A DNA stretch of 55,038 nt, the filler included, from Jimgerdemannia flammicorona (lineage: Eukaryota), in NCBI GenBank assembly GCA_003990765.1. It is 3 parts of 3 records of this genome, joined end to end, with 100 filler letters (N's around TTAATTAATTAA, not from the genome) between each part and the next. Parts side by side here need not be neighbours in the genome. Positions count along the whole stretch, not along the records: positions 36,774 to 55,038 come from RBNJ01002250.1; 2 more parts are not named here. One strand, given 5' to 3'. The translations under genes and the position numbers were made by a program. Positions 1-55,038 of this stretch are shown here, in pieces. Within the stretch, counting starts at the first letter, position 1. The number at the start of each line of letters is the position of its first letter. The notes under the pieces were generated by a model. That model ran no database searches, was not told the origin of the DNA, and saw only the letters and a list, made by a program, of their open reading frames with translations.

Positions 1-618
1 GGGGGGAGAGGGGAGGTTCTGCTTGTTGCCTCGTCCATCCTTCGACAACGTCGTGGGAATGGACCGACATAGTGCTGTATCTGTGGGTCACTTTTTGACA
101 GGCTCCCATTGCTGACACGATATCACAAATTTCTCGTTTTCAGAATCGGTGGGAATCATCGTCGTCCTAGTGGTCATTCTCTTCGTCCTCATCGGCATAT
201 TCCGATAATTGTTCCGCCGCGAGCGAAAATAGGAGCGGGAGTGGTCGAATTATCGCAGCAGCATGTACAGTATTGTGAGAGAACGAAATATAATACATTT
301 TTGGTCCGGAGTGTTTGTGGAAGGAGGATACTAGTATCGAACTTTTTTTTTTATATAATTCTTGTTTGTGTTTACCATAGTATCTTCAATGTATTACTAT
401 TATCCTCTATCTTCCTCGCATTCCTCGCATCGTGTGACATGGCAGCTGCAAGCTTTAACCCGTTCACGCACAACTGAAATCCTTAATGTCATTAATGTTT
501 CAGTTACTAAAGTTACAGTAGATATTATATTATTATTTTTTCTTTTATTCTGTTGCTTATTTATTATAATATTATAATATTATAGTATATAATACAATAA
601 AGCATCTTATTTAACTTC

Positions 619-623
<5 letters not shown>

Positions 624-649
<26 letters not shown>

Positions 650-2345
650 TTAATCTATTTTTTTTTGTTTTTTATTGGAAGAGAACCTAGACCAAAACCC
701 TCCTCTACCCTCATACTGAGTATTATATGTCTATTAAATCTAGACTAGCTATTGTCTAGCAGCTTGATCATATTAGATACAACAGGACTTATATTAGCTT
801 ATACCTCATTCTGTATATCATACTCTTCTTATTACTAAGAGGAAAATAACTATATGCTTATAACTGAAGATGTATACCCAAAACTCCAATATATGAACAA
901 GACCACATCTAAGCTAAATGGAATAGCCTCTGTTATCTCAAATAGAGTAAATCTCTAAGAAATATAAAACAATAGATAGGACCTAGTTCTCTCTAATGAG
1001 ATAAGTAGAGAACTTATACAAAGACAAGAGAAGACCTCTAATACTCTACTACTCAAACCTGTAAATCTTAATTATATTATTATATCAGCTTCTAATTCTA
1101 GTTAAGTATAACTAAGATGCCTAACCTGAGTAGCCTCAGGCCTCTCAATAATCTCCAAACAACTGAAGCCCAACTTTATATATTACTGAGAGCTACTGAG
1201 AGTAATATCTATCATCTAACTACTCTATACAAATCAGAAGATCCCACCAATATAGTATCCACTCTAGTCCTAATAACTATTATCAGTCTGATACTTTACT
1301 AGTCTACTATAATTACTCTATAATAGTTATCTTTTTTTCTATCTTAACTTTATTTAAAAAATAGTTATCTATATCTAGTGCTCCAAATGAGTTAATTTAA
1401 TCTAGATTAAATTCAGATTAAATTCAGATTAAATCTCATCTAGATCAACTCAGATAGAAAATGAGCTGATCCAAATCAATTTCAATTGACTATTGTTTTG
1501 ATTTCCAAATTAGATAATTAAATATTTACATCAATAACTCAATGAATAATTATCTAATTTTGATAATCTTAGTATTATTTAAAAGTCCTTAATAAGGTCT
1601 TTCTAATGATATTAAGAATATTAAAATCAGATTATATATTGCTGAGCTATTAAGGAAAATATTCTTTTGAAAAAAATTTCAAAATTAGTAAGTTGAATAA
1701 TTTCCAAAATTAATAAGTCAGATGTTTTTCTTAATAACTCAGTAATATATAATCTGATTTTAATATTCTTAATATCATTAGAAAGACCTTATTAAGAGCT
1801 TTGAAATGATACTAAGATTATCAAAATTAGATAATTATTTATTGAGTTATTGATGTAAATATTTATTTATCTAATTTGAAAATTAATATAATAATTGATT
1901 CAAATTGATCTGGATTAGCTCATTCAGAGCACTACCTATATCAGAACTATGCTCATTAAAAAGCTTACTAAAGCTCAGAGGATCTCACTATAGATATTAG
2001 AGATCTATAGATAACCTATACTAGTACTTAATATCCAAAGTTAGCTAACTCTCTATATAGCTCATAATATATTAAGATAATATATTATTGATAATAGTAA
2101 TAGAAAGAAAACACTATATCAAGATAAATATATTCCAGATATAGTAAAATATATCAGAAACTAGGAAAAAGTAGAGAAAGTATCAATCTGACACTAATAT
2201 AAAGGTAACTTATTACTATTGTCTCTCTCTTACTATTTTATAATAGATATAGCAAACTAATCTAAAGTAGAAAATATATAAATTATAGAAAAGAAACTCA
2301 GAAAATTATCTACCAAAACCTTATAATCAGTATAGTAGTAGAGAA
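624..2345 (-). mobile_element. Decayed copy of ~1.2 kb poly(A) retroposon family, interrupted by a MITE
   Basis: Poly(T) at 624-648, then TTTTATTGGAAGAGAACCTAG...GTAGTAGAGAAA. It is colinear with the reverse complement of 2438-3633 and heavily C>T/G>A mutated. Confidence 0.8.
1376..1934. mobile_element. hAT-type MITE (long palindrome) with 8-bp TSD
   Basis: Ends TAGTGCTCCAAATGAG...CTCATTCAGAGCACTA. Flanked by tctatatc (1368-1375) and cctatatc (1935-1942). Internal arms ~1520-1660 and ~1725-1865 are inverted copies. Confidence 0.85.
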
Positions 2346-2437
2346 AAAAATATTAGTTTTTACTTCTCTTTTTTTTTTTTTTTGATAAATATTTTAATAT
2401 TTTAGTATTTAACTTTATAAATATTTATTTATTAACA

Positions 2438-3633
2438 CCCCTTTCTCTGCTACCTTACTGGTCATAAGGTTTGGTAGGCAACCTTCCGAGTCTTCTTTTC
2501 CCTAATATTACTCTCTCTACCTCAGGTTGGTTTGCTGTGCCTATATGGGTATGGTGGGAGGAGGACAATGGTGATGAGTTGCCCCTTTATTGGTGTCAGA
2601 TCAGTGTTTTCTCCACTTTTTCACGGTTTCTGGTATCTTCAGCTGTATCTGAAGTGTATCCGTTTTGGTGTGGTACCTTCTTCCTTTTGCCATCACCAAC
2701 AAGGTGCTGTCTCAGTATGTCTCAGGCTACATAGAGAGTCGACCAACCTTGGGCATCAAGTGCTCAGTGCAGGTTACCTACAGGTCCTCAGTGCCTATGG
2801 TGGGGCCCTCTGGCTTTGGCAAGCTTCCCGGTGAGCATGGTTCTGGTGTAGGTGACTGTTTTTTGGATGTTGTTGGGATGGGAGGAGAGATGGCTGTCAC
2901 AGATAGGAGAAAGGGCGATAATGGTGAATCAGTAGGGTGCCAGGCTGGGGGCAGTCATCAGGGCTGGGGCAGGTGCTGCTTCGGTGGGGCCTTTTGATTG
3001 GTGCGGCATGGTTAGGTGATAGGTGTCACTCTCAGCTTCTTTTGGCAGTCAGTGGGGTTGGGCCCCAGTTATCAGAGGGGATCGGGGGGCCTGAGGCTAC
3101 CCATTTCAGGCATCTTGGCTGCACTCAACTGGAACCAGGAGCTGACACGGCAATGTGATCAAGGCCCGCAGGCTTGAGTAGTGAGGTATTGGGGGTTTCC
3201 TCCCACCTTACATATAAGTCCTTTACTCATCTCGACTGAGAGAACTAGGCCCTACCCACCGTGTTGTGCTTTGATGAGGGTTTTTCTTTGCCTGTCATTC
3301 TCTTTGAGGTAGCAGGGGCTATTCTATTCGGCTCGGGTGTGGCCTTATACATATGTTGGGTTCTCAGGCATATGCTTTTGGTCATTGGCATATGGTTGGG
3401 TTTTTCCTGGTAATAGAGAGAGCATGGTGCGCAGAATGAGATGTGGGCCTACATCGGCCCTGCTGTGCCTAGCATGGTTGAACTGCTGGATAATAGCTAG
3501 CCTAGGTTAATGGGGGAGCAGTGCTTGGTGGGTGGTGGGAGAGGGTTTTGGCCTATATAGTCTAGGTTCTCTTCCAATAAAAATCTGTGGGATATGAGTC
3601 CATTAAACAAAAAAAAAAAAAAAAAAAAAAAAA
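2438..3633 (+). mobile_element. Best-preserved full-length copy of non-coding poly(A) retroposon (SINE-like)
   Basis: AATAAA near 3576, poly(A) 3609-3633, TSD tatttattaa(c/t)a at 2426-2437 and 3634-3645. Several other copies are in the window. Confidence 0.85.
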
Positions 3634-3689
3634 TATTTATTAATATTAATTAATATATATATATACATATATAAAGAGCTTACTAATTT

Positions 3690-5885
3690 AATCTCATATT
3701 CAATAAATAGAATTTGGTAGACAGAATTTTATTTATAATCAATACATAGATATTCTTTAATGCAATTTTATTTCTGGGCATTACTGGTTATTAGATTGAT
3801 CTTAGGAGAAAATATTGCAGATACTTTATTAGTTATATCTGAGAGCTTGGGATTATAACTAAGGTAAAAAGGGGAGGCTTACAATTAGATCAGCATTTTG
3901 AGAGAAGTTTTAAAACAAAACAGATTTTAATAGTTATTTATTTTCCCATAAATTTGTCAACTAAATATTTCAAGTACAGATTTTGGCCATTTTAATGAAT
4001 AATATAATATTTTTGTGAATTTTAGTAGTTAGTCTTTAATAGAAAAATGTGGCCTTCAGTATAGAAAACTGTCATGTACATTGTTAGGCCTATGTACTGA
4101 ACCTTGCTGTTCAGGATTATCTTATATACTGTGATATATAGTATGAAATTGAAATAAGAAATAGATATTTGATTGCAGTATCTGAATCCGATTCCAAATA
4201 TAGCATAGCCTTACAAATAGCAGTTATATTTCACAAATGTTAAAGTATTTACAGATGTTAAAGATTTAACAGATGTTAAGAATTAATACTTATGAAGAAT
4301 AACTTACAGGAAACATAGTCATAACTTAGCCATCTTATAGCTAGCAAACTTATATAAATATCTTCAATATCTAGAGTAAATAAACCTCAGGTCAAAAGAG
4401 TTTGGGCCTCACTCTGATAGTCTGATAATGAGATCAGACAAATACCACTTATGACTCTGAGGAGTTAAGAAGAGTTATAGAAATCTACTACATTTCTCTG
4501 ATTATATACTTGCTATATTATAATATATAGATAAAACATCTGAAAGTAGAGGAACTCTGAGTATTGTTTCCAAGTTATACAAACTGATTATATTGGTCTA
4601 ATCATCTCCACAATAATGAGACAAATTTACTATATAGTATAGAGTGATCAATTTAATTCCAAAAGAGCTAATATTAGATATTTATATATATTGAAACTTA
4701 AAATTTACAATAATCTAGCATATGCTGGAGTTCACCATGGTATGTACTCTTTTTTTAGTTGACTAAAGTAAATTGTTTCAGATAACTGAGAATTGTTAAT
4801 TAATTTCAAAAAAAAAATTTAAAAAAAATAGTCAATAGATTCAACAGTTGCTACTGACAAAGGAAATTTAGAGTGAGACTATAGATGAAAGTGAGTGAGA
4901 TATACTAAGGAATATTATCAGAGTTTTAGAAGTAAGTAATGATTACTTTGATTCTATATTCATTTTGTCTGTCTCTATATAGTAATATAACAATTCACCA
5001 TTCTTAACTACTAGTGTTTTGATAATTGTATAAAAAATATAGTCAAAAAAACTACTCTAACAATAAGCTCTGCAATACTGATATACAATTTTTTGATTGA
5101 TCAACTAGAGGATAAGTTCAAGAATAGGCTAAAGGGTAGTAATAATTTCTAGTTTAGCCTGAATTAGAGAGATATATAGAGATTGCTCTAAGTAAGCTTA
5201 GAAAATACTACTCCAAAACAGATGCCACTATATACTCAATCAGTATAAGTATATCAGTATAGTAGTTACCCCTTCTAAAAAAAGAAAAACTCCAATAAAA
5301 CTCACACTCTTTTCTCAAAACAGTGTTGGATCCTATAATATTATAAAGATTAGAACTGAGAGCAGTACTATATTGAGGAAGCCAAGCAAGTCATAATCAA
5401 AATATACTAGAAAAACTAGATACTTCTATAAGGTTCTGGCCAAAGTCCAGATAAATATGTTGAAGGATCTCTTTTGTAACATATTTACTTCAGCAGAAAG
5501 AGAAAGAGAGAGTTATCAGTAAAAGAACTACTATCAATAGATAAACTCACTATTTACCTTATTAGTGACTATGTGATCCTGCTGAAGATTATAGAGATAC
5601 TCAACTGATAGAAGGTGGGTTGTCTTCCTACAGATAGTTGGTAGAGTTGGGCCAATTTTAACCACCACTCTAATTACTATTCTACTCCCTGAGATGTGTG
5701 GCCACAGATGCATCAAACAGACTTCTCTAATCTGTATGGTATGGCTTGGAACTATCTGGTCATTCCTGTCACCAGTACTCCAGTTAAGCAAATGTTCTCT
5801 AGTAGAGTGGATCTCATTTCTCCTAAGAGATGAATACTGAATACTGAGGCAATCTAGACTTATATATACCTAAAGTCTTGGTAGA
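3690..5885 (+). pseudogene. hAT transposase relic (intron-containing)
   Basis: Decayed motifs FLGITG(H)(W)ID near 3770 and VLDP near 5325. C-terminal dimerization-domain motif STPV.QMFSS.VDLISPKR...LKSW at 5775-5885. Many stops; parallels the hAT at 30340-32726. Confidence 0.75.
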
Positions 5886-6379
5886 GCATAAGCTACTAAA
5901 ATTGAGTGAGTCCTGTAGCATTAAATGAATAAATTATTTTTTAAAAAAAGAGAGAGTTCAGCTCAGGGTGCAAGGTGGCAGATAAGAGAGCATACCAGAG
6001 TTTGCAGTCTCTCACCAGGGGGCTATTTTGAGTAGTCTGAGTGGGGCAGAGATCAGTGGGGTTGGTGGAGAGATTATGCAAAATTTGTTACATCTGTTAG
6101 CAGCAAGGGGCAACCCTAAGCTGCTAGTTAGTAAGAAAGTCTGAGTTAGAGAGAGTATACAGAATTTGCAGCCCAATGATCCACTGTAAGAAGTAGTTTC
6201 AAGTAGTTGGATTCTGGTATAAATTCAGGTCTCATGAGTACTCTGGCCCTATACTACAGTACTGCATCAGTAGTACTACAAAGCAGGACCAAGGAGCCAG
6301 TAGAGCCCAGTAAAAAGCTAAACTAGTACTATAAAAAGAGGTGCTTGACTGCCTGCCTAACCTTTACAAAAGACTGCCT

Positions 6380-6785
6380 AATTCTCACAAAACTGCTCCA
6401 CCTATTGGTCTCTGATCTTGATGAGTCTATCATCTATTGTAAGTATGATAACTGTAGTATCTAAGCTCTTCTTAAAGGCAATAGTATCATAGAGATCATG
6501 TGATTGGAATAGAATGGCCATGCTGGCTACAAATGGGACCTCAAAACTATAGGTGAGGTTATACCAGATACTAATGCTATCCTCTCAAGTTAGGCCCTTC
6601 CTTTCTGGAATATAAAATATTATCAGAGTAATATTATTGTCTGTATGTGTGGATAGAGAAATATTGCACCCAATGTACCCTAATGTGATATGAATATATA
6701 GTTGGGTGAACTCTTGGCCTAGGGTCTCATATTGCTAGACAATATTAGAGGATGTCTGCTCTTTTAAGAGCCCTGGCTTGGAAAT
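6380..6785 (-). pseudogene. Decayed coding exon of unknown function (weak 2OG-Fe(II) oxygenase-like HxD motif)
   Basis: About 135 codons with only ~3 stops, after an AG acceptor: ...GYIGCNISLSTHTDNNITLIIF...FEVPFVASMAILFQSHDLYDT... Confidence 0.3.
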
Positions 6786-7614
6786 CTATTGAAATAGACA
6801 GTATTTACTCAATTCTTTCTTTTTGCATACAGGAGATAGAAACCCTTAGGCTGTACTAAAAAAAAAGTCAAGCTCCTCACCTCATATAGTATGCTAAATT
6901 ATACTAAGAATATATATATAGCTATACCAAGAGTACTACTAAGCTGGCCTACTTATTCACTCTAACAATCTGCTTAAAGAACTCTAGATCATGACCACTA
7001 TTACTACACAGACTGTATCATGCTCATATACTGCTTATTCTTTGATAGTACTTCTAAAGTTCCAATAAGAGTATAGAATCTTATATATCTCTGGAAATTT
7101 AACAAGAATAGATTAGTAAAGTAAATTTCAAAAAAGAGAAAATAAATGCAGAGAATTTCAGAAAAACTCTAGGGAACCTACTCTTTGTCAATATTGTAGT
7201 ATATCCAATTTCCATCCAAACCTCCTCTATTTGCTTTTTATACCCCCTCTTTCTCACTATCTAGTATTTGATATAATTCTTACAAATCTCATTAATATAG
7301 TAATAAAGCTCATTACTATAGAGATTCCTTATCACCATCACAACTATCTCTCTATAATTTTTAACAATAATATGATTCTCTTCATTATTGAATACTCCAG
7401 CAGGCCAATAGACTTCTTGATTAAGAACAATTGATTCTGTTTTAAATATAGATCCTAAATCTTAATAGTAATTCTAGTATTATTTATGCTAAATAACTTG
7501 CTCTCAAACTTCTCTATTTGATCAGATATCAGATGTGGTCAAACTTAGGTAACTTTGAATTCTCCTCTGCAGTAGAACTGAGCCTTGATCTGAGTAGTAG
7601 GCTGAGTTAAGTAT

Positions 7615-9077
7615 TGTAACATTCCTGGCTCAATAGAGGCAAATTACAAGATTGGGAGTTGATGTAGTTTGGCTTGAGCCCCCAGTTACTTTGTCAAAAA
7701 GCAATAAAATGTTCTAAGATTCCTGAGGTCCTTGGTGTTTAGTGATATAATAGTCAAGGCTGGATATCTGTGAGTGATTTGTATGTTGATTTCCTAATTG
7801 AGATAGTTCTCTGGGTATAGTAGTGATTTATACAAATAGAATTTTGTGTGTAGCATGATGATCTCTATACATGATAATCTTATGTAGCATGAGTTCTTTA
7901 TGTATGATGGTCTGGCAATTTAGCAGTTCTCCTTATGCAATTTCTATATGATAATCTTGGTGTAATGATCTCTGTGTAGTGCAATGATCTCCAAAAGTAT
8001 GTGGTTTCTGATAGATGACTCAGTTTGGTGTAGCTTCTTCTGAATCAGCTTACTGGGAACAACAGATAACTTAGCAGTGGATAACTCAGATTACTTGAAT
8101 AACTCAGATGTCACAGATTCTTCCTAAATTGGCAGACTTCTGGGAAATAACTTGAGTGGTACAGATTCTTCTGAATCAGCAGCTTTAACTGGAAAATAAC
8201 TTGGATGGCATAGATTCTTCTGAATCAGCAGCTTCAACTGAGAATACTACTTGGATGGTATGGATTCTTCCTGAATCGGTAGGCTCTTCTGGGAATATAA
8301 TGATGTAGATTCTTTCTGAATTGGTGGCTTTAACTGGGAAATATGCTAGTGCCTTCTTGGAAAGGGTCTCTTGGCAAAGTTGTATCAAAGACTGGCTTCA
8401 TTTGTGCAAACAGATCACTGCAAATTTGTATCAGAAACTGGCTTGAGCAAGGTAGCTTTCTAAGAGTATGGTGAATAACTTAGAATTAGCAGCAAAGTTC
8501 TTTCTAGAACTTTTGGCAACAAACTCAGATTCTTCAGGCTTATCTGGTAAATGAACCAATAACACAGCTTATTCCTTAAGTGGTGGATTTCTCTTCAAAA
8601 GGCAGCAAAGTTCTTTCTTGAACTTGGTGGCAAAATATTCAAGCTTTGTATCAGAAAGTGGACTAGAGTGGAAAGGGGACCAATGCTCAATCTTTAGAGA
8701 CTTCTTTGGTATTTGTATTTCAGACTGAGGTTTATTCACTCTTATCTCTGGGGTAATTTATACATTGTGGTTGCTATCTGATTACTATGTGACTAACTAT
8801 AGATTTACTACTTCTGGTAATGTTTGAGTATATCCTCTAGGTACAGGTGTGTCCACAGGATATAAGTGTGTCCACAGGATATAAGTGTGTCTGCTGGACA
8901 TGAGTGTGTCCTCAGGATACAGATAAACAACTCTGATCTGGTGTCCTGGCTAATTATAAGTGTGGCAGCATGAGTAACTATAATATACTAGAAGTTATGT
9001 CATGCTGGGTAAGTATGCTAATTGTTCACATCATCTGGCTAAGTTATAATTCAAGTAGTATATTTTGATTTATTACA
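7615..9077 (-). repeat. 3' LTR of family 1 (~1.46 kb)
   Basis: Plus strand reads TGTAAC...TATTACA. Matches 17071 onward. G-rich PPT-like GTGGGGGCTAA abuts it on the minus strand. Confidence 0.85.
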
Positions 9078-9116
9078 TTAGCCCCCACTGAAGGGTAGTC
9101 TGTTCCAGACTATTCT

Positions 9117-9629
9117 TCAGTTATTATCTCAATAGGCAAAAGCAGCTTCTATATCTATACCTGTTCCATCATTATCATCTGAACTATGGTCACTCTATTC
9201 TAAGGGCTCCTCTTCTTTTTTAGAGAATAAGATCTCAACTTAGTGAATGATACTGAGGTAGGTAGGCAGTATTATCCTTTGGAGGTTATTCAGGGAGAAC
9301 TGGGCCTGGATTAAGACAGAAGGGTTCTGTTTGTAGATTGTGTATAGTCTGTTTGCAGCAGTAGTATTCCTTCTGTTCAGGCCAGTGGTGTTATGGACAT
9401 AGACCAGGTCTGAGAGGGGAAGATTCTGTAATTGTTCTCCAATTGTATAGTATGCCTACAGCTGGTGGACCTAGAGTAGTCTCTCAGCCAGAGTGAGGTT
9501 TTCTTGATGAATCTGGATTTTCTGGAGGTATGTTTTATTGGGTTTCTGGAACTGTGGCAGGAGAACTAGTAGGGCTTGAAGGGAACTGAGGATAAGGGTC
9601 TAGAGGCAGTTATCAATTCTCTGGTTCAT
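9117..9629 (-). pseudogene. ORF3 of family 1 (~170 aa, unknown function) between integrase and 3' LTR
   Basis: Manual translation MNQRIDNCL*TLIL...QL*AYYTIGEQLQNLPLSDLVYVHNTTGLNRRNTTAANRLYTIYKQNP...SDDNDG. No frameshift; all internal stops are explicable as C>T of CAG/CAA/CGA. Confidence 0.75.
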
Positions 9630-11114
9630 AGTGTGAGAAAAGGTATATCTTGAGATGATTGATGTGTACTGGTGTCCTCAGGATCCTTCCATCTATACTT
9701 CTTAAATAGATGCTGATTTCTCTGATATTGTGTATAAGATAAGATCCTTCCCATTTGGGTTCCAATTTGGTGGTAAAATTTATTTCAATCATACTTCTTT
9801 AAACTAGTACTTGATCTCCAATCTTGATCTCCTGATCCTTCTGTTTCTGGTTATAATACTTCTTTGTCTTTCTTGGGCTTTAATAATCTGACCTTAGGCT
9901 TGATTATATAACTATTCCGCCTTCTTGAGGAGGTCTCTGAGATTCTCATGGTCAGCAGTTCTGGTTTTCTTAGCAAATATCATTTTGAATGGCTTTTGTT
10001 TAGTAGAGGCAGTAGGGGTGTTCTGAATTTCCCATAGGATCTCAGATAAGCAGAGGTCTCAATTAGTAGGATTGACTTAGACAAGTTCTTTCTTGATGGT
10101 CTGGTTCATTCTCTCTGTCATGTCATTGGTCTGAGGGTGATATGATGTGGTCTATTTGAGGTGGATCTTGTGAATTCAAACATAACTTGTGATTATATTA
10201 TTGATAAATTCTGTGCCTCAGTCAGAGATGAGTTCTTCTGGGGGTCTATATCTGAGTATGAGTCCATTTTGTTTTACGGACTCTATGTCCCATGGATTTT
10301 TATTGGAAGGGAACCTAGGCTATATAGGCCAAAACCCTCTCCCACCACTCATCAAGCACTGCCCCCCCATTAACCTAGGCTAGCTATTGTCTAGCAGCTC
10401 AACTATGTCAGGTGCAGCAGGGCCTATGTTGGCCCACACCTCATTCTACACACCATGCTCTCTCTACCACCAGGGGAAACCCAGCCATACACCAATGACT
10501 GAAAGCACATGCCCGAGAACTCAACATATGTACAAGACCATATCTGAGCTGAATAGAATAGCCCCTGCCACCCTAAATAGAATGACAGGCAAAGAAAAAA
10601 CCCTCATCAAAGCACAATACAGTGGGTAGGGCCTGGTTCTCCCAGTCAAGGTGAGTAGAGGACTTACACATGATCTGAGTATGAGTCCATGGAGAAGGCC
10701 TACAATAGTTAAGGCATCTGTGATTTCCATTAGAAAAGCCTTGGGCCACTTGGTCAGATATTTTACAAATACAAGAATATATTTATTTCTTCTTGGTATA
10801 ACTGGTAGAGGTCTAATTATATCTATTCTCTATCTCTGGAAGATGTTGTCTGGTGGTGTGATTGGTTATAATGATGTTTGATAGTTCTTCCTTCCTTGGT
10901 ACTTCTGGCAGGTGTCACATTTCTTAAGTATGTTCTGGACTTATTTTCTGAGATTGGGCCAATGTTGGTGTGTTGTTCATAGCTTCTCTTCTATATTCGC
11001 CTGTCCCTGGTGAGCTTTCTGATGTTCTACTCAGATGAGATCTTCTTGTACCTTGATGGTCTGAGGAGCTTCCTTTAGAGTGTAGTTCCTCAGGACACCC
11101 ATCTTCTGGTTCAT
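9613..11114 (-). pseudogene. Integrase ORF of family 1 (own ATG; interrupted by retroposon)
   Basis: MNQKMG...HQKAHQG...KCDTCQK zinc finger, VFVKYLTKWPKAF, SYHPQTNDMTERMNQT, ends INHLKIYLFSHYEPEN*. Confidence 0.85.
10268..10672 (-). mobile_element. 5'-truncated poly(A) retroposon copy inserted in integrase, 18-bp TSD
   Basis: ATCTGAGTATGAGTCCAT is duplicated at 10250-10267 and 10673-10690. The body matches the 3' ~400 bp of 2438-3633. Confidence 0.9.
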
Positions 11115-14100
11115 TGGGGTTGGTAGGAAAGCATATCAACATTGTTGTGAGCTTTTCCTACTTTGTGGATGATGGTGATTTTGTAATTCTGAAGAATAAG
11201 GATCCAGCAGGCTAGGATTCCAGTGGATTTCTTATGGTTGAATAGCCATTTGAGAGCTATATAGTCTGTAATCAGGGTGAACCTTTTTCCAATGAAGTAA
11301 TGTTTGAACAGAGTGACCACCTATATGACTGTAAGGCATTTCAGTTTAGTACTACCATAGTTCATCTGCTGCTGATTGGTAGCTTGGCTTGCATAAGCTA
11401 TCATATGGTATTATTGGTCAGGTCCTTCTTGGGCTAGAACTGCTCCTAGGCTATCTTTGGAGATATCTGTATATAAGATAAATGACTTCTATAGATTGGG
11501 GTGTACAAGGATTGGTGCTGTAGTCATATGGTTCTTGAGTTCTTTGAAGGCTATTTCTTGTGATTCTATCTACTTGAATAGCACTCCTTTCTTGTGAAGG
11601 ATTTGGATTGGGGTAGCAATTTGGGTGAAATTCTTGATAAATCTTCTATAGTAGGATACTAGCATCAGAAATGATAATATTTCCTTTGGGGTCTTGGGTA
11701 CTGGCCAATTGTTGATCTTTTCAGTTTTCTTTAGATCTGCATAGATTCCTTCTTTTGAAACTATGAATCCAAGAAATTCAAGTTTCTGTTTGCCAAAGTA
11801 GCATTTCTTTATATTCAATCTCAAGTGGTTCTTGCAGGTGAGCTTGAAGAATTCCTCTAGATAGCATAGGTGTTCTTCGAAATTTGCTAAATAGATGTTG
11901 GAATTGTCTATATATACAACCAGGCAGTGGTGGATCAAGAGAGCATAGACTGAATTTATCATCCTCTGAAAGGTGGGGGGTATATTACAAAGTCTGAAAG
12001 GTATTCAGAGGTATTCAAACAGTTTTCCCAAAGCAAGAAAGGCTGTCTTTTGAATGTCTTTTGGGTTCATAGGGATCTTATGGAATCCCATGAAAAGATC
12101 CATACTGCTGAAGTATCTGGTATTCTGTAACTGATCCAAAAGGTCATCGATTCTGAGCAAAGGATAGACATCCTTTTCAGTGACTGAATTGAGTTTTTTG
12201 TAATCTATACAGAGTCTCTATCCTCCTTTCTTTGGTACAATAAGTATAGGGCTGGCCCAGGAACTAGTTGAAGGTCAGATGACTCCATTGTCTAAGAGTT
12301 CTTGAATATGCTCCTTTTCAAATGTTTTTAAGTGATAGAGTATTCTATAGGGTTTCTGCTAAATGGGTGTTGCATTTCCTGTATTTATGCTATAGTGATA
12401 TAATGAGTTGTATAGCAGGTTGCCATAATTGGTAGTAAAGATATCTTGATATTTATTGAGAAGTTCTACTAGTTGTTGCTGTTGTTGGGGTATCAATTCT
12501 TCTCCGATGTTGGTGGAAGGCTTCACTATTTCCTCGGTCACAGAGGGGCCTTTCCTTTCTTCTGGAACCTTTTTCCATCTCCTGATAGGTTTAGTTCATA
12601 AACTTCCCTATGAGTTTGACTAAGAAATGGCACCAAATATCCTATAATGGTTCCTTTCAGCAAGATGATAGCTTCTCAACTTTGATTGGTTGCTTGGGAG
12701 TGCACTGGGTTCATCTTGTCAGGAAAAGTGTGTCCTTCTATATCCAGGTGGGGAATATCTTTCTTGGGTTCAAAGAAAAGGTTTCTGGGATCAGGTGGTG
12801 CAAAGATTCCAAAGGTAGTTTGCTCTCCAGGCTCTAGGATGAGATTCTTGTACAGTTTAACTAGTTGGTGGTATACTTGCTGAGGAACATTCCTCTTGAG
12901 GTGGTTGACTTGAAGGAGATATACTTCCATCTGGTCTGAGCTTCCAAATCCTTTGACTTGTCTTGTTCCTTCAGTCAGTTCAGAGACTTCTTATAATTGT
13001 GGAGTCTTGACTTTCATGAAGACTGCTTGAGCAATCTTCTGTCCTCTAATAATTCAGTGCCACTCTGTGCTGCTATTGTGTAGGATGACCTTGATTTCAC
13101 CTATATATCCTGGGTCAATGGTTCCTCCTTCTATAGTTATTCCTTGTCTGGCAAGTCTAGACCTTGAGGTCAGTTGGATGTAAGCTCCTTGGAGTAACTG
13201 CATGGCTAATTTGGTTCTGATCATGAAGGTTTTTCCAGGCTTAATAGATTTATCCTCCAGACTGTGAAGATCATATTCTATATCCTCTGGGTGGGCTTTG
13301 GTTGGAGGTTTGGCCTTGGAATGCAGCAGGGTATACTGGGCAATATCCTTGCTAAGTTCAGGCTGACCTAAGGCTGAAGCTCCACTAGCAGAGAGCCTCC
13401 AGGCTCTGAGGTTGAGGTATGGCCATCTAGCTCCAGAGAGGGGTCTTGGAGATAGTTAATTTCTCTTCTTCCTGTAGGATCTAGGGCTTCCATGAAGCTG
13501 GTGGCATCTTCTGTCTATTCTTGGTAGGTTGTATGTCTGATGAGAGCTAGGATGTCTTCTCCCAAATCATAGATCTTGAGGGTTCTTTTTCCTGGCTTCC
13601 TGGTCTGACTTTTTTGGATCTGGCTTCTATTGTCTCCTCTCTTCAAGATATGGATTGCAACATCATGACTGAGGTGAATCTTCTGATATCTGCAGTCTTG
13701 ACAATCTGGGTATCTTTTATGGTTACAATATCCCATTGCTCTGAAATGATGTTCCCGGTTATTGATCTCTTATTGTCTTGGGAATCAGTACCCATCTTGG
13801 TCATAAGTTGGTGGAAGAGTAGACAAGGGGTATACTTCTGTCCAGGTGAAAAGGCCTTGTCCTCTGAATCAGCTTTGCAACTTGGTGGTAACTTCTTGGA
13901 AGATAGTTAACTGTGCAACTGTATTTGGGGGTTCTGGTCTCTGGGGTCTCTGTTTCTCCTGTTGATCTAGTAGATGGTACTGATAGCAGTAGTCTCAGAG
14001 AGAGTGGAAGACCATTTGGTGTGGACATCTTCCTAGCCAAAAAGTCTTTTCTTGGTGAGTTTCTTTCTTGGGAATAATGGTGATTGTGCTGGATCCCTCT

Positions 14101-15400
14101 TCCATATTCCAAGGGTCATTGTCTTTAGGGGGTGTCTAGCAAGGGTCATCCCAGAGAATGAGTTCAGAGACTTCTTCCTCTTTAGGTACTTCTTGTTCAG
14201 GAACTTCTTGGTCAGAAACTTCTTCTTCTTTAGATGATTCTTGTCCCCAAATTGCTTACACTTCTGCAGCTTCAGCTGCAGGTGTTTCTGGAGCATGTCT
14301 GTATTTCTTCTTCTTCTTTCTGCACTCTGGGCAGGCTGTGCCAGGTGATTTTCTTGTTCCCATGATCTTGGAAGAATGCTCAGGACACCTGTATCTCTTG
14401 AGGCAGGTGGGGTATCCTTTGATTTCTCCTGCAATTGCTCTGATAGTAATAGGAATAGTGTTCTTGGTCCACATATTGTCTTCTGGTCTGTCATCCACCA
14501 GGTTAATTCAGAGATTGAGTCTGGGATTATTTCCATCTTCAGATTATTTCTCTTCTTCTATGGTAGATTCTTCACTGCTAGCATATTTCTCCTGAATAGT
14601 GATCTTCTTCTTCTTCTTCAATTGCTCATAGCTGGTCATCTTAACTCTATACTTCTTGTCTCAGTAGTCAAACTTGAGTACTTGTTGACCAATATCAATG
14701 ACTGCATTCATTTCCTTCATCCAGTTAGTACCAAGAATCATATCATAGGTGACAGCTTTGATGACAACAGCTTTTGAGATGGAGAACTGAATATGTCCAA
14801 GAGAGATGGTGATATTTCATACTTCTCCAAGGGGTTGAGTTTGGGCTCCATCTACTACTATGATGCTGAGGTTGGATGGTCCATCAATAGGCCATTGGAG
14901 GGTGTCCAGGAATCATTTGGCAATAATACAGACAACTGCTCCTGTGTCTATGAGAATTTTCACTTTTTGTCCTCTAATATTTCCATAAGATAGATACTGA
15001 CATGTCTTTCAGCTGCTTGGACAGAGATGGGAACTAGTTCTTGCTGTGGGATTGGAATCTGGCCAGTGCTAGACCTGGTGGTTCTTAGCAATTTATTTCA
15101 GACTCCAGCTGATATCAGTTATAGGAACTGCAGCAGAGAGACTTCCATCTTGGTCTCTTGAATCTTCTGCCAGGCTTCATTATAGATATCTCTAGGTATA
15201 GTCTTCAGGGTGTACTTCTTCTTGAACTTTGAAGCAGCAGGCTCCCATTCTTCCTGTTCCATTTCTTCATCTTCTGATGGCAGCTCATTTGTCTCAGGGA
15301 CAAAGAGTGAGGGGGTCCAGGGGGGGTATCTCTACTTGTTCTTCCTCATGTTCTTCATCTTCCTCTTGGACAATTCTTCTGCTGATATTCCTGGATGGTC
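11111..15400 (-). pseudogene. pol of family 1: protease, Cys-rich insert, dUTPase, RT, RNase H
   Basis: KILIDTGAVVCII (~14950); RT CIDYKKLN and VYIDN (decayed YxDD); RNase H FTLITDY...HKVGKAHNNVDMLS. Confidence 0.88.
12939..13335 (-). pseudogene. dUTPase domain in family 1 pol
   Basis: YDL, TSRSRLARQGI, GGTIDPGYIGEIKV, KIAQ and TRQVKGFGSS correspond to trimeric dUTPase motifs I-V. Confidence 0.88.
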
Positions 15401-15472
15401 TTCCTACAGGTCTCTTTCTTTTCTCTGCTAGATAGACTGTTTTCCAAGTGGTAACCTTGGTAGAGTACAAGT

Positions 15473-16673
15473 CTAGATCACTGTAGTCTTCACTATTGCT
15501 TGCTTCCTCGAAATCTTCAACAGGATGAGCTTCAGTCTTTTTGTACTGAGTGTCATTCCTTCAGTTTGATGATTCTGAGTCCCTTCAGTCACTTCTTTTA
15601 TTGTCACATTCAGTGGCATAGTGTCCAAATTGTCCACAGTGGAAGTATTAGACTTAGGCTCTGTCTTGGACAGAGTATCTTCTTTCTTTTTGCTGGTAAT
15701 TTCTGTTATCTCTTGGTGGATAACCTTGGCTCCTCTGTGGTGGATATCCTCTGTTATCTTGATAACTCTGATTTTCACATATGGTGAGTTTTTCAATCTG
15801 TCCAATCAATCAGTCTAACTTGGAGCTAAGGTCTTGGATTTTACTTCTATTCTTCTTTCCTTCTTTAACTAGTCTTCTTTCTTTGAATCTTCCTTATCCT
15901 TGAAGGAGTCCTTGCAGGGCTTTGACCAGGATGTCTTCTTTATCTTCTTTCTTATCATGATTACTCCAGGTAGTTCCTTGTCTGACATCAAAGAATCCTT
16001 GGGCTGCATCTACATGCTCTTCAGACCTTCTAATACCTAGGGTGCAGACATGCTGGGCAATATTTAGAGGAATTCCATTCATAAAGGTCATTGGACCTAT
16101 GATGTCCTGGTTGGTGGCATTGAACCTGGTAGCATATATTCTCTTCTGGATTCTTGTGAAGAAGGCTCTGGATGATTCTCCAAGATTCATCTTCATCTAC
16201 ATGATGGATTCTTGAGACTTGTGGTAGGTTTCATTTCCTGCATACTTTTCAATGAGCCAGTGGATCATTGTTACATATTCTAGCTCATAAGACATTGTTG
16301 CTTGTATCTGTCTCACCAGTTCTGAGTTTGGGTCATTTGCTATTTAGTGGAAAATTCCTCTAGCTAGTTCTCTGAGCTGAGCCTTATAGATGGTGATTTT
16401 TCTTTCATCTGAGAGATTCCTCAGGGCTGCAATTCCTTCAATTCCATCAAGAAATTCTCTGGGGTCTTCTTCTGGATATCCTGTAAAGATTGGCAATAAG
16501 GTGGCCATTTCATTGTCACTTTCTTCTAATTCTGGTTCTGGTTCAGATTCTGATTCTGATTTACTTTCTGAGCTATTACTGGAGATAGGGATGCTTGGGT
16601 ATCCTGAGAATGGTGTTCTGGATCTTGGACAAAGTGGAATAAGCTTAGGTATTCTTGTAGGAGCTACTTCCAA
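15473..16673 (-). pseudogene. gag of family 1 with zinc knuckle
   Basis: PIFTGYPEEDPREFL capsid-like start; GESSRAFFTRIQK; (C)FHCGQFGHYATEC knuckle near 15610-15650. Confidence 0.8.
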
Positions 16674-17050
16674 CTCTGTAAGGACTTGTGGTAAAGGTTC
16701 TATTAGGGAGATTGATGAGACTAGTATGGGGTATCTGGCTGTAAGATCTCAGGCTTGTGTAATAAGATCTTTTAGTTCTTGTGCAAGTTCTTCAAAATCT
16801 CTAACAAGGCCACCTATGTTGTCTGGTTGGTCTGGTTGGGGATTTTGGGCTATACTGCCTTCCAGTTCTGATTGGGATCCTTCTGATGCTGGGTAGTTGG
16901 CAAGTCTTGATGTTATTACTTCTCTTTCTATCTAGATGCTGGTGATAACTGGTTCTTCTGTAGTGGTAGAGATTGGTGTTACATATATCAAATATATCCA
17001 GTTTGACTGTGGGTTCTTATGAGTTGAAAAGTTATGTCAATTTTGAAATC

Positions 17051-17068
17051 TTCTCAGTTGAGCCCCCA
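17051..17068 (-). promoter_or_regulatory. Primer binding site, tRNA-Pro type
   Basis: TGGGGGCTCAACTGAGAA lies two bases after the LTR end and resembles the canonical tRNA-Pro PBS TGGGGGCTCGTCCGGGA with decay. Confidence 0.7.
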
Positions 17069-17070
17069 AA

Positions 17071-18270
17071 TGTAATGTGTCTGGCTCAATAGAGGCAAAT
17101 TATAAGATTGGGGGTTGATGTAGTTTGGCTTGAGCCCTCAGTTACTTTGTCAAAAAGCAATAAAATGTTCTAAAATTCCTGAGGTCCTTGGTGTTTAGTG
17201 GTATAATAGTCAAGACTAGATATCTGTGAGAAATTTATATATCGATTTCCTAATTGAGATAGTTCTCTAGGTGTAGTGGCAATTTGTGTGAATAAGTTTC
17301 TTTCTTGATCAATCTGAGAATTGGTAGAATTTTGTGTATAGCACGATGATCTCTGTGTATGACAATCTTGTGTAGTATGGGTTCTTTATATATAATAGTC
17401 TGGTAATTTAGCAGTTCTTCTTATGTAATTTCTGCATGACAATCTTGGTGTAATAATCTCTATATAGTGTAATGATCTCCAAAAGTATGTAGTTTCTAGT
17501 GAATGACTCAGTTTGGCACAGCTTCTTCTGAATCAGCTCACTGGGAACAATGGATAACTTGGTGGCATATAACTCAGATTACTCAGATAACTCAGATGTT
17601 GTGGATTCTTCCTAAATTGGTAGACTTCTGGGAAATAACTCAAGTGGAACAGATTCTTCTAAATTGGCAGCTTCAACTGGGAAATAACTCAGATAGTGTA
17701 GATTCTTCTGAATCAGTGACTTCAACTGAGAATACTACTCAGATGGCATAGGTTCTTTCTGAATCAGCAGGCTCTTTTGGGAATATGATGGCATAGATTC
17801 TTCCTAAATCAGTAGTTTCAACTGAGAAACATGCTAGTGGCTTCTTGGAAAGGGTCTCTTGGCAAAGTTGCATCAAAGACTGGCTTCGTTTGCATAAATG
17901 GATCACTGTGAAGTTACATCAGAAACTGGCTTAAGCAAGGTAGCTTTCTGGAAGTGTAACAAATAACTTGGAAATAGTGACAAAGTTCTTCTTAGAACTT
18001 TTGGCAGCAAACTCAGATTCTTTAGGCTTATCTGACAAGTGAATCAATAATGCAACTTATTCCTTAAGTAGCAGATTTCTCTTCAAAAGGCAGCAAAGTT
18101 CTTCTTTGAACTTGATAGCAAAATCTTCAAGCTTTATATCAGAAAGTAGACCAGAGTAGAAAGGGGACCAATGCTCAATCTTTAGAGGCTTCTTTGGTAT
18201 TTGTATTTTGGACTGAGGTTTATTTTATTCACTCTTATCTCTGAAGTAATTTATACATTGTGGTTGCTTT
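17071..18270 (-). repeat. 5' LTR of family 1 (partial)
   Basis: Direct repeat of 7615-8775; ends at poly(T)/gap. Confidence 0.85.
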
Positions 18271-18287
18271 TTTTTTTTTTTTTTTAT

Positions 18288-18387
18288 NNNNNNNNNNNNN
18301 NNNNNNNNNNNNNNNNNNNNNNNNNNNNNNNTTAATTAATTAANNNNNNNNNNNNNNNNNNNNNNNNNNNNNNNNNNNNNNNNNNNN
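18288..18387. other. Artificial contig linker (N + TTAATTAATTAA)
   Basis: 100-base N run containing a six-frame stop motif. Confidence 0.95.
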
Positions 18388-19636
18388 GTCCTGTTCATGT
18401 CGCCCATGGTTTTTTTTTTTTTTTTCTGAATGGGTTCGCTTCGTTCTCACGCCGGAGATACATCATTGTGTTGCGATTAGGAAGCGGGCCTGTACGCGAT
18501 ACAGCTGGCGCACGAGAAGGGGATGCAGGTCATGACGACGTGCCGCGGGAGGGAGCAAGAGCTTTGGTTGAGAAAGGTGATTGGCAGTCGGATCGGTAGG
18601 TTTTAGAATGATTGAGAAGGAACTGGCATTTCCTTATTCGTTTCTTGACGCTACTCAACACACTCTTTCATCCCACCAGCTCACATCATCAACCTTCCGA
18701 CTACAACCCCTGCCCCTCTAACCCACCGCCGCTCGCACTCGCTTATCCACCACCAGCATATGGATCACCTCCACGAAGTCGTGATGCAAAAAACCCATGG
18801 GCTAGGCGTCAACTGCATCCTGGAAACAATGTCGCCCTACTGGCGTCGCACAGCCCCGATTCCCACGGCGAGTATGTCAACCTCGACCGCCATGACCGCG
18901 CCGGCCACTTCCGCACTTTTGGATCCCTATGCGGATGCGACGGAGGGACGATCAGGCGACCACTCTGACGTGCACCCGGACGTGGGTGGAAGCCGGCTGG
19001 TGACCAACGGGCGCGACGCGTCCCCGCCGGCGCCGGACGAACGGCGTGGCGAGGAGTACCGTGTCGCCCGGCTCGTGGATTTATTGAGCTTTGGCGGGAG
19101 GTGGTGTTGTGTGGATGATGGGGTGCAGATTGATCCGCCCGATGCTAGAATGATGTTCCTTAGGAATGCGTCGGTTGGGTTCATGTTCGAGCAGGCGTGG
19201 GGGTTGTCCGGGGCTATGGTCGGGGAGTATTTGGGTGCGTGTCGGATGAGTGTGAGGGGTTTTTGAGGTTGGGATGGGGATAGATCGCTGGGCCGTGAAT
19301 CTCATCCTCCCCGTGTTAACCCCATCTTCCATTATACACTCCTCAGGCATCCTCTCCTCAGTCCTCGCCAACGTCGCGGACGAGACCATTTCGGCCCCCT
19401 TCACAGAGCAATACCTGCGTACGTGTTCCCTCTCGGAGGTGCGCGAAGCACACGCCGAGTTCGAGCGTCGTGCCCGGTCCGTCGTGCACGGATGGACTCG
19501 GCATGGCGGGGTGGATGAGGGGAAGGTGAGCGGACGAAATACTCCAAACGCGAGCGGGAGAAACACGCCCACGGGCGCGGGCGTGGGCGAGGGACACGGA
19601 AAGTGGGTCGGGTTCGTGGTTGTTATGGGGGAGTGA
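18388..19636 (+). CDS. CRYZL1: Zeta-crystallin/quinone oxidoreductase-like protein 1 (CRYZL1-like), 5' part missing, spliced
   Basis: Exons give AIQLAHEKGMQVMTT, IAHIINL, THGLGVNCIL, LLSFGGRW...QIDPPDARMMFLRNASVGFMFEQAWGLS...GEYL. These match my recollection of CRYZL1 ([35 protein letters not shown]). Confidence 0.75.
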
Positions 19637-20563
19637 GACGCGTGAGGTTGAAAGCTGGGATGGAGATAAAGGTGGGTACAAGGAGGAGTAATTGATATGA
19701 TATTTGGATTTGGTGTCGCGTGGGTGGAAACGGGTGTGTTCGGGTTACGATATTATCTTTTTTTTTTTTTTTCTATTGGCGTCCTGTCGCGATTGTAAAA
19801 ACATCACCTCCTATTGGGCATTCCAACTCCATTCAATTCAATTCAGTTTTCCATAATTATAATTTCAGTCACTTTGCACACAGAATCACCACCCAACCCT
19901 CCCTGTCCCTTGAAAAGAAACGCATTATAATCACATGTCGTTTTGAATTACTTCCGCCGAATACGGTATCATCGATCACCAAGCACGCGAGCATTATTGC
20001 TGCTCCGGTCAACGGGTTCTCCTGCCGGGAGTTTTTTTTTTTTTTTTTTTTTTTGGCCATGGGTGAGGTCATCCTGTTCTTGACAAAGGGATGATCGCTT
20101 CACACTCGTGCCACCTCCGTCGGAGGTGAGCAGACCCTCCGCTCGGTGGTCTCTCTACAGACCTGAGACGGCTCCACAATGGTGTGGTGGAGCTGGTCGT
20201 AGATGACGTCCTCCAGCTCTTTTCTGGAATCGCGGATGAGGGACATTTGGGCCATTCTTGTCTGGATGATGCGGGATCGCAATCGTGACGAGGCTTTGCG
20301 TAGCGAGTGAAACGACTGCAGGGGGGAGGAACAACTGCGGGTTACATGACAAGTATAGGTGAATATTCGCAGGCGTAGCGTAGAGTGTTGATCGGAGTAC
20401 GAATGGTATTCCCAACCGTATAATTAAGTATTGGCGGGACGAATGGTATTCGTGCCCGTTCGAAATAGGCAAGGGGCGCAGTTCACGGAAGGGGAACCTT
20501 ATGTAACACTGCGGAACACACAAAATATCCGTGACCATCGACAATCCCCGTCAACACTCTCTG

Positions 20564-23500
20564 ATGGCAAGTAAGGCTGATCCTCTTGGGTCTAAGAGGG
20601 ACCTATCGTGTATGAGATGTAGGGGAAAGAAGGCCAGGCAAGTCTTCTTTATTTAGAATCCACCTAATAGGGTCCCTCCGTGCCAAAGTTTGACGTGTGC
20701 GTGTAACGGATCCGCCACAGGGTTTAACTTCGTGGCTTTTGGTTTTTGCATACATTTTCAATCTACACAGGTGCTCAAGAACAAAGCCGAAATGTAGCCG
20801 ATGCGCACGCGGCAAACACGATGTACGTTTTGTGCCTACTGAGCGTGCTCTTGCGTACTTCTCTCACACACCGCCTCTTCCCCCACACACCGCTTCTTCT
20901 CCCACACACACGAAATTGTGAACTCAGCCCGCGCCAACCTCTCTTCCCACTTCGTTTCCCGGTCTTCACTCCCGCCCTGCCCTCTTACATACAGTGCATA
21001 TACCCTACCGTCGCCCCCTCTCTCGGCAAGCTTTCCAACCAAGTCACCACGCTCTTCGACGCCCTCGGTCGCCTGGAACACCGGCTCGCGGTGATTGGGG
21101 GCGACGAGCTCACACCTCGACCCGCCCTCGACCCGTGTGTCCCCATAGGTAACGACGATGGGGACAGCGATGTAGACGACGATGCGGACGGCAGTGGCGA
21201 CGACAGCCCAGACGACAGTAGTGTGACGATTAAGGTTGGTGGCGGCAAGAAGCGCGGCAAGGTGAACGAGACGTTGAAGCCACACGAAATTTTACAGACG
21301 ATCGCCGGGCTTCACTCGGTGCTGGAGCGGCTGGACGAGCGAACCAAGGTGCTGGTAGAGCGGCAGGTGGCGTCGGCAGCTGGGGAAAAGGCGAAGGCAC
21401 TGGCCGGGGACAAGATGCAGTTGGAGCGCGAGGAGGACAAGGACGAGGACGGGAACGGTCTGAACGAGTCGCAGCATCATCTCGCGACTAAGGGCGCGTT
21501 GATTGCGGACGGGAGCGCCCCGGCGCGATCCCGCGCAAAGCGTCAAAAGCATCAAGATCAGCCGGCGGAGGTCAATCCCATGCTCGCTATGGCGTTTGTC
21601 GCGCCCTCTCCACCACCCCCGCCAGCCTTGTGGACGATTGCTTCATCACCGGCTGGGATTACGATCCAGGCGAGCGTGCAGAACCTCAACGACCTGTCCG
21701 CGTTCCTGCAAGACTTTAAGAAACTAGGCGTGAATGACGAGGCCGAGGCGGACGAGAATGGCTCTTCGTCCTCGCCTTCGCCGATCCCTACGAAAAACCA
21801 CCTCCTCACCGATTCGGCGCATAACGCCAATCAGACCACTTTGCTTCCCACAGACAACACGACCGTTCTACACATCACACCGACCAAAGGTTTTGGCAAG
21901 GAAGCCATCATCGAATTCAATAAAGACGGCCCCAATCTAACGCCAGGGCACTCTCGTACTCCCAACGAACTTGCGACGCAAAGCGTCATAAAGGACGTAC
22001 TACACGCCTACTTCGAGTACCGGTGCTGCCACCAGCAGCGCACGGTCTTCCTGGAGCGCGACTCCTTCTACCGCGAACACTACGGGTCGGCCACTCTCCC
22101 GCCGGTCACAGACCCGTCCTCAACACCCTCGCTCCTGCTTATTTACTCCATGTGCGTCTTCTCCTGCAAGAAATTTTACCGACTGCACCCGCCAGCCACT
22201 AACCAGAATCGCCCGTGGTTTGCCAACCAGCAATTGGTCGTCGCGATGGAGGATTGGTTCTACGAGCAGTCGCGCACGCTCCTCGCCGAGTGCTTCGACA
22301 CCCCCTCCCTGGCCGTTATCCAGGCCCTGATCCACCTGCACTACTTCGAGTGCTTCCGCAAGAACCACAAAGTTGCCTATATGCTCATCGGTATGGCCAT
22401 CCGCATAGCCTTTGACCTCCGCCTCTTCCGCACCGAGGAAGCGGACGAGGCACCCGCACCCGCGCTGGCTTTCTCGCCAGTCTTTGCCGCGGCGACAGCG
22501 GCGGCGACGACGACGGTGACGATGGCGGCGACGACGACGGCGACAGTGGCGGCGATGGCGATGACGACGGCGACGGCGACGGCGACGGCGTGCGACAGCC
22601 CGCGCAGCCCGTACTCGGAAGATTCGTTGGACTCGTCGAGCACGTTGTCGAGTCTGAGTTCGATGACGCGCGCCAAGGAAGAGAGGCGTCTGACCACCTT
22701 CAAACTGCTCTTCCTCGACCTCTTCTCCGCTTTCCATGCCGGAGAACCCTCCGTTATCGACGACCGCGAGTGGGACCGCATTCCTCTGCACCGCAAGCGC
22801 ATCGAGCTCAGCATTACACACGAACCTTGCGAGGCTGACCCGGCAAGGCTCGCGTGCGTCCAACTGTTCCTTAACAACATGACACTCATGCGCGTACAGA
22901 AGCGCATCATGGCAAAGCTATACTCGCCCGAGGCGCAGGATCGCGCGGCAAGAGTGATGGCGGCTAAGACCGGGACTATCAGCACACCCTATGGCCCTGG
23001 CTCCCCCTTCCCGGACGACGAAGACGAGCATCTGGTAACGCGCACAGTGAACATGCTTCACGGAGAGTTGACGGAATGGTACCGTCAGTTACCAGATTAC
23101 TTTGTCTTCGACCCCCAAAACCCAGACGCAAACCCCACCTTCCCGCCTGCTGCCCTCCCAATGCATCCGCCACCCTACATTCCCCCCGCGGCACCGTCGG
23201 CCGCGCGCATGCGCACACTTTGCCGCCTTGTGCTGCACCAATTTTATCAACTGAACCGGATCTTTCTCTACCAGCTGTTCATCCCGACGTCGGCGGATGA
23301 CCAATCGGTCTCGTCCGTTGACTTCTTGGAGATGTGCCTGGACGCCGCACGTTCCATTACCCGACTGACGGAGATGTTGGTCGAGGAAGGGTCGTGCTTC
23401 ATCAACCTGCAGTCCGTCTTCTTCGCGGGTATGATCTATGTAAAGTACGCCAAGCTGTACATAGGTGACCCGGCGATTGTCGCTGAAGCAGAGAAGGGCC

Positions 23501-23655
23501 TGCTAAGGTGTGCCCAGGCACTCAGGGGGAGTCTGTCGTTCAGGTTCGAGCTTGATCTGTGCCAGGATTACGTAGTGCACATCGAGGAGTTCATTAGCGA
23601 ACTGAAGAAAGCTGTCGCCACACAGGCACAGGAACAGATGCCGGAGAACGCGTAG
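20564..23655 (+). CDS. Zn(II)2Cys6 fungal transcription factor with fungal-TF middle homology domain; exons 20564-20637, 20771-20822, 20995-23655
   Basis: Spliced N-terminus reads SCMRCRGKKARCSRTKPKCSRCARGKHDCIYP. The motifs SLAVIQALIHL...AYMLIGMAIRIAFDLRL and EERR...LFLD are typical of Fungal_trans. Confidence 0.9.
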
Positions 23656-24125
23656 GGGATGAGATAGATAGGCTCGCGGCGCGTTTGGACATACTGCAAT
23701 CGGAAAAACCATAATTCGTTATCCTGGGTATGGTCAAGCGAGCACTTGCTGTACGGACGAGGCAGGTATTTAGACTTAGACATTTAGACGCCTTGGGCGT
23801 TGTCACGCATAATCCCGAAAGATGTTTGAGGTGTCTAGGCAATGGCCGCAAACAAGATGGCTCCTTAACATTATTAGTTTACTATTTAGAATACTCGTTG
23901 GTCTTTTGTCTATTATAGTATTTCTGCTTTCTTTTATCTAAGTGGGTTTCGCGTAGGATGCGAGATCATTGTAAATATGTCTACGCGCTGAATAAATTCC
24001 CGGATGGCTTGGAGCCGCAATGGAATCATTGGTCAGACTGCACGCATAATGCCGAAGGCTAAGCTATAGAAGTAGTGGCTTAAATTCCCGTGACTAGATA
24101 TGCCTTTTACTCTTTCAGCGCGAAC

Positions 24126-25266
24126 ATGTCCTCGCATAACCGGAACCGCAACGACGGCCTATCCCACAACTACGTCAAGGAGCTTTCCAAGTGTTCACAG
24201 CAAGAGCTGATCGACCTCAAGGAGAAGAATGCGAGGCTTTTGAAGAACAGGTCCCTTCCATTCCCTCCAGAACACATCAAATCCGCCCCCGCATTTAGCA
24301 TATTTCGTCTCACCACTGTCTTCCGTCTCCACAGCTCACTCATGGCGACGCTCCGCGATCATGGCGCCCGTCTTCGCCAGACAAACAACGCCATCGATTC
24401 ACTCCTGCTCCAGCTGCACAACACAAGCGTTGCCAACGTCGTCGGTGGCTTGACGGGCCTTGACATAAAAAGCAACTTGGACTTGGAGCCTCAGCTGGGG
24501 AGCCCGCGCAAGGTATCTGCGCCGGGCGGGATCATGCACAAACGGCGGGTCACGGAGGAGTTCGACGAGATCATGGAGGTCGGTTGTTTGGTTGGCGTGG
24601 TTACTGGAGCTTCATCTTTTTTATTCTGTTTTGGCCGTTTTTGATGTACGGATGGCATGCTTGGCGTCGTCATGTTTGCGTCTTCCGTATGAATAATCGC
24701 CGATTCAATCTTCCGTCTCAGGAGACCCGCGTCAAAATGATTACCATCGAGGAATCGCTCGAGTTGCAGCGCGAACACACCCGTAGCATTGAGGTTCGTA
24801 CTTCTTCCGCATTGGAGCACGGGGTATTGATTGCTGGCACCACATTTTCGAATGTTATATCGCTTTTGCATTTAACGCCTCATCGAACAATGCATCTCCG
24901 TTCTGCAACCATTATCCAGGATGAGCACCTCAAGCTCGCCATACAACGTATGCAGCACGAGGCAGGCCGTTCGGCGGACATTGCTGAATCTCTGGCGTAC
25001 GTTCCACGATTTTGTTCCACCCATTGAAAAATTCTCTCGATGGTTTACAATTTCACGCGATATTCGATCTAACACCCCCTTCTTGATTCCCAATCACCCA
25101 CACATCCCATCACGTCAGCTCCCGCATGCAAGATATGACCATTGACACGGACTCGGACGATGACGATGACGATGACGACATCACGGATTCTGAAGACGAC
25201 CTCGGCGGGGTCGGTGGGATGGGCGAGTCGGATGTGTATGATGAAGGATTCGAGGAGGAGGGATGA
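24126..25266 (+). CDS. Gdown1/GRINL1A (POLR2M)-like protein, multi-exon
   Basis: ELSKCSQQELIDLKEKNARLLKN...MATLRDHGARL (cf. LPDKG motif), KMITIEESLELQREH...EHLKLAIQRM, and an acidic tail. GT-AG introns are visible. Confidence 0.6.
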
Positions 25267-26668
25267 GCGCCGCGGGATTGAGTACGAGGAGTAGAGGCAA
25301 GGAGGGGGGGCATAACATAATACCGGACGGACTTTGTTGGATTTGCCTGAGATAGTTGGGTGAAAAAATGTGATGGGATTGGATGCTAATGTAAATTTTT
25401 CTGCATCCCTCCCCAATTGTATTTATGTAGATTTGCGTTGCGAGTTTATATTTACTCTTTCTTTTCAATATACAACCTTTGTAAACGAACATTCTATGCT
25501 GTTGGGAACCTTGATCACGTGCCTTTTACGGTCAGTTCAGAGGTTCTAACACTTTCCTACTTCCACGTTTGCATTTACATTTGTATACATTACTAACTCT
25601 GCGCTGTCCATGTCCAACCATATTTTAGGTGAACCTTACTTAGCACATCTTCTGAGATATGTCTCCATAAACCCTTTGAAGTTCTACCGTCTTCACTTCT
25701 ATTTCCACGTCGCCATCTACGTTTCTACAGGTCATTAACTCCGTGCTGTCCACTCCACACCCACGTCCATCCACACCCACGTCCATCTATCCATACCGTT
25801 CGCGCCGCTTTTTGCCGACGGTCAATAACTTCCATGTCTCTAAAACTGCTACTCACGCTTCTTTACACCGCAGCCAACAACTCTCACAACAATTGGTGAT
25901 ACCAAACCGATATGACGCGACGGAATGCGACGCCTCGACATAATGCCAACAGCTAATTGCTAGCGTAGTGTGACTAATTGCTAACGTAGTGTATGACTAA
26001 ACGTTGGGTAAATGCTACAGGCATAGAGGAACCAGTCTAAGTTGATTCAGGTGCAAGGGAAACAATGATTGAAACTGAGTTGCATTGCATAAATTGTTCC
26101 GCATAAATGTTAAGCGACTTCACCTTTTCTGAAGTTTGAACTATGTTCATAACTATTAACTTTCAATTTCTCATAAAAGGACAGAAAAGATGAAAATCAT
26201 ACCACTGTCAATTTTAAATTTGAAGAACTGGGTTTGATTTCATCTTTTCTATCTAAGGACAAAAATTATTTATTATTAGACAAGACTCAAATTAAATCAT
26301 TGTAATGTCCAATAATAAATTATAAAGTTGCGGGATTGCAATGTTAATAAAAAATATTACAGTGTATTGGCTGGCCTTTTATATATGGGGCGTGCTGCAA
26401 CAAAACCAGACAAAGTCCGTAAAAAAAAAAAAAAAACAAAACCAGACAAAGTGACTGAAAATTTATGTTTGTAGTGACGTAATAGTGGCTTAGATGGTCA
26501 TTGTTTTTTTTTTGCTGGCGACGCGATTAGATAGTCTTTCTCATCACCAAGAGGTAAGCGCTTCAATAGTTGACACATCCATGAAATAATAGTTTAGTAA
26601 ATAAGAAGATCTAAGCTATTTTCTCTTGTGTAGTGCTCCTTGGCTAATCACTCAAGTCAATTTGCTAC

Positions 26669-29600
26669 CATGGACATTGACGCATACTTTGACGACCTGG
26701 ATAGCTGCTCACTAGCTAGTTTTCTGTTGTATACAAATGCAACAGACAGAACCAAAACCCACAGCCTGTACAAAGATATCCTTCAAGCCATCTCAAACGA
26801 CTCCAACATTTCACCAGAACGAAGAGAGGCGGCGAACTCACGTCTAGAGGATTTCAAGAAGTTATTCTTAATTTTCGGAGAGCAAAATTATCATGTACCA
26901 TTGATACCTAAACCCCTGACCGTGCGTTATGTGGGGCTATGGCTGTGCGCTGGTTGGATTGATGCTAAACCCCTGACCGTGCGTTATGTGGGGCTATGGC
27001 CATGCGCTGCATGTCTCCCTTTAGTACAGATTTTCTAAAGAAATTGGATCTTTTTCATATTATTGGCAACACTAACAAATCTGCCTTAATATAGACCCAA
27101 CGCACGTCAGATGAGGCGAAACAGTATTGGATAAATATGACAATCAATAGACTGAAGGAACAAATTGATCTTGAACAGGTTAGTAGGCTGCTTTTTGACA
27201 TCTCACCTTAATATTCCCTCACTGTAAACGGCGCGTCTGGCAAATGGGGTCAGAAATAAGAGTAAGCGAGCTAAATTATTTGCTAGAAGTTTTCGGGAAA
27301 TCATTATAATCCGTGTCACATTCGCGTGCGGTACCGATGGTCTACATGTCCGAACCATGACACACTCTAATAAGTTCATTTTTAGATGCTACACATACTG
27401 GAGGCCACGAAGGACACCCGGACTCAAGGAACATTTCTACGCAAGGCGATCACGAACAAACTTGAACACCAAGCACAGGTAATACAATTGGCCAATGTTC
27501 AAATTTAATCTTCCGGCATAGCTTTTTAAAGGGAAGTGGCGTAGGTTGGAAATTATTGAATTCTTAAGTTGATCCAGTTGGTATTTCCCAAATATTAGGA
27601 AGTGACGAAAAAAAAATATGCCCGAGGAAAGCACATTGGTTAGTGCTTAAATTAATTTAACTGGCACTTTCTACCTACGTAATTAATTATTGGAGGATCA
27701 ATAATACCCGAGTTTTGCTTCTATCATTGCTGTCGAAGCCCTCTCTAAATGACAGTTGCAAGTCTGGTGACCGCGCTCCAGAACACGTCAGGACCTCTTC
27801 ACCTCCAAACGATGATGAGTTTGAGTAAGTCGATTATTGCCTTATACTTTCGTTCGACTATACAATAAAAATGATCCTTACTCTTTTCCAATCGTCAAGT
27901 CCCAGTGACGTGATGCAGGTGACCTTCAGATATTCCAAATTGTTATTATCTTAAATGGTGATTCTATTGCAGGCCTTAATTGATGTTCTAACTCTTCCCG
28001 ATTTTCATATCAAAATCACGGTGATGTTAATGACGTAAAGCCAAGGGAACGCCCTGGGAAACGGAAATTTGATATCGTCGCTGAAGAGACGTCAACATTG
28101 GGAATACCATCGCGACTGAAAATGAATTCCGAGACCGGCGATGATCCTTTCGATGAAGTCGACTCGCTTACAGATTACGAAATCGATTTGGTTTTTGAGG
28201 GTTCTGACGATCTTCTTCCAAAGGAATGTGCGATTGTGGAAGAGGAAGTAGTAAAGGCCCAAATTGAGCAAAATTGGAAAAAGTGGGGTGCGGACCTTCT
28301 AATCATAAACATTGGTATGTACCTTGCAATTTCCTGTTATGATTACTATTTTCGAACATGAACAACTGATCATTATATCTGTCATGAAGCCCAGAGAATT
28401 ACGGGATAATCCGCTGTGGTTCGGGCATTCAATGCTCTGACTGGATGTCCAAGAAATTATATCAATCTTTGCAATCTAGTTTACCAAAAGCTACCCGGGT
28501 ACTGTTCGTAGACTACAATTCATCAATAACTGATATTCTGAAGCAAGTAAGTGATTTACTTGCTGGTTGTAAAAAAAAAAGTGCACCTTTGACCAATATC
28601 TCTGGACCCTCAGAAATCCCTTGTATGCTGGATGCTCTCTATTTCGAAAGCACCACCTGCCAACGAGCCGTGTGGGAGTAAATATTACATTATGGATCGA
28701 ATTTTCAACCAGTTGTGAGTCGTCTTATGTTCGATCTGCAGATTGGAGTTTCCTTTTACTAGTGTATGCATTTATCTCCTTTTGCTTATCAATAGTGCAC
28801 GTGAGGTGTTTACTCCGGACAACAATCCTTCCGATATAGGGTTGTCGGAAGCGTACTACGATTTCCTCGCCCTCTGGCCTTGTATACGAGCCTCTGTCAG
28901 CGGATTGGGATCTGAATTGGGAAATGCAAAATTTTTACCGTAAGTTTGCCTTTCTTTTCCTGTGCTTATAAGACTAATTCTGTCAATCCTTCTCTTCCTG
29001 AATTGTACAACACTTTATTAACAATTTGATAGAGGGGAAATATATGAAAGCTTCGTCATCAGCTGGAGTCGCATATGAAGGTGGACGGCGTTGTGCAAAT
29101 TGACTTCTCAGAGATTGAACTGCTATCAATGGAAGTAACCGGCCATCATGGCCTCCGTGACAAAAACAGGGCTGGCTGGGATCATATTAAGGGAACGCAT
29201 GCTGCATTGGCAATGCTATCACGAATTGCGTATATTTTTATGCATGGATCCGTAGAACTTTTCCAAGACATCAAGGTGGCATTCGTGCATGCCCATGGTT
29301 AGTAAGAAAATTTTACAATCTTGGTTGACCTTAACTCTGGCTCACCAATGATCATGTTATTTTTCCTTTTTTTAATTAGGAACGTCTTTACATTTATGGC
29401 TCTTCAACATGTCGCAAAAGCAACAGTCCCGGCGAAATTTGGCGAAGCTCTTCTTTTATGCGAGTAATCAACTTCTTATGGACATTGAGGGTAAATACAA
29501 AACAGTCCTTCAAAGGGTTTTCACTTAACTTGCTAACGCGTTTCATATTTTTTGCGCAGGTTGAAATCTCAAAGACAGTGAAGACACTGGTGAAGTTGAA

Positions 29601-29720
29601 GGAATCGCATGAAGAAAAGACCTTAGGAATAAAGTTGCGGGGAGAAAAGTGTGGACAGTTTCTCTACAAAGCCTTGACACCGGTGGTGGCATCGCAGAGG
29701 AGTAAGATCGCAACTATCAC
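26669..29720 (+). pseudogene. Crinkler/REase-fold-like multi-exon gene, probably disrupted
   Basis: N-terminus MDIDAYFDD...; C-terminal KVDGVV...IELLSMEVTG...WDHIKG...AMLSRIA is a PD-(D/E)xK-like signature of expanded Mucoromycota families. Apparent frameshifts near 29040-29075; the 3' end abuts a poly(T) insertion. Confidence 0.5.
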
Positions 29721-29762
<42 letters not shown>

Positions 29763-29766
29763 TTCT

Positions 29767-29826
<60 letters not shown>

Positions 29827-29879
29827 GTCACTTGGACTTACCATTCTATTATCTATATGTATAGAGCCCCATTCTACTG

Positions 29880-30337
29880 CTTCTTTCTCTGCTATCTTAT
29901 TGGTTACAATGGTTTGGTAGGTAATTTTCTGAGTTCACTTTTCATAATAATTATCTTTTCTATTTTAGATTGGTTTGTTGTTTTGTTGTAGAGCAATGGA
30001 AGGGAAGTAATGGTGATGAGTTGTTTTTTTATTAGTGTTTGATTAGTGTCTTTTTTACTTTTTTATAGTTTTTGGTATCTTCAGTTATATTTGGAATATA
30101 TTCATTTTGGTGTGATATTTTCTTTCTTTTGTTGTTACCAATAAGGTATTGTTTTGGAGTATTATGGGTTATATAGGAAGTTAGTTAATTTTGGGCATCA
30201 AGTACTTAGTATAGGTTACTTATAAGTTCTTAATATTTGTGGTAGAGTTTTTTGACTTTAGTGAGTTTTTTAGTAAATATAGTTTTGGTATAAGTAATTA
30301 TTTTTTGGATATTATTGGGTTGAAAAGAGAGATAGCA
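29880..30337 (+). mobile_element. 5' part of a poly(A) retroposon copy (3' part at 35432-35842)
   Basis: Matches 2440-2895. Left flank agagccccattctact matches right flank agagttccattctatt at 35843 (decayed TSD). Confidence 0.75.
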
Positions 30338-30339
30338 TT

Positions 30340-31576
30340 CTGAAGTATAACTACTGTAAAGTAAAATATAAGTCTAAAGATAGCTCAACAACAAATTTGT
30401 GGATGCATTTCAATAAACACCATAAGAGTCTTCAGATTGGAATGATAGATTCATACTTATCACAAGTATGGTTTACCTTTTGACCATGTTGTAATTGGGG
30501 GAGCTGGTGGCTATACTGATGAGTGTCCTAAGAACTCTCTTTTTTTAAATAGCCAAAATTCTCTATACAGTTATTTCAAGACAAGCTTATTCGCTGGATT
30601 ATTGATGACAATCAGCCTTTTACAGTTGTTGAGAGTTCAGAGCTGAAAGATATTTTTTGCCTTCTGAAACCAGACATTACTATTTCTTCTGCTGGAACTA
30701 TTCGAAATGAAATCAGACTAGCTTTTCAATAGAGTTATGATGCTATCAAAATTAAGCTACAGGTAAGATTTAATATTTTAACTTATTCAAATCTTAATTC
30801 GAATTAAGCTTATTCCAATTAATTTATTTGGAAATAAAATGTACTCAGTCGAATATCTTTCACTATTGACACATAGACATTACCTAATATGTATGCATTT
30901 CTTGGAATTAATACACATTGGATCAGTCAGAATTAGCAACTCAACTGTATGTTGATTGATTTTGTCAAGCTGTCAGGACCTCATTTGGGTGAAAATCTTG
31001 CTGATGCCTTCATGAACTGTATCAGAGACTTTGGGATATTGACAAAGATACATAATTTCATATTTTGGAACCAGATGGTTTTGTTTTATATTTTTACATG
31101 AAAAAGATTGTGATTTTTTTTTTTAAAAAAATATATATATATTTCGAAATACAGTTATCTTACATTTCAAATTATTGATTTTCACTCTAGATATTGGCTA
31201 TAATAACAGATAATGCATCCAATAACAATGTGTTTTTTCAAATAATTCAGGAGAAATTCAATCACACTTACCTTAATAATCCACCAATACAACACATATA
31301 CTGCCTGGTACATATCATTAACCTGGCTGTTTAGGCATTTTTAATCTGTCTGAAGGCTGAGAGTAAAGATGATGATATAACTGAGAATAGAGAAATATCA
31401 AGGCTCCGAATGATTATTACCAAGATCCGATCTTTACCACAGTGTCGAGAGCAATTTGCTAAGCAATGTAGAATTTTTGGAATCAGCAATCCAAAAGAAC
31501 TCATATTGGATATTAGAACTCGATGGAATTCAACATATTTGATGATTGAATGAGCCTTAGAATTATCAGAAGTAAG

Positions 31577-31612
<36 letters not shown>

Positions 31613-32726
31613 CATTCTTCAGATCAGTACTCCCAACAAATAGCATCAAATTGAATTGGCGATTCGATTTAAAATATTTCAAAATATTTTGAATCGAATA
31701 TATTTAATTTATTCATGAGTGATAATCTAACGAATTAATTACTATTATGTATATATATTATATATAGCCCTTAACTACAACCATTATTGCTGATAGGAAT
31801 TTTTGAAAATACACCATTGAAGATTATATTTGGCAGGTGTTAAAAGACATTATTGGTATTCTAAAGTGCTTCAAACAAGCAACAGATCTTACTATGCGGC
31901 ATAAATATCCAATAATTTATTCTACTGTTCCAATTTACAACTTCTTACTGGATAAGTTGGAGGATAATAATACCAAAGAGTCGAATCCCATTCACCTGAC
32001 ACTAACAGCAGCTATTGTTAAGTTGAAAGAATATTATAAAAGGACAGATACTCCAATTTATTATATTGGTACCAATAAGTATATATATTCGAAATGATGT
32101 TGGCTACATTTTGAAATTGAACTAATTTTTTTCTTTTTTGAATAAAACCAGTACTCGATCTCAGGCTTAAATTACAATATTATATATCTCATGATTGGGA
32201 ACCCGAGTAGATTGAAGAGGCAAAAAATGCATTTTATACAACCTATAATACAACCTACGCCCCTCTAGCTGGATCAGTTTATCAAGCAAGTTTTAATATT
32301 GAAGATACTAGAGATGATGTGGATGCTGAACTATAAGAATATATGTTCAGCAAATGACAGAAACTGATAGCAATTCCTGAGCAAGAGATAGATATTTATT
32401 TGAAACATGAAACTGTTGAATATCCACCAGAAGTTGATATATTATCTTGGTGGCAAGTAAGTTGAGAATTTTTATATATGTATATTCAAATAGAAATTTT
32501 AGAATTTCTTTTTGATTTAATCATTTATGAAAAATATTAGGGCTATAGCAGAGATTTCCCAAATCTAATAAAAATGGTATATGACTATTTAGCCATCCCT
32601 GCAACAAGTACACTAATTGAAAGAATACTTTCAAAGGGTAAAGATCTCATGTCATTAAAAAGAGATACTTTAGACCCTGAAACAATTTATGAATGTATGT
32701 GTTTAAAGGCATGGCAATCAGTCTAA
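30340..32726 (+). pseudogene. hAT (Ac/Restless-like) transposase with introns
   Basis: WIIDDNQPFTVVE, RISFTIDT*T...FLGINTHW, TDNASNN, C.VHIINL, LILDIRTRWNST, DILSWW, YLAIPATST.IER..S, CMCLKAW*. Confidence 0.9.
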
Positions 32727-32829
32727 TATTCCAATAAGCTAGCTAATCCCAAAATCTCGAAATATATATATATATTTTTTTTCCAGTAATTTCTGATATA
32801 CATACCTTCAAATAAAACCCCTTGGTCGA

Positions 32830-33265
32830 AATAATAGCTGCTTCAGATGTGGTGGCATCAAGAGCTTCCAATATGGCAGCATATATGTAGCCAAGTGGAT
32901 ATGGCAGTGCTTTAAATATGGCAGCAAAGAGCAAACTCTTGGTTCTTGTCAGTGATAGTGAGCAAATGCTGAGGCAAATACTTAACAGATTTAAGCATGG
33001 GTGGCACTTCGAACATACATAGCCAAGAGCTTCAGATATGGTGGTACTTCAAATATATGTAGCCAAGAGCTTCAGATATAGCGGCGCTTCAGATATGGTG
33101 GCACTTTGAACATACGTAGTCAGATGGTGCTTCAAATACATATGTAGCCAAGAGCTTCAGATATGGCAGTGCTTCAAATATATGTAGTCAGGTGGCACTT
33201 TGAACATATGTAGTCAAGAGCTTCAGATATGGCACTTCGGATATGGCTATGGCTATGGCATCAGG
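32830..33265 (+). repeat. Imperfect tandem repeats (AGAGCTTCAGATATGGCAGCACTTCGAACATACGTAGCC-like units)
   Basis: The motif recurs many times between the transposase stop and the acidic ORF. Confidence 0.85.
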
Positions 33266-33346
33266 TAAAACGTATAAATAAGCTGCCTCTAATGGTGAGA
33301 AAAGAAAAAAAAAAAAAAAACATTTCTCCTACTAATAACCTTTATA

Positions 33347-34113
33347 ATGAATACTCTTGCAAATAACCTTCATGCTTACCTTGAAACCATCTCTGGAGCA
33401 TTTAAAATGATGAATCATTGAATTGGCAGAATCATTACATGGCTAAATGAAGAAGAAACAACTACTACCAAAGCTCAATGTAAAAGGAAAAAAAGAAAAA
33501 TTATAGATACTATCGAAGAATTCATCAAGGCAATAGATGACACTATCTTCCTCTATTCAGATGATGATGATGGCTCAGACGATGATGAGATAGATGAGGC
33601 TATCCTCCTTTCAGCTGGCAGCAGCGAGGGAGAAGAGATTATTCTCCTTTCAACAGATGATGAGGCCACTCAAGATAATGAGGCCATCATTACTATTCAA
33701 GATGACAAGGCCATCATTACTATTCAAGATGATGATGAGACCATTATTCAAGAAATTCAAGATGAGACTGCAATTCAAGACGATAACACCATTCTTACTA
33801 TTCAAGATAATGAGGCTGCCAACGAGGCTGCCAATGAGACTGTCAATGAGGCCACCAATGAGGTCACTGATGCCACTAAGACTACTGATGCCACCAAGGC
33901 TGCTGACACCGCTAAGGCCACCACTGCTCCAAGAAGGCCAAGAGGCAAGTCTTGCATAAGCTGCTTCAATTACTAGTAATATGGAAAGACATGTAGTACC
34001 TTACTCAAAATTTGCCAAAAGTTAAACCCATTGACTCCAAACCTTCCTCTTGAAAAACAACCATATAACAATGCTCAGTAGATGGCAGCTGCAGCCAGGT
34101 GTTATAGGAAGTA
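33347..34113 (+). pseudogene. Second ORF inside hAT: acidic repeat region plus basic/Cys motif
   Basis: MNTLANNL...KRKKRKII...DDDDGSDDDEIDE...(IITIQDD)n...RRPRGKSCISCFNY**YGKTCSTLLKIC in one frame with few C>T stops. Confidence 0.6.
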
Positions 34114-34284
34114 GACTATTGCAGGTACAGGGAGATAGACAATAAAAAGAATTTTGGTTACTTGACAATAAAAATTTTTGTAGGAAGTAGACTATTACAG
34201 ATACAAGGGGGTAGATAATAAAAAGAATTTCGATTACTTGGCAATAAAAATTTTTGTGGCATGTGTTATATGTGACAAATTGAG

Positions 34285-34491
34285 ACCCTTGATCAAACTT
34301 CTAATTCAATTCATATTGAATTGAATCAAACCCCCAATTCGATTCATATCGAATCAAATCAAATCCCCAATTTGATTCAAATTTGATTCAATTTGAATTC
34401 AATTCAAATATGAAAATCCCCATTTCCATTTGATTTGAATCAATCTCAATTTGATTTGATTCGAATATATTTGATTCATTTGGAAGTACTA
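34285..34491 (+). repeat. hAT right subterminal repeats and terminal inverted repeat
   Basis: Arrays of (T)TCGAAT/ATTCAA motifs end in TTCATTTGGAAGTACTA, whose reverse complement resembles the MITE end TAGTGCTCCAAATGA. Confidence 0.75.
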
Positions 34492-35431
34492 TGCATGCCT
34501 AAGAACCCAATATATGTACAAGGCCATGCTTGAGCCAAATAGAATAGCCCCTACTACCCCAAAGAGAATGACAGGCAAAGAAAAACTCTCATCAAAGCAC
34601 AATATGATAGATAAGGCCTGGTTCTCCCAGTCAAGGTGAGTAAAGGACTTATACATGAGGCAGGAGAAAGCCCTCAATACTCCACTACTCAAGCCTATAG
34701 GCCTCAATCACATTACCATATCAGCTCCCAGTTCTAGTTAAGTATAGCCAAGATGTCTGAAATGGGTAGCCTCAGGTCCTCTGACCCCCCCTGATGACTG
34801 GGGCCCAACCCCGCTGACTGTCAAAAGAAGCTGAGAGTGACACCTACTACCTAACCATACCATACCAATCAAAAGACCCCACCAAAGCAGCATCTGCCCC
34901 AGCCCCAATGACTGCCTACAGCCTGATACTCTACTGGTTCACCATTATTGCTCTTCCTCCTATCTGTAACAGCCATCTCTCCTCCCATCCTGACAATACC
35001 TGAAAAGCAGTCACCTACACCAGAACTGTACTTGCCGGGAAGCTTGCCAAAGCCAGAGGGCTCCATCACAAGTACCAAAGATCTGCAGATAACCTACACT
35101 GAGCACTTGATGCCCAAGATTGGCTGACTCCCTACATAGCCCAAGACACACTGAGATAACTCCTTGTTGGTGATGGCAAAAGGAAAAAGGTACCTTACCA
35201 AAATGAGTATACTCCAGATGCAGCTGAAGGCATTAGAATCCACGAAAAAGTAGAGAAAGCACTGATCCAACACTCATAAAGGGGTAACTCATCACTATTG
35301 CCCTCCTCCCACTATGCCCCTGTAGGCACAGCAAACCAACCTGAGATAGAGGGGGTAATATTAGAGGAAAGGGAACTCAGAAGGTCACCTACTAAACCTT
35401 GTGACCAGTAAGGTAGCAGAGAAAGGAGCCA
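34492..35431 (-). mobile_element. Poly(A) retroposon copy, 3' end lost at hAT insertion
   Basis: Reverse complement of 2438-3375. Confidence 0.85.
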
Positions 35432-35842
35432 TGTAAGTTCTTTACTCATCTTATCTGAGAGATCTAGGTTTTATTTACTATACTATACTTTGATAAGAGT
35501 TTTTTCTTTATCTGTCATTCTCTTTAAGGTGGTAAAGATTATTCTATTTGGCTTGGGCATGGTCTTATATATGTATATTGAAGTTTTGGATATATATTTT
35601 CAGTCATTGATATATAGCTGAGTTCTCTCTGATAGTAGAGAGAGTATGATATACAGAATGAGATGCAGGCCACTATAGGCCCTGCTGTGTCTGGTATGGT
35701 TGAGCTACTGGACAATAGCTAACTTAAGTTAATAGAGGAGCAGTGCTTGATAGATAATAGGAAAGAGTTTTGGTCTATATAGTTTAGGTTTTTTTCTAAT
35801 AAAAATCTACAGAACTCTGAGTCCATAAAATAAAAATAAAAA
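35432..35842 (+). mobile_element. 3' part of poly(A) retroposon copy with A-rich tail
   Basis: Matches 3213-3610; AATAAA followed by an A-rich tail. Confidence 0.85.
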
Positions 35843-36673
35843 AAGAGTTCCATTCTATTACCCAATTCCCCTAGAGAGACCCCCCTCTATACTCTCATAC
35901 TTGAATACCACCCTATCTCTCACTACTCCAACTTTCCCCTCACTCTGTCTATAAATCTTTTCTATCAATCAATATTGCTGACCACTCTGCAGATCCCATC
36001 TCAATCACCAGCCTGTCAGAATATCTTTCATCAACTCTTCTCATCTCAACAACTATTCTCCCAAACCCAAATATTTCCCTTCCTTAAAAATAAACAACTA
36101 GTAACTCACTAGCCCCATCTATATAGCTAATACTCAACCCAAAGTGAGCCATTTCTTCTTAATCCCTCTCACTAATCTATTCTTAAGATCCTCTCATTGA
36201 CTTCTCTCAGTATTCCCCCTATAGTTTATGAGCCTACTTAAATTAATCAGTTTCAGCGATATAATTACACTTCGAAAGAATGCCAAACTGGGAAATGAGC
36301 AAATGTGGTGATCGCTGATTCCCGCAGAAATATAGCGGGAAGTGTCTGTACTGAAAGGCAGATTTTTGTAATCGTGGAGCGCAGCTTATCAGATAAGGGG
36401 ATAGAACATTTGTGTTCTGATTTCTGAGACCGAACTGCCATTTATTGAATAAATAATGGAGGTATTTATATAAAGTACAAAGCAGCCTTAGCAAATACGA
36501 AATGAGAAGAAATCCGAGATGAGATAAAATACAAAATGGAATAGAATATGAAATAGAATAGAATACGAAATGAGATAGTATATCCTCCTCCAAGCTCAGA
36601 AAGCAAAGAAATCGTTTTCCTTCACTTCCTCGTCGGGGCTTATATATACAATAATTTTTTTTTTTTTTTTTTT

Positions 36674-36773
36674 NNNNNNNNNNNNNNNNNNNNNNNNNNN
36701 NNNNNNNNNNNNNNNNNTTAATTAATTAANNNNNNNNNNNNNNNNNNNNNNNNNNNNNNNNNNNNNNNNNNNN
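36674..36773. other. Artificial contig linker (N + TTAATTAATTAA)
   Basis: Identical in design to 18288-18387. Confidence 0.95.
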
Positions 36774-38240
36774 AAAAAAAAAAAAAAAAAAAAAAATTGA
36801 TACACTATCGTCCTCCCTCCTGATTATTATGTAAGCTCTCTGGAGTTTACCAGCCTATTTTGAGCTCGCCTATTTTGTTTGTGCTTCGTTGTTACTTTTC
36901 GCACGTATTTTTGATGGGGAAGTCTTGGTAGTGCGCAATGGATTCCCACGCATAAATCCCTGCTTTGAAATAAACCCAATATCCGTCCTATATAGACGGT
37001 TATAACACACCATTCACATCACTGTAGTGTTGTCATGGTGCCAGGAAATATATCATTGACTATTGACAATGACTGATGAGGGCGTATATACTTCCGCATC
37101 TTCATCTCTCGTTTGCGACAAAATGTGATATAGTTATGTTCGCCTCATCAATCGCGAGCAGGGGAGTACAGAAGTTGCGGTCATTATTGTAAAGATTGTG
37201 AGAAAATAACATGTTAAGCTGGGACTACTGATGCTCCTGGTGCTGGCAGCCATGTCCTGAAGGGCGTTAGATTGATGGCCTTGCCAACCGGCTTAGATTA
37301 GGGGAAGGTAGCCCGGAGGGTCGTGGGTGAGAAAGGTGGAGGCGATAGTGCCAGTCCATATATAGATATATCTTTCACGTCATTGTCGATCCGACGAACG
37401 TAAGATGGGACGATGCAAAGCAGGCCTGGCACAGCTCCTGCAGCAACGTTAATTCTTCGAGTTCCCTTCCTGATCGATACCGCACATGGCACGCTCAATC
37501 GATCAAACTTTGCATTAAAGTTTCGATGTGGTTGATGGCGAAAATGTTGGATGTAATACAGTACCGGCAGGATTTCACCCTGAGCAGAGTACAGAAGGCG
37601 GGAAAATCGTCTATAAGCAAACGCATACCCACAGCTTGGTTGTTGGGTCAAAGGAAATAATGCGCAGGCACAACAATAACATTGAGAAAGATGTAAACCT
37701 TAAATGGATGATATTTCTCTGTAGCCTCACCAGAACATGCATATCGTGATCCCTAGCTACGCAGTAGATAAGCAGTTTGTGCCAGGCTGACGTATTTGTA
37801 ACGATCTGCCGCATGACATGGAATGGCACGCGTAGAGCACCGAAAATAGCGCGATCAGAGTCAGCCTTCCGGATAGGTTGGAGAATAGGAGCAATCGGTC
37901 CTACCTCGGGATGGCGACATAGCATGCAAGGAACCTTATCAGGGATCTATCATTCAAGATCTTTTTCCGGGGCCGTCCAATTCCATTGCGGCAGAAGTCG
38001 AAATGTTAGGCCAAAATGGTGCCTTCTGCGAGCGATCTGATTGGTCCCCAGGCCCCACGGCCGCGTTGTCTCTTATATTCATTACCCTTCTTCTGACTAA
38101 TTCTCTTCGATTAAAACTCCGCCAAGTTCATAAAAGCCCCTTCAACGAAAGCCATGAGCTTGAAAATCGTCTCCAAGAAAGTTGAAAGGGAATTTCACAA
38201 AAACAACAAGATCTTGCAGAGTATCATCACCACGCCCATT

Positions 38241-39202
38241 ATGCCTTCCTCCACTAATACCGAACAATCGAACGAGCCCGGACGTCAATCCTTCGCCGCC
38301 TTTACCCCTTCCCACCTCAAACATCTCAACTATCATCTCTCTAAACTCCCCCCCAAAAAAATTTTGGAATGGGCCATCCTCACTCTGCCGAATCTTTATC
38401 AGACAACCGCCTTCGGACTTACTGGTGAGCTTTATCTTCTTTTTTGAGCGCGTTTCAGACCAATTTTTTTTTGCAACATATTCTCACCAAAACGACATCT
38501 TTTACGAAATATTTATTAGGTTGCGTGATTGCTGACATGATCAGTAAAATCAGCATCGAACAAAACGATGGCAAACACCTCGTCCCGCTGATCTTCTTGG
38601 ATACATTCTACCACTTCCCCGAGACCCGAGACCTCGCCAACAAATTCGCCACGCACTACAACGTGCCGCTCAAGATTTACAAACCCTCCGGTCTCGCCAC
38701 CGTTGAAGATTTAGAGCGCGAGCACGGCCAGCGCCTCTGGGAGGTCAACGAGGACATGTACGATTTCCTCGTCAAGGTCGAGCCTGCGCGCCGCGCCTAT
38801 GCCGAGCTGGACGTCGCCGCCGTGATCACTGGTCGTCGTAGGAGCCAAAAGGGCGATCGCGCCGAAATCCCCATCGTCGAGGTCGATGGTACCGGCATGG
38901 TGAAGTTGAACCCGCTCGCATACTGGGACTTCCAGCAGGTTTGGACCTACATCAGGGCCAATAAAGTGCCCTACAACGCCCTCGTTGACCAGGGTTACAA
39001 ATCCATCGGCGATTGGCACTCCACCAAGGCGCCCGTCAACGGCGACGACGAGCGCAGCGGTCGCTGGGACGGCAAGGAGAAGACCGAGTGCGGCCTCCAC
39101 AAAGATTACTTCAAGATGCGGGCGGCTTTCATAGCCTCGAAAAAGAAGCAGCAACAACAGACCAAGCAAGGGAGCGGAGCCGACCTTGTCGCGGTGGAAT
39201 GA
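38241..39202 (+). CDS. MET16: Phosphoadenosine phosphosulfate (PAPS) reductase; intron 38425-38519; alternative start 38154
   Basis: LYQTTAFGLTG|C, IFLDT.YHFPET, KVEPARRAY, TGRRRSQ, GYKSIGDWHST, ERSGRW.GKEKTECGLH. Confidence 0.95.
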
Positions 39203-39238
39203 GTAGAAGCGCAATAATAATACCTGTATAAAAATATA

Positions 39239-39355
<117 letters not shown>

Positions 39356-40515
39356 CATTACACGCACTTGTAAAATATAATCATAATAAAAATATTGTAG
39401 TATAATATTGTCTTCATTAGAAGTGTATTTTACAATCTAGTGTCAGATACCGATTAAAGACTCTAATCGACACCACAGGGTAATGGCAAAGTTCTCACAA
39501 GTCCTAATTTTGCCGAGCCAGTATTCCGGTTCGCCGTCGCCATATTGCTTGGGCGCTGTAAATGACGGAGACATGCCATAAAGATGACGGAAAGGATCGG
39601 GAACAATCCGCGGATACCATCACACGACCAAATAAAGTTTGAAGACGGCAAAAATAATAGTTATATTTAACAATATACTAAAATTAGATAATATTCACTT
39701 GCAAAAAAGATAACCAGCTGTAACATTATACCGGAAATAATATAAATATATAAATTATATAAACTTAAATATTATAAATATAAAAAAATAAATAAATATT
39801 ATTATAAAAATATATTATTTAATAATAATGAATAATATTATAATATAAAACTTATAATATTATTTTTAGAATATGTATTATTAAATTTTACTTACTTATA
39901 ACTTACATTATTTTATATAGATATTTTATATTTTATTATATTAATAATTATAACTATATTGTATAATCTTTAAGATAAAATTAAAAATATTGATAAATTT
40001 ATCTATTAATATAATTAGCCATAATATTTATAATAATATATTATATTATAATTTTTAAAAATGATAAAATAAAGATTTACTAAGTATATAATTTATATTT
40101 AAAAATTATAATAAAAATTAATAATAACTTTATAATACATATATATAGTAGATATATAATAGTAGAAGTATAGTAGATTTTTTATCTTAAATACTTAATC
40201 TTTTTGACTCTTCAGAGTCCTTGGGTACAGAGATATATAGATGAGTTTGAAGTATATCTGTCTGTAGACTTACTAGTTCTCTTGTCTCTTTGCTTTAAAC
40301 TATTTTGATCTAAGGTTTATTCACTCTAAATACTAAAGTATTTATATAAGTTTATTAGCTATATAGTAACTAAGTTAAAACTTCTTTTTCTGTGAGTTAT
40401 TTTGTATAATTGTGAGATCTATATATTTATATAATTTGTACATCTATATGATCTATATATATAATTGTGAGTTTCATATAGATATACTTTTTATATAATT
40501 ATATAAATCATATCT

Positions 40516-40772
40516 AGTGTGCTTAATAAATTAAATCAAAGGTCTGATTTAATTCAATTTGAACTCTATTTTGTGAAATATAATAACTTGACCAAAATAT
40601 ATTCAAATTTAATAATCTTTAGCTTATTAAATTTGAACATATTTTTATTAAGTTATTATATTTCAAAAAAATAAAGTTCAAATTAGACCCTTAATTTGAT
40701 TTAAATTTAATTCAATTTAAATAAGCCTGAATTTGATTTGATTCAAATTGATTTAATTTATTTAGAAATACT
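40516..40772. mobile_element. Short palindromic MITE
   Basis: Starts TAGTG and ends TACTA. Arms ~40555-40615 and ~40625-40685 are inverted copies, with TTGATTT/AATTCAA subterminal motifs. Confidence 0.6.
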
Positions 40773-41877
40773 ATATAGCTATGAGATTGAGTAATTATTA
40801 ACTATAATATTATATTATATTAGAAATTAGATTTAGATATTACAATTAAATAACTATCTCCTAATTATACTTTCTAATTTGGATCAATTATTATAACTTT
40901 CTTCTGAATAAGTAGTTTTATCTCTAAATTAATTTATTCAAATTTCTAAGCTTTTATTAGTTATATATTCTTATACTATTAATTTACTTAATTATATTCT
41001 TCTAATAATATCTTTTTATTTATCAAAAATCTTTTAAGACTACTTCTCAAAAATGAGTCAGAGCTTACTTATTATCTTTAAATAGTTTGTAGACCCACTT
41101 AGTAATAGTAATTTAGGAATAGAATATCTGATATTTAGTAATCTACTCTTCTTTAATTATTCTTTTTCTTATTTAGTAATTGTCTTAGCTTAAAGTAAAT
41201 CTGAAACTCAGTATAGTCTTAGTAGACTCTAAAGTTTAAAATATATAATAGGTAGATCTATATGATACTTTGAATATTATCATGAATTTCTCTATAGTTG
41301 ATAGCTCAGTAGAATATCATTATCTTTTTATAGCTCACTGAGTAGTACTAGTGATCTTAAGAGCTACAGTAATATCTTATTGACTAGCTATGTTATTTTT
41401 TGAGTTAATTTTAATAGATAGTAGTAGAGATGATTGTGTCTAATAGTTTTTATAGCTAAAAGATAGTTTTTTTTTTTATATTTTATATAAGATAAGATTC
41501 TTCTTACTTAGGCTTTAGTTTTTATAATTATGAAGCTTCTATCATATTCTGATATATCAGAACTTTATTATATATCTTAATAATCTTCAAAGGCTTGTAA
41601 ATCTTCTCTATATATTCTATTATAATATCTACATCTTGCTTATATAATCTTTAGTATTTTTCTTATTTAGTATAATTTCTATATCTTAGTATTTATTCAT
41701 TTTTATATTATAACTCTATTAGATAATAAGATTCCTTTAGAACTTTCTTCTCTAAATAGTAATTTTTAAGAGATAAAATGAGTGTTTTGTAATTATATAT
41801 ATTTTTAAGAGCAGATAATGCTATTAACAAATAGTGGTCTTAATTTTTATTATTATTGCAAATCTTAGTAATAATAT

Positions 41878-43086
41878 ATATATATATATATATATATTTT
41901 AACAGAGTTATAGTTCTGCAGATTTTTATTGGAAGGGAACCTAGACTATATAGGCCAAAACCCTCCCCTACTATCTACTGAACAATATCCCCTCATTAAT
42001 CTAGACTACTAAATTGTCCAGCAGTCCCACTGTCTAGCTATACCTGTCAAACACCGGCTATGTTGACCTCTATGATATAGACTAGACTTATCTACTCACT
42101 AGGACTGAATCATCATTTACATGCAAGAGCACACCTATATGTCAGATCTAGTAGCACCAGGACTGAATAAAGAATAGCCCCCCAAATCTCAAAAGAAAGC
42201 CTGAGGCAAAGAAAAGCCCCCCAACTAATCAACAGAGAGCAAAGAAGATTCAAAGTGAGTGAGTAAAGGACTTATATGCAGCACCTTTCTCAAAGAACTT
42301 ACACATGGGCTAAGGTCTGAAGAGACCCCACTCCTACTCTCTGAGTCTGCAGGCCTCGATCACCTTGCTATGTCAGCTCCCAGTTCTAGTTGAGTACTGC
42401 CAAATGAGAAAGGTCCCACTCCCCAAGCCTGTGGGCCTCAATTGTATTGCCATGTCAGCTCCCGGTTCCAGTTGGGTACAGCCAGAATACCAGCCCCTGC
42501 ACCACCCCACCCCCCATCAGCCAATCAAAAGATCTTACCAAAATATTGTCTACCCCAGCCCTGATAACTGCCCCCAGCCTGGTACCCCACTGGTCCACCA
42601 TAATCACCCTTTCTCCTATCTGTAACAGCTATCTCCCCTCTCATCCTGACATCACTGAAAAACAGTCACCTATGCCAGAACTGTACTCGCCGGGAGGCTC
42701 GCCAAAGCCAGAGGGCCCTACTATAGGCACCGAGAACCTGCAGATAACCTACACTGAGTACTTGATGCCCAAGGTCAGCCAACTCTCTATGTAGCCTGAG
42801 ATATACCAAGACAGTACCTTATTGGCAATGGCAAAAGGAAGAAGGTGCTGCACCAAAACAAATATACTCCAGATGCAGCCGAAGATACCAGAAACTATGA
42901 AAAAGTGGAGAAGACACTGATCTGATACTGATAAAGGGGCAACTCATCACCATTGCCCTCCTCCCACCATATCTATATAGGTACAGCAAACCAATCTGAG
43001 GTAGAGAGGGTAATAACAGGAGAAAGAGAACTTGAAAAATTGCCTACCAAATCTTATGACCAGTAAGGTAGTAGAGAAAGGAGCCC
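41878..43086 (-). mobile_element. Variant poly(A) retroposon copy with (TA)n tail and 14-bp TSD
   Basis: cttagtaataatat at 41864-41877 and 43087-43100. The 5' half is like the other copies; the 3' half is divergent. Confidence 0.85.
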
Positions 43087-43321
43087 CTTAGTAATAATAT
43101 TTATAAGAGTCTTATATCTGTTCATTTCCTTAGAGATGATGAGCTGTAATTCAAATATACTAAATTTTATACTTCTTGTAGAGAACCTCAAAGAGCTGAT
43201 TCACAAATTCTATTCCTTTGTCTATTGTTACTCACTTCAGTATCTTGAATTAGTAGATGATTTCTCTATAAAAGAAATTAGCAATTGACTATACTTTGAC
43301 TTCTTTAAGGAGTTCTGCTTT

Positions 43322-44483
43322 CATTTCTTTCTTTACTACCATACTAGTTATAAGGTTAGTAGGCAATTTTCTGAGTCTCCTTTCTTCTATTTTTATCCCC
43401 TCTATCTCAGATTGATTTATTGTTTCTGTAAGAGTATAGTGAGAGAGAGATAATAGTGATGAGTTATCTCTTTATTAGTATTAGATCAGTACTTTCTCTA
43501 TTTTTTTATAGTTTCTAGTACCTCTGATTATATCTGGAGTATATCTATTTTGGTATAATATCTTCTTTCTTTTGCTATTATCAATAAAGTATTATCTTAA
43601 TATATCATAGACTATATAGAGTATCAGCTGATCTTAGGCATTAAGTACTAGTATTGATTACCTACAGATGATAGGGCCTTCTGGACTTTGGTAAGCTTTT
43701 TAGTAAGTATGATACTAGTATAGATAACTGTTTTTCAGATAAAGTCAGGATGAGAGAAGAGATGACTATCATATATAGGAGAAAGGATAATTATGGTAAA
43801 CCAGTGAAGTGTCAGACTAGGGACAGTCATTGAGATTAGAGCAAATACTACATTAGTGGGGTCTTTTGATTAATATAGAGTGATTAGGTAATAGGTATCA
43901 CTCTTGGCTACTTTTGGCAATATATAGGATTAAGCACCAATTATTAGGAGTAGTTGGAGGGCCTGAGGCTTGTCTTGACTATACTCAACTAGAATTAGGA
44001 GCTGATATAATAATATGATCAAGGTCTATAGGCTTGAGTAGTAGAGTATTGGGGGTCTTCTCTTATCTCATATATAAGTCCTCTACTCATCTCATTGGAG
44101 AGAATCAGATCCTATCTACTATTCTATACTTTGAAGAGAGTTTTTCTTTATCTATTACTCTCTTTAGAGTAGTAGAGGCTATGTAAATTAGCTCAAATAT
44201 GGTCTTATATATATATTGGGATTTTGGGTATATGTCTTTAGTCATGAGTGTATGGTTGTTTATTTTCTGGTGATAGAAAGAGCATGGTATACAGAATGAG
44301 ATGTGGGCAACTTTACCCTACTGTACTTAGTATAGTTAAGCTGCTGAACAATAGCTAGCCTAGGTTTAATAGGGATGTAGTACTTGGTGAGTAGTGAGAG
44401 AGGCTTTTGGCCTATATAGTCTAGATTTCCTTTTAATAAAAATCTGTAAAACTTCAAGTCCATAAAACAAAAAAAAAAAAAAA
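43322..44483 (+). mobile_element. Full-length decayed poly(A) retroposon copy inserted in Gypsy integrase
   Basis: Colinear with 2438-3633; poly(A) 44469-44484; decayed TSD agttctgctt/aattctactt. Confidence 0.85.
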
Positions 44484-45499
44484 ATTCTACTTCTATCTAT
44501 TTTATAAAAAGATCTACAATAATAATAATATATTAGTTATCAGTCATTGTTTATTGTTATAGATAGAGAACTAGTTTTATCTATTATAATATATACAAAT
44601 AGTACTGATTTTATATCTGATAATTCTGATTTTATATCTGATAATTCTGGTATCTGGTTTTATTAATCTTACTTCTACTTTTGATATTTGTTACAGATCT
44701 TAATATATCATCTGATATCTTTCTCTATTCCTGATTACTATATTGTTCTTCTTACTTTGTTATAGGTATTTGTTCCTCTTAGATGACCAAGTTTATATAA
44801 TAATCTCATTACTTATTCCTTCTTGTACTCTGATATGACTAGTAGTTTTTTCTTTCTTTAGTATTTCTCTATCTATTTTGAATTATTTTTGGACTTTGTT
44901 GATAATTATTTATGTCTATTCTTTCAGATATTGAGGTATCTTTTGCTGTTTTAGATAGGTTATAATTCTATAGTAAAGCTTCTTATTTATATCTTTTTTA
45001 TTAATTATAAGTCCTTTATAATATCTGTGAGAGAATATCTATATTTGTATTAGTTCTTTCTGAGTGATACATAATGGTTGCATTATAGGCTTACAGCTTT
45101 ATAATCTATTTAATAAATATTATTTTGAGTTTACTTATAATTAATAACTAGGTGAGAGCTGAGTGATCTATCAGAATAGTGAAATATCTTTCTATAAGAT
45201 AATAGTAGATTTTTTCTATAATCTAGATAACTATAAGATACTCTAACTTGTAGGATTTATATTCTCTTTCTCTTCTACAAGTTTCTCAGCTGAGATATGT
45301 AATCATATACTCAATTTTATTCTTTTTTTTATACAAGAATAGCTCCTAGTCTAACTGAACTTATATCTATCTATAGAATGAACTCTTGAGATCAATTAAG
45401 TCTTCTCAAGATATATAGGTACTTGGATCAATCAGATCTTGAGATATTTAAAAACTTGCTATTATCTACTAGTCTATTTATATTAAAATATCTTAATTA

Positions 45500-46440
45500 T
45501 AGCAACTCAATATATAGTAGTATAGCTTAATTATATCATTCTGTAAATATTATCAGTATATATAAAAACATATAAACTAGTATTAATAAATAATTTGCTT
45601 CTTTCTCTCTATTTTATAATAAAAGGTTATGAGTCTTAATTAGTAGATATATTTCTCTAATATATATACTATACTATATTATATAATATTAACTAATATT
45701 AGTAGTAGAGATATATTAGTTCTAAGTAGTACAAGTGAAATATAATTCAGAATGAGTATTAGCAGTATAAGTATCTATTATAATAGTTATAACTATAATC
45801 ATTCTTGCAGCAGTAGCTATAATAATAGTAAAGAGGATGATACCATATAGATATACTATATAAAAAATCTCTTAAAAGAATATGGTTTGGAGAACTACTG
45901 GAAGCCACAGATATATATAACTGTTTAATCTCCAAATAAAGTCTAAAGAGAGTATCTGAAACTATGTCAATTGAGTCAATGAGCTAATGAATCAAGTGAA
46001 CTCTCTTATATCTATACTGATAGATACTATCAAAGATAAAGACAAGGTCTTAGTTCTTAAGTAAGGTCTTTTTAAGATATATAATATTATTGTTATCACT
46101 ATAAGAAAATCTGGTAGATTATTAGATTATAAGTATATAATTATGAGTCTTTTAAATGAGGAAACAAGACTGAGCAGTAATGGTAATAATATTAATAAGA
46201 ATGGCAATGAGAAAGCCTTCTAAAGAGTATATAGATAAGGTAAAGATAAGCTGAATAAAGAGTAAGATCAAAGTCAGTAATATGATAGTTAGAAATTTAA
46301 AGATAAATACTTCTGCTATAATAAGTATAGATATTATAACTATAAGAAGAAAGAAAAGAATAGCCAATAGTGTTGGAATTACAACTCAATATATCAATAT
46401 GTGACTTATACCATTCTATTAGATTTATATTATTTATCAG
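45500..46440 (+). mobile_element. Ty1/Copia relic (PBS-like site and gag fragment)
   Basis: GGTTATGAGTC at 45625 is Copia GGTTATGAGCCC-like. IKDKDKVLVLK*GL..YNIIVITI...LDYKYIIMSLLNEETR resembles UBN2-type gag. Confidence 0.6.
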
Positions 46441-46468
46441 TAATATATAAAATATATAATCTATACAA

Positions 46469-48002
46469 TGTAACAGTAACCCCAGAATGATGACATCAGC
46501 ACAGGAGACAGCCTTTCTTTACAAGCCACTAGATCGGAGTACAAGAAGATTATACAGTATATAAGATGAGCAATGATGACCAACTGTGAGTCATTGTGAC
46601 CACAGCACAAGCATTCCAAAGAATATAAAAGAAGGATCAAGAAACCGCAGTAGCAATAACCAAAACCACCAATCCCAAAATAGCTCAAAGACTTACCACA
46701 AACAAAATGCCTGCTGCTCACCAAACCTCAAGGTCAAGGAATCATCAAGATATCTCGGTCGAGGAAAGGATGTTCCAAGACATCAGAAGAGCCATGAGAA
46801 CCTGCTCAAGAAGGACTCCTAGTGTCAACCTGGGTACTGCAGACCCCTATCACTTTATTCTCTACTACTGCGAAATGGAAACAAGGATCACTATTGCCAC
46901 CGAATACCTCCAAATGTGGCAGAAATATGAAATAGGAAACCTCCTCTGCTGGGAGTTCCCACAGGCCAGCCCTCAAGAGCTACAAGATGCTACTCCCATG
47001 AACCTATGTGAGGCAAGAACAGTAAAGAAGATCTATCAGATCTTCAGGCATACACCATGGTTGATCCCCAACTTGGAGTATGTTAGAGTCTCAGACTTTA
47101 GAGACCTGTCATCCTGCCGTATCAATGCACTAGAAGCCAGGGTAGCCACAGAAGTCCAGTCCACCATCACCCTCAACAGTGAAGAAGTAGAAGACTTCTG
47201 GCACCCTATCCTTCAGAACAACCCAGACCAATTCCTGCAAGGATTGATCTCAGTATTCCAAGGCCCAAGCATCTGGGTTAGATCTCCCCAAGACCCCACA
47301 TTTGTCCCCTATTTTGTGGAAGAGAACCTCATAGACTGAATAGCTCCAGATCTTGTTCCTGATTTCCCTGCCGAACGTGATGACATCATCGATGACATCA
47401 TCCGGCGTGACATACCCGAAGCACGCGAAGTACACGAAATGCATAATAATGAAGTATGCGAGATGCGTGGCCTGCACGACGAATTTGCAGACCTCATCTC
47501 CTTCAGTGATGATGATGATGAAGCTCCCATGGTCCTGAACTTTCTGCTCTAAGTTCTTTGTTACACTGGATAATGCCAGCACCGGTATTCTCATGTAACA
47601 CTGGATAATGCCAGCACTGGTATTCTGAGATGATGCAAAATTGTTCCAGCACTGGCATTTTGATGTGATACTAAATAATGTCAGCCCTGGAACTTAGTAG
47701 TTTTAGTTATTGAAATTTATATTTAGCTTTATATCTTAGCAACCATTGAATTATATTTTGTATAAATACCTCTCTTATTTTCTCTGAAATAAAGTCAGTC
47801 AAGTTCCGGTTTCACTTACACACACTTTCTTGCAAGTAATCTAAGAGATAACAAGACAGTTAAAGATAAGAAGTTTGAGGACTATAAGACCTAGGGAAGG
47901 CACTCCAATAAGAACTTACTTATAACAACTTGAGTTAGTCTAAGAGATACACCTTGAAGAGAATCTGGCATATTTGAAGGACTCAGTGACCACTATGTGA
48001 CA
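46469..48002 (+). repeat. 5' LTR of family 2 (1534 bp)
   Basis: TGTAACA...TGTGACA ends; TATAAATA at 47761; AATAAA near 47788; direct repeat of 53707 onward. Confidence 0.9.
46707..47552 (+). pseudogene. LTR-encoded ORF3 (281 codons; one TGG>TGA stop at 47337)
   Basis: The frame continues past the stop to ...EAPMVLNFLL*. The other LTR has TGG at that codon. Confidence 0.8.
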
Positions 48003-48005
48003 ACT

Positions 48006-48022
48006 TGGTGCCCATTGGCTGG
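48006..48022 (+). promoter_or_regulatory. Primer binding site (tRNA identity uncertain)
   Basis: TGGTGCCCATTGGCTGG starts three bases after the LTR-terminal CA. Confidence 0.65.
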
Positions 48023-48123
48023 TGATTCAAGACAAATCCCTTACTTTCAAGCTGAAAAATGAACAACTCCCACAACAACTACCCTGACTACAAGAGTCAC
48101 TCCCTGCAAGAATTCAAGACAAG

Positions 48124-51100
48124 ATGGAAATGCATCCCTCTACATTCTATAGATATACTACTGAAGAGTCAATCCTGACCTTCATTGAAGACTTTGAACA
48201 ATTTGCCACTGTATGAGCCCTTGGTGTGGATGCTCAATTGGCCCTTCTACTAGTTAGCCTCAGAGGACCTGCCAGAGATAAGTTCAATGCAGCCACCATT
48301 GCTGATGCTGGTGCAGCCAAACTTACCAACATGAAGGCCTTCCTCAGAACAACATATTATACTGAAGAGATCAATCAAGCTCTCAAGGATCAACTCAATA
48401 CTATCTGCCAGGGACTTAGTGAAGATCCCAACTCATTCTATACCCAAATTTGCCACCAGATTGTCTTGGCTGGCTATGATGATTGTCTCAAGGAACAAAT
48501 TGCAGATTCAACCTTCCTCAAAGGAGTTTACCCTGAAATTGCCCTAGCAATCTAGTCTACCCTAGCTGCACTGACCCTTGATCAGAAAGTGGTCTTTGCA
48601 CAGAGATATTGGACTGCCAGACACCCTGCTGAACACTCAATGGAGAAAATAACTGACATCAAGATGGAGCCATCAAAGCCAACTAGTATCTTACCTACCA
48701 CAGTTGTAAACAGACAACCAATCCCACCTACCCCCAAGACAACCAAAGCTGACCCAGTGGAAGAACTTGCAAAGCAGTTCACCGAGATGACTGCACACCT
48801 TGGTGATGTTGTTAGAGAAGTCTGAAGCACCAACAGGAGACCAGTACAGAGATTTGCAGCTGCTACAGAAGAACATAATAATATCACATACTTCAGATGT
48901 GGAGAAGAAGGCCACTATGCAAAGAATTATATGACCAAAACAAGACGCAAAGCCCAACCAAGCAATGCTAGCAGAACTAGAGAACAAACCAATGCAGTAG
49001 TCATTGAGAAGATTGGTGACACTGATGATGAAGAGTATTATGAGGAGCTCGAATTCTACCCTGCTACTGAAGGTACCAGAACCCGGTCCAAGCCCTATGA
49101 CAAGAAGAGCAATAGCAAGCCAGTTGGAAGACCAAAAAAGACTCCAGCTGTCACTATTCAAAGTAAGACCCAACACAAGGAGATTGATTAAGATATGGAG
49201 TTAGACGAGGCTGCCCACCAAATTATCGAAGGTACTACTCTAGTCTTAGAAGAAAGCGAGAGCAAGAAGGAACAGAAGCTGTACAAGACCAAGATTCACC
49301 AGTATAATATCTACAAGAACCTCAAGGAACAGAAGGTCAATGTCACTTTTGGGCAGCTAGCTGAGGTCCCTGCCTTCAGATAGCAGTTGAGAGTAGGACT
49401 TGTAACTACTGTCAAGAATCAAGAGTATAAGATTGTAAAAGCTCACAATGTACAAGAAGAATCTGAGAACTCAGGTGAAGAATCCGAAGACCAGTGCAAG
49501 ACATCAGCCTATACCCCCTGCCAGATTGAAGACTGTATCTTTGATGCCATCATTGATACTAGTGCTGGAGGATGCCTCATAAGTAAGAAGGCAATTGACC
49601 GCCTAGGTTGGGATATTGAAGAGTCCACCAAAATGGTCTATGTTACAGCAGACAATACACAAGCTACCCCCCTTGGCAAAATCCGAGAAGTCCCCATCAA
49701 GATAGGAGGAGCTACCATCCCAGTAGACGTGATTATTACAAGTGCCACCAACTATGACATCCTCATTGGCAACCAATGACTTCATAAGGCCAAGGCCATT
49801 ATTGACCTCAATACCCAGAAGATGCAGATCAACTACAGAGGGAGAAAGGTACGAGTTTCTATCAATGTCCACAAAGGAGTCCTGCCAGACATGGAGAAAG
49901 GAGATGAAGAAGATACAGAGGTCTTCATGCACTCAGTGAACAAGAACAAGAACAAGACACCCAAGCTCACAGATGAGCAGTGGTATAACAAGATCATCGA
50001 TAGGTATGCCCCTCAAGGAAGATACCCCCATGGTACTAGAATGTACTGCTCCGAACACCTGAATGACTGCTGGTCCTGTATCAGCAAAGTCAGGAAAATC
50101 CACCAACAAAAATATGAGCAAGAAGCTGCTGAAGCAAAAAGGAAAGCTGAAGAAGATGACCAGCCCCCAGAGCTTCAAGCTGACAGTGATGATAAGGAGG
50201 AACAAGAACCAGACATCACTCTCAAGGTCAAGAAGTTTCACCCTGAAGCCAAGATCCCAGAATATAAGACTGAAGGAGCCATAGGAATGGATCTTGCCAG
50301 TATCCAAGATACTACCCTCGAACCACAGACCACCACCTTACTTGGCACTGGAATTGGAGTCAAGTTGCCAGAAAACCATGCTGGAATTATCAAGACCAGG
50401 AGCAGTCTGGCCAAAAGCAAAATCTCAGTTGAAGGAGGAATAATTGACCCTGATTACACTGGTGAGATTTTTCTCATAGTCAGAAATCACAACCACACCA
50501 CTCCCTTCGAAGTCAAGAAGTATGACAGGATTGGCCAGATGCTGATCCATGAAATCAAGAAGCCTAAGATCATAGAGACCACTGAACTTATTAAGACTAA
50601 GAGAGGAGAACAAGGCTTTGGATCTACTGGAAGAGGAGCCTATGCCGCCACCAAGATTACCAAACTTGAGCATAAGAAAAACAAGGACCAGAACAAGCAC
50701 ACATATACCATTGGAGAAAACTTTCCCTTGGAGGAACAACTTCTCAAGATTCTGTATCAGAATGAAGGAGTACTTGCTACAGACTTTAGGGATATCCACA
50801 ATCAAGAACCCAAGTACCACCATGAAGTTGACACTGATGATACCAAGCCTATCTACCAGAAAGCCAGACCCATACCACCTGCCTACAGAGAGTGGCTGCG
50901 AGCCGAACTTAAGGAAATGGAAGAAGCTGGAATCATCAAGCAAGCTATCAGCCCCTGGGCCTCACCCATTGTCCTTGCCCCGAAGAAAGGAAGCAAGCCT
51001 GGAGAGTTCACACTAAGACTCTGCATTGACTACAGGAAACTCAATGCCATCACCAAGAAGGATAGGCAGCCCTTGCTGAATATTCAAGAAATCCTTACCA

Positions 51101-52152
51101 CCCTTGGAAGTGAAGCCAAATACTACACCACCTTGGATCTGTTCTCAGGCTTCCATCAGATCGGTCTCACTCAAGATGCCAGTGAGAAATCAGCCTTCAT
51201 CACACCTGATGCCACCTACATCTATCTGCAAATACCATTTGGAATGTACAATGCCTCAGCAAGTTTCCAGCAAATAATGAACAGAGTCTTCAGCAATGAG
51301 ATTGGAAAATAGCTCTTTATCTATGTTGATGATGTGATCATCTTCAGCAATACTGCACGGGAACATATCAATCATATACAGCTAGCCCTCAAGAGGCTCA
51401 AGGAGCATGGCCTCTACATCAAGCCCAAGAAATGCAAGTTTGCAGCTCAAGAAATCACCTACCTAGGATACCTCATCAACCAGACTGGAATCCACACAGA
51501 CCCCATGAAGATCAAGGCTGTTGTAGCCTATCCAAGATCCAGAACAACCACAGAAGTCCATGCCTTCCTTGGACTGGCCAGCTACTACAGAAGATTTATC
51601 AAAGGATACTCCAACATTGCAGTACCTATCTATGAGCTATTGAAGAAGGAGACCAAATTCGAATGGACCAAGGAGTGCCAAGAAATCTTCAATGAACTTA
51701 AGACCAGGTTGACCCAAGCACCCATCCTCAGAAGACCAGACTGGAACCTAGAATTCATCCTGCAGATAGACACAAGTGCTATAGGACTTGGAGCGGTCCT
51801 AGCTCAGAAGAAAGATGGACATGAATATGTCATCTCCTATGCAAGCCGAGGTACCTGCAGAGCAGAGCAGAACTACGAGTCATACAAGCTTGAATGCTTA
51901 GCAGTAGTTTGGGCAGTAGACAAATTCCACTACTACCTAGCTGGAAAACACTTCACCATTCAGACAGACCATTCCGCTCTTGCCTGGCTATTCCACACTC
52001 TGAACCCCAAAGGAATATATGTCAGATGGATCTACAGACTGCAAGAATATAACTGTACTATCAAGCACCGCCCAGGAAAGACCAACACCAATGCCAATGC
52101 ACTCTCAAGGACACCCCAAAACATCCCCATCAAGACTATTCAACATGAATAA
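48124..52152 (+). pseudogene. gag-pol single frame: gag, CCHC, protease, dUTPase, RT, RNase H (several in-frame stops)
   Basis: (C)FRCGEEGHYAKN(C), AIIDTSAGG, LCIDYRKLN, YVDD, ILQIDTS...TDHSAL...NANALSR. The ORF-track pieces from 48226 to 51334 share one frame. Confidence 0.92.
50218..50635 (+). CDS. dUTPase domain (intact motifs) between protease and RT
   Basis: GAIGMDL, TRSSLA, GGIIDPDYTGEI, DRIGQ, KRGEQGFGSTG. Confidence 0.95.
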
Positions 52153-53392
52153 GGAGCTATACTATGGATTAATTAGCTACCTTGGGCAGCGGAAGATGCC
52201 CAACCACCTTGAACCCTGGACAATCACTATCATCAACCAAACTTGGAAACAGTTTGAATTAGACAACACTACACTCAGAAAAGGAGGAAAGCTAGTAATA
52301 CTTGAACACAAGAAGTATCAAGTAATGAAGGAAGTACATGAGCAAGGACACTTAGGAGGAACTAACATATATGACAAGGCAAGAAGAACTATATAGTGGC
52401 TCAAGATAGAAGAAGACCTATGCCAATTTGTCAAAGGGTGTAACAAGTGCCAAAAACAGAAACAAGATCAGCAAGACCAGGCACCCGGATCATCAAGAAT
52501 CGAACCTATCCCCTTCCACCATATCGCAATGGATATCATTGGACCACTACCAGTAACACTATCAGGAAACCACTATATTATAGTTATTGTAGACCTCTTT
52601 ACCAAATGGATAGAGGCAGGAGTATTACAAGAAGTCAATGCCTTCTCTATAGCTGATTTTCTATACCGAGAAATCATCTGCTGCTACAAGACACCAAAGC
52701 AAATCACAATAGACCACGGCACAGAATTTGTCAATGGATTCCATGAGATAATATACCAGAAATACAAGATCCAGTACATCAAGACCACCACATACCACCC
52801 TCAAGGAAATGGACAGACAGAGAGAACCAACAAGACCCTCAAGAACATCCTAGCAAAGATCTTAGAGACATATGAGAATTGGGATAACTATCTCTCAACT
52901 GTCCTCTCTATTCTACGAGACACATGATCACAGAGCACACATTTTACCCCAAGAGAGCTGCTCTTTGGAGAAGAAGATTCTAATGGAACCTCAGTCATAA
53001 ATCTAGACCTAACTTGGAGACAGGTTGATGCAGAAATCCAGAGACTATACCAAATTAGGAAGAAGACTGAAGATTATATCACCAAGTCACAAGCACTGAT
53101 AAGGAAGAATGTGGAAAAGAATCACAAGGCCCTAGAACCCATCCGAATTGGAGAAAAGGTTCTACTGTATCGAAATATGGTAGAAGGCTCATGGTTACGA
53201 AAACTGGAGCCCAAATGGGAAGGACCCTTCTACATGCAAGATATCAAGGGAACTACCTTCTGGCATAGAAAAATCTCAGAGACCATACTGCCTACCATGG
53301 TACATAGGAACAGACTCAAGAAGTACCACGAACCTATACAAGAGAAGCAAAATGTGATGACTGCCCATGAGGTTCTAGTCCATGAATCGTAA
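52145..53392 (+). pseudogene. Integrase ORF of family 2 (separate frame, own ATG)
   Basis: MNKELYYG...HEQGHLG...C.KCQK, MDIIGPLP, DLFTKW, TIDHGTEF, YHPQGNGQTERTN, KLEPKWEGPF. Confidence 0.9.
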
Positions 53393-53696
53393 CAGCATGT
53401 CCTATGACCAGCAGGCTATCTGTCTGGACCATTCTCTAAGGGATACAGCACTAGCAATTACTCATCCATGAAGACTTTCACAGTCAGAGGAGTTCGAACC
53501 ATCAACTGATTGGTCAAGATCAGAATCAGGTCCTTGCTCTATATGAAGGAAGCGACTCTTCACCATTATGCCAAAATATAAAGAGAAGACACCAGCCCAT
53601 AAACACCAGTTTTTGACCCCTTGCCAGAGGTTATGGGATCAGCAAATTTTTCAGGACTAGACCAATGAATAAGGATGCTCAGGAAGATCCTTATTC

Positions 53697-53706
53697 AGGA
53701 GGAAGA
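53697..53706 (+). promoter_or_regulatory. Polypurine tract
   Basis: AGGAGGAAGA immediately precedes TGTAACA of the 3' LTR. Confidence 0.75.
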
Positions 53707-55038
53707 TGTAACAGTGACCCCAGAATGATAACATCAACACAGGAGATAGCCTTTCTTTACAAGCCACCAGATCGGAGTACAAGAAGATCATATGGCATAT
53801 GAGATGAGCAATGATGACCAACTGTAAGTCATTGTGACTACAGCACAAGTATTCCGAAGAATATAAAAGAAGGATCAAGAAACTGCAGTAGCAGCAACCA
53901 AAACCACCAATCCCAAAATAGCTCAAAGACTTACCACAAACAAAATGCCTGCTGCCTGCCAAACCTCAAGGTCAAGGAAGTATCAAGGTATCTCAGTCAA
54001 GGAAAAGATGTTCCAAGATATCAGAAGAGCTATGAGAACCCACTCAAGAAGGACTCCTAGTGTTAACCTGGGTACTGCAGACCCCTATCACTTTATTCTC
54101 TACTACCGTGAAATAGAAACAAGGATCACCATTGCCACCAAATGCCTCCAAATGTGGCAGAAATATGAAATAGGAAACCTCCTCTGCCAGGAGTTCCCAC
54201 AGGCCAGCCCTCAAGAGCTACAAGATGCCACTCCCATGGACCTACATGAGGCAAGGACAGCAAAGAAGATCCATCAGATCTTCAGGCATGCACCATAGTC
54301 AATCTCCAACTTGGAGTATGTTAGAGTCTCAGACTTCAGAGACCTGTCATCCTGCCATATCAATGCACTAGAAGTTAGGGTAGCTACAGAAGCCCAGTCT
54401 ACCATCACCCTCAACAGTGAAGAAGTAGAAGACTTCTGGCACCCTATCCTTCAGGACAACCCAGACCAATTCCTGCAAGGATTGATCTCAGTATTCCAAG
54501 GCCCAAGCATCCGGGTTAGATCTCTCCAAGACCTCACATTTGTCCCCTATTTTGTGGAAGAGAACCTCATAGACTGGAGAGCTCCAGATCTTGTCCCCAA
54601 TTTCCCTGCCGAACATGATGACATCATCGATGACATCATCCCATGTGACATACCCAAAGCACGCAAAGTATATGAAATGTGTGATAATGAAGTACGTGAG
54701 ACGCGCAGCCTGCATGACGAATTCGCAGACCTCATCTCCTTCAGTGATGATGATGATGAAGCTCCCATGGTCCTGAACTTTCTGCTCTAAGTTCTTTGTT
54801 ACACTGGATAATGCCAGCACCGGTATTCTCATGTAACACTGGATAATGCCAGCACTGGTATTCTGAGGTGATGCGAAATTGTTCCAGCATCAGCATTTTG
54901 ATGTGATACTAAATAATGCCAGCCCTGGAACTTAGTAGTTTTAGTTATTGGAATTTATATTTAGCTTTATATCTTAGCAACTATTGAATTATATTTTGTA
55001 TAAATACCTCTCTTATTTCCTCTGAAATAAAGTCAGTT
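53707..55038 (+). repeat. 3' LTR of family 2 (partial)
   Basis: Direct repeat of 46469-47800. Confidence 0.9.
53945..54790 (+). pseudogene. LTR-encoded ORF3, second copy (one TGG>TAG stop at 54296)
   Basis: Same 846-bp frame as 46707-47552, with its stop at a different codon. Confidence 0.8.

Follow-up and report, generated by a model that had tools for sequence, protein, structure and literature searches.

The window analysed here is a stretch of 55,038 nucleotides from Jimgerdemannia flammicorona (assembly GCA_003990765.1), in which a preliminary description had reported an unnamed accessory ORF, here called ORF3, shared by three different Ty3/Gypsy elements. In family 1, ORF3 occupies positions 9117..9629 on the minus strand; its translation has 171 codons with six internal stops and contains the strings AYYTIGEQL, TTAANRLYTIYKQNP and NNLQRI. 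A helical domain of ~135 aa comes first, followed by an acidic tail. Its ATG (9627-9629) precedes the integrase stop codon (9613-9615) by 14 nt, and that stop, in a different reading frame, lies inside the 17 nt with which ORF3 opens; these positions bear out the reported overlap of the ATG with the integrase end. The integrase remnant is the C-terminal (SH3-like) end of the protein (9613..9798, minus strand), recognized from the ORF list, from tblastn and from an alignment with the integrase of the metagenomic locus L001 (see below), and it is 45% identical to the C-terminus of the family 2 integrase (E 6.8e-13, tblastn).

Downstream of ORF3, at a distance of 342 nt, lies the 3' LTR of family 1 (7625..8775, minus strand), whose extent is given by the reach of its homology with the 5' copy in self-BLAST. 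The 5' LTR was found by self-BLAST at 17081..18268 (minus strand); its true start is uncertain, because its outer end adjoins a poly(A/T) run and a block of N/linker, and it carries a 49-bp tandem repeat in 3.7 copies (17587-17767). The two LTRs are 83.6% identical over 1188 columns (self-BLAST), and transitions account for 154 of their 161 differences. A gene with a Fungal_trans domain is also present in the window, at 20728-23655, and was taken as evidence for a fungal host.

Of the six internal stops of family 1 ORF3, four are TAG (codons 10, 53, 58 and 145), one is TAA (codon 130) and one is TGA (codon 167). When intact homologues are aligned with this frame, they have Q, Q and Q/E at codons 10, 53 and 58, and W at both 145 and 167; codon 130 is T/Y/H in these proteins, but Q in P0019 and P0020. 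Each stop is thus explained by a single C>T or G>A transition. The claim of a 171-codon ORF after integrase, hidden by C>T stops, is therefore upheld by the translation and by the intact homologues. The window copies are heavily marked by RIP-like transitions with a CpA/TpG bias, a pattern that would suit Dikarya better than Mucoromycota.

The family 2 element presents a different arrangement, its LTR enclosing the entire gene ahead of the TATA box. The 5' LTR (46469..47799, plus strand; a minimum extent from self-BLAST, first letters TGTAACAG) encloses all of the first ORF copy (46707..47552, plus strand; 281 codons, from ATG 46707 to TAA 47550-47552). The 3' LTR (53707..55037, plus strand; self-BLAST), which is cut by the end of the window, is directly preceded by the purine tract AGGAGGAAGA (53697-53706) and holds the second copy (53945..54790, plus strand). 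Because the ORF is wholly inside the LTR, a full element has two copies of it. The LTRs are 92.9% identical (self-BLAST), with transitions making up 91 of 94 differences. Copy 1 is interrupted once, by a TGA at 47337 replacing W, and copy 2 has one TAG, at 54296, likewise replacing W; an open stretch of 236 codons is present. Both contain QKYEIGNLL, RT[VA]KKI[YH]QIFRH and SDFRDL, and in-frame indels are found in the tail only. With each copy open apart from a single W-to-stop change, and with intact homologues, the LTR ORF described earlier is real.

Reading the 5' LTR downstream of the ORF reveals a TATA box, TATAAATA (47761-47768), and an AATAAA (47788-47793). Judged by these two signals alone, the family 2 ORF would be in U3. 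The interval from the ORF stop to the TATA box holds 35-bp tandem repeats (47559-47695, plus strand; 1.9 copies, 93% matches), of which repeat family D5 shows a third, degenerate copy; they may possibly serve as an enhancer. Near the 5' end of the LTR, TATATAAG was considered as a promoter for the ORF and rejected: the 3' copy reads CATATGAG instead, differing by transitions, so that TATATAAG is probably mutational. Past the stop of the family 2 integrase (52004..53389, plus strand; Pfam rve and Integrase_H2C2, ORF list), the 3' LTR follows after 317 nt and the ORF ATG after 555 nt. Both family 2 and L001 have the domain order Asp_protease, RVT_1, RT_RNaseH, rve and Integrase_H2C2 (Pfam), which is that of Ty3/Gypsy elements. 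A dUTPase (PF00692) is encoded upstream of RT in family 1 (E 1.2e-13), family 2 (E 1.2e-29) and L001 (E 1.6e-15).

In family 3 the ORF is a heavily AT-mutated relic spread over two frames (41017..41200, minus strand), just downstream of an integrase C-terminal domain (41387..41590, minus strand; tblastn, 42.6% identity, E 9.7e-9). The strings reported for it can indeed be read on the minus strand, divided between two frames: IYFKLRQLL from 41200, ITITKWVYKLFKDNK followed by a stop from 41109, and KDF-stop-stop-I. Profile signal is confined to 41017-41115 (7.0 bits, i-E 0.16; the next unrelated match in the same scan reached 1.2 bits), and 0 of 2000 shuffles equalled this second-half score. The first half, with IYFKLRQLL, scores -1.3 bits against the profile and contributes nothing, so that of the relic as first described the second half stands and the first is without statistical support. 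On balance, the relic is probably homologous to the family 1 and 2 proteins, a third member of the group. A candidate fourth relic, the AT-rich segment 32131-32421 (7.4 bits with the family-1 HMM), was discarded since no pol relic surrounds it.

Homologues of both proteins occur as open frames in databases, although database ORFs are gene-caller picks, and the intactness of these homologues is therefore partly a matter of ascertainment. Those of family 1 (P0006, P0007 and P0008, at 59-64% identity, then P0017-P0024) include intact proteins of 171-172 aa at 58-64% identity, with a conserved start, M[NT]QRID, and a conserved finish, Y[PA][YH]W[DN]DD. Those of family 2 are 215-342 aa long, P0001-P0005 being 54-81% identical. 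A search of the representative library gave 8 matches at E <= 1e-3; P0013 and P0014, from that search, were set aside as repeat-driven false positives. Scanning viral contigs with both ORF3 profiles returned no relative, and the metagenome scan with these profiles returned a single locus, L001. This contig has the gene order dUTPase, RT, RNase H, integrase and then an ORF3 frame that is open up to the contig end, and it independently confirms the reported location 3' of a Gypsy integrase.

Comparison of the window copy of family 1 with L001 yields a dN/dS of 0.21 for ORF3, over 78 codons and with dS saturated (1.66), and 0.12 for the integrase C-terminus. The earlier proposal had named a ratio near 1 as a refuting result, and a value of about 0.2 is well away from that, within the same limits of 78 codons and saturated dS. 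Nucleotide identity, estimated from the alignment, is about 70% on the ORF3 side of the integrase stop and 88% on the pol side. As far as these sequence comparisons go, ORF3 is a real gene kept under purifying selection. The intact homologues with their conserved ends, the dN/dS of ~0.21 and the Fungal_trans gene together sustain the earlier view that a lineage of fungal Gypsy elements encodes a conserved accessory protein.

In family 1, and in family 3 as judged from the spacing, ORF3 starts at the integrase stop or no more than about 17 nt from it. This placement raises the question of a functional tie to integrase: a protein produced together with pol would anchor the pre-integration complex on chromatin or on some host factor, in place of the chromodomain. 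Consistent with such a role, the window ATG is <= 17 nt from the integrase stop, the L001 codon at the ORF3 start position (ATA) overlaps that stop, the integrases have no chromodomain by Pfam, and the tail, being acidic, might attach to histones or to the basic integrase. The frame relation argues the other way: relative to integrase, ORF3 is at -1 in L001, and an 11-nt indel puts the window copy at +1. The N-terminal extensions of P0017, P0020 and P0021 match an alternative frame of the integrase end. An integrase-ORF3 fusion made by frameshifting is ruled out by the differing frame relation. The coupling is also not conserved, since in family 2 the gene is LTR-internal and starts 555 nt beyond the end of integrase. 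A partnership with integrase is accordingly quite unlikely to be the function of ORF3.

Are the family 1 and family 2 proteins actually related? Direct comparison is blank, with no BLASTP alignment between the families at E <= 100 and no ORF3 alignment by between-family tblastn at E <= 10. A profile comparison had been put forward as the check on common ancestry. The two families do align in hhalign, with a P value that fell from 0.049 to 0.0013 and then to 0.00078 (8e-4) as diversity was added, the aligned region staying the same and being the one pointed out in the preliminary description; the hhalign probability is 25% only. In a local rerun the score was 30.1, against 17.3 and 17.4 for reversed profiles, and 0 of 200 column shuffles matched it (highest 27.2). 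The family-2 HMM, run over the six-frame window, has family-1 ORF3 as its top non-self match (10.2 bits, i-E 0.016; next 3.0), while in the other direction the family-1 HMM gives the family-2 ORF 7.5 bits, which is at the level of the 7.4 bits for the unrelated AT-rich 32131-32421. Among 4500 shuffled decoys, 5 of 9 family-1 proteins rank in the top 9 and the other 4 are indistinct; in the reverse test 4 of 8 rank in the top 11 of 4000, the other 4 again being indistinct, and in neither test are the members independent.

Non-homology would mean that the three ORFs are independent captures at the same element site, with motif likeness arising from chance and from a shared helical/acidic-tail composition. 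The blank BLAST searches, the 25% probability and the noise-level scan with the family-1 HMM all lean that way, and independent capture of extra ORFs is documented for LTR elements of bdelloid rotifers (PMC5408684). Against it, every method chose the same colinear region, no column shuffle reached the actual hhalign score, and the bridging sequences P0020 and P0021 match P0001 and P0003 by BLASTP (E 0.003-0.007). Seven predicted helices follow in the same order and with the same lengths in both families, which is soft evidence because AF2 confidence is low (mean pLDDT 56.0 and 52.5), and a second motif, W-[SR]-x-P-D, precedes the acidic tail in both. Non-coding likeness between the families, at the LTR starts and in the region after the ORF, scored inside the shuffled null. 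Independent origins are thus improbable, and profile evidence at P ~1e-3, together with position and architecture, indicates that the proteins of families 1 and 2 are probably remote homologues.

The N-terminal ~130-160 aa of the protein are predicted to form a domain of seven helices, all-helical in the AF2 models; the earlier description as a helical protein agrees with these low-pLDDT predictions. One long helix closes with the motif [YF]-x-I-G-x-x-L, and ~22 residues further on is a basic amphipathic helix, A-x-[KR]-[KR]-[IL]-[YH]-x-[IL]-[FY]-[KR]. The pI of the helical part is 9.1-10.3 in family 1 and 6.1-8.7 in family 2, the latter near neutral and not clearly basic. Close family-2 members also have an arginine-rich N-terminal stretch, RRAMRTR[ST]RR. 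The C-terminal tail is disordered, studded with W, F, Y and L, and strongly acidic; its net charge of -15 to -28 matches the acidic tails reported for families 1 and 2. In 10 proteins from both families the N-termini are polar and the highest Kyte-Doolittle mean over 19 residues is 1.36, so that no TM-like segment is present and the protein is, as had been stated, not env-like. Nor is it a chromodomain, a point also made before: the Chromo family is absent from the Pfam scans of the integrases and ORF3 proteins (E <= 0.1 or 0.01).

Searches for a named family gave a consistent answer. Neither the L001 piece nor any of 7 ORF3 sequences matched a Pfam family, the one sub-threshold row being LST1 for P0006 (E 0.062, and 13.9 bits where the cut-off is 22.3). 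Among PDB sequence profiles, ORF3 profile A7 had 0 matches and A6 had two, at E 1.4 and 1.6; with Foldseek, the ORF3 models had no PDB match better than E 0.68. In the VIA wide search the top Z values were 6.0, for a designed helical filament, and 4.2, which are within noise for helical models, and the ESM Atlas gave TM <= 0.37 to clusters that are unnamed or unrelated. Several of the nearest Atlas clusters are common to both ORF3 queries, an observation that serves as a lead only. Considered as a possible duplicate of gag, ORF3 gave no signal at the level of sequence: its HMMs reach 1.2 bits at most when run against translated gag from families 1 and 2. No description of the protein was found in the open-access full-text literature. 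The preliminary description had recognized no named family, and Pfam, PDB, Foldseek, VIA and the ESM Atlas are all without a match. In our reading, ORF3 represents a new family of accessory proteins, encoded by fungal Ty3/Gypsy elements that bear a dUTPase and lack a chromodomain.

What might such a protein do? The best overall explanation, to which we assign a probability of roughly 0.7, is that ORF3 is a maintained accessory gene for a soluble helical protein with an acidic tail, placed as described above and presumably acting as a regulator. The product would be an element-encoded regulator of 170-340 aa, whose basic helix may act on nucleic acid and whose acidic-aromatic tail may recruit host machinery. 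In family 1 it could be made from the genomic RNA by reinitiation after pol, and in family 2 from a short transcript internal to the LTR.

A regulator of this kind might act on RNA, in the manner of Rev or of CERV, with the basic helix binding unspliced genomic RNA for export, stability or packaging and the tail contacting host factors of export or assembly. Long introns requiring export control are unusual in fungi, which counts against this idea, and the RRAMRTR[ST]RR stretch that, along with the basic amphipathic helix, would suit RNA binding in close family-2 members is not kept in P0010, P0011, P0016 or family 1. There is also no likeness to Rev itself: the Rev assembly domain, with Z 4.0, is only the 29th in a list of generic helical matches. 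CERV of the Cer1 element does offer a precedent for a Ty3/Gypsy accessory protein that is not env and has such a role (PMC10309623). An RNA-directed role is on this evidence unlikely.

Counter-defence against host RNAi, heterochromatin or RIP-like mutation is a further candidate. The heavy, CpA/TpG-biased transition mutation of the window copies (the 154/161 and 91/94 LTR differences given above) indicates that host defence is strong, and the faster divergence of ORF3 than of pol would fit an arms race. However, a dN/dS of 0.21 reflects constraint and not positive selection, no known suppressor resembling the protein was found, and the case is circumstantial throughout; we regard this function as very unlikely.

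The single likeliest role for the protein would be that of a transactivator of its own element's LTR, a suggestion that is tentative. In its fuller and more doubtful form, the basic helical domain would read the LTR tandem repeats, the acidic aromatic tail would activate, and the gene would have been absorbed into U3 in one branch.

The extra genes of LTR retrotransposons, such as env, CERV and the plant and rotifer ORFs, give a rare view of the dealings between element and host, and those of fungi have so far been noted just as being of 'unknown function'. ORF3 is a family under purifying selection across elements that share as little as about 30-45% identity in their pol proteins, and it comes in two arrangements, start-on-stop with integrase or entirely within the LTR. 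Annotation pipelines that take LTRs as non-coding will miss a gene borne there. If ORF3 is a regulator, regulation like that of complex retroviruses arose in fungal elements, and the protein offers a handle on how they are switched on.

Among fungal elements, the closest counterparts by description come from a 2010 survey of Ty3/Gypsy elements (PMC2864245), in which one type, PosPlaTy3-5, has a dUTPase between PR and RT and in which an extra ORF of unknown function is mentioned. Families 1 and 2 and L001 share this position of the dUTPase; unlike them, the surveyed elements mostly bear a chromodomain, and the extra ORF can be compared by description only. Another fungal Gypsy group with a gene beyond the usual set is that of the Boty-like (BcGypsy1) elements of Botrytis cinerea, whose brtn (Zhao et al. 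2011, cited in PMC8365987) is described as antisense, whereas ORF3 is on the sense strand in 3 of 3 elements; this comparison is one of orientation. CERV of C. elegans Cer1, made from a spliced mRNA and acting in nuclear export of genomic RNA (PMC10309623), is likewise a non-env, non-enzymatic Ty3/Gypsy protein besides gag and pol that regulates its own element, and as described there it differs from ORF3 in its animal host, its spliced mRNA and its export role. The chromodomain of chromoviruses occupies the same place, directly after the integrase C-terminal domain, but ORF3 starts from an ATG of its own in a separate frame and has no chromodomain match.

Vertebrate retroviruses provide two further parallels. 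The sag gene of MMTV is an ORF within the U3 of the LTR of a mammalian retrovirus, and the family 2 ORF, wholly in an LTR of ~1.3 kb and there in what would be U3, resembles it in position; the family 1 ORF is outside the LTR. Sag is a (type II) membrane glycoprotein, whereas ORF3 has an acidic tail and no hydrophobic segment. Tas (Bel1) of foamy viruses and Tax of deltaretroviruses are transactivators encoded 3', toward or into the 3' LTR. ORF3 does not belong to their families by sequence, given that Pfam returned only the sub-threshold LST1 row. By analogy, ORF3 is similar in that its gene comes after those for structural proteins and enzymes, on their 3' side, and in its proposed design of a binding domain joined to an acidic activation region, and the LTR shares with theirs the tandem repeats upstream of the TATA box. 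If the transactivator reading is true, a Tas/Tax-like circuit would exist outside animals, and in the branch with the gene in U3 every LTR, including solo LTRs, would hold a copy of the activator and could spread it.

The sequence evidence indicates that ORF3 is a real and conserved family of accessory proteins, not named before, that belongs to a fungal Gypsy lineage and is found in two unusual gene arrangements. The preliminary description had proposed such a protein, and it is upheld by intact homologues, by the dN/dS ratio and by a position 3' of the integrase. The absence of any named family also held, in that family and fold searches returned no match, and full-text searches of open-access papers found no description of the protein.

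The elements were defined by self-comparison of the window and six-frame reading. Family 1 (minus strand) has LTRs at 7625-8775 and 17081-18268, with 83.6% identity between mates; 19 nt of a poly-A/T run separate the end of the 5' LTR from the first N block, and its true start is uncertain. Family 2 (plus strand) has LTRs at 46469-47799 and 53707-55037 (92.9% identity), the 3' LTR being cut by the window end. Family 3, on the minus strand, is represented by a fragment at about 41387-45412 that retains parts of RNase H and integrase; other repeats break into it, and family 2 lies directly against it. By sequence, families 1 and 2 are distinct elements, with 41% identity in RT/RNase H and 30-45% in integrase pieces. 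A dUTPase (PF00692) lies between protease and RT in family 1 (13057-13455, minus strand, E 1.2e-13), in family 2 (49780-51309, plus strand, E 1.2e-29) and in the metagenome contig L001 (3-851, E 1.6e-15). The integrase core of family 1 contains, at 10267-10673, an inserted piece of about 400 bp from a ~1-kb dispersed repeat. Other copies lie at 2440-3624, 34495-35858, 42521-43106 and 43327-44484, one of which also breaks up the family 3 integrase; the repeat probably represents the LTR of a fourth element.

The window is judged fungal from a 975-codon open frame at 20728-23655 (plus strand) encoding a fungal-specific transcription factor domain (PF04082, E 4.4e-13). This frame has about 58% GC and is the sole clear host gene seen, with transposon-rich, AT-rich DNA on both sides. 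The N blocks at 18288-18387 and 36674-36773 are identical, each consisting of 44 N, the 12-mer TTAATTAATTAA and 44 N; we take such blocks to resemble a contig-joining spacer, and the window is probably three joined contigs. Two near-identical low-complexity runs of about 105 nt (29722-29826 and 39234-39353) are inverted matches of one another at many different offsets.

Transitions, with a CpA/TpG bias, make up 96-97% of the differences between LTR mates (154 of 161 in family 1 and 91 of 94 in family 2). Together with the low GC at 39-42 kb (20-23% in 39000-42000), they point to RIP-like hypermutation of repeats, and this transition pattern accounts for the C>T stops of ORF3.

The family 1 frame at 9117-9629 (minus strand, 171 codons) translates exactly as first reported, with six internal stops: TAG at codons 10, 53, 58 and 145, TAA at 130 and TGA at 167. 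When 5.8 billion proteins were searched with X in place of each stop, 38 candidates yielded three proteins: P0006 (171 aa, covered in full at 61% identity), P0007 (172 aa, 59%) and P0008 (137 aa, 64%). That the stops hide a gene was borne out by the homologue alignment, where all six occupy Q, Q, Q/E, T/Y/H, W and W positions. A later profile search added P0017-P0024, including P0019 (169 aa) and P0020 (183 aa), both full-length and 58-59% identical, which share the family 1 start and also a terminal Y-x-Y-W-[DN]-D-D. Because homologues match in length, start and end, the 171-codon gene is real and the window copy is its mutated remnant.

The position of family 1 ORF3 is conserved in L001, a single contig of 4101 nt, where open frames encoding dUTPase, an RT-RNase H of 494 aa and an integrase of 361 aa, their domains confirmed by Pfam, are followed by an ORF3 frame open from 3699, inside the integrase end, to the contig end at 4100. 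Comparison of the window ORF3 with L001 gave dN 0.34, dS 1.66 and dN/dS 0.21 over 78 codons, a short stretch with saturated dS in which the direction is clear; the integrase C-terminus gave 0.12. In the window, the ORF3 ATG (9627-9629) does overlap the integrase end as described, preceding the integrase stop (9613-9615) by 14 nt in another frame. In L001 the integrase stop overlaps an ATA codon at the ORF3 start position; P0020 has Met there, and we infer an ATGA overlap for junctions of its type. The window subtype carries 11 extra bases relative to L001. A programmed frameshift fusing integrase to ORF3 is opposed by the frame relation between the two, which differs between subtypes (-1 in L001, +1 in the window) and argues for independent ORF3 initiation near the pol stop. 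The pol segments and ORF3 of the otherwise uninterrupted L001 each lie in the -1 frame of the preceding one, with short overlaps (about 1310-1382, 2770-2794 and 3699-3855), and family 2 changes frame in the opposite direction exactly at its RNase H/integrase junction (146-nt overlap, 52004-52149). These changes could be mutations or a designed feature.

The family 2 ORF, as previously read, has 281 codons from ATG 46707 to TAA 47550, with one break per LTR copy at different W codons (TGA 47337; TAG 54296). It lies entirely within the LTR, which starts with TGTAACAG at 46469 and 53707, the latter immediately preceded by the purine tract AGGAGGAAGA. Because TATAAATA (47761) and AATAAA (47788) follow the ORF, it is placed, by inference, in U3. 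In the region after the ORF (47553-47800), some three repeats of 35 bp (TGTAACACTGGATAATGCCAGCAC...), which resemble the LTR 5' end in their first bases, precede these two motifs. Homologues P0001-P0005 share 54-81% identity with the ORF. When 1.84 billion representatives were searched exhaustively with a profile, eight matches were obtained at E <= 1e-3, of which six look genuine (P0001, P0009, P0010, P0011, P0012 and P0015); P0013 and P0014 were put aside as repeat artefacts, and P0016 (325 aa) is a later addition. Conservation peaks in the middle of the protein (residues ~140-215 of the window copy), and the indels keep the frame and fall only within the acidic tail.

Profile and helix evidence, plus the shared position in related elements, argues that the ORF3 proteins of families 1 and 2 are homologous, with a probability of roughly 0.8. 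Direct BLASTP and tblastn between them found no similarity. Profile-profile comparison picked the same region as the original alignment, with P falling from 0.049 to 0.0013 to 0.00078 as diversity grew (probability 25% at the last). The real score was 30.1, against 17.3 and 17.4 for reversed profiles and a maximum of 27.2 (median 12.4) among 200 column shuffles, none of which reached it. When an HMM of family 2 database proteins was run on the six window frames, the best non-self match was family 1 ORF3 (9315-9464, 10.2 bits, i-E 0.016; next 3.0). The reverse scan was weaker: the family 2 ORF reached 7.5 bits, level with the 7.4 bits of an unrelated AT-rich stretch on the minus strand (32131-32421, colinear with the family 1 profile over ~100 residues). 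No pol relic was detectable around that stretch, which was therefore treated as noise, though it could be a very old relic. Among shuffled decoys, five of nine family 1 proteins ranked in the top 9 of 4500 and, in the other direction, four of eight family 2 proteins in the top 11 of 4000; the remainder do not stand out. Searched in a small database, the bridging proteins P0020 and P0021 match P0001 and P0003 with E values of 0.003-0.007 (REARAAKRIYTLFKRN vs EARTAKKIHQIFRHA). AF2 models of low confidence (mean pLDDT 56.0 and 52.5) place seven helices in the same order, at residues 2-18, 34-68, 72-80, 84-101, 103-109, 113-118 and 121-132 in family 1 and 18-31, 47-83, 89-95, 100-113, 117-122, 128-132 and 136-149 in family 2. 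The joint alignment has W-[SR]-x-P-D before the acidic tail in both, preceded in family 2 by an extra insert of ~60 residues.

The family 3 stretch is rather likely to be an ORF3 relic, although the original reading stood only in part: its strings are present and 41017-41115 scores, but the proposed first motif, IYFKLRQLL, adds nothing (-1.3 bits). A joint HMM built from 14 database proteins ranks 41017-41115 directly behind families 1 and 2 among its matches in the window (7.0 bits, i-E 0.16; the following match 1.2), and none of 2000 read-through shuffles reached its score. It adjoins, downstream, the family 3 integrase C-terminus (41387-41590), with a spacing that fits the family 1 arrangement.

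The proteins have no transmembrane-like segment, as had been noted, and ORF3 HMMs detected no sequence similarity in the gag translations of families 1 and 2. In family 1 the helical part has a mildly basic pI of 9.1-10.3, and in family 2 it is close to neutral; on the second conserved helix, 4-6 basic residues form an amphipathic pattern. The acidic tails reported earlier have net charges of -15 to -28 and are rich in W, F, Y and L (for example ...DAEDAYPYWDDD and ...DEFADLISFSDDDDEAPLILNFLL). Acidic activation domains are acidic runs with bulky hydrophobic residues. The acidic tail and basic helix make an element-encoded regulator the preferred reading, and a transactivator of its own LTR would be the most likely role, tentative as that is. 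Tandem repeats lie upstream of the presumed promoter in the LTRs of family 2 (35 bp, 47559-47695) and family 1 (49 bp x 3.7, 17587-17767). Such a regulator might be expressed by reinitiation after pol in family 1 and from an LTR-internal transcript in family 2, both guesses from gene placement. Alternatively, ORF3 could be an integrase partner standing in for the absent chromodomain, or a counter-defence factor.

Known systems offer several comparisons. ORF3 might instead be an RNA export or packaging factor, like CERV of Cer1 (PMC10309623). A survey of fungal Gypsy elements (PMC2864245) reports several positions for dUTPase and depicts an 'add. ORF ... with unknown function', which may or may not be the same gene as ORF3. 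A further comparison is brtn of Boty, which is antisense as cited in PMC8365987.

Follow-up and report, generated by a model that had tools for sequence, protein, structure and literature searches.

An undescribed gene family under selection lies wholly within the U3 region of the LTRs in two high-copy retrotransposon families of the fungus Jimgerdemannia flammicorona, while a third family has it just beyond the LTR. It is almost certain that the U3 ORF is a genuine accessory gene of fungal Ty3/Gypsy retrotransposons. LTRs normally carry control signals only, and are annotated as non-coding. The window is the whole stretch of DNA analysed, 55,038 nucleotides in which three contigs of the 231 Mb assembly (GCA_003990765.1) are joined by runs of N. 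The element with the U3 ORF, here family 2, lies on RBNJ01002250.1 and the family-1 element on another contig (C2248); the two elements are therefore not neighbours.

The family-2 element has the order LTR, primer-binding site, gag-protease-dUTPase-RT-RNase H, integrase in a second frame, polypurine tract and LTR (Table 1). Pfam searches with successive ORFs gave the order protease-RT-RNase H-integrase, with dUTPase between protease and RT, and neither translation nor Pfam revealed a chromodomain after the integrase. The TG..CA LTR ends, primer-binding site, polypurine tract and target duplication are Ty3/Gypsy hallmarks; the target duplication of the family was read from seven solo copies. 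The 3′ end of the element in the window is cut. The LTR length, earlier given as 1332 bp, was corrected to 1534 bp (46469-48002, TG..CA, with the primer-binding site from 48006). Between the 5′ LTR and the 3′ LTR there are 91 transitions but only 3 transversions.

Table 1. Features of the family-2 element and of family-1 ORF3, in positions of the window
Feature	Position	Strand	Remarks
Family-1 internal ORF3, 170 aa, other contig	9120..9629	-	Selection; 5 metagenome relatives; weak profile match
5′ LTR, 1534 bp, TG...CA	46469..48002	+	Direct repeat, 92.9% to 3′ LTR; ends from solo and 3′ copies
TATA-like word, candidate own promoter (inferred)	46624..46630	+	83 nt upstream of ORF ATG
U3 accessory ORF, 281 codons + stop, 846 bp, ATG to TAA	46707..47552	+	Broken by a stop at codon 211
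Two CRE/ATF-like words (TGACGTCA type) in the acidic-tail DNA of the ORF	47381..47400	+	Each one base off here
Main TATAAATA + AATAAA, U3/R region	47761..47793	+	Words at 47761 and 47788, 27 nt apart
Primer-binding site	48006..48022	+	Adjoins LTR only in 5′ copies; genome holds 1063 exact 14-mer matches
gag (zinc knuckle)-protease-dUTPase-RT-RNase H, single frame, several stops	48124..52152	+	Translation, Pfam
Integrase, separate frame	52144..53392	+	ATG overlaps RNase H stop; no chromodomain seen
Polypurine tract	53697..53706	+	Directly 5′ of 3′ LTR copies; 468 exact junction matches
3′ LTR, ends at contig end	53707..55038	+	Incomplete copy
Second U3 ORF copy, 3′ LTR	53945..54790	+	Colinear, no indel; premature stop at codon 118

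The integrase opens its own frame at 52144-52152. Three other family-2 copies have an equal frame offset and a fourth is off by one base; family 1 has a similar RNase H/integrase frame split. The overlapping ATG and stop suggest stop-restart translation rather than a single Pol. In family 2 the dUTPase (50245-50631) follows protease and precedes RT; in family 3 it comes before protease, a difference in position that suggests separate captures. A small post-pol ORF in family 2 (from 53382) was rejected as a gene, with fixed stops and no constraint.

The earlier note had reported one 846-bp ORF in both LTRs, each copy broken by a different stop. This was confirmed: the two copies are colinear without indel, and each premature stop is private to one LTR, the other having a sense codon at the matching position. 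The ORF was therefore open at insertion, as had been claimed. Both copies in the window are dead, and the 16 synonymous and 41 other codon changes between them read as neutral decay. The placement in U3 also held, because TATAAATA and AATAAA stand downstream of the ORF, which ends about 210 nt upstream of the TATA and AATAAA words. The spacing between TATAAATA and AATAAA is 26-27 nt in families 3 and 4 too.

For codon-level comparison we used 60 family-2 copies, 30 of them picked by DNA and the other 30 found by protein search, which favours intact ORFs. In the DNA-picked copies the ORF frame was broken by 0-4 internal stops, whereas the remaining sense frames had 8-15 and 18-24, and 10 of the 30 copies were open over codons 1-215. 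Distinct indels were counted after merging gaps within 25 nt. In 29 DNA-picked copies (L002-L030) all 15 indels inside the ORF kept the frame, compared with 6 of 26 outside it (p=1e-6); across all copies the counts were 29/29 and 9/50. The ORF indels concentrate in its tail, which is repetitive; slippage there tends to yield multiples of three, and this makes the indel test somewhat weaker.

Variants present in three or more copies were treated as shared, and taken to reflect transposing lineages. Among the 60 copies, shared T>C/A>G variants fell on 24 of 92 synonymous sites and on 8 of 223 nonsynonymous ones, a ratio of 0.14 (p=2e-8); the 78 codons upstream of the ORF gave 1.56 and shifted frames about 5.5. 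The unbiased 30 DNA-picked copies alone gave a ratio of 0.46, which is not significant (p=0.14) and resembles the integrase control (0.49, p=0.08). Comparison of copies thus revealed an open frame under codon-level constraint. Between families, identity at codon positions 1/2/3 was 54/68/42% and 52/60/40%. Three metagenome searches returned five homologues of the U3 ORF, five credible ones of six, and five. One candidate, P0010 (E 2e-4), was dropped as a repetitive protein.

A stop-poor U3 stretch retained for its regulatory DNA might also look open. Inside the ORF tail there are indeed TGACGTCA-type words, which we take to be CRE/ATF-like and which are perfect in 34/60 and 38/60 family-2 copies, and in the unbiased subset the synonymous bias falls short of significance. 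Against such a stretch stand the indels that keep the frame, the divergence of the families at third positions, and the open homologues, 28-48% identical, that occur in three families and in metagenomes; we regard this reading as exceedingly improbable.

Ratios were near neutral for singleton transversions (0.93) and for C>T/G>A changes (0.94). In the 60 copies the C>T change was 0.245 at CpG, 0.070 at CpA, 0.054 at CpC and 0.019 at CpT, a context bias of methylation-type decay after insertion. Selection on the U3 ORF acts only in transposing lineages, and inserted copies decay neutrally.

Homologues of the gene occupy two positions. Families 3 and 4, both of high copy number, were found by searching the genome with two distant metagenome proteins. 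Family 3 is a chromovirus family with dUTPase before protease, its chromodomain-like end being named by eye from translation. Its homologue is 41-48% identical to the family-2 U3 ORF in the core and is internal: the stop is followed by the purine tract and the LTR start in 29/29 parsed rows (27 places; 21 of 50 loci were cut or unparsed). No ORF was found in the family-3 LTR of about 780 bp. The metagenome locus L087 has the family-3 layout, with the ORF stop and then purine tract and LTR. In family 4, a 328-aa homologue, 28-30% identical to the family-2 ORF, lies in both LTRs (2350 bp) of two full elements, and 22 of 25 parsed rows place its ATG 206-216 nt into the LTR. These layouts show that the gene switches between U3 and an internal position.

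The earlier note had drawn such a switch between the internal ORF3 of family 1 and the U3 ORF of family 2. The switch is real, by way of the chromovirus homologue, but the tests of homology to family-1 ORF3 gave no significant result. No match was obtained with tblastn between the two ORFs, hhalign gave a suggestive match of about 50 core columns with probabilities of 0.7% and 1.4%, and the HMM scores fell within the range of shuffles, being reached by 1-3 of 200 at best and by 29-49 in other rows. Homology between the two ORFs is possible. Family-1 ORF3 is a real gene in its own right, with shared transversions at 6/162 synonymous and 1/789 nonsynonymous sites, and has an acidic-aromatic tail. 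Its start overlaps the integrase stop and its end lies about 50 nt before the purine tract and LTR start. The family-1 LTR is longer than the visible 1150-bp repeat, because the other LTR ends at the contig end.

Two further observations concern families 3 and 4. A short family-3 derivative (LTR, about 1.4 kb, accessory ORF, LTR) sits inside a family-2 element at L122:5985-9899; it has no RT, RNase H or integrase match and is a possible non-autonomous carrier of the gene. A 258-nt spacer common to families 3 and 4 contains an antisense tRNA-like stretch with D-loop-like and B-box-like words (L132:6735-6805 and L165:6500-6570), of which family 2 keeps only the B-box-like word (53488-53500). Rfam and ARAGORN gave no match to the tRNA-like spacer. 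It may serve as a Pol III promoter or as an insulator, or form a structured RNA.

The kinship of the ORFs does not follow that of pol. In an RT-RNase H tree chromovirus family 3 was separated from families 1, 2 and 4 (100/100); families 1 and 4 group together (59%), family 2 comes next (45%), and family 3 stands apart (39%). In the ORF core, family 2 is nearer to family 3 (41-48%) than to family 4 (28-30%). Families 3 and 4 have 258 nt of post-integrase DNA in common at 80%, while their pol DNA barely aligns. This disagreement of ORF and pol trees makes it very probable that a 3′ cassette was swapped between pol lineages. The swap would have proceeded by template switching. Whether the cassette lies just inside or just outside the LTR would depend on the plus-strand priming site: with a polypurine tract upstream of it, the cassette would be copied into both LTRs, and with the tract at the ORF stop codon it would stay internal.

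The earlier note had the gene moving into U3. That direction found no particular support, since the midpoint-rooted ORF tree, (family 4 U3, (family 2 U3, family 3 + L087-type internal)), fits a single exit from the LTR at least as well. In the reverse direction, an LTR-borne gene of a non-chromoviral lineage would have come first, and the chromovirus would have captured a donor 3′ end (spacer, old LTR head and ORF) and left it internal. One exit suffices for this on the tree as rooted, but the root is only a midpoint and long branches are flagged. Family 3 is the odd pol lineage and yet has the spacer in common with family 4, and in one pairwise alignment a TGTGAC word in family 3 stands near the family-4 LTR start, without a purine tract; the spacer alignment is, however, weak, 15 of 500 shuffles reaching the match of the stretch before the family-4 LTR head to the family-3 spacer. 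Family 1, the pol sister of family 4, has an internal ORF3 in the same slot, which also speaks against an exit, as does the common position of extra ORFs between pol and 3′ LTR (PMC7264820). We consider the reverse direction a serious possibility, somewhat short of an even one.

A TATA-like word precedes the gene in every family. It stands 83-89 nt upstream of the ATG in 55/57 family-2 copies, 68-73 nt upstream in 27/27 family-3 copies, 62 nt upstream in 15/15 family-4 copies and 80 nt upstream in L087. An extra ATG within the last 60 nt before the ORF is rare (5/57 family-2 copies). The family-2 LTR head aligned to the L087 internal spacer above all 300 shuffles; three other pairs of LTR head and spacer, including the family-4 head and family-3 spacer, gave no alignment above shuffles. 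The TATA-like word in each family, together with the alignment of the family-2 head and L087 spacer, makes it seem that the promoter travels with the gene. Genomic RNA would begin downstream of the 5′ ORF, with the 3′ ORF following gag-pol, and transcription of the gene would therefore most likely start at a TATA promoter of its own. Solo and paired LTRs alike are thus probably small transcription units, each with a promoter about 83 nt upstream of the ORF and an end at the LTR poly(A) signal. In two runs guessed to be RNA (6-7% of words), contigs cover LTR parts more than gag; contigs of this kind are uninformative as to expression, strand and start.

Solo LTRs with 4-bp target duplications made up 7 of the 60 copies, and 5 of the 30 DNA-picked ones (the seven are L004, L016, L024, L026, L029, L037 and L057). 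Their duplications are AT-rich, ATAT occurring three times and ATAG twice. Solo LTRs do not transpose, and the gene is therefore preserved in them and not spread by them. The earlier proposal that they would spread the ORF is right in that solo copies carry it, but they are a minority (5/30) and keep the gene in place. Exact-word counts in the genome were 996 for ORF sites, 468 for tract-LTR junctions and 1063 for primer sites, the words being retained in 38/60, 17/26 and 12/14 copies respectively; the primer word may also occur in other families. By rough estimate the genome holds about 1,600 LTR ORFs, mostly in paired elements.

The protein was modelled with AlphaFold from an alignment of three families. 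The core (codons 18-218) was predicted to be mostly helical, with pLDDT 76 and pTM 0.71, and to consist of a 37-residue helix, a small helical bundle and then a helix with short strands; with close copies only, pLDDT was 34. The first 40 residues are basic in family 2 (9-10 K+R against 2-3 D+E) and the N-terminus is also basic in families 3 and 4, while P0013 and P0008 do not have clearly basic first 40 residues. The tail is 22-32% acidic and 5-11% aromatic, is also characterised by leucine, and cannot be aligned across families. A tail motif, F..LI.F, is conserved in families 2 and 3 and absent from family 4. No transmembrane stretch was found in the U3 ORF protein (the highest 19-residue hydropathy is 0.5-0.8), and the transmembrane or signal segment by which env-like proteins are recognised is therefore missing from it. 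Pfam gave nothing at threshold, and the PDB sequence search gave 0 matches at E<=10. Foldseek returned nothing at E<=0.001 from PDB or BFVD; in the ESM Atlas the best scores (0.83 and 0.89) were below its bar, as were the helix-turn-helix rows, and the best VIA-align Z was 4.3 (rmsd 3.6, 84 aligned). Neither family, sequence nor fold searches gave a match that hinted at a function.

The basic N-terminus, helical core and acidic-aromatic tail fit best with a nuclear transactivator or anti-silencing factor, a role that we assign tentatively from this anatomy and rate at slightly under even. Such a protein would work in the nucleus and in trans, keeping elements transcribed. Contact with DNA or chromatin would fall to the basic N-terminus and the helical core, recruitment of host machinery to the acidic-aromatic tail, and the protein would target the methylation-type defence that these repeats reveal. 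Tails that keep an acidic-aromatic composition but not a sequence are typical of activation domains. The same property weighs against the main rival, a role after transcription, either as an RNA-binding or particle-associated helper (in export, packaging or nuclear import) or as a suppressor of RNA interference. There the conserved F..LI.F motif of families 2 and 3 would dock on a host protein, but family 4 does not have it. The basic N-terminus would suit RNA as well, no enzyme or transmembrane signature was seen, and comparison with the accessory proteins of retroviruses has led to proposals of such a role for the extra ORFs of plants (PMC7264820). On balance we find a post-transcriptional role rather unlikely.

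An effector that is selfish or aimed at the host, be it a toxin-antidote, a drive or an incompatibility factor, and that favours nuclei or spores with the element would suit the very high copy number (996 exact ORF-word matches), the exchange between unrelated pol lineages and the apparent stand-alone transcription unit. Neither Pfam nor PDB gave a match to such families, and inserted copies decay neutrally, so that selection is confined to transposing lineages; an effector is accordingly improbable. Sharing across pol lineages suggests that the protein acts on a host process. The explanation that joins a swapped cassette, an own promoter and a nuclear trans-acting protein has, as a whole, about an even chance of being right. 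The narrower statement, that the new family is a nuclear anti-silencing transactivator traded between Ty3/Gypsy lineages and crossing the LTR boundary through polypurine-tract shifts, is, taken as a whole, unlikely.

The comparison with MMTV sag made in the earlier note is fair as to layout, the ORF lying in U3. MMTV sag and nef are treated in PMC2664473 as long LTR ORFs clearly beyond the random range, in an MMTV LTR of 1300 nt. Like MMTV sag and lentiviral nef, the gene described here is a long sense ORF in the U3 of an unusually long LTR, and hence present in both LTRs; unlike them, it has a fungal host and belongs to a Ty3/Gypsy element without env. Its protein has no Pfam, PDB or BFVD match that would link it to the Sag, Nef or Bel proteins, and remote kinship is compatible with that absence. 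Sag is a membrane superantigen, whereas the U3 ORF protein has no transmembrane segment. Foamy virus Tas/Bel1, HTLV Tax and VANDAL VANC are element-encoded and promote transcription of their own element; the likeness to them is one of working model only, and no homology to them was found.

Among retrotransposons, the extra ORFs known as aORFs comprise plant env-like and antisense ORFs, maize Grande gene23, which has its own promoter and is nuclear, and fungal Boty, all in the internal region (PMC7264820). Rice Retrosat2 ORF0 lies upstream of gag-pol (PMC3485330). Like aORFs, the U3 ORF is a conserved, selected extra ORF of obscure origin in most copies of its family. An internal location, usual for aORFs, applies only to the family-3 homologue, which occupies their customary slot, after pol and ahead of the 3′ LTR; in families 2 and 4 the gene is, unlike aORFs, wholly within U3, and it is sense and without a transmembrane helix. 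The aORF review names no aORF within an LTR (PMC7264820), and no retrotransposon ORF inside an LTR is described in the available text of PMC2664473, PMC7264820, PMC5408684 and PMC3485330. Searches of the open-access literature for extra or LTR-borne ORFs turned up no LTR-internal gene of a fungal retrotransposon. A parallel for the exchange comes from bdelloid rotifers, where the same extra ORF in unrelated LTR lineages is explained by template switching (PMC5408684). The likeness to those elements extends to the spread over unrelated LTR lineages and to dUTPase-bearing Gypsy elements; the ORF3s described there encode env, GDSL or DEDDy proteins, whereas the U3 ORF protein has no family match and its gene crosses the LTR boundary.

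With both positions of one gene, this single genome offers a natural model for sag/nef-type overlap with U3 and for how LTR boundaries move. The gene is also a candidate counter-defence factor against fungal repeat silencing. If the anti-silencing reading is true, self-contained genes that boost the elements in trans would number well over a thousand, counting both paired and solo LTRs, and these LTR genes would help to explain the large repeat load of the genome.

Elsewhere in the window, two stretches, 1460-1924 (465 bp) and 40556-40684 (129 bp), are each self-inverted at about 85% and perhaps MITE-like. On the middle contig an open frame of 975 codons (20728-23655) has a Pfam match to a fungal-specific transcription factor domain.

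Follow-up and report, generated by a model that had tools for sequence, protein, structure and literature searches.

The three Ty3/Gypsy elements in a 55,038-nucleotide stretch of Jimgerdemannia flammicorona (Endogonales) DNA (hereafter the window, meaning the whole stretch that was analysed) encode integrase (IN) as a separate reading frame whose start overlaps the stop codon of the frame before it. In all three, the frame for gag, protease (PR), dUTPase, reverse transcriptase (RT) and RNase H (RH) stops 3–13 codons past an ADALSR motif, and integrase follows in another frame from an ATG (ATA in family 3) that overlaps the pol stop; an earlier note on this DNA had proposed this arrangement, and our reading of the sequence and of the frames agrees with it. 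Relative to pol, the integrase frame is +1 in families 2 and 3 and −1 in family 1, and in each family the pol stop and the integrase start lie within 8 nt, the overlaps being AUGA or AUGAAUAA. The window elements fall within a deep clade of Ty3/Gypsy LTR retrotransposons from Mucoromycota-type fungi; in this group pol ends directly after RNase H and a second cistron encodes integrase. We place at about 50% the probability of the complete reading, namely that this split clade would make integrase from the second cistron by termination–reinitiation. It is very probable that the split layout is ancestral and selected.

The family 2 element lies on the plus strand and its coding region is flanked by long terminal direct repeats, 7,238 nt apart and 92–95% identical (46468–46767/53706–54005, 92% identity, and 47559–47695/54797–54933, 95%, 73–74%, with a spacing of 7,238 in both pairs). 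The 5′ LTR extends approximately over 46468–47695, with bounds given by the repeat families D1 and D2, and the 3′ LTR, on direct-repeat evidence, approximately over 53706–54933. Between them, gag, PR, dUTPase, RT and RNase H share a single frame (48124–52152, with a start at 48088 or 48124) that ends at a natural TAA stop at 52150–52152 and is interrupted by seven premature in-frame stops (48214, 48553, 48823, 49189, 49381, 49777 and 51310). Pfam searches of this frame identified Asp_protease_2, dUTPase (PF00692, E = 1.2e-29), RVT_1 and RT_RNaseH_2 (E = 1.4e-34), as well as a weak match to the zf-CCHC zinc knuckle (17 bits, E = 0.0064, under the cut-off of 20.8); a precomputed domain list gives the gag zinc knuckle (PF00098) as present in the relatives P0014 and P0015. 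The domains follow one another on one strand in the order Asp protease, dUTPase, RVT_1, RT_RNaseH_2, Integrase_H2C2 and rve. P0014, an intact relative, aligned to family 2 in frame 1 at 48142–49926 and 50215–52149, its very last residue aligning at 52149, in the last pol codon of the element.

At the junction, CATGAATAA (52144–52152), the ATG occupies 52145–52147 and the pol TAA 52150–52152, which places integrase in the +1 frame. The earlier note had read this site as CAT GAA TAA with an overlapped ATG, and both the sequence and the alignment of a stand-alone integrase, P0125, whose residue 1 falls at 52145, bear this out. The integrase ORF (52145–53392, 415 codons) comprises an N-terminal extension domain, an HHCC region, a DDE core and a C-terminal domain. 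It is interrupted by a TAG at 52394 and a TGA at 52925, bringing the premature stops in family 2 to nine. The protein is 86% identical to the intact integrase P0122, matches rve (E = 1.4e-08) and, weakly, Integrase_H2C2 in Pfam, and has a predicted structure (pLDDT 81.7) whose top fold matches are the PFV and Ty3 integrases (E about 1e-17). Exactly one frame change is found across the approximately 5.2 kb of family 2 coding sequence, and it is located at the RH/IN boundary.

The family 3 element, on the minus strand, has a homologous junction, TATAAATAA (44983–44991), which is related to CATGAATAA via C>T and G>A changes. Its pol stop is the TAA at 44985–44983, and the integrase start codon has become ATA (44990–44988), reading ATA AAT AAG from 44990. 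The claim that family 3 preserves the same phase in decayed form, as TAT AAA TAA, held up: the DNA alignment of families 2 and 3 is gap-free around the junction, family 3 pol, read by eye, stays collinear with that of family 2, free of indels, from FTI..DHSAL as far as the terminal stop, and residues 1–66 of P0125 aligned at 44990–44799 with residue 1 at 44990. This match is in frame −2, and P0125 also matched at 44845–44543 and 43330–43118 in frame −3. The integrase remnants (43118–44990) are strongly AT-enriched, with a frame change inside integrase, and the GC fraction of the family 3 region at 44001–46000 is 0.26. No dUTPase domain was found in family 3 in the Pfam search of the window.

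In family 1, also on the minus strand, the RT–RNase H frame (11111–12463) has approximately 450 codons (12463–11114) and ends in ...NVDMLSYQPQ before a TGA at 11113–11111. Residues 1032–1489 of P0014 align to it in one frame, short-tailed relatives such as P0017 match family 1 pol up to 3 or fewer residues from their own ends, and a dUTPase domain (PF00692, E = 1.2e-13) lies at 13057–13455. The ATGA overlap that had been reported at 11114–11111 is present (CAA TGA, with the ATG at 11114–11112), integrase is in the −1 frame, and the HHCC region of the integrase remnants (9643–11114) is in the frame of that ATG. However, this copy lacks approximately 40 N-terminal residues compared with the clade integrases: homology picks up at clade residue about 63–70, only 22–29 codons past the ATG, and only the first five residues (MNQKM) look like the consensus MNxE[LV]. 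Because these residues are absent, family 1 is weaker evidence for the split layout, and its ATGA could in principle be the product of a deletion.

All three window copies are dead, with stops made by transitions, and it is only in them that the overlap is seen as DNA; in intact relatives it is deduced from the ends of proteins. Gag-pol ORFs of 1,263–1,507 amino acids in the databases terminate at the site homologous to the pol stop of the window. Five relatives (P0012, P0014, P0015, P0016 and P0020; 584–1,507 amino acids, 48–53% identical in RT–RH) are without an integrase Pfam domain and end 13–22 residues beyond ADALSR, and over the clade the gag-to-RNase H ORF ends 2–22 codons beyond this motif, with no gag/pol frameshift. 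Four gag-pol proteins of one 90% cluster, that of P0014, were obtained from ENA (two), Logan and JGI and are encoded on contigs of 5.8–7.8 kb; all four end in ...KYNHE, comparable to ...TIQHE* in the window.

The other half of the arrangement is found in stand-alone integrases. A search for these proteins returned 51 matches, of which 35 were examined; they are 38–86% identical and mostly 394–447 amino acids long. A methionine stands at one aligned column (M[N/D/E]xELYYGL) in 35 of 35, which is partly by construction in proteins with no upstream extension, because gene callers start ORFs at ATG. Five proteins that do extend upstream (P0122, P0124, P0131, P0443 and P0444) still have the methionine at the aligned start column, where it is the first residue of the N-terminal extension domain of the clade integrases. 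P0122, the closest of these to the window (433 amino acids), is an intact stand-alone ORF, and its cluster mate P0442 (415 amino acids) starts with MNKELYY. The HHCC and D,D35E residues are kept: in a 37-row alignment, M1, H69, C99, C102, D130, D190 and E226 are invariant and H65 is nearly so. When the search was run with no length filter, 12 matches (233–576 amino acids) reached query residue 8 or lower, and 11 of these start within 8 residues of their own N terminus; all ten matches with at least 40% identity are at most 448 amino acids long, and the best protein of more than 700 amino acids is only 36% identical. There is a hint that a gag-pol protein (P0461) and an integrase (P0140) lie on one contig, as each comes from a contig of length 7754 from the same source. 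The pattern is more than chance, because in intact relatives pol stops and integrase begins at matching positions. We also looked for a continuous RH–IN frame in young or consensus copies, the observation that would have counted against the earlier note, and found instead intact stand-alone integrases and gag-pol proteins with homologous ends.

Phylogenetic placement identifies the separate integrase as a clade trait. In an RT–RNase H tree (FastTree, 115 rows, with 6 of 120 matches left out for incomplete alignment), 34 sequences form the clade with an SH-like support of 96. None of the 34 has a fused integrase, 24 being short-tailed and 10 carrying another C-terminal extension, whereas integrase is fused in 64 of the 81 rows outside it. 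The earlier note had described the junction as a real design and not decay, a view that this tree and the layout of the intact relatives support. Contigs from metagenomes, viruses and prokaryote genomes yielded 101 loci, none of which falls in the split clade (RT–RH at most 48% identical, integrase N terminus unmatched), and these non-clade loci were used as an outgroup control. Among 96 unrelated Gypsy loci with an RT–RH match, integrase was fused in 45 and split in 25; the breaks in the latter are scattered, and no start overlapping a stop was found in any of the 25.

Other copies of family 2 were examined in soil-metagenome contigs from four runs. Contigs of two runs, from different studies, bridge the family 2 junction gap-free, and no supported indel was found at 52100–52160 in these copies. 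The stops that the window has at 49189, 49779 and 52927 are read otherwise in nearly all of the contig depth in all four runs; the internal stops of the window are copy-specific. Decay is almost purely transitional, with a Ts/Tv ratio of 10–18.

How, then, could integrase be made? Ribosomes would finish the gag-pol ORF of approximately 1,500 codons on the full-length RNA, and a fraction of the terminating ribosomes would reinitiate at the integrase AUG by coupled termination–reinitiation. The product would be a free, unfused integrase in sub-stoichiometric amounts, which would have to enter the particle or bind the cDNA through non-covalent contacts. Among the mechanisms considered, termination–reinitiation seems the most likely, because the stop and start overlap, the AUG is invariant and integrase can be in either the +1 or the −1 frame. 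The UGGGA core of the upstream motif in viral termination–reinitiation signals (TURBS) is complementary to 18S rRNA. In the three families, whose copies are transition-mutated, none of TGGGA, TGGG and GGGA occurs in the 153 nt before the stop. Folds of the junction were not better than those of shuffled sequences (z = −1.7 to +1.1, for single, decayed sequences); an Rfam search returned nothing at gathering score across the whole window and, around the junction, only a chance-level match to a lncRNA (E = 0.73). With respect to spacing, the pol stop and integrase AUG are out of frame and within approximately 20 nt, as in TURBS-type signals (PMC10275272). An ORF of 4.5 kb makes reinitiation demanding, and a helper element was not identified.

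The alternative that survives best, although we consider it unlikely, is that integrase has an mRNA of its own, arising subgenomically from a promoter inside the RNase H region or by splicing, and that the overlap reflects only compaction of coding sequence. A separate mRNA would account for the conservation of the AUG and for integrase lying in either frame as well as reinitiation does. Many stand-alone integrase ORFs were found on contigs of 1.7–2.7 kb, and P0131 is open to the 5′ end of its contig with only 12 codons upstream of the methionine, but the sizes of integrase contigs say little because short contigs are normal in metagenomes. Nor does a separate mRNA give a reason for an AUG at most 8 nt from the stop in three divergent families. 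In favour of splicing, an AG that follows a C-rich tract lies, by eye, 11 nt ahead of the family 2 ATG, although an intron of approximately 4 kb would be unusual for fungi. This AG was rejected as a splice acceptor, as families 1 and 3 do not share it.

Programmed frameshifting at or near the pol stop would instead produce a Gag-Pol-IN fusion in which the methionine is an ordinary internal residue. Packaging would then be solved, and a +1 shift on GAA UAA G in family 2 enters the integrase frame directly, +1 shifts at stop codons being known from antizyme and RF2. We nevertheless regard this as improbable. The direction of the shift would have to differ, being +1 for families 2 and 3 and −1 for family 1, and no in-frame slippery heptamer was found near the junction in the three families (frame checked by eye). 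CCCAAAA, 38 nt upstream in family 2, is out of phase and a −1 shift there misses the integrase frame; the mutated family 3 copy has AAAAAAG 17 nt upstream, yet integrase is +1 there as well; and family 1 has no XXXYYYZ string. Moreover, the methionine is invariant in 37 of 37 aligned integrases, including those extended upstream, and a fusion needs none.

There is a similarly slim chance that ribosomes reach the integrase AUG on the full-length RNA by internal entry or another termination-independent route. Such a route fits a conserved AUG in either frame, and in family 2 the preceding 123 nt are rich in A and C and fold weakly (−8 kcal/mol, z = +1.1), but neither a structure nor an Rfam element was found at the junction and the closeness of the AUG to the stop codon is left unexplained. 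Chance decay, in which three dead copies happened to acquire independent indels at the RH/IN boundary, has almost no probability left: family 2 does have its nine premature stops, more are present in families 1 and 3, and in family 3 the frame changes again within integrase, but the break is common to intact relatives, the mutations are nearly all transitions, there is no second frame change in the 5.2 kb of family 2, and the split layout tracks a clade.

In textbook accounts, integrase gets into the capsid as a covalent part of Gag-Pol. This link is broken in a clade that is old, diverse and evidently successful, which raises the questions of how integrase is dosed and how it finds the cDNA. 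With gag to RNase H in one ORF and only integrase regulated, the limited protein can be integrase and not the whole of Pol. If termination–reinitiation is correct, LTR retrotransposons would join the few eukaryotic systems in which reinitiation follows a very long ORF, here apparently with no calicivirus-type motif, and the junction would offer a compact natural signal for study in fungi. More tentatively than the complete reading, we suggest that this could be the first LTR retroelement lineage with a free, trans-acting integrase, made by reinitiation and recruited to the particle or cDNA via its N-terminal extension domain. In that case, integrase could be a good shared with sibling and non-autonomous elements, and its dose would be set by the efficiency of reinitiation and not by a gag/pol frameshift. 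Annotation pipelines built around a fused Pol will score elements of this clade as broken, so active copies in Mucoromycota genomes may be under-counted.

In the usual Ty3/Gypsy organization, integrase forms the C-terminal portion of the Pol polyprotein, from which protease releases it. The clade departs from this arrangement, with integrase in a separate ORF and a different frame and 0 of 34 members fused. It resembles fungal Ty3/Gypsy elements in its LTRs, its gag with a putative zinc knuckle (weak in the window copy), the order PR-(dUTPase)-RT-RH-IN and a four-domain integrase, and the dUTPase matches of families 1 and 2 (PF00692) lie between PR and RT, as in dUTPase-bearing Gypsy elements. 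Fungal examples of the latter (PMC2864245) are PosPlaTy3 of Postia placenta and elements of Phanerochaete chrysosporium and Tuber melanosporum. In contrast to the fungal elements, gag to RNase H here forms one ORF and integrase alone is split off, with a conserved start overlapping the stop. The full-text literature searched, a scope that leaves aside subscription journals, Repbase notes and the additional tables of PMC2864245, held no precedent for an LTR retrotransposon whose integrase is separately encoded or made by reinitiation; the passages retrieved from the papers on PwRn1 (PMC2582038) and Tat (PMC13468544) are about gag/pol and an extra RNase H, not integrase.

Among retrotransposons, the LINE SART1 is described as using reinitiation between ORF1 and ORF2 (PMC10275272). 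It too obtains a second protein from one RNA, as is proposed here by reinitiation, but it is a non-LTR element and its split separates an RNA-binding ORF1 from the complete enzymatic ORF2, whereas the split described here separates RNase H from integrase. Foamy viruses express Pol apart from Gag on a spliced mRNA. There, as here, an unfused retroelement enzyme must reach the capsid non-covalently, and PFV integrase is the best structural match; however, the whole of Pol, integrase included, is separate from Gag in foamy viruses, whereas here integrase alone is separate and a spliced RNA is not known. Ty1 and Ty3 (+1) and retroviruses (−1) shift frame at gag/pol (or pro) sites, which yields fusion proteins and needs no AUG. 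The likeness is a frame change inside the coding region of a retroelement, which in those systems sets protein ratios; the differences are that the site here is RH/IN, with an invariant methionine and with integrase in the +1 frame in some families and the −1 frame in another.

Viral termination–reinitiation signals are described as having the stop and start within 20 nt (PMC10275272). The junctions are similar to the TURBS of caliciviruses and influenza B (UAAUG or AUGA), as outlined in the same source, in that an out-of-frame stop and start share or nearly share nucleotides, here as AUGA or AUGAAUAA. They also follow a long upstream ORF, with the downstream product expected in lower amount. 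Unlike those systems, they have no UGGGA within 153 nt and no structure was detected there, and they belong to a retrotransposon of a fungal host. Victoriviruses stop and restart at AUGA between CP and RdRp, and need an upstream pseudoknot. The hypovirus CHV1 stops and restarts at UAAUG between ORF A and ORF B (PMC2699510). These are RNA viruses with no integrase, and a victorivirus-type pseudoknot is not evident here, but they share with the split clade a fungal host, a penta- or tetranucleotide overlap and an unfused replication enzyme that is, or here would be, below the structural protein in amount.

[quoted passage not shown] The family 2 element is complete, and its long terminal repeats (LTRs; 46468-47695 and 53706-54933, plus strand, by direct-repeat comparison) are spaced 7238 nt apart and are 92-95% identical. 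Between them, Pfam matches to gag (with a weak CCHC), aspartic protease, dUTPase, reverse transcriptase (RT) and RNase H lie in a single plus-strand frame, which runs from approximately 48124 to a TAA at 52150-52152 and is broken only by in-frame stops. Integrase lies on the same strand in the +1 frame relative to pol and extends from an ATG at 52145, overlapping the end of pol as claimed, to 53392 (415 codons, with two in-frame stops). The 5.2 kb of family 2 coding sequence therefore contains one frame change, at the nine-base RNase H-integrase junction CATGAATAA. This junction is the element's only translational control point. The domains from gag to RNase H form one continuous ORF in family 2 (48124-52152) and in its database relatives P0014 and P0015, and a gag/pol frameshift or stop is absent from the gag-pol ORF of all three. 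The family 2 LTR, roughly 1.3 kb, also harbours a long ORF with no Pfam match, which spans 236 codons in the 5′ LTR (46629-47336, plus strand) and reappears in that frame, interrupted by a single stop, in the 3′ LTR (53867-54295 and 54299-54787, plus strand).

The family 3 junction, TATAAATAA (44991-44983, minus strand), aligns to that of family 2 without gaps and bears out the claim of the same phase in decayed form. Read by eye, its pol frame runs collinearly with that of family 2 and ends at the corresponding stop, integrase is again in the +1 frame, and the junctions differ by ATG to ATA and CAT to TAT, both transitions. In family 1, the RT-RNase H frame, assigned by protein alignment, remains open for approximately 450 codons to a TGA at 11113-11111 (minus strand), and an ATG at 11114 creates the expected ATGA stop/start overlap. 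The zinc-site region of integrase is in the frame of this ATG, but that frame is -1 rather than +1 relative to pol, and only MNQKM resembles the consensus start. Because integrase homology sets in roughly 40 residues sooner after the ATG than it should, the N terminus is shortened in this copy, and family 1 gives the weakest evidence among the three families. The approximately 40 residues missing from the family 1 integrase (9643-11114, minus strand) belong to the N-terminal extension domain found in all clade integrases; the window copy may have undergone an in-frame deletion, or its integrase may be a form that is naturally shorter.

The window copies of all three families are dead, so the question of decay turns on the layout of living relatives. 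The nearest database gag-pol proteins (P0012, P0014 and P0015) are uninterrupted ORFs of 1263-1507 amino acids. Together with two partial relatives (P0016 and P0020), they have the order gag, protease, dUTPase, RT and RNase H, end 13-22 residues past an ADALSR motif and contain no integrase domain. P0014 aligns to the window protein to the last codon (...KYNHE versus ...TIQHE). Its end is common to four members of the P0014 cluster (two from ENA, one each from JGI and Logan), whose contigs measure 5.8-7.8 kb, and is therefore not a contig edge.

A protein search with the window integrase, its stops read as X, matched 51 proteins, and we analysed 35 that were near full length, leaving out 16 fragments or distant matches. 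All 35 have an M[N/D/E]xELYYGL-like start at one aligned column. This shared start and the common end of the uninterrupted gag-pol relatives support design over decay. In a 37-row alignment with a mean identity of only 40%, the start methionine is invariant, as are H69, C99 and C102 (zinc) and D130, D190 and E226 (catalytic); H65, the remaining zinc ligand, is nearly so. Five proteins (P0122, P0124, P0131, P0443 and P0444) have called ORFs that start further upstream and yet retain this methionine, which is therefore not merely an ORF-calling artefact. Intact versions of the window integrase are P0122, at 86% identity, and P0442 from the same cluster (415 amino acids, beginning MNKELYY), and further stand-alone integrases at 29-34% identity likewise begin M[D/N/E]xxxY..L. 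At the second position, 25 of 36 proteins have N, 9 have D and 2 have E, with MNK, MNR and MDPE starts recurrent; a pol stop codon embedded in the other frame (such as GAA TAA G, GAA TAG A or CC TGA) could constrain this choice. In a structural model of integrase (pLDDT 81.7), whose best matches are the four-domain PFV and Ty3 integrases, residues 1-46 fold with confidence (pLDDT above 90) into an N-terminal module made up of two helices plus a hairpin, so the ORF is predicted to start exactly at a domain boundary.

A second search, free of any length cut-off, covered 1.84 billion representatives. Among the best 150 matches, no long polyprotein covered the first 16 query residues, all ten at 40% identity or more were at most 448 amino acids long, and long polyproteins reached at most 36%. 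Twelve of these matches (233-576 amino acids) aligned to query residue 8 or earlier, 11 of them beginning within 8 residues of their own N terminus. For the RT-RNase H region, a tree was built with FastTree from the window and 114 of the 120 best 'longer' matches, six having been dropped for incomplete alignment. It placed 34 rows in a clade (SH-like support 96) with no fused integrase: 24 stop 2-22 residues after ADALSR and ten carry a different, Cys/His-rich C-terminal extension. Outside the clade 64 of 81 rows are fused, a class label that is imperfect, as P0092, a 'short' protein there, is nearly identical to fused proteins and evidently cut by a contig end. The clade includes a Rhizophagus clarus protein, and Rhizopus delemar proteins lie directly beside it. 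Database proteins of a subclade sister to the split-integrase clade (P0027, P0041, P0046, P0050, P0057, P0074, P0080, P0082 and P0091) have a C-terminal extension of 200-350 residues after RNase H, in which a Cys/His-rich motif (...QPITRGGSKC...ENHH.H.YC..C.RNLPYGT...) is conserved and an integrase domain is absent. As a control, we took 96 unrelated Gypsy loci with an RT-RNase H match from metagenomes and MAGs. The RNase H-integrase frame was continuous in 45 and split in 25, at scattered places and mostly through in-frame stops, with no start overlapping a stop among these 25; the other 26 were uninformative (pol off the contig, 14; integrase not found, 7; RNase H end unaligned, 5).

Other copies of family 2 were compared over 48100-53500 using contigs from four sequencing runs (X1, X2, X3 and X6), three of them soil metagenomes and one labelled 'organism A', which yielded thousands of short contigs 80-99% like family 2. 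In each of the four runs, all or nearly all contig depth shows C at 49189 and G at 49779 and 52927, so the stops of the window at these three positions are private to the window copy. Contigs from two runs of different studies span the junction gap-free, and the best-supported rows contain no supported indel between 52100 and 52160; a single contig of low depth carries an insertion of 3+1 nt at 52165/52169. A continuous RNase H-integrase frame, the finding that the note had named as contrary to its proposal, thus did not turn up in the intact relatives, the 34-row clade or the best-supported rows for other family 2 copies. Differences among copies are overwhelmingly transitions (Ts/Tv 10-18), and parts of the window are extremely AT-rich, family 3 included (GC 0.20 at 40001-42000 and 0.26 at 44001-46000), which suggests deamination or a process resembling RIP in a genome of Endogonales type. 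The window is fungal, and its host genes include one for a Zn-cluster-type transcription factor (Fungal_trans by Pfam; 20728-23652, plus strand; a 975-codon ORF within an island of high GC, 0.56) and one for a PAPS reductase (Pfam; 38429-39199, plus strand) 96% identical to its counterpart in Jimgerdemannia flammicorona (Endogonales, Mucoromycotina). Two pairs of N runs, 44 each (18288-18331 and 18344-18387; 36674-36717 and 36730-36773), may be sequence that was masked or withheld, or gaps in the assembly.

In these elements, pol ends after RNase H and integrase starts at a conserved methionine in either alternative frame, with the two codons overlapping in the window. An invariant AUG combined with both +1 and -1 layouts fits independent initiation, and these sequence features suggest that integrase is initiated on its own. 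Among the initiation routes, a subgenomic or spliced mRNA encoding integrase is a serious rival; coupled termination-reinitiation, in which the overlapping stop and AUG would yield integrase, appears to be the best explanation for the position of the AUG at the stop codon. Counting against reinitiation, RNA folding and Rfam searches around the junction found nothing, and the viral UGGGA motif is absent from the window junctions. A programmed frameshift of fixed direction is argued against by the two layouts, the invariant AUG and the absence of an in-phase slippery heptamer at the junction. If integrase is initiated independently, we would guess that the free protein reaches the particle by contact through its N-terminal domain.

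The window's AUGA, and its AUG five bases before the stop, are overlap kinds described for caliciviruses, influenza B and fungal RNA viruses (PMC10275272; the CHV1 abstract, PMC2699510); according to PMC10275272, stop and start in viral stop/restart systems lie at most 20 nt apart and efficiency is 3-20%. Full-text searches turned up no LTR retroelement with such a layout, or with reinitiation; a description may exist in subscription journals, Repbase notes or supplementary tables. Fungal Gypsy elements bearing a dUTPase are already described (PMC2864245). The split integrase layout clearly merits the interest of specialists in retroelements and in translation. By their LTRs, domain order and integrase type, the elements are Ty3/Gypsy, and they differ from the usual organisation of that group, in which integrase is part of the polyprotein, in the one respect tested: their integrase lies outside it.
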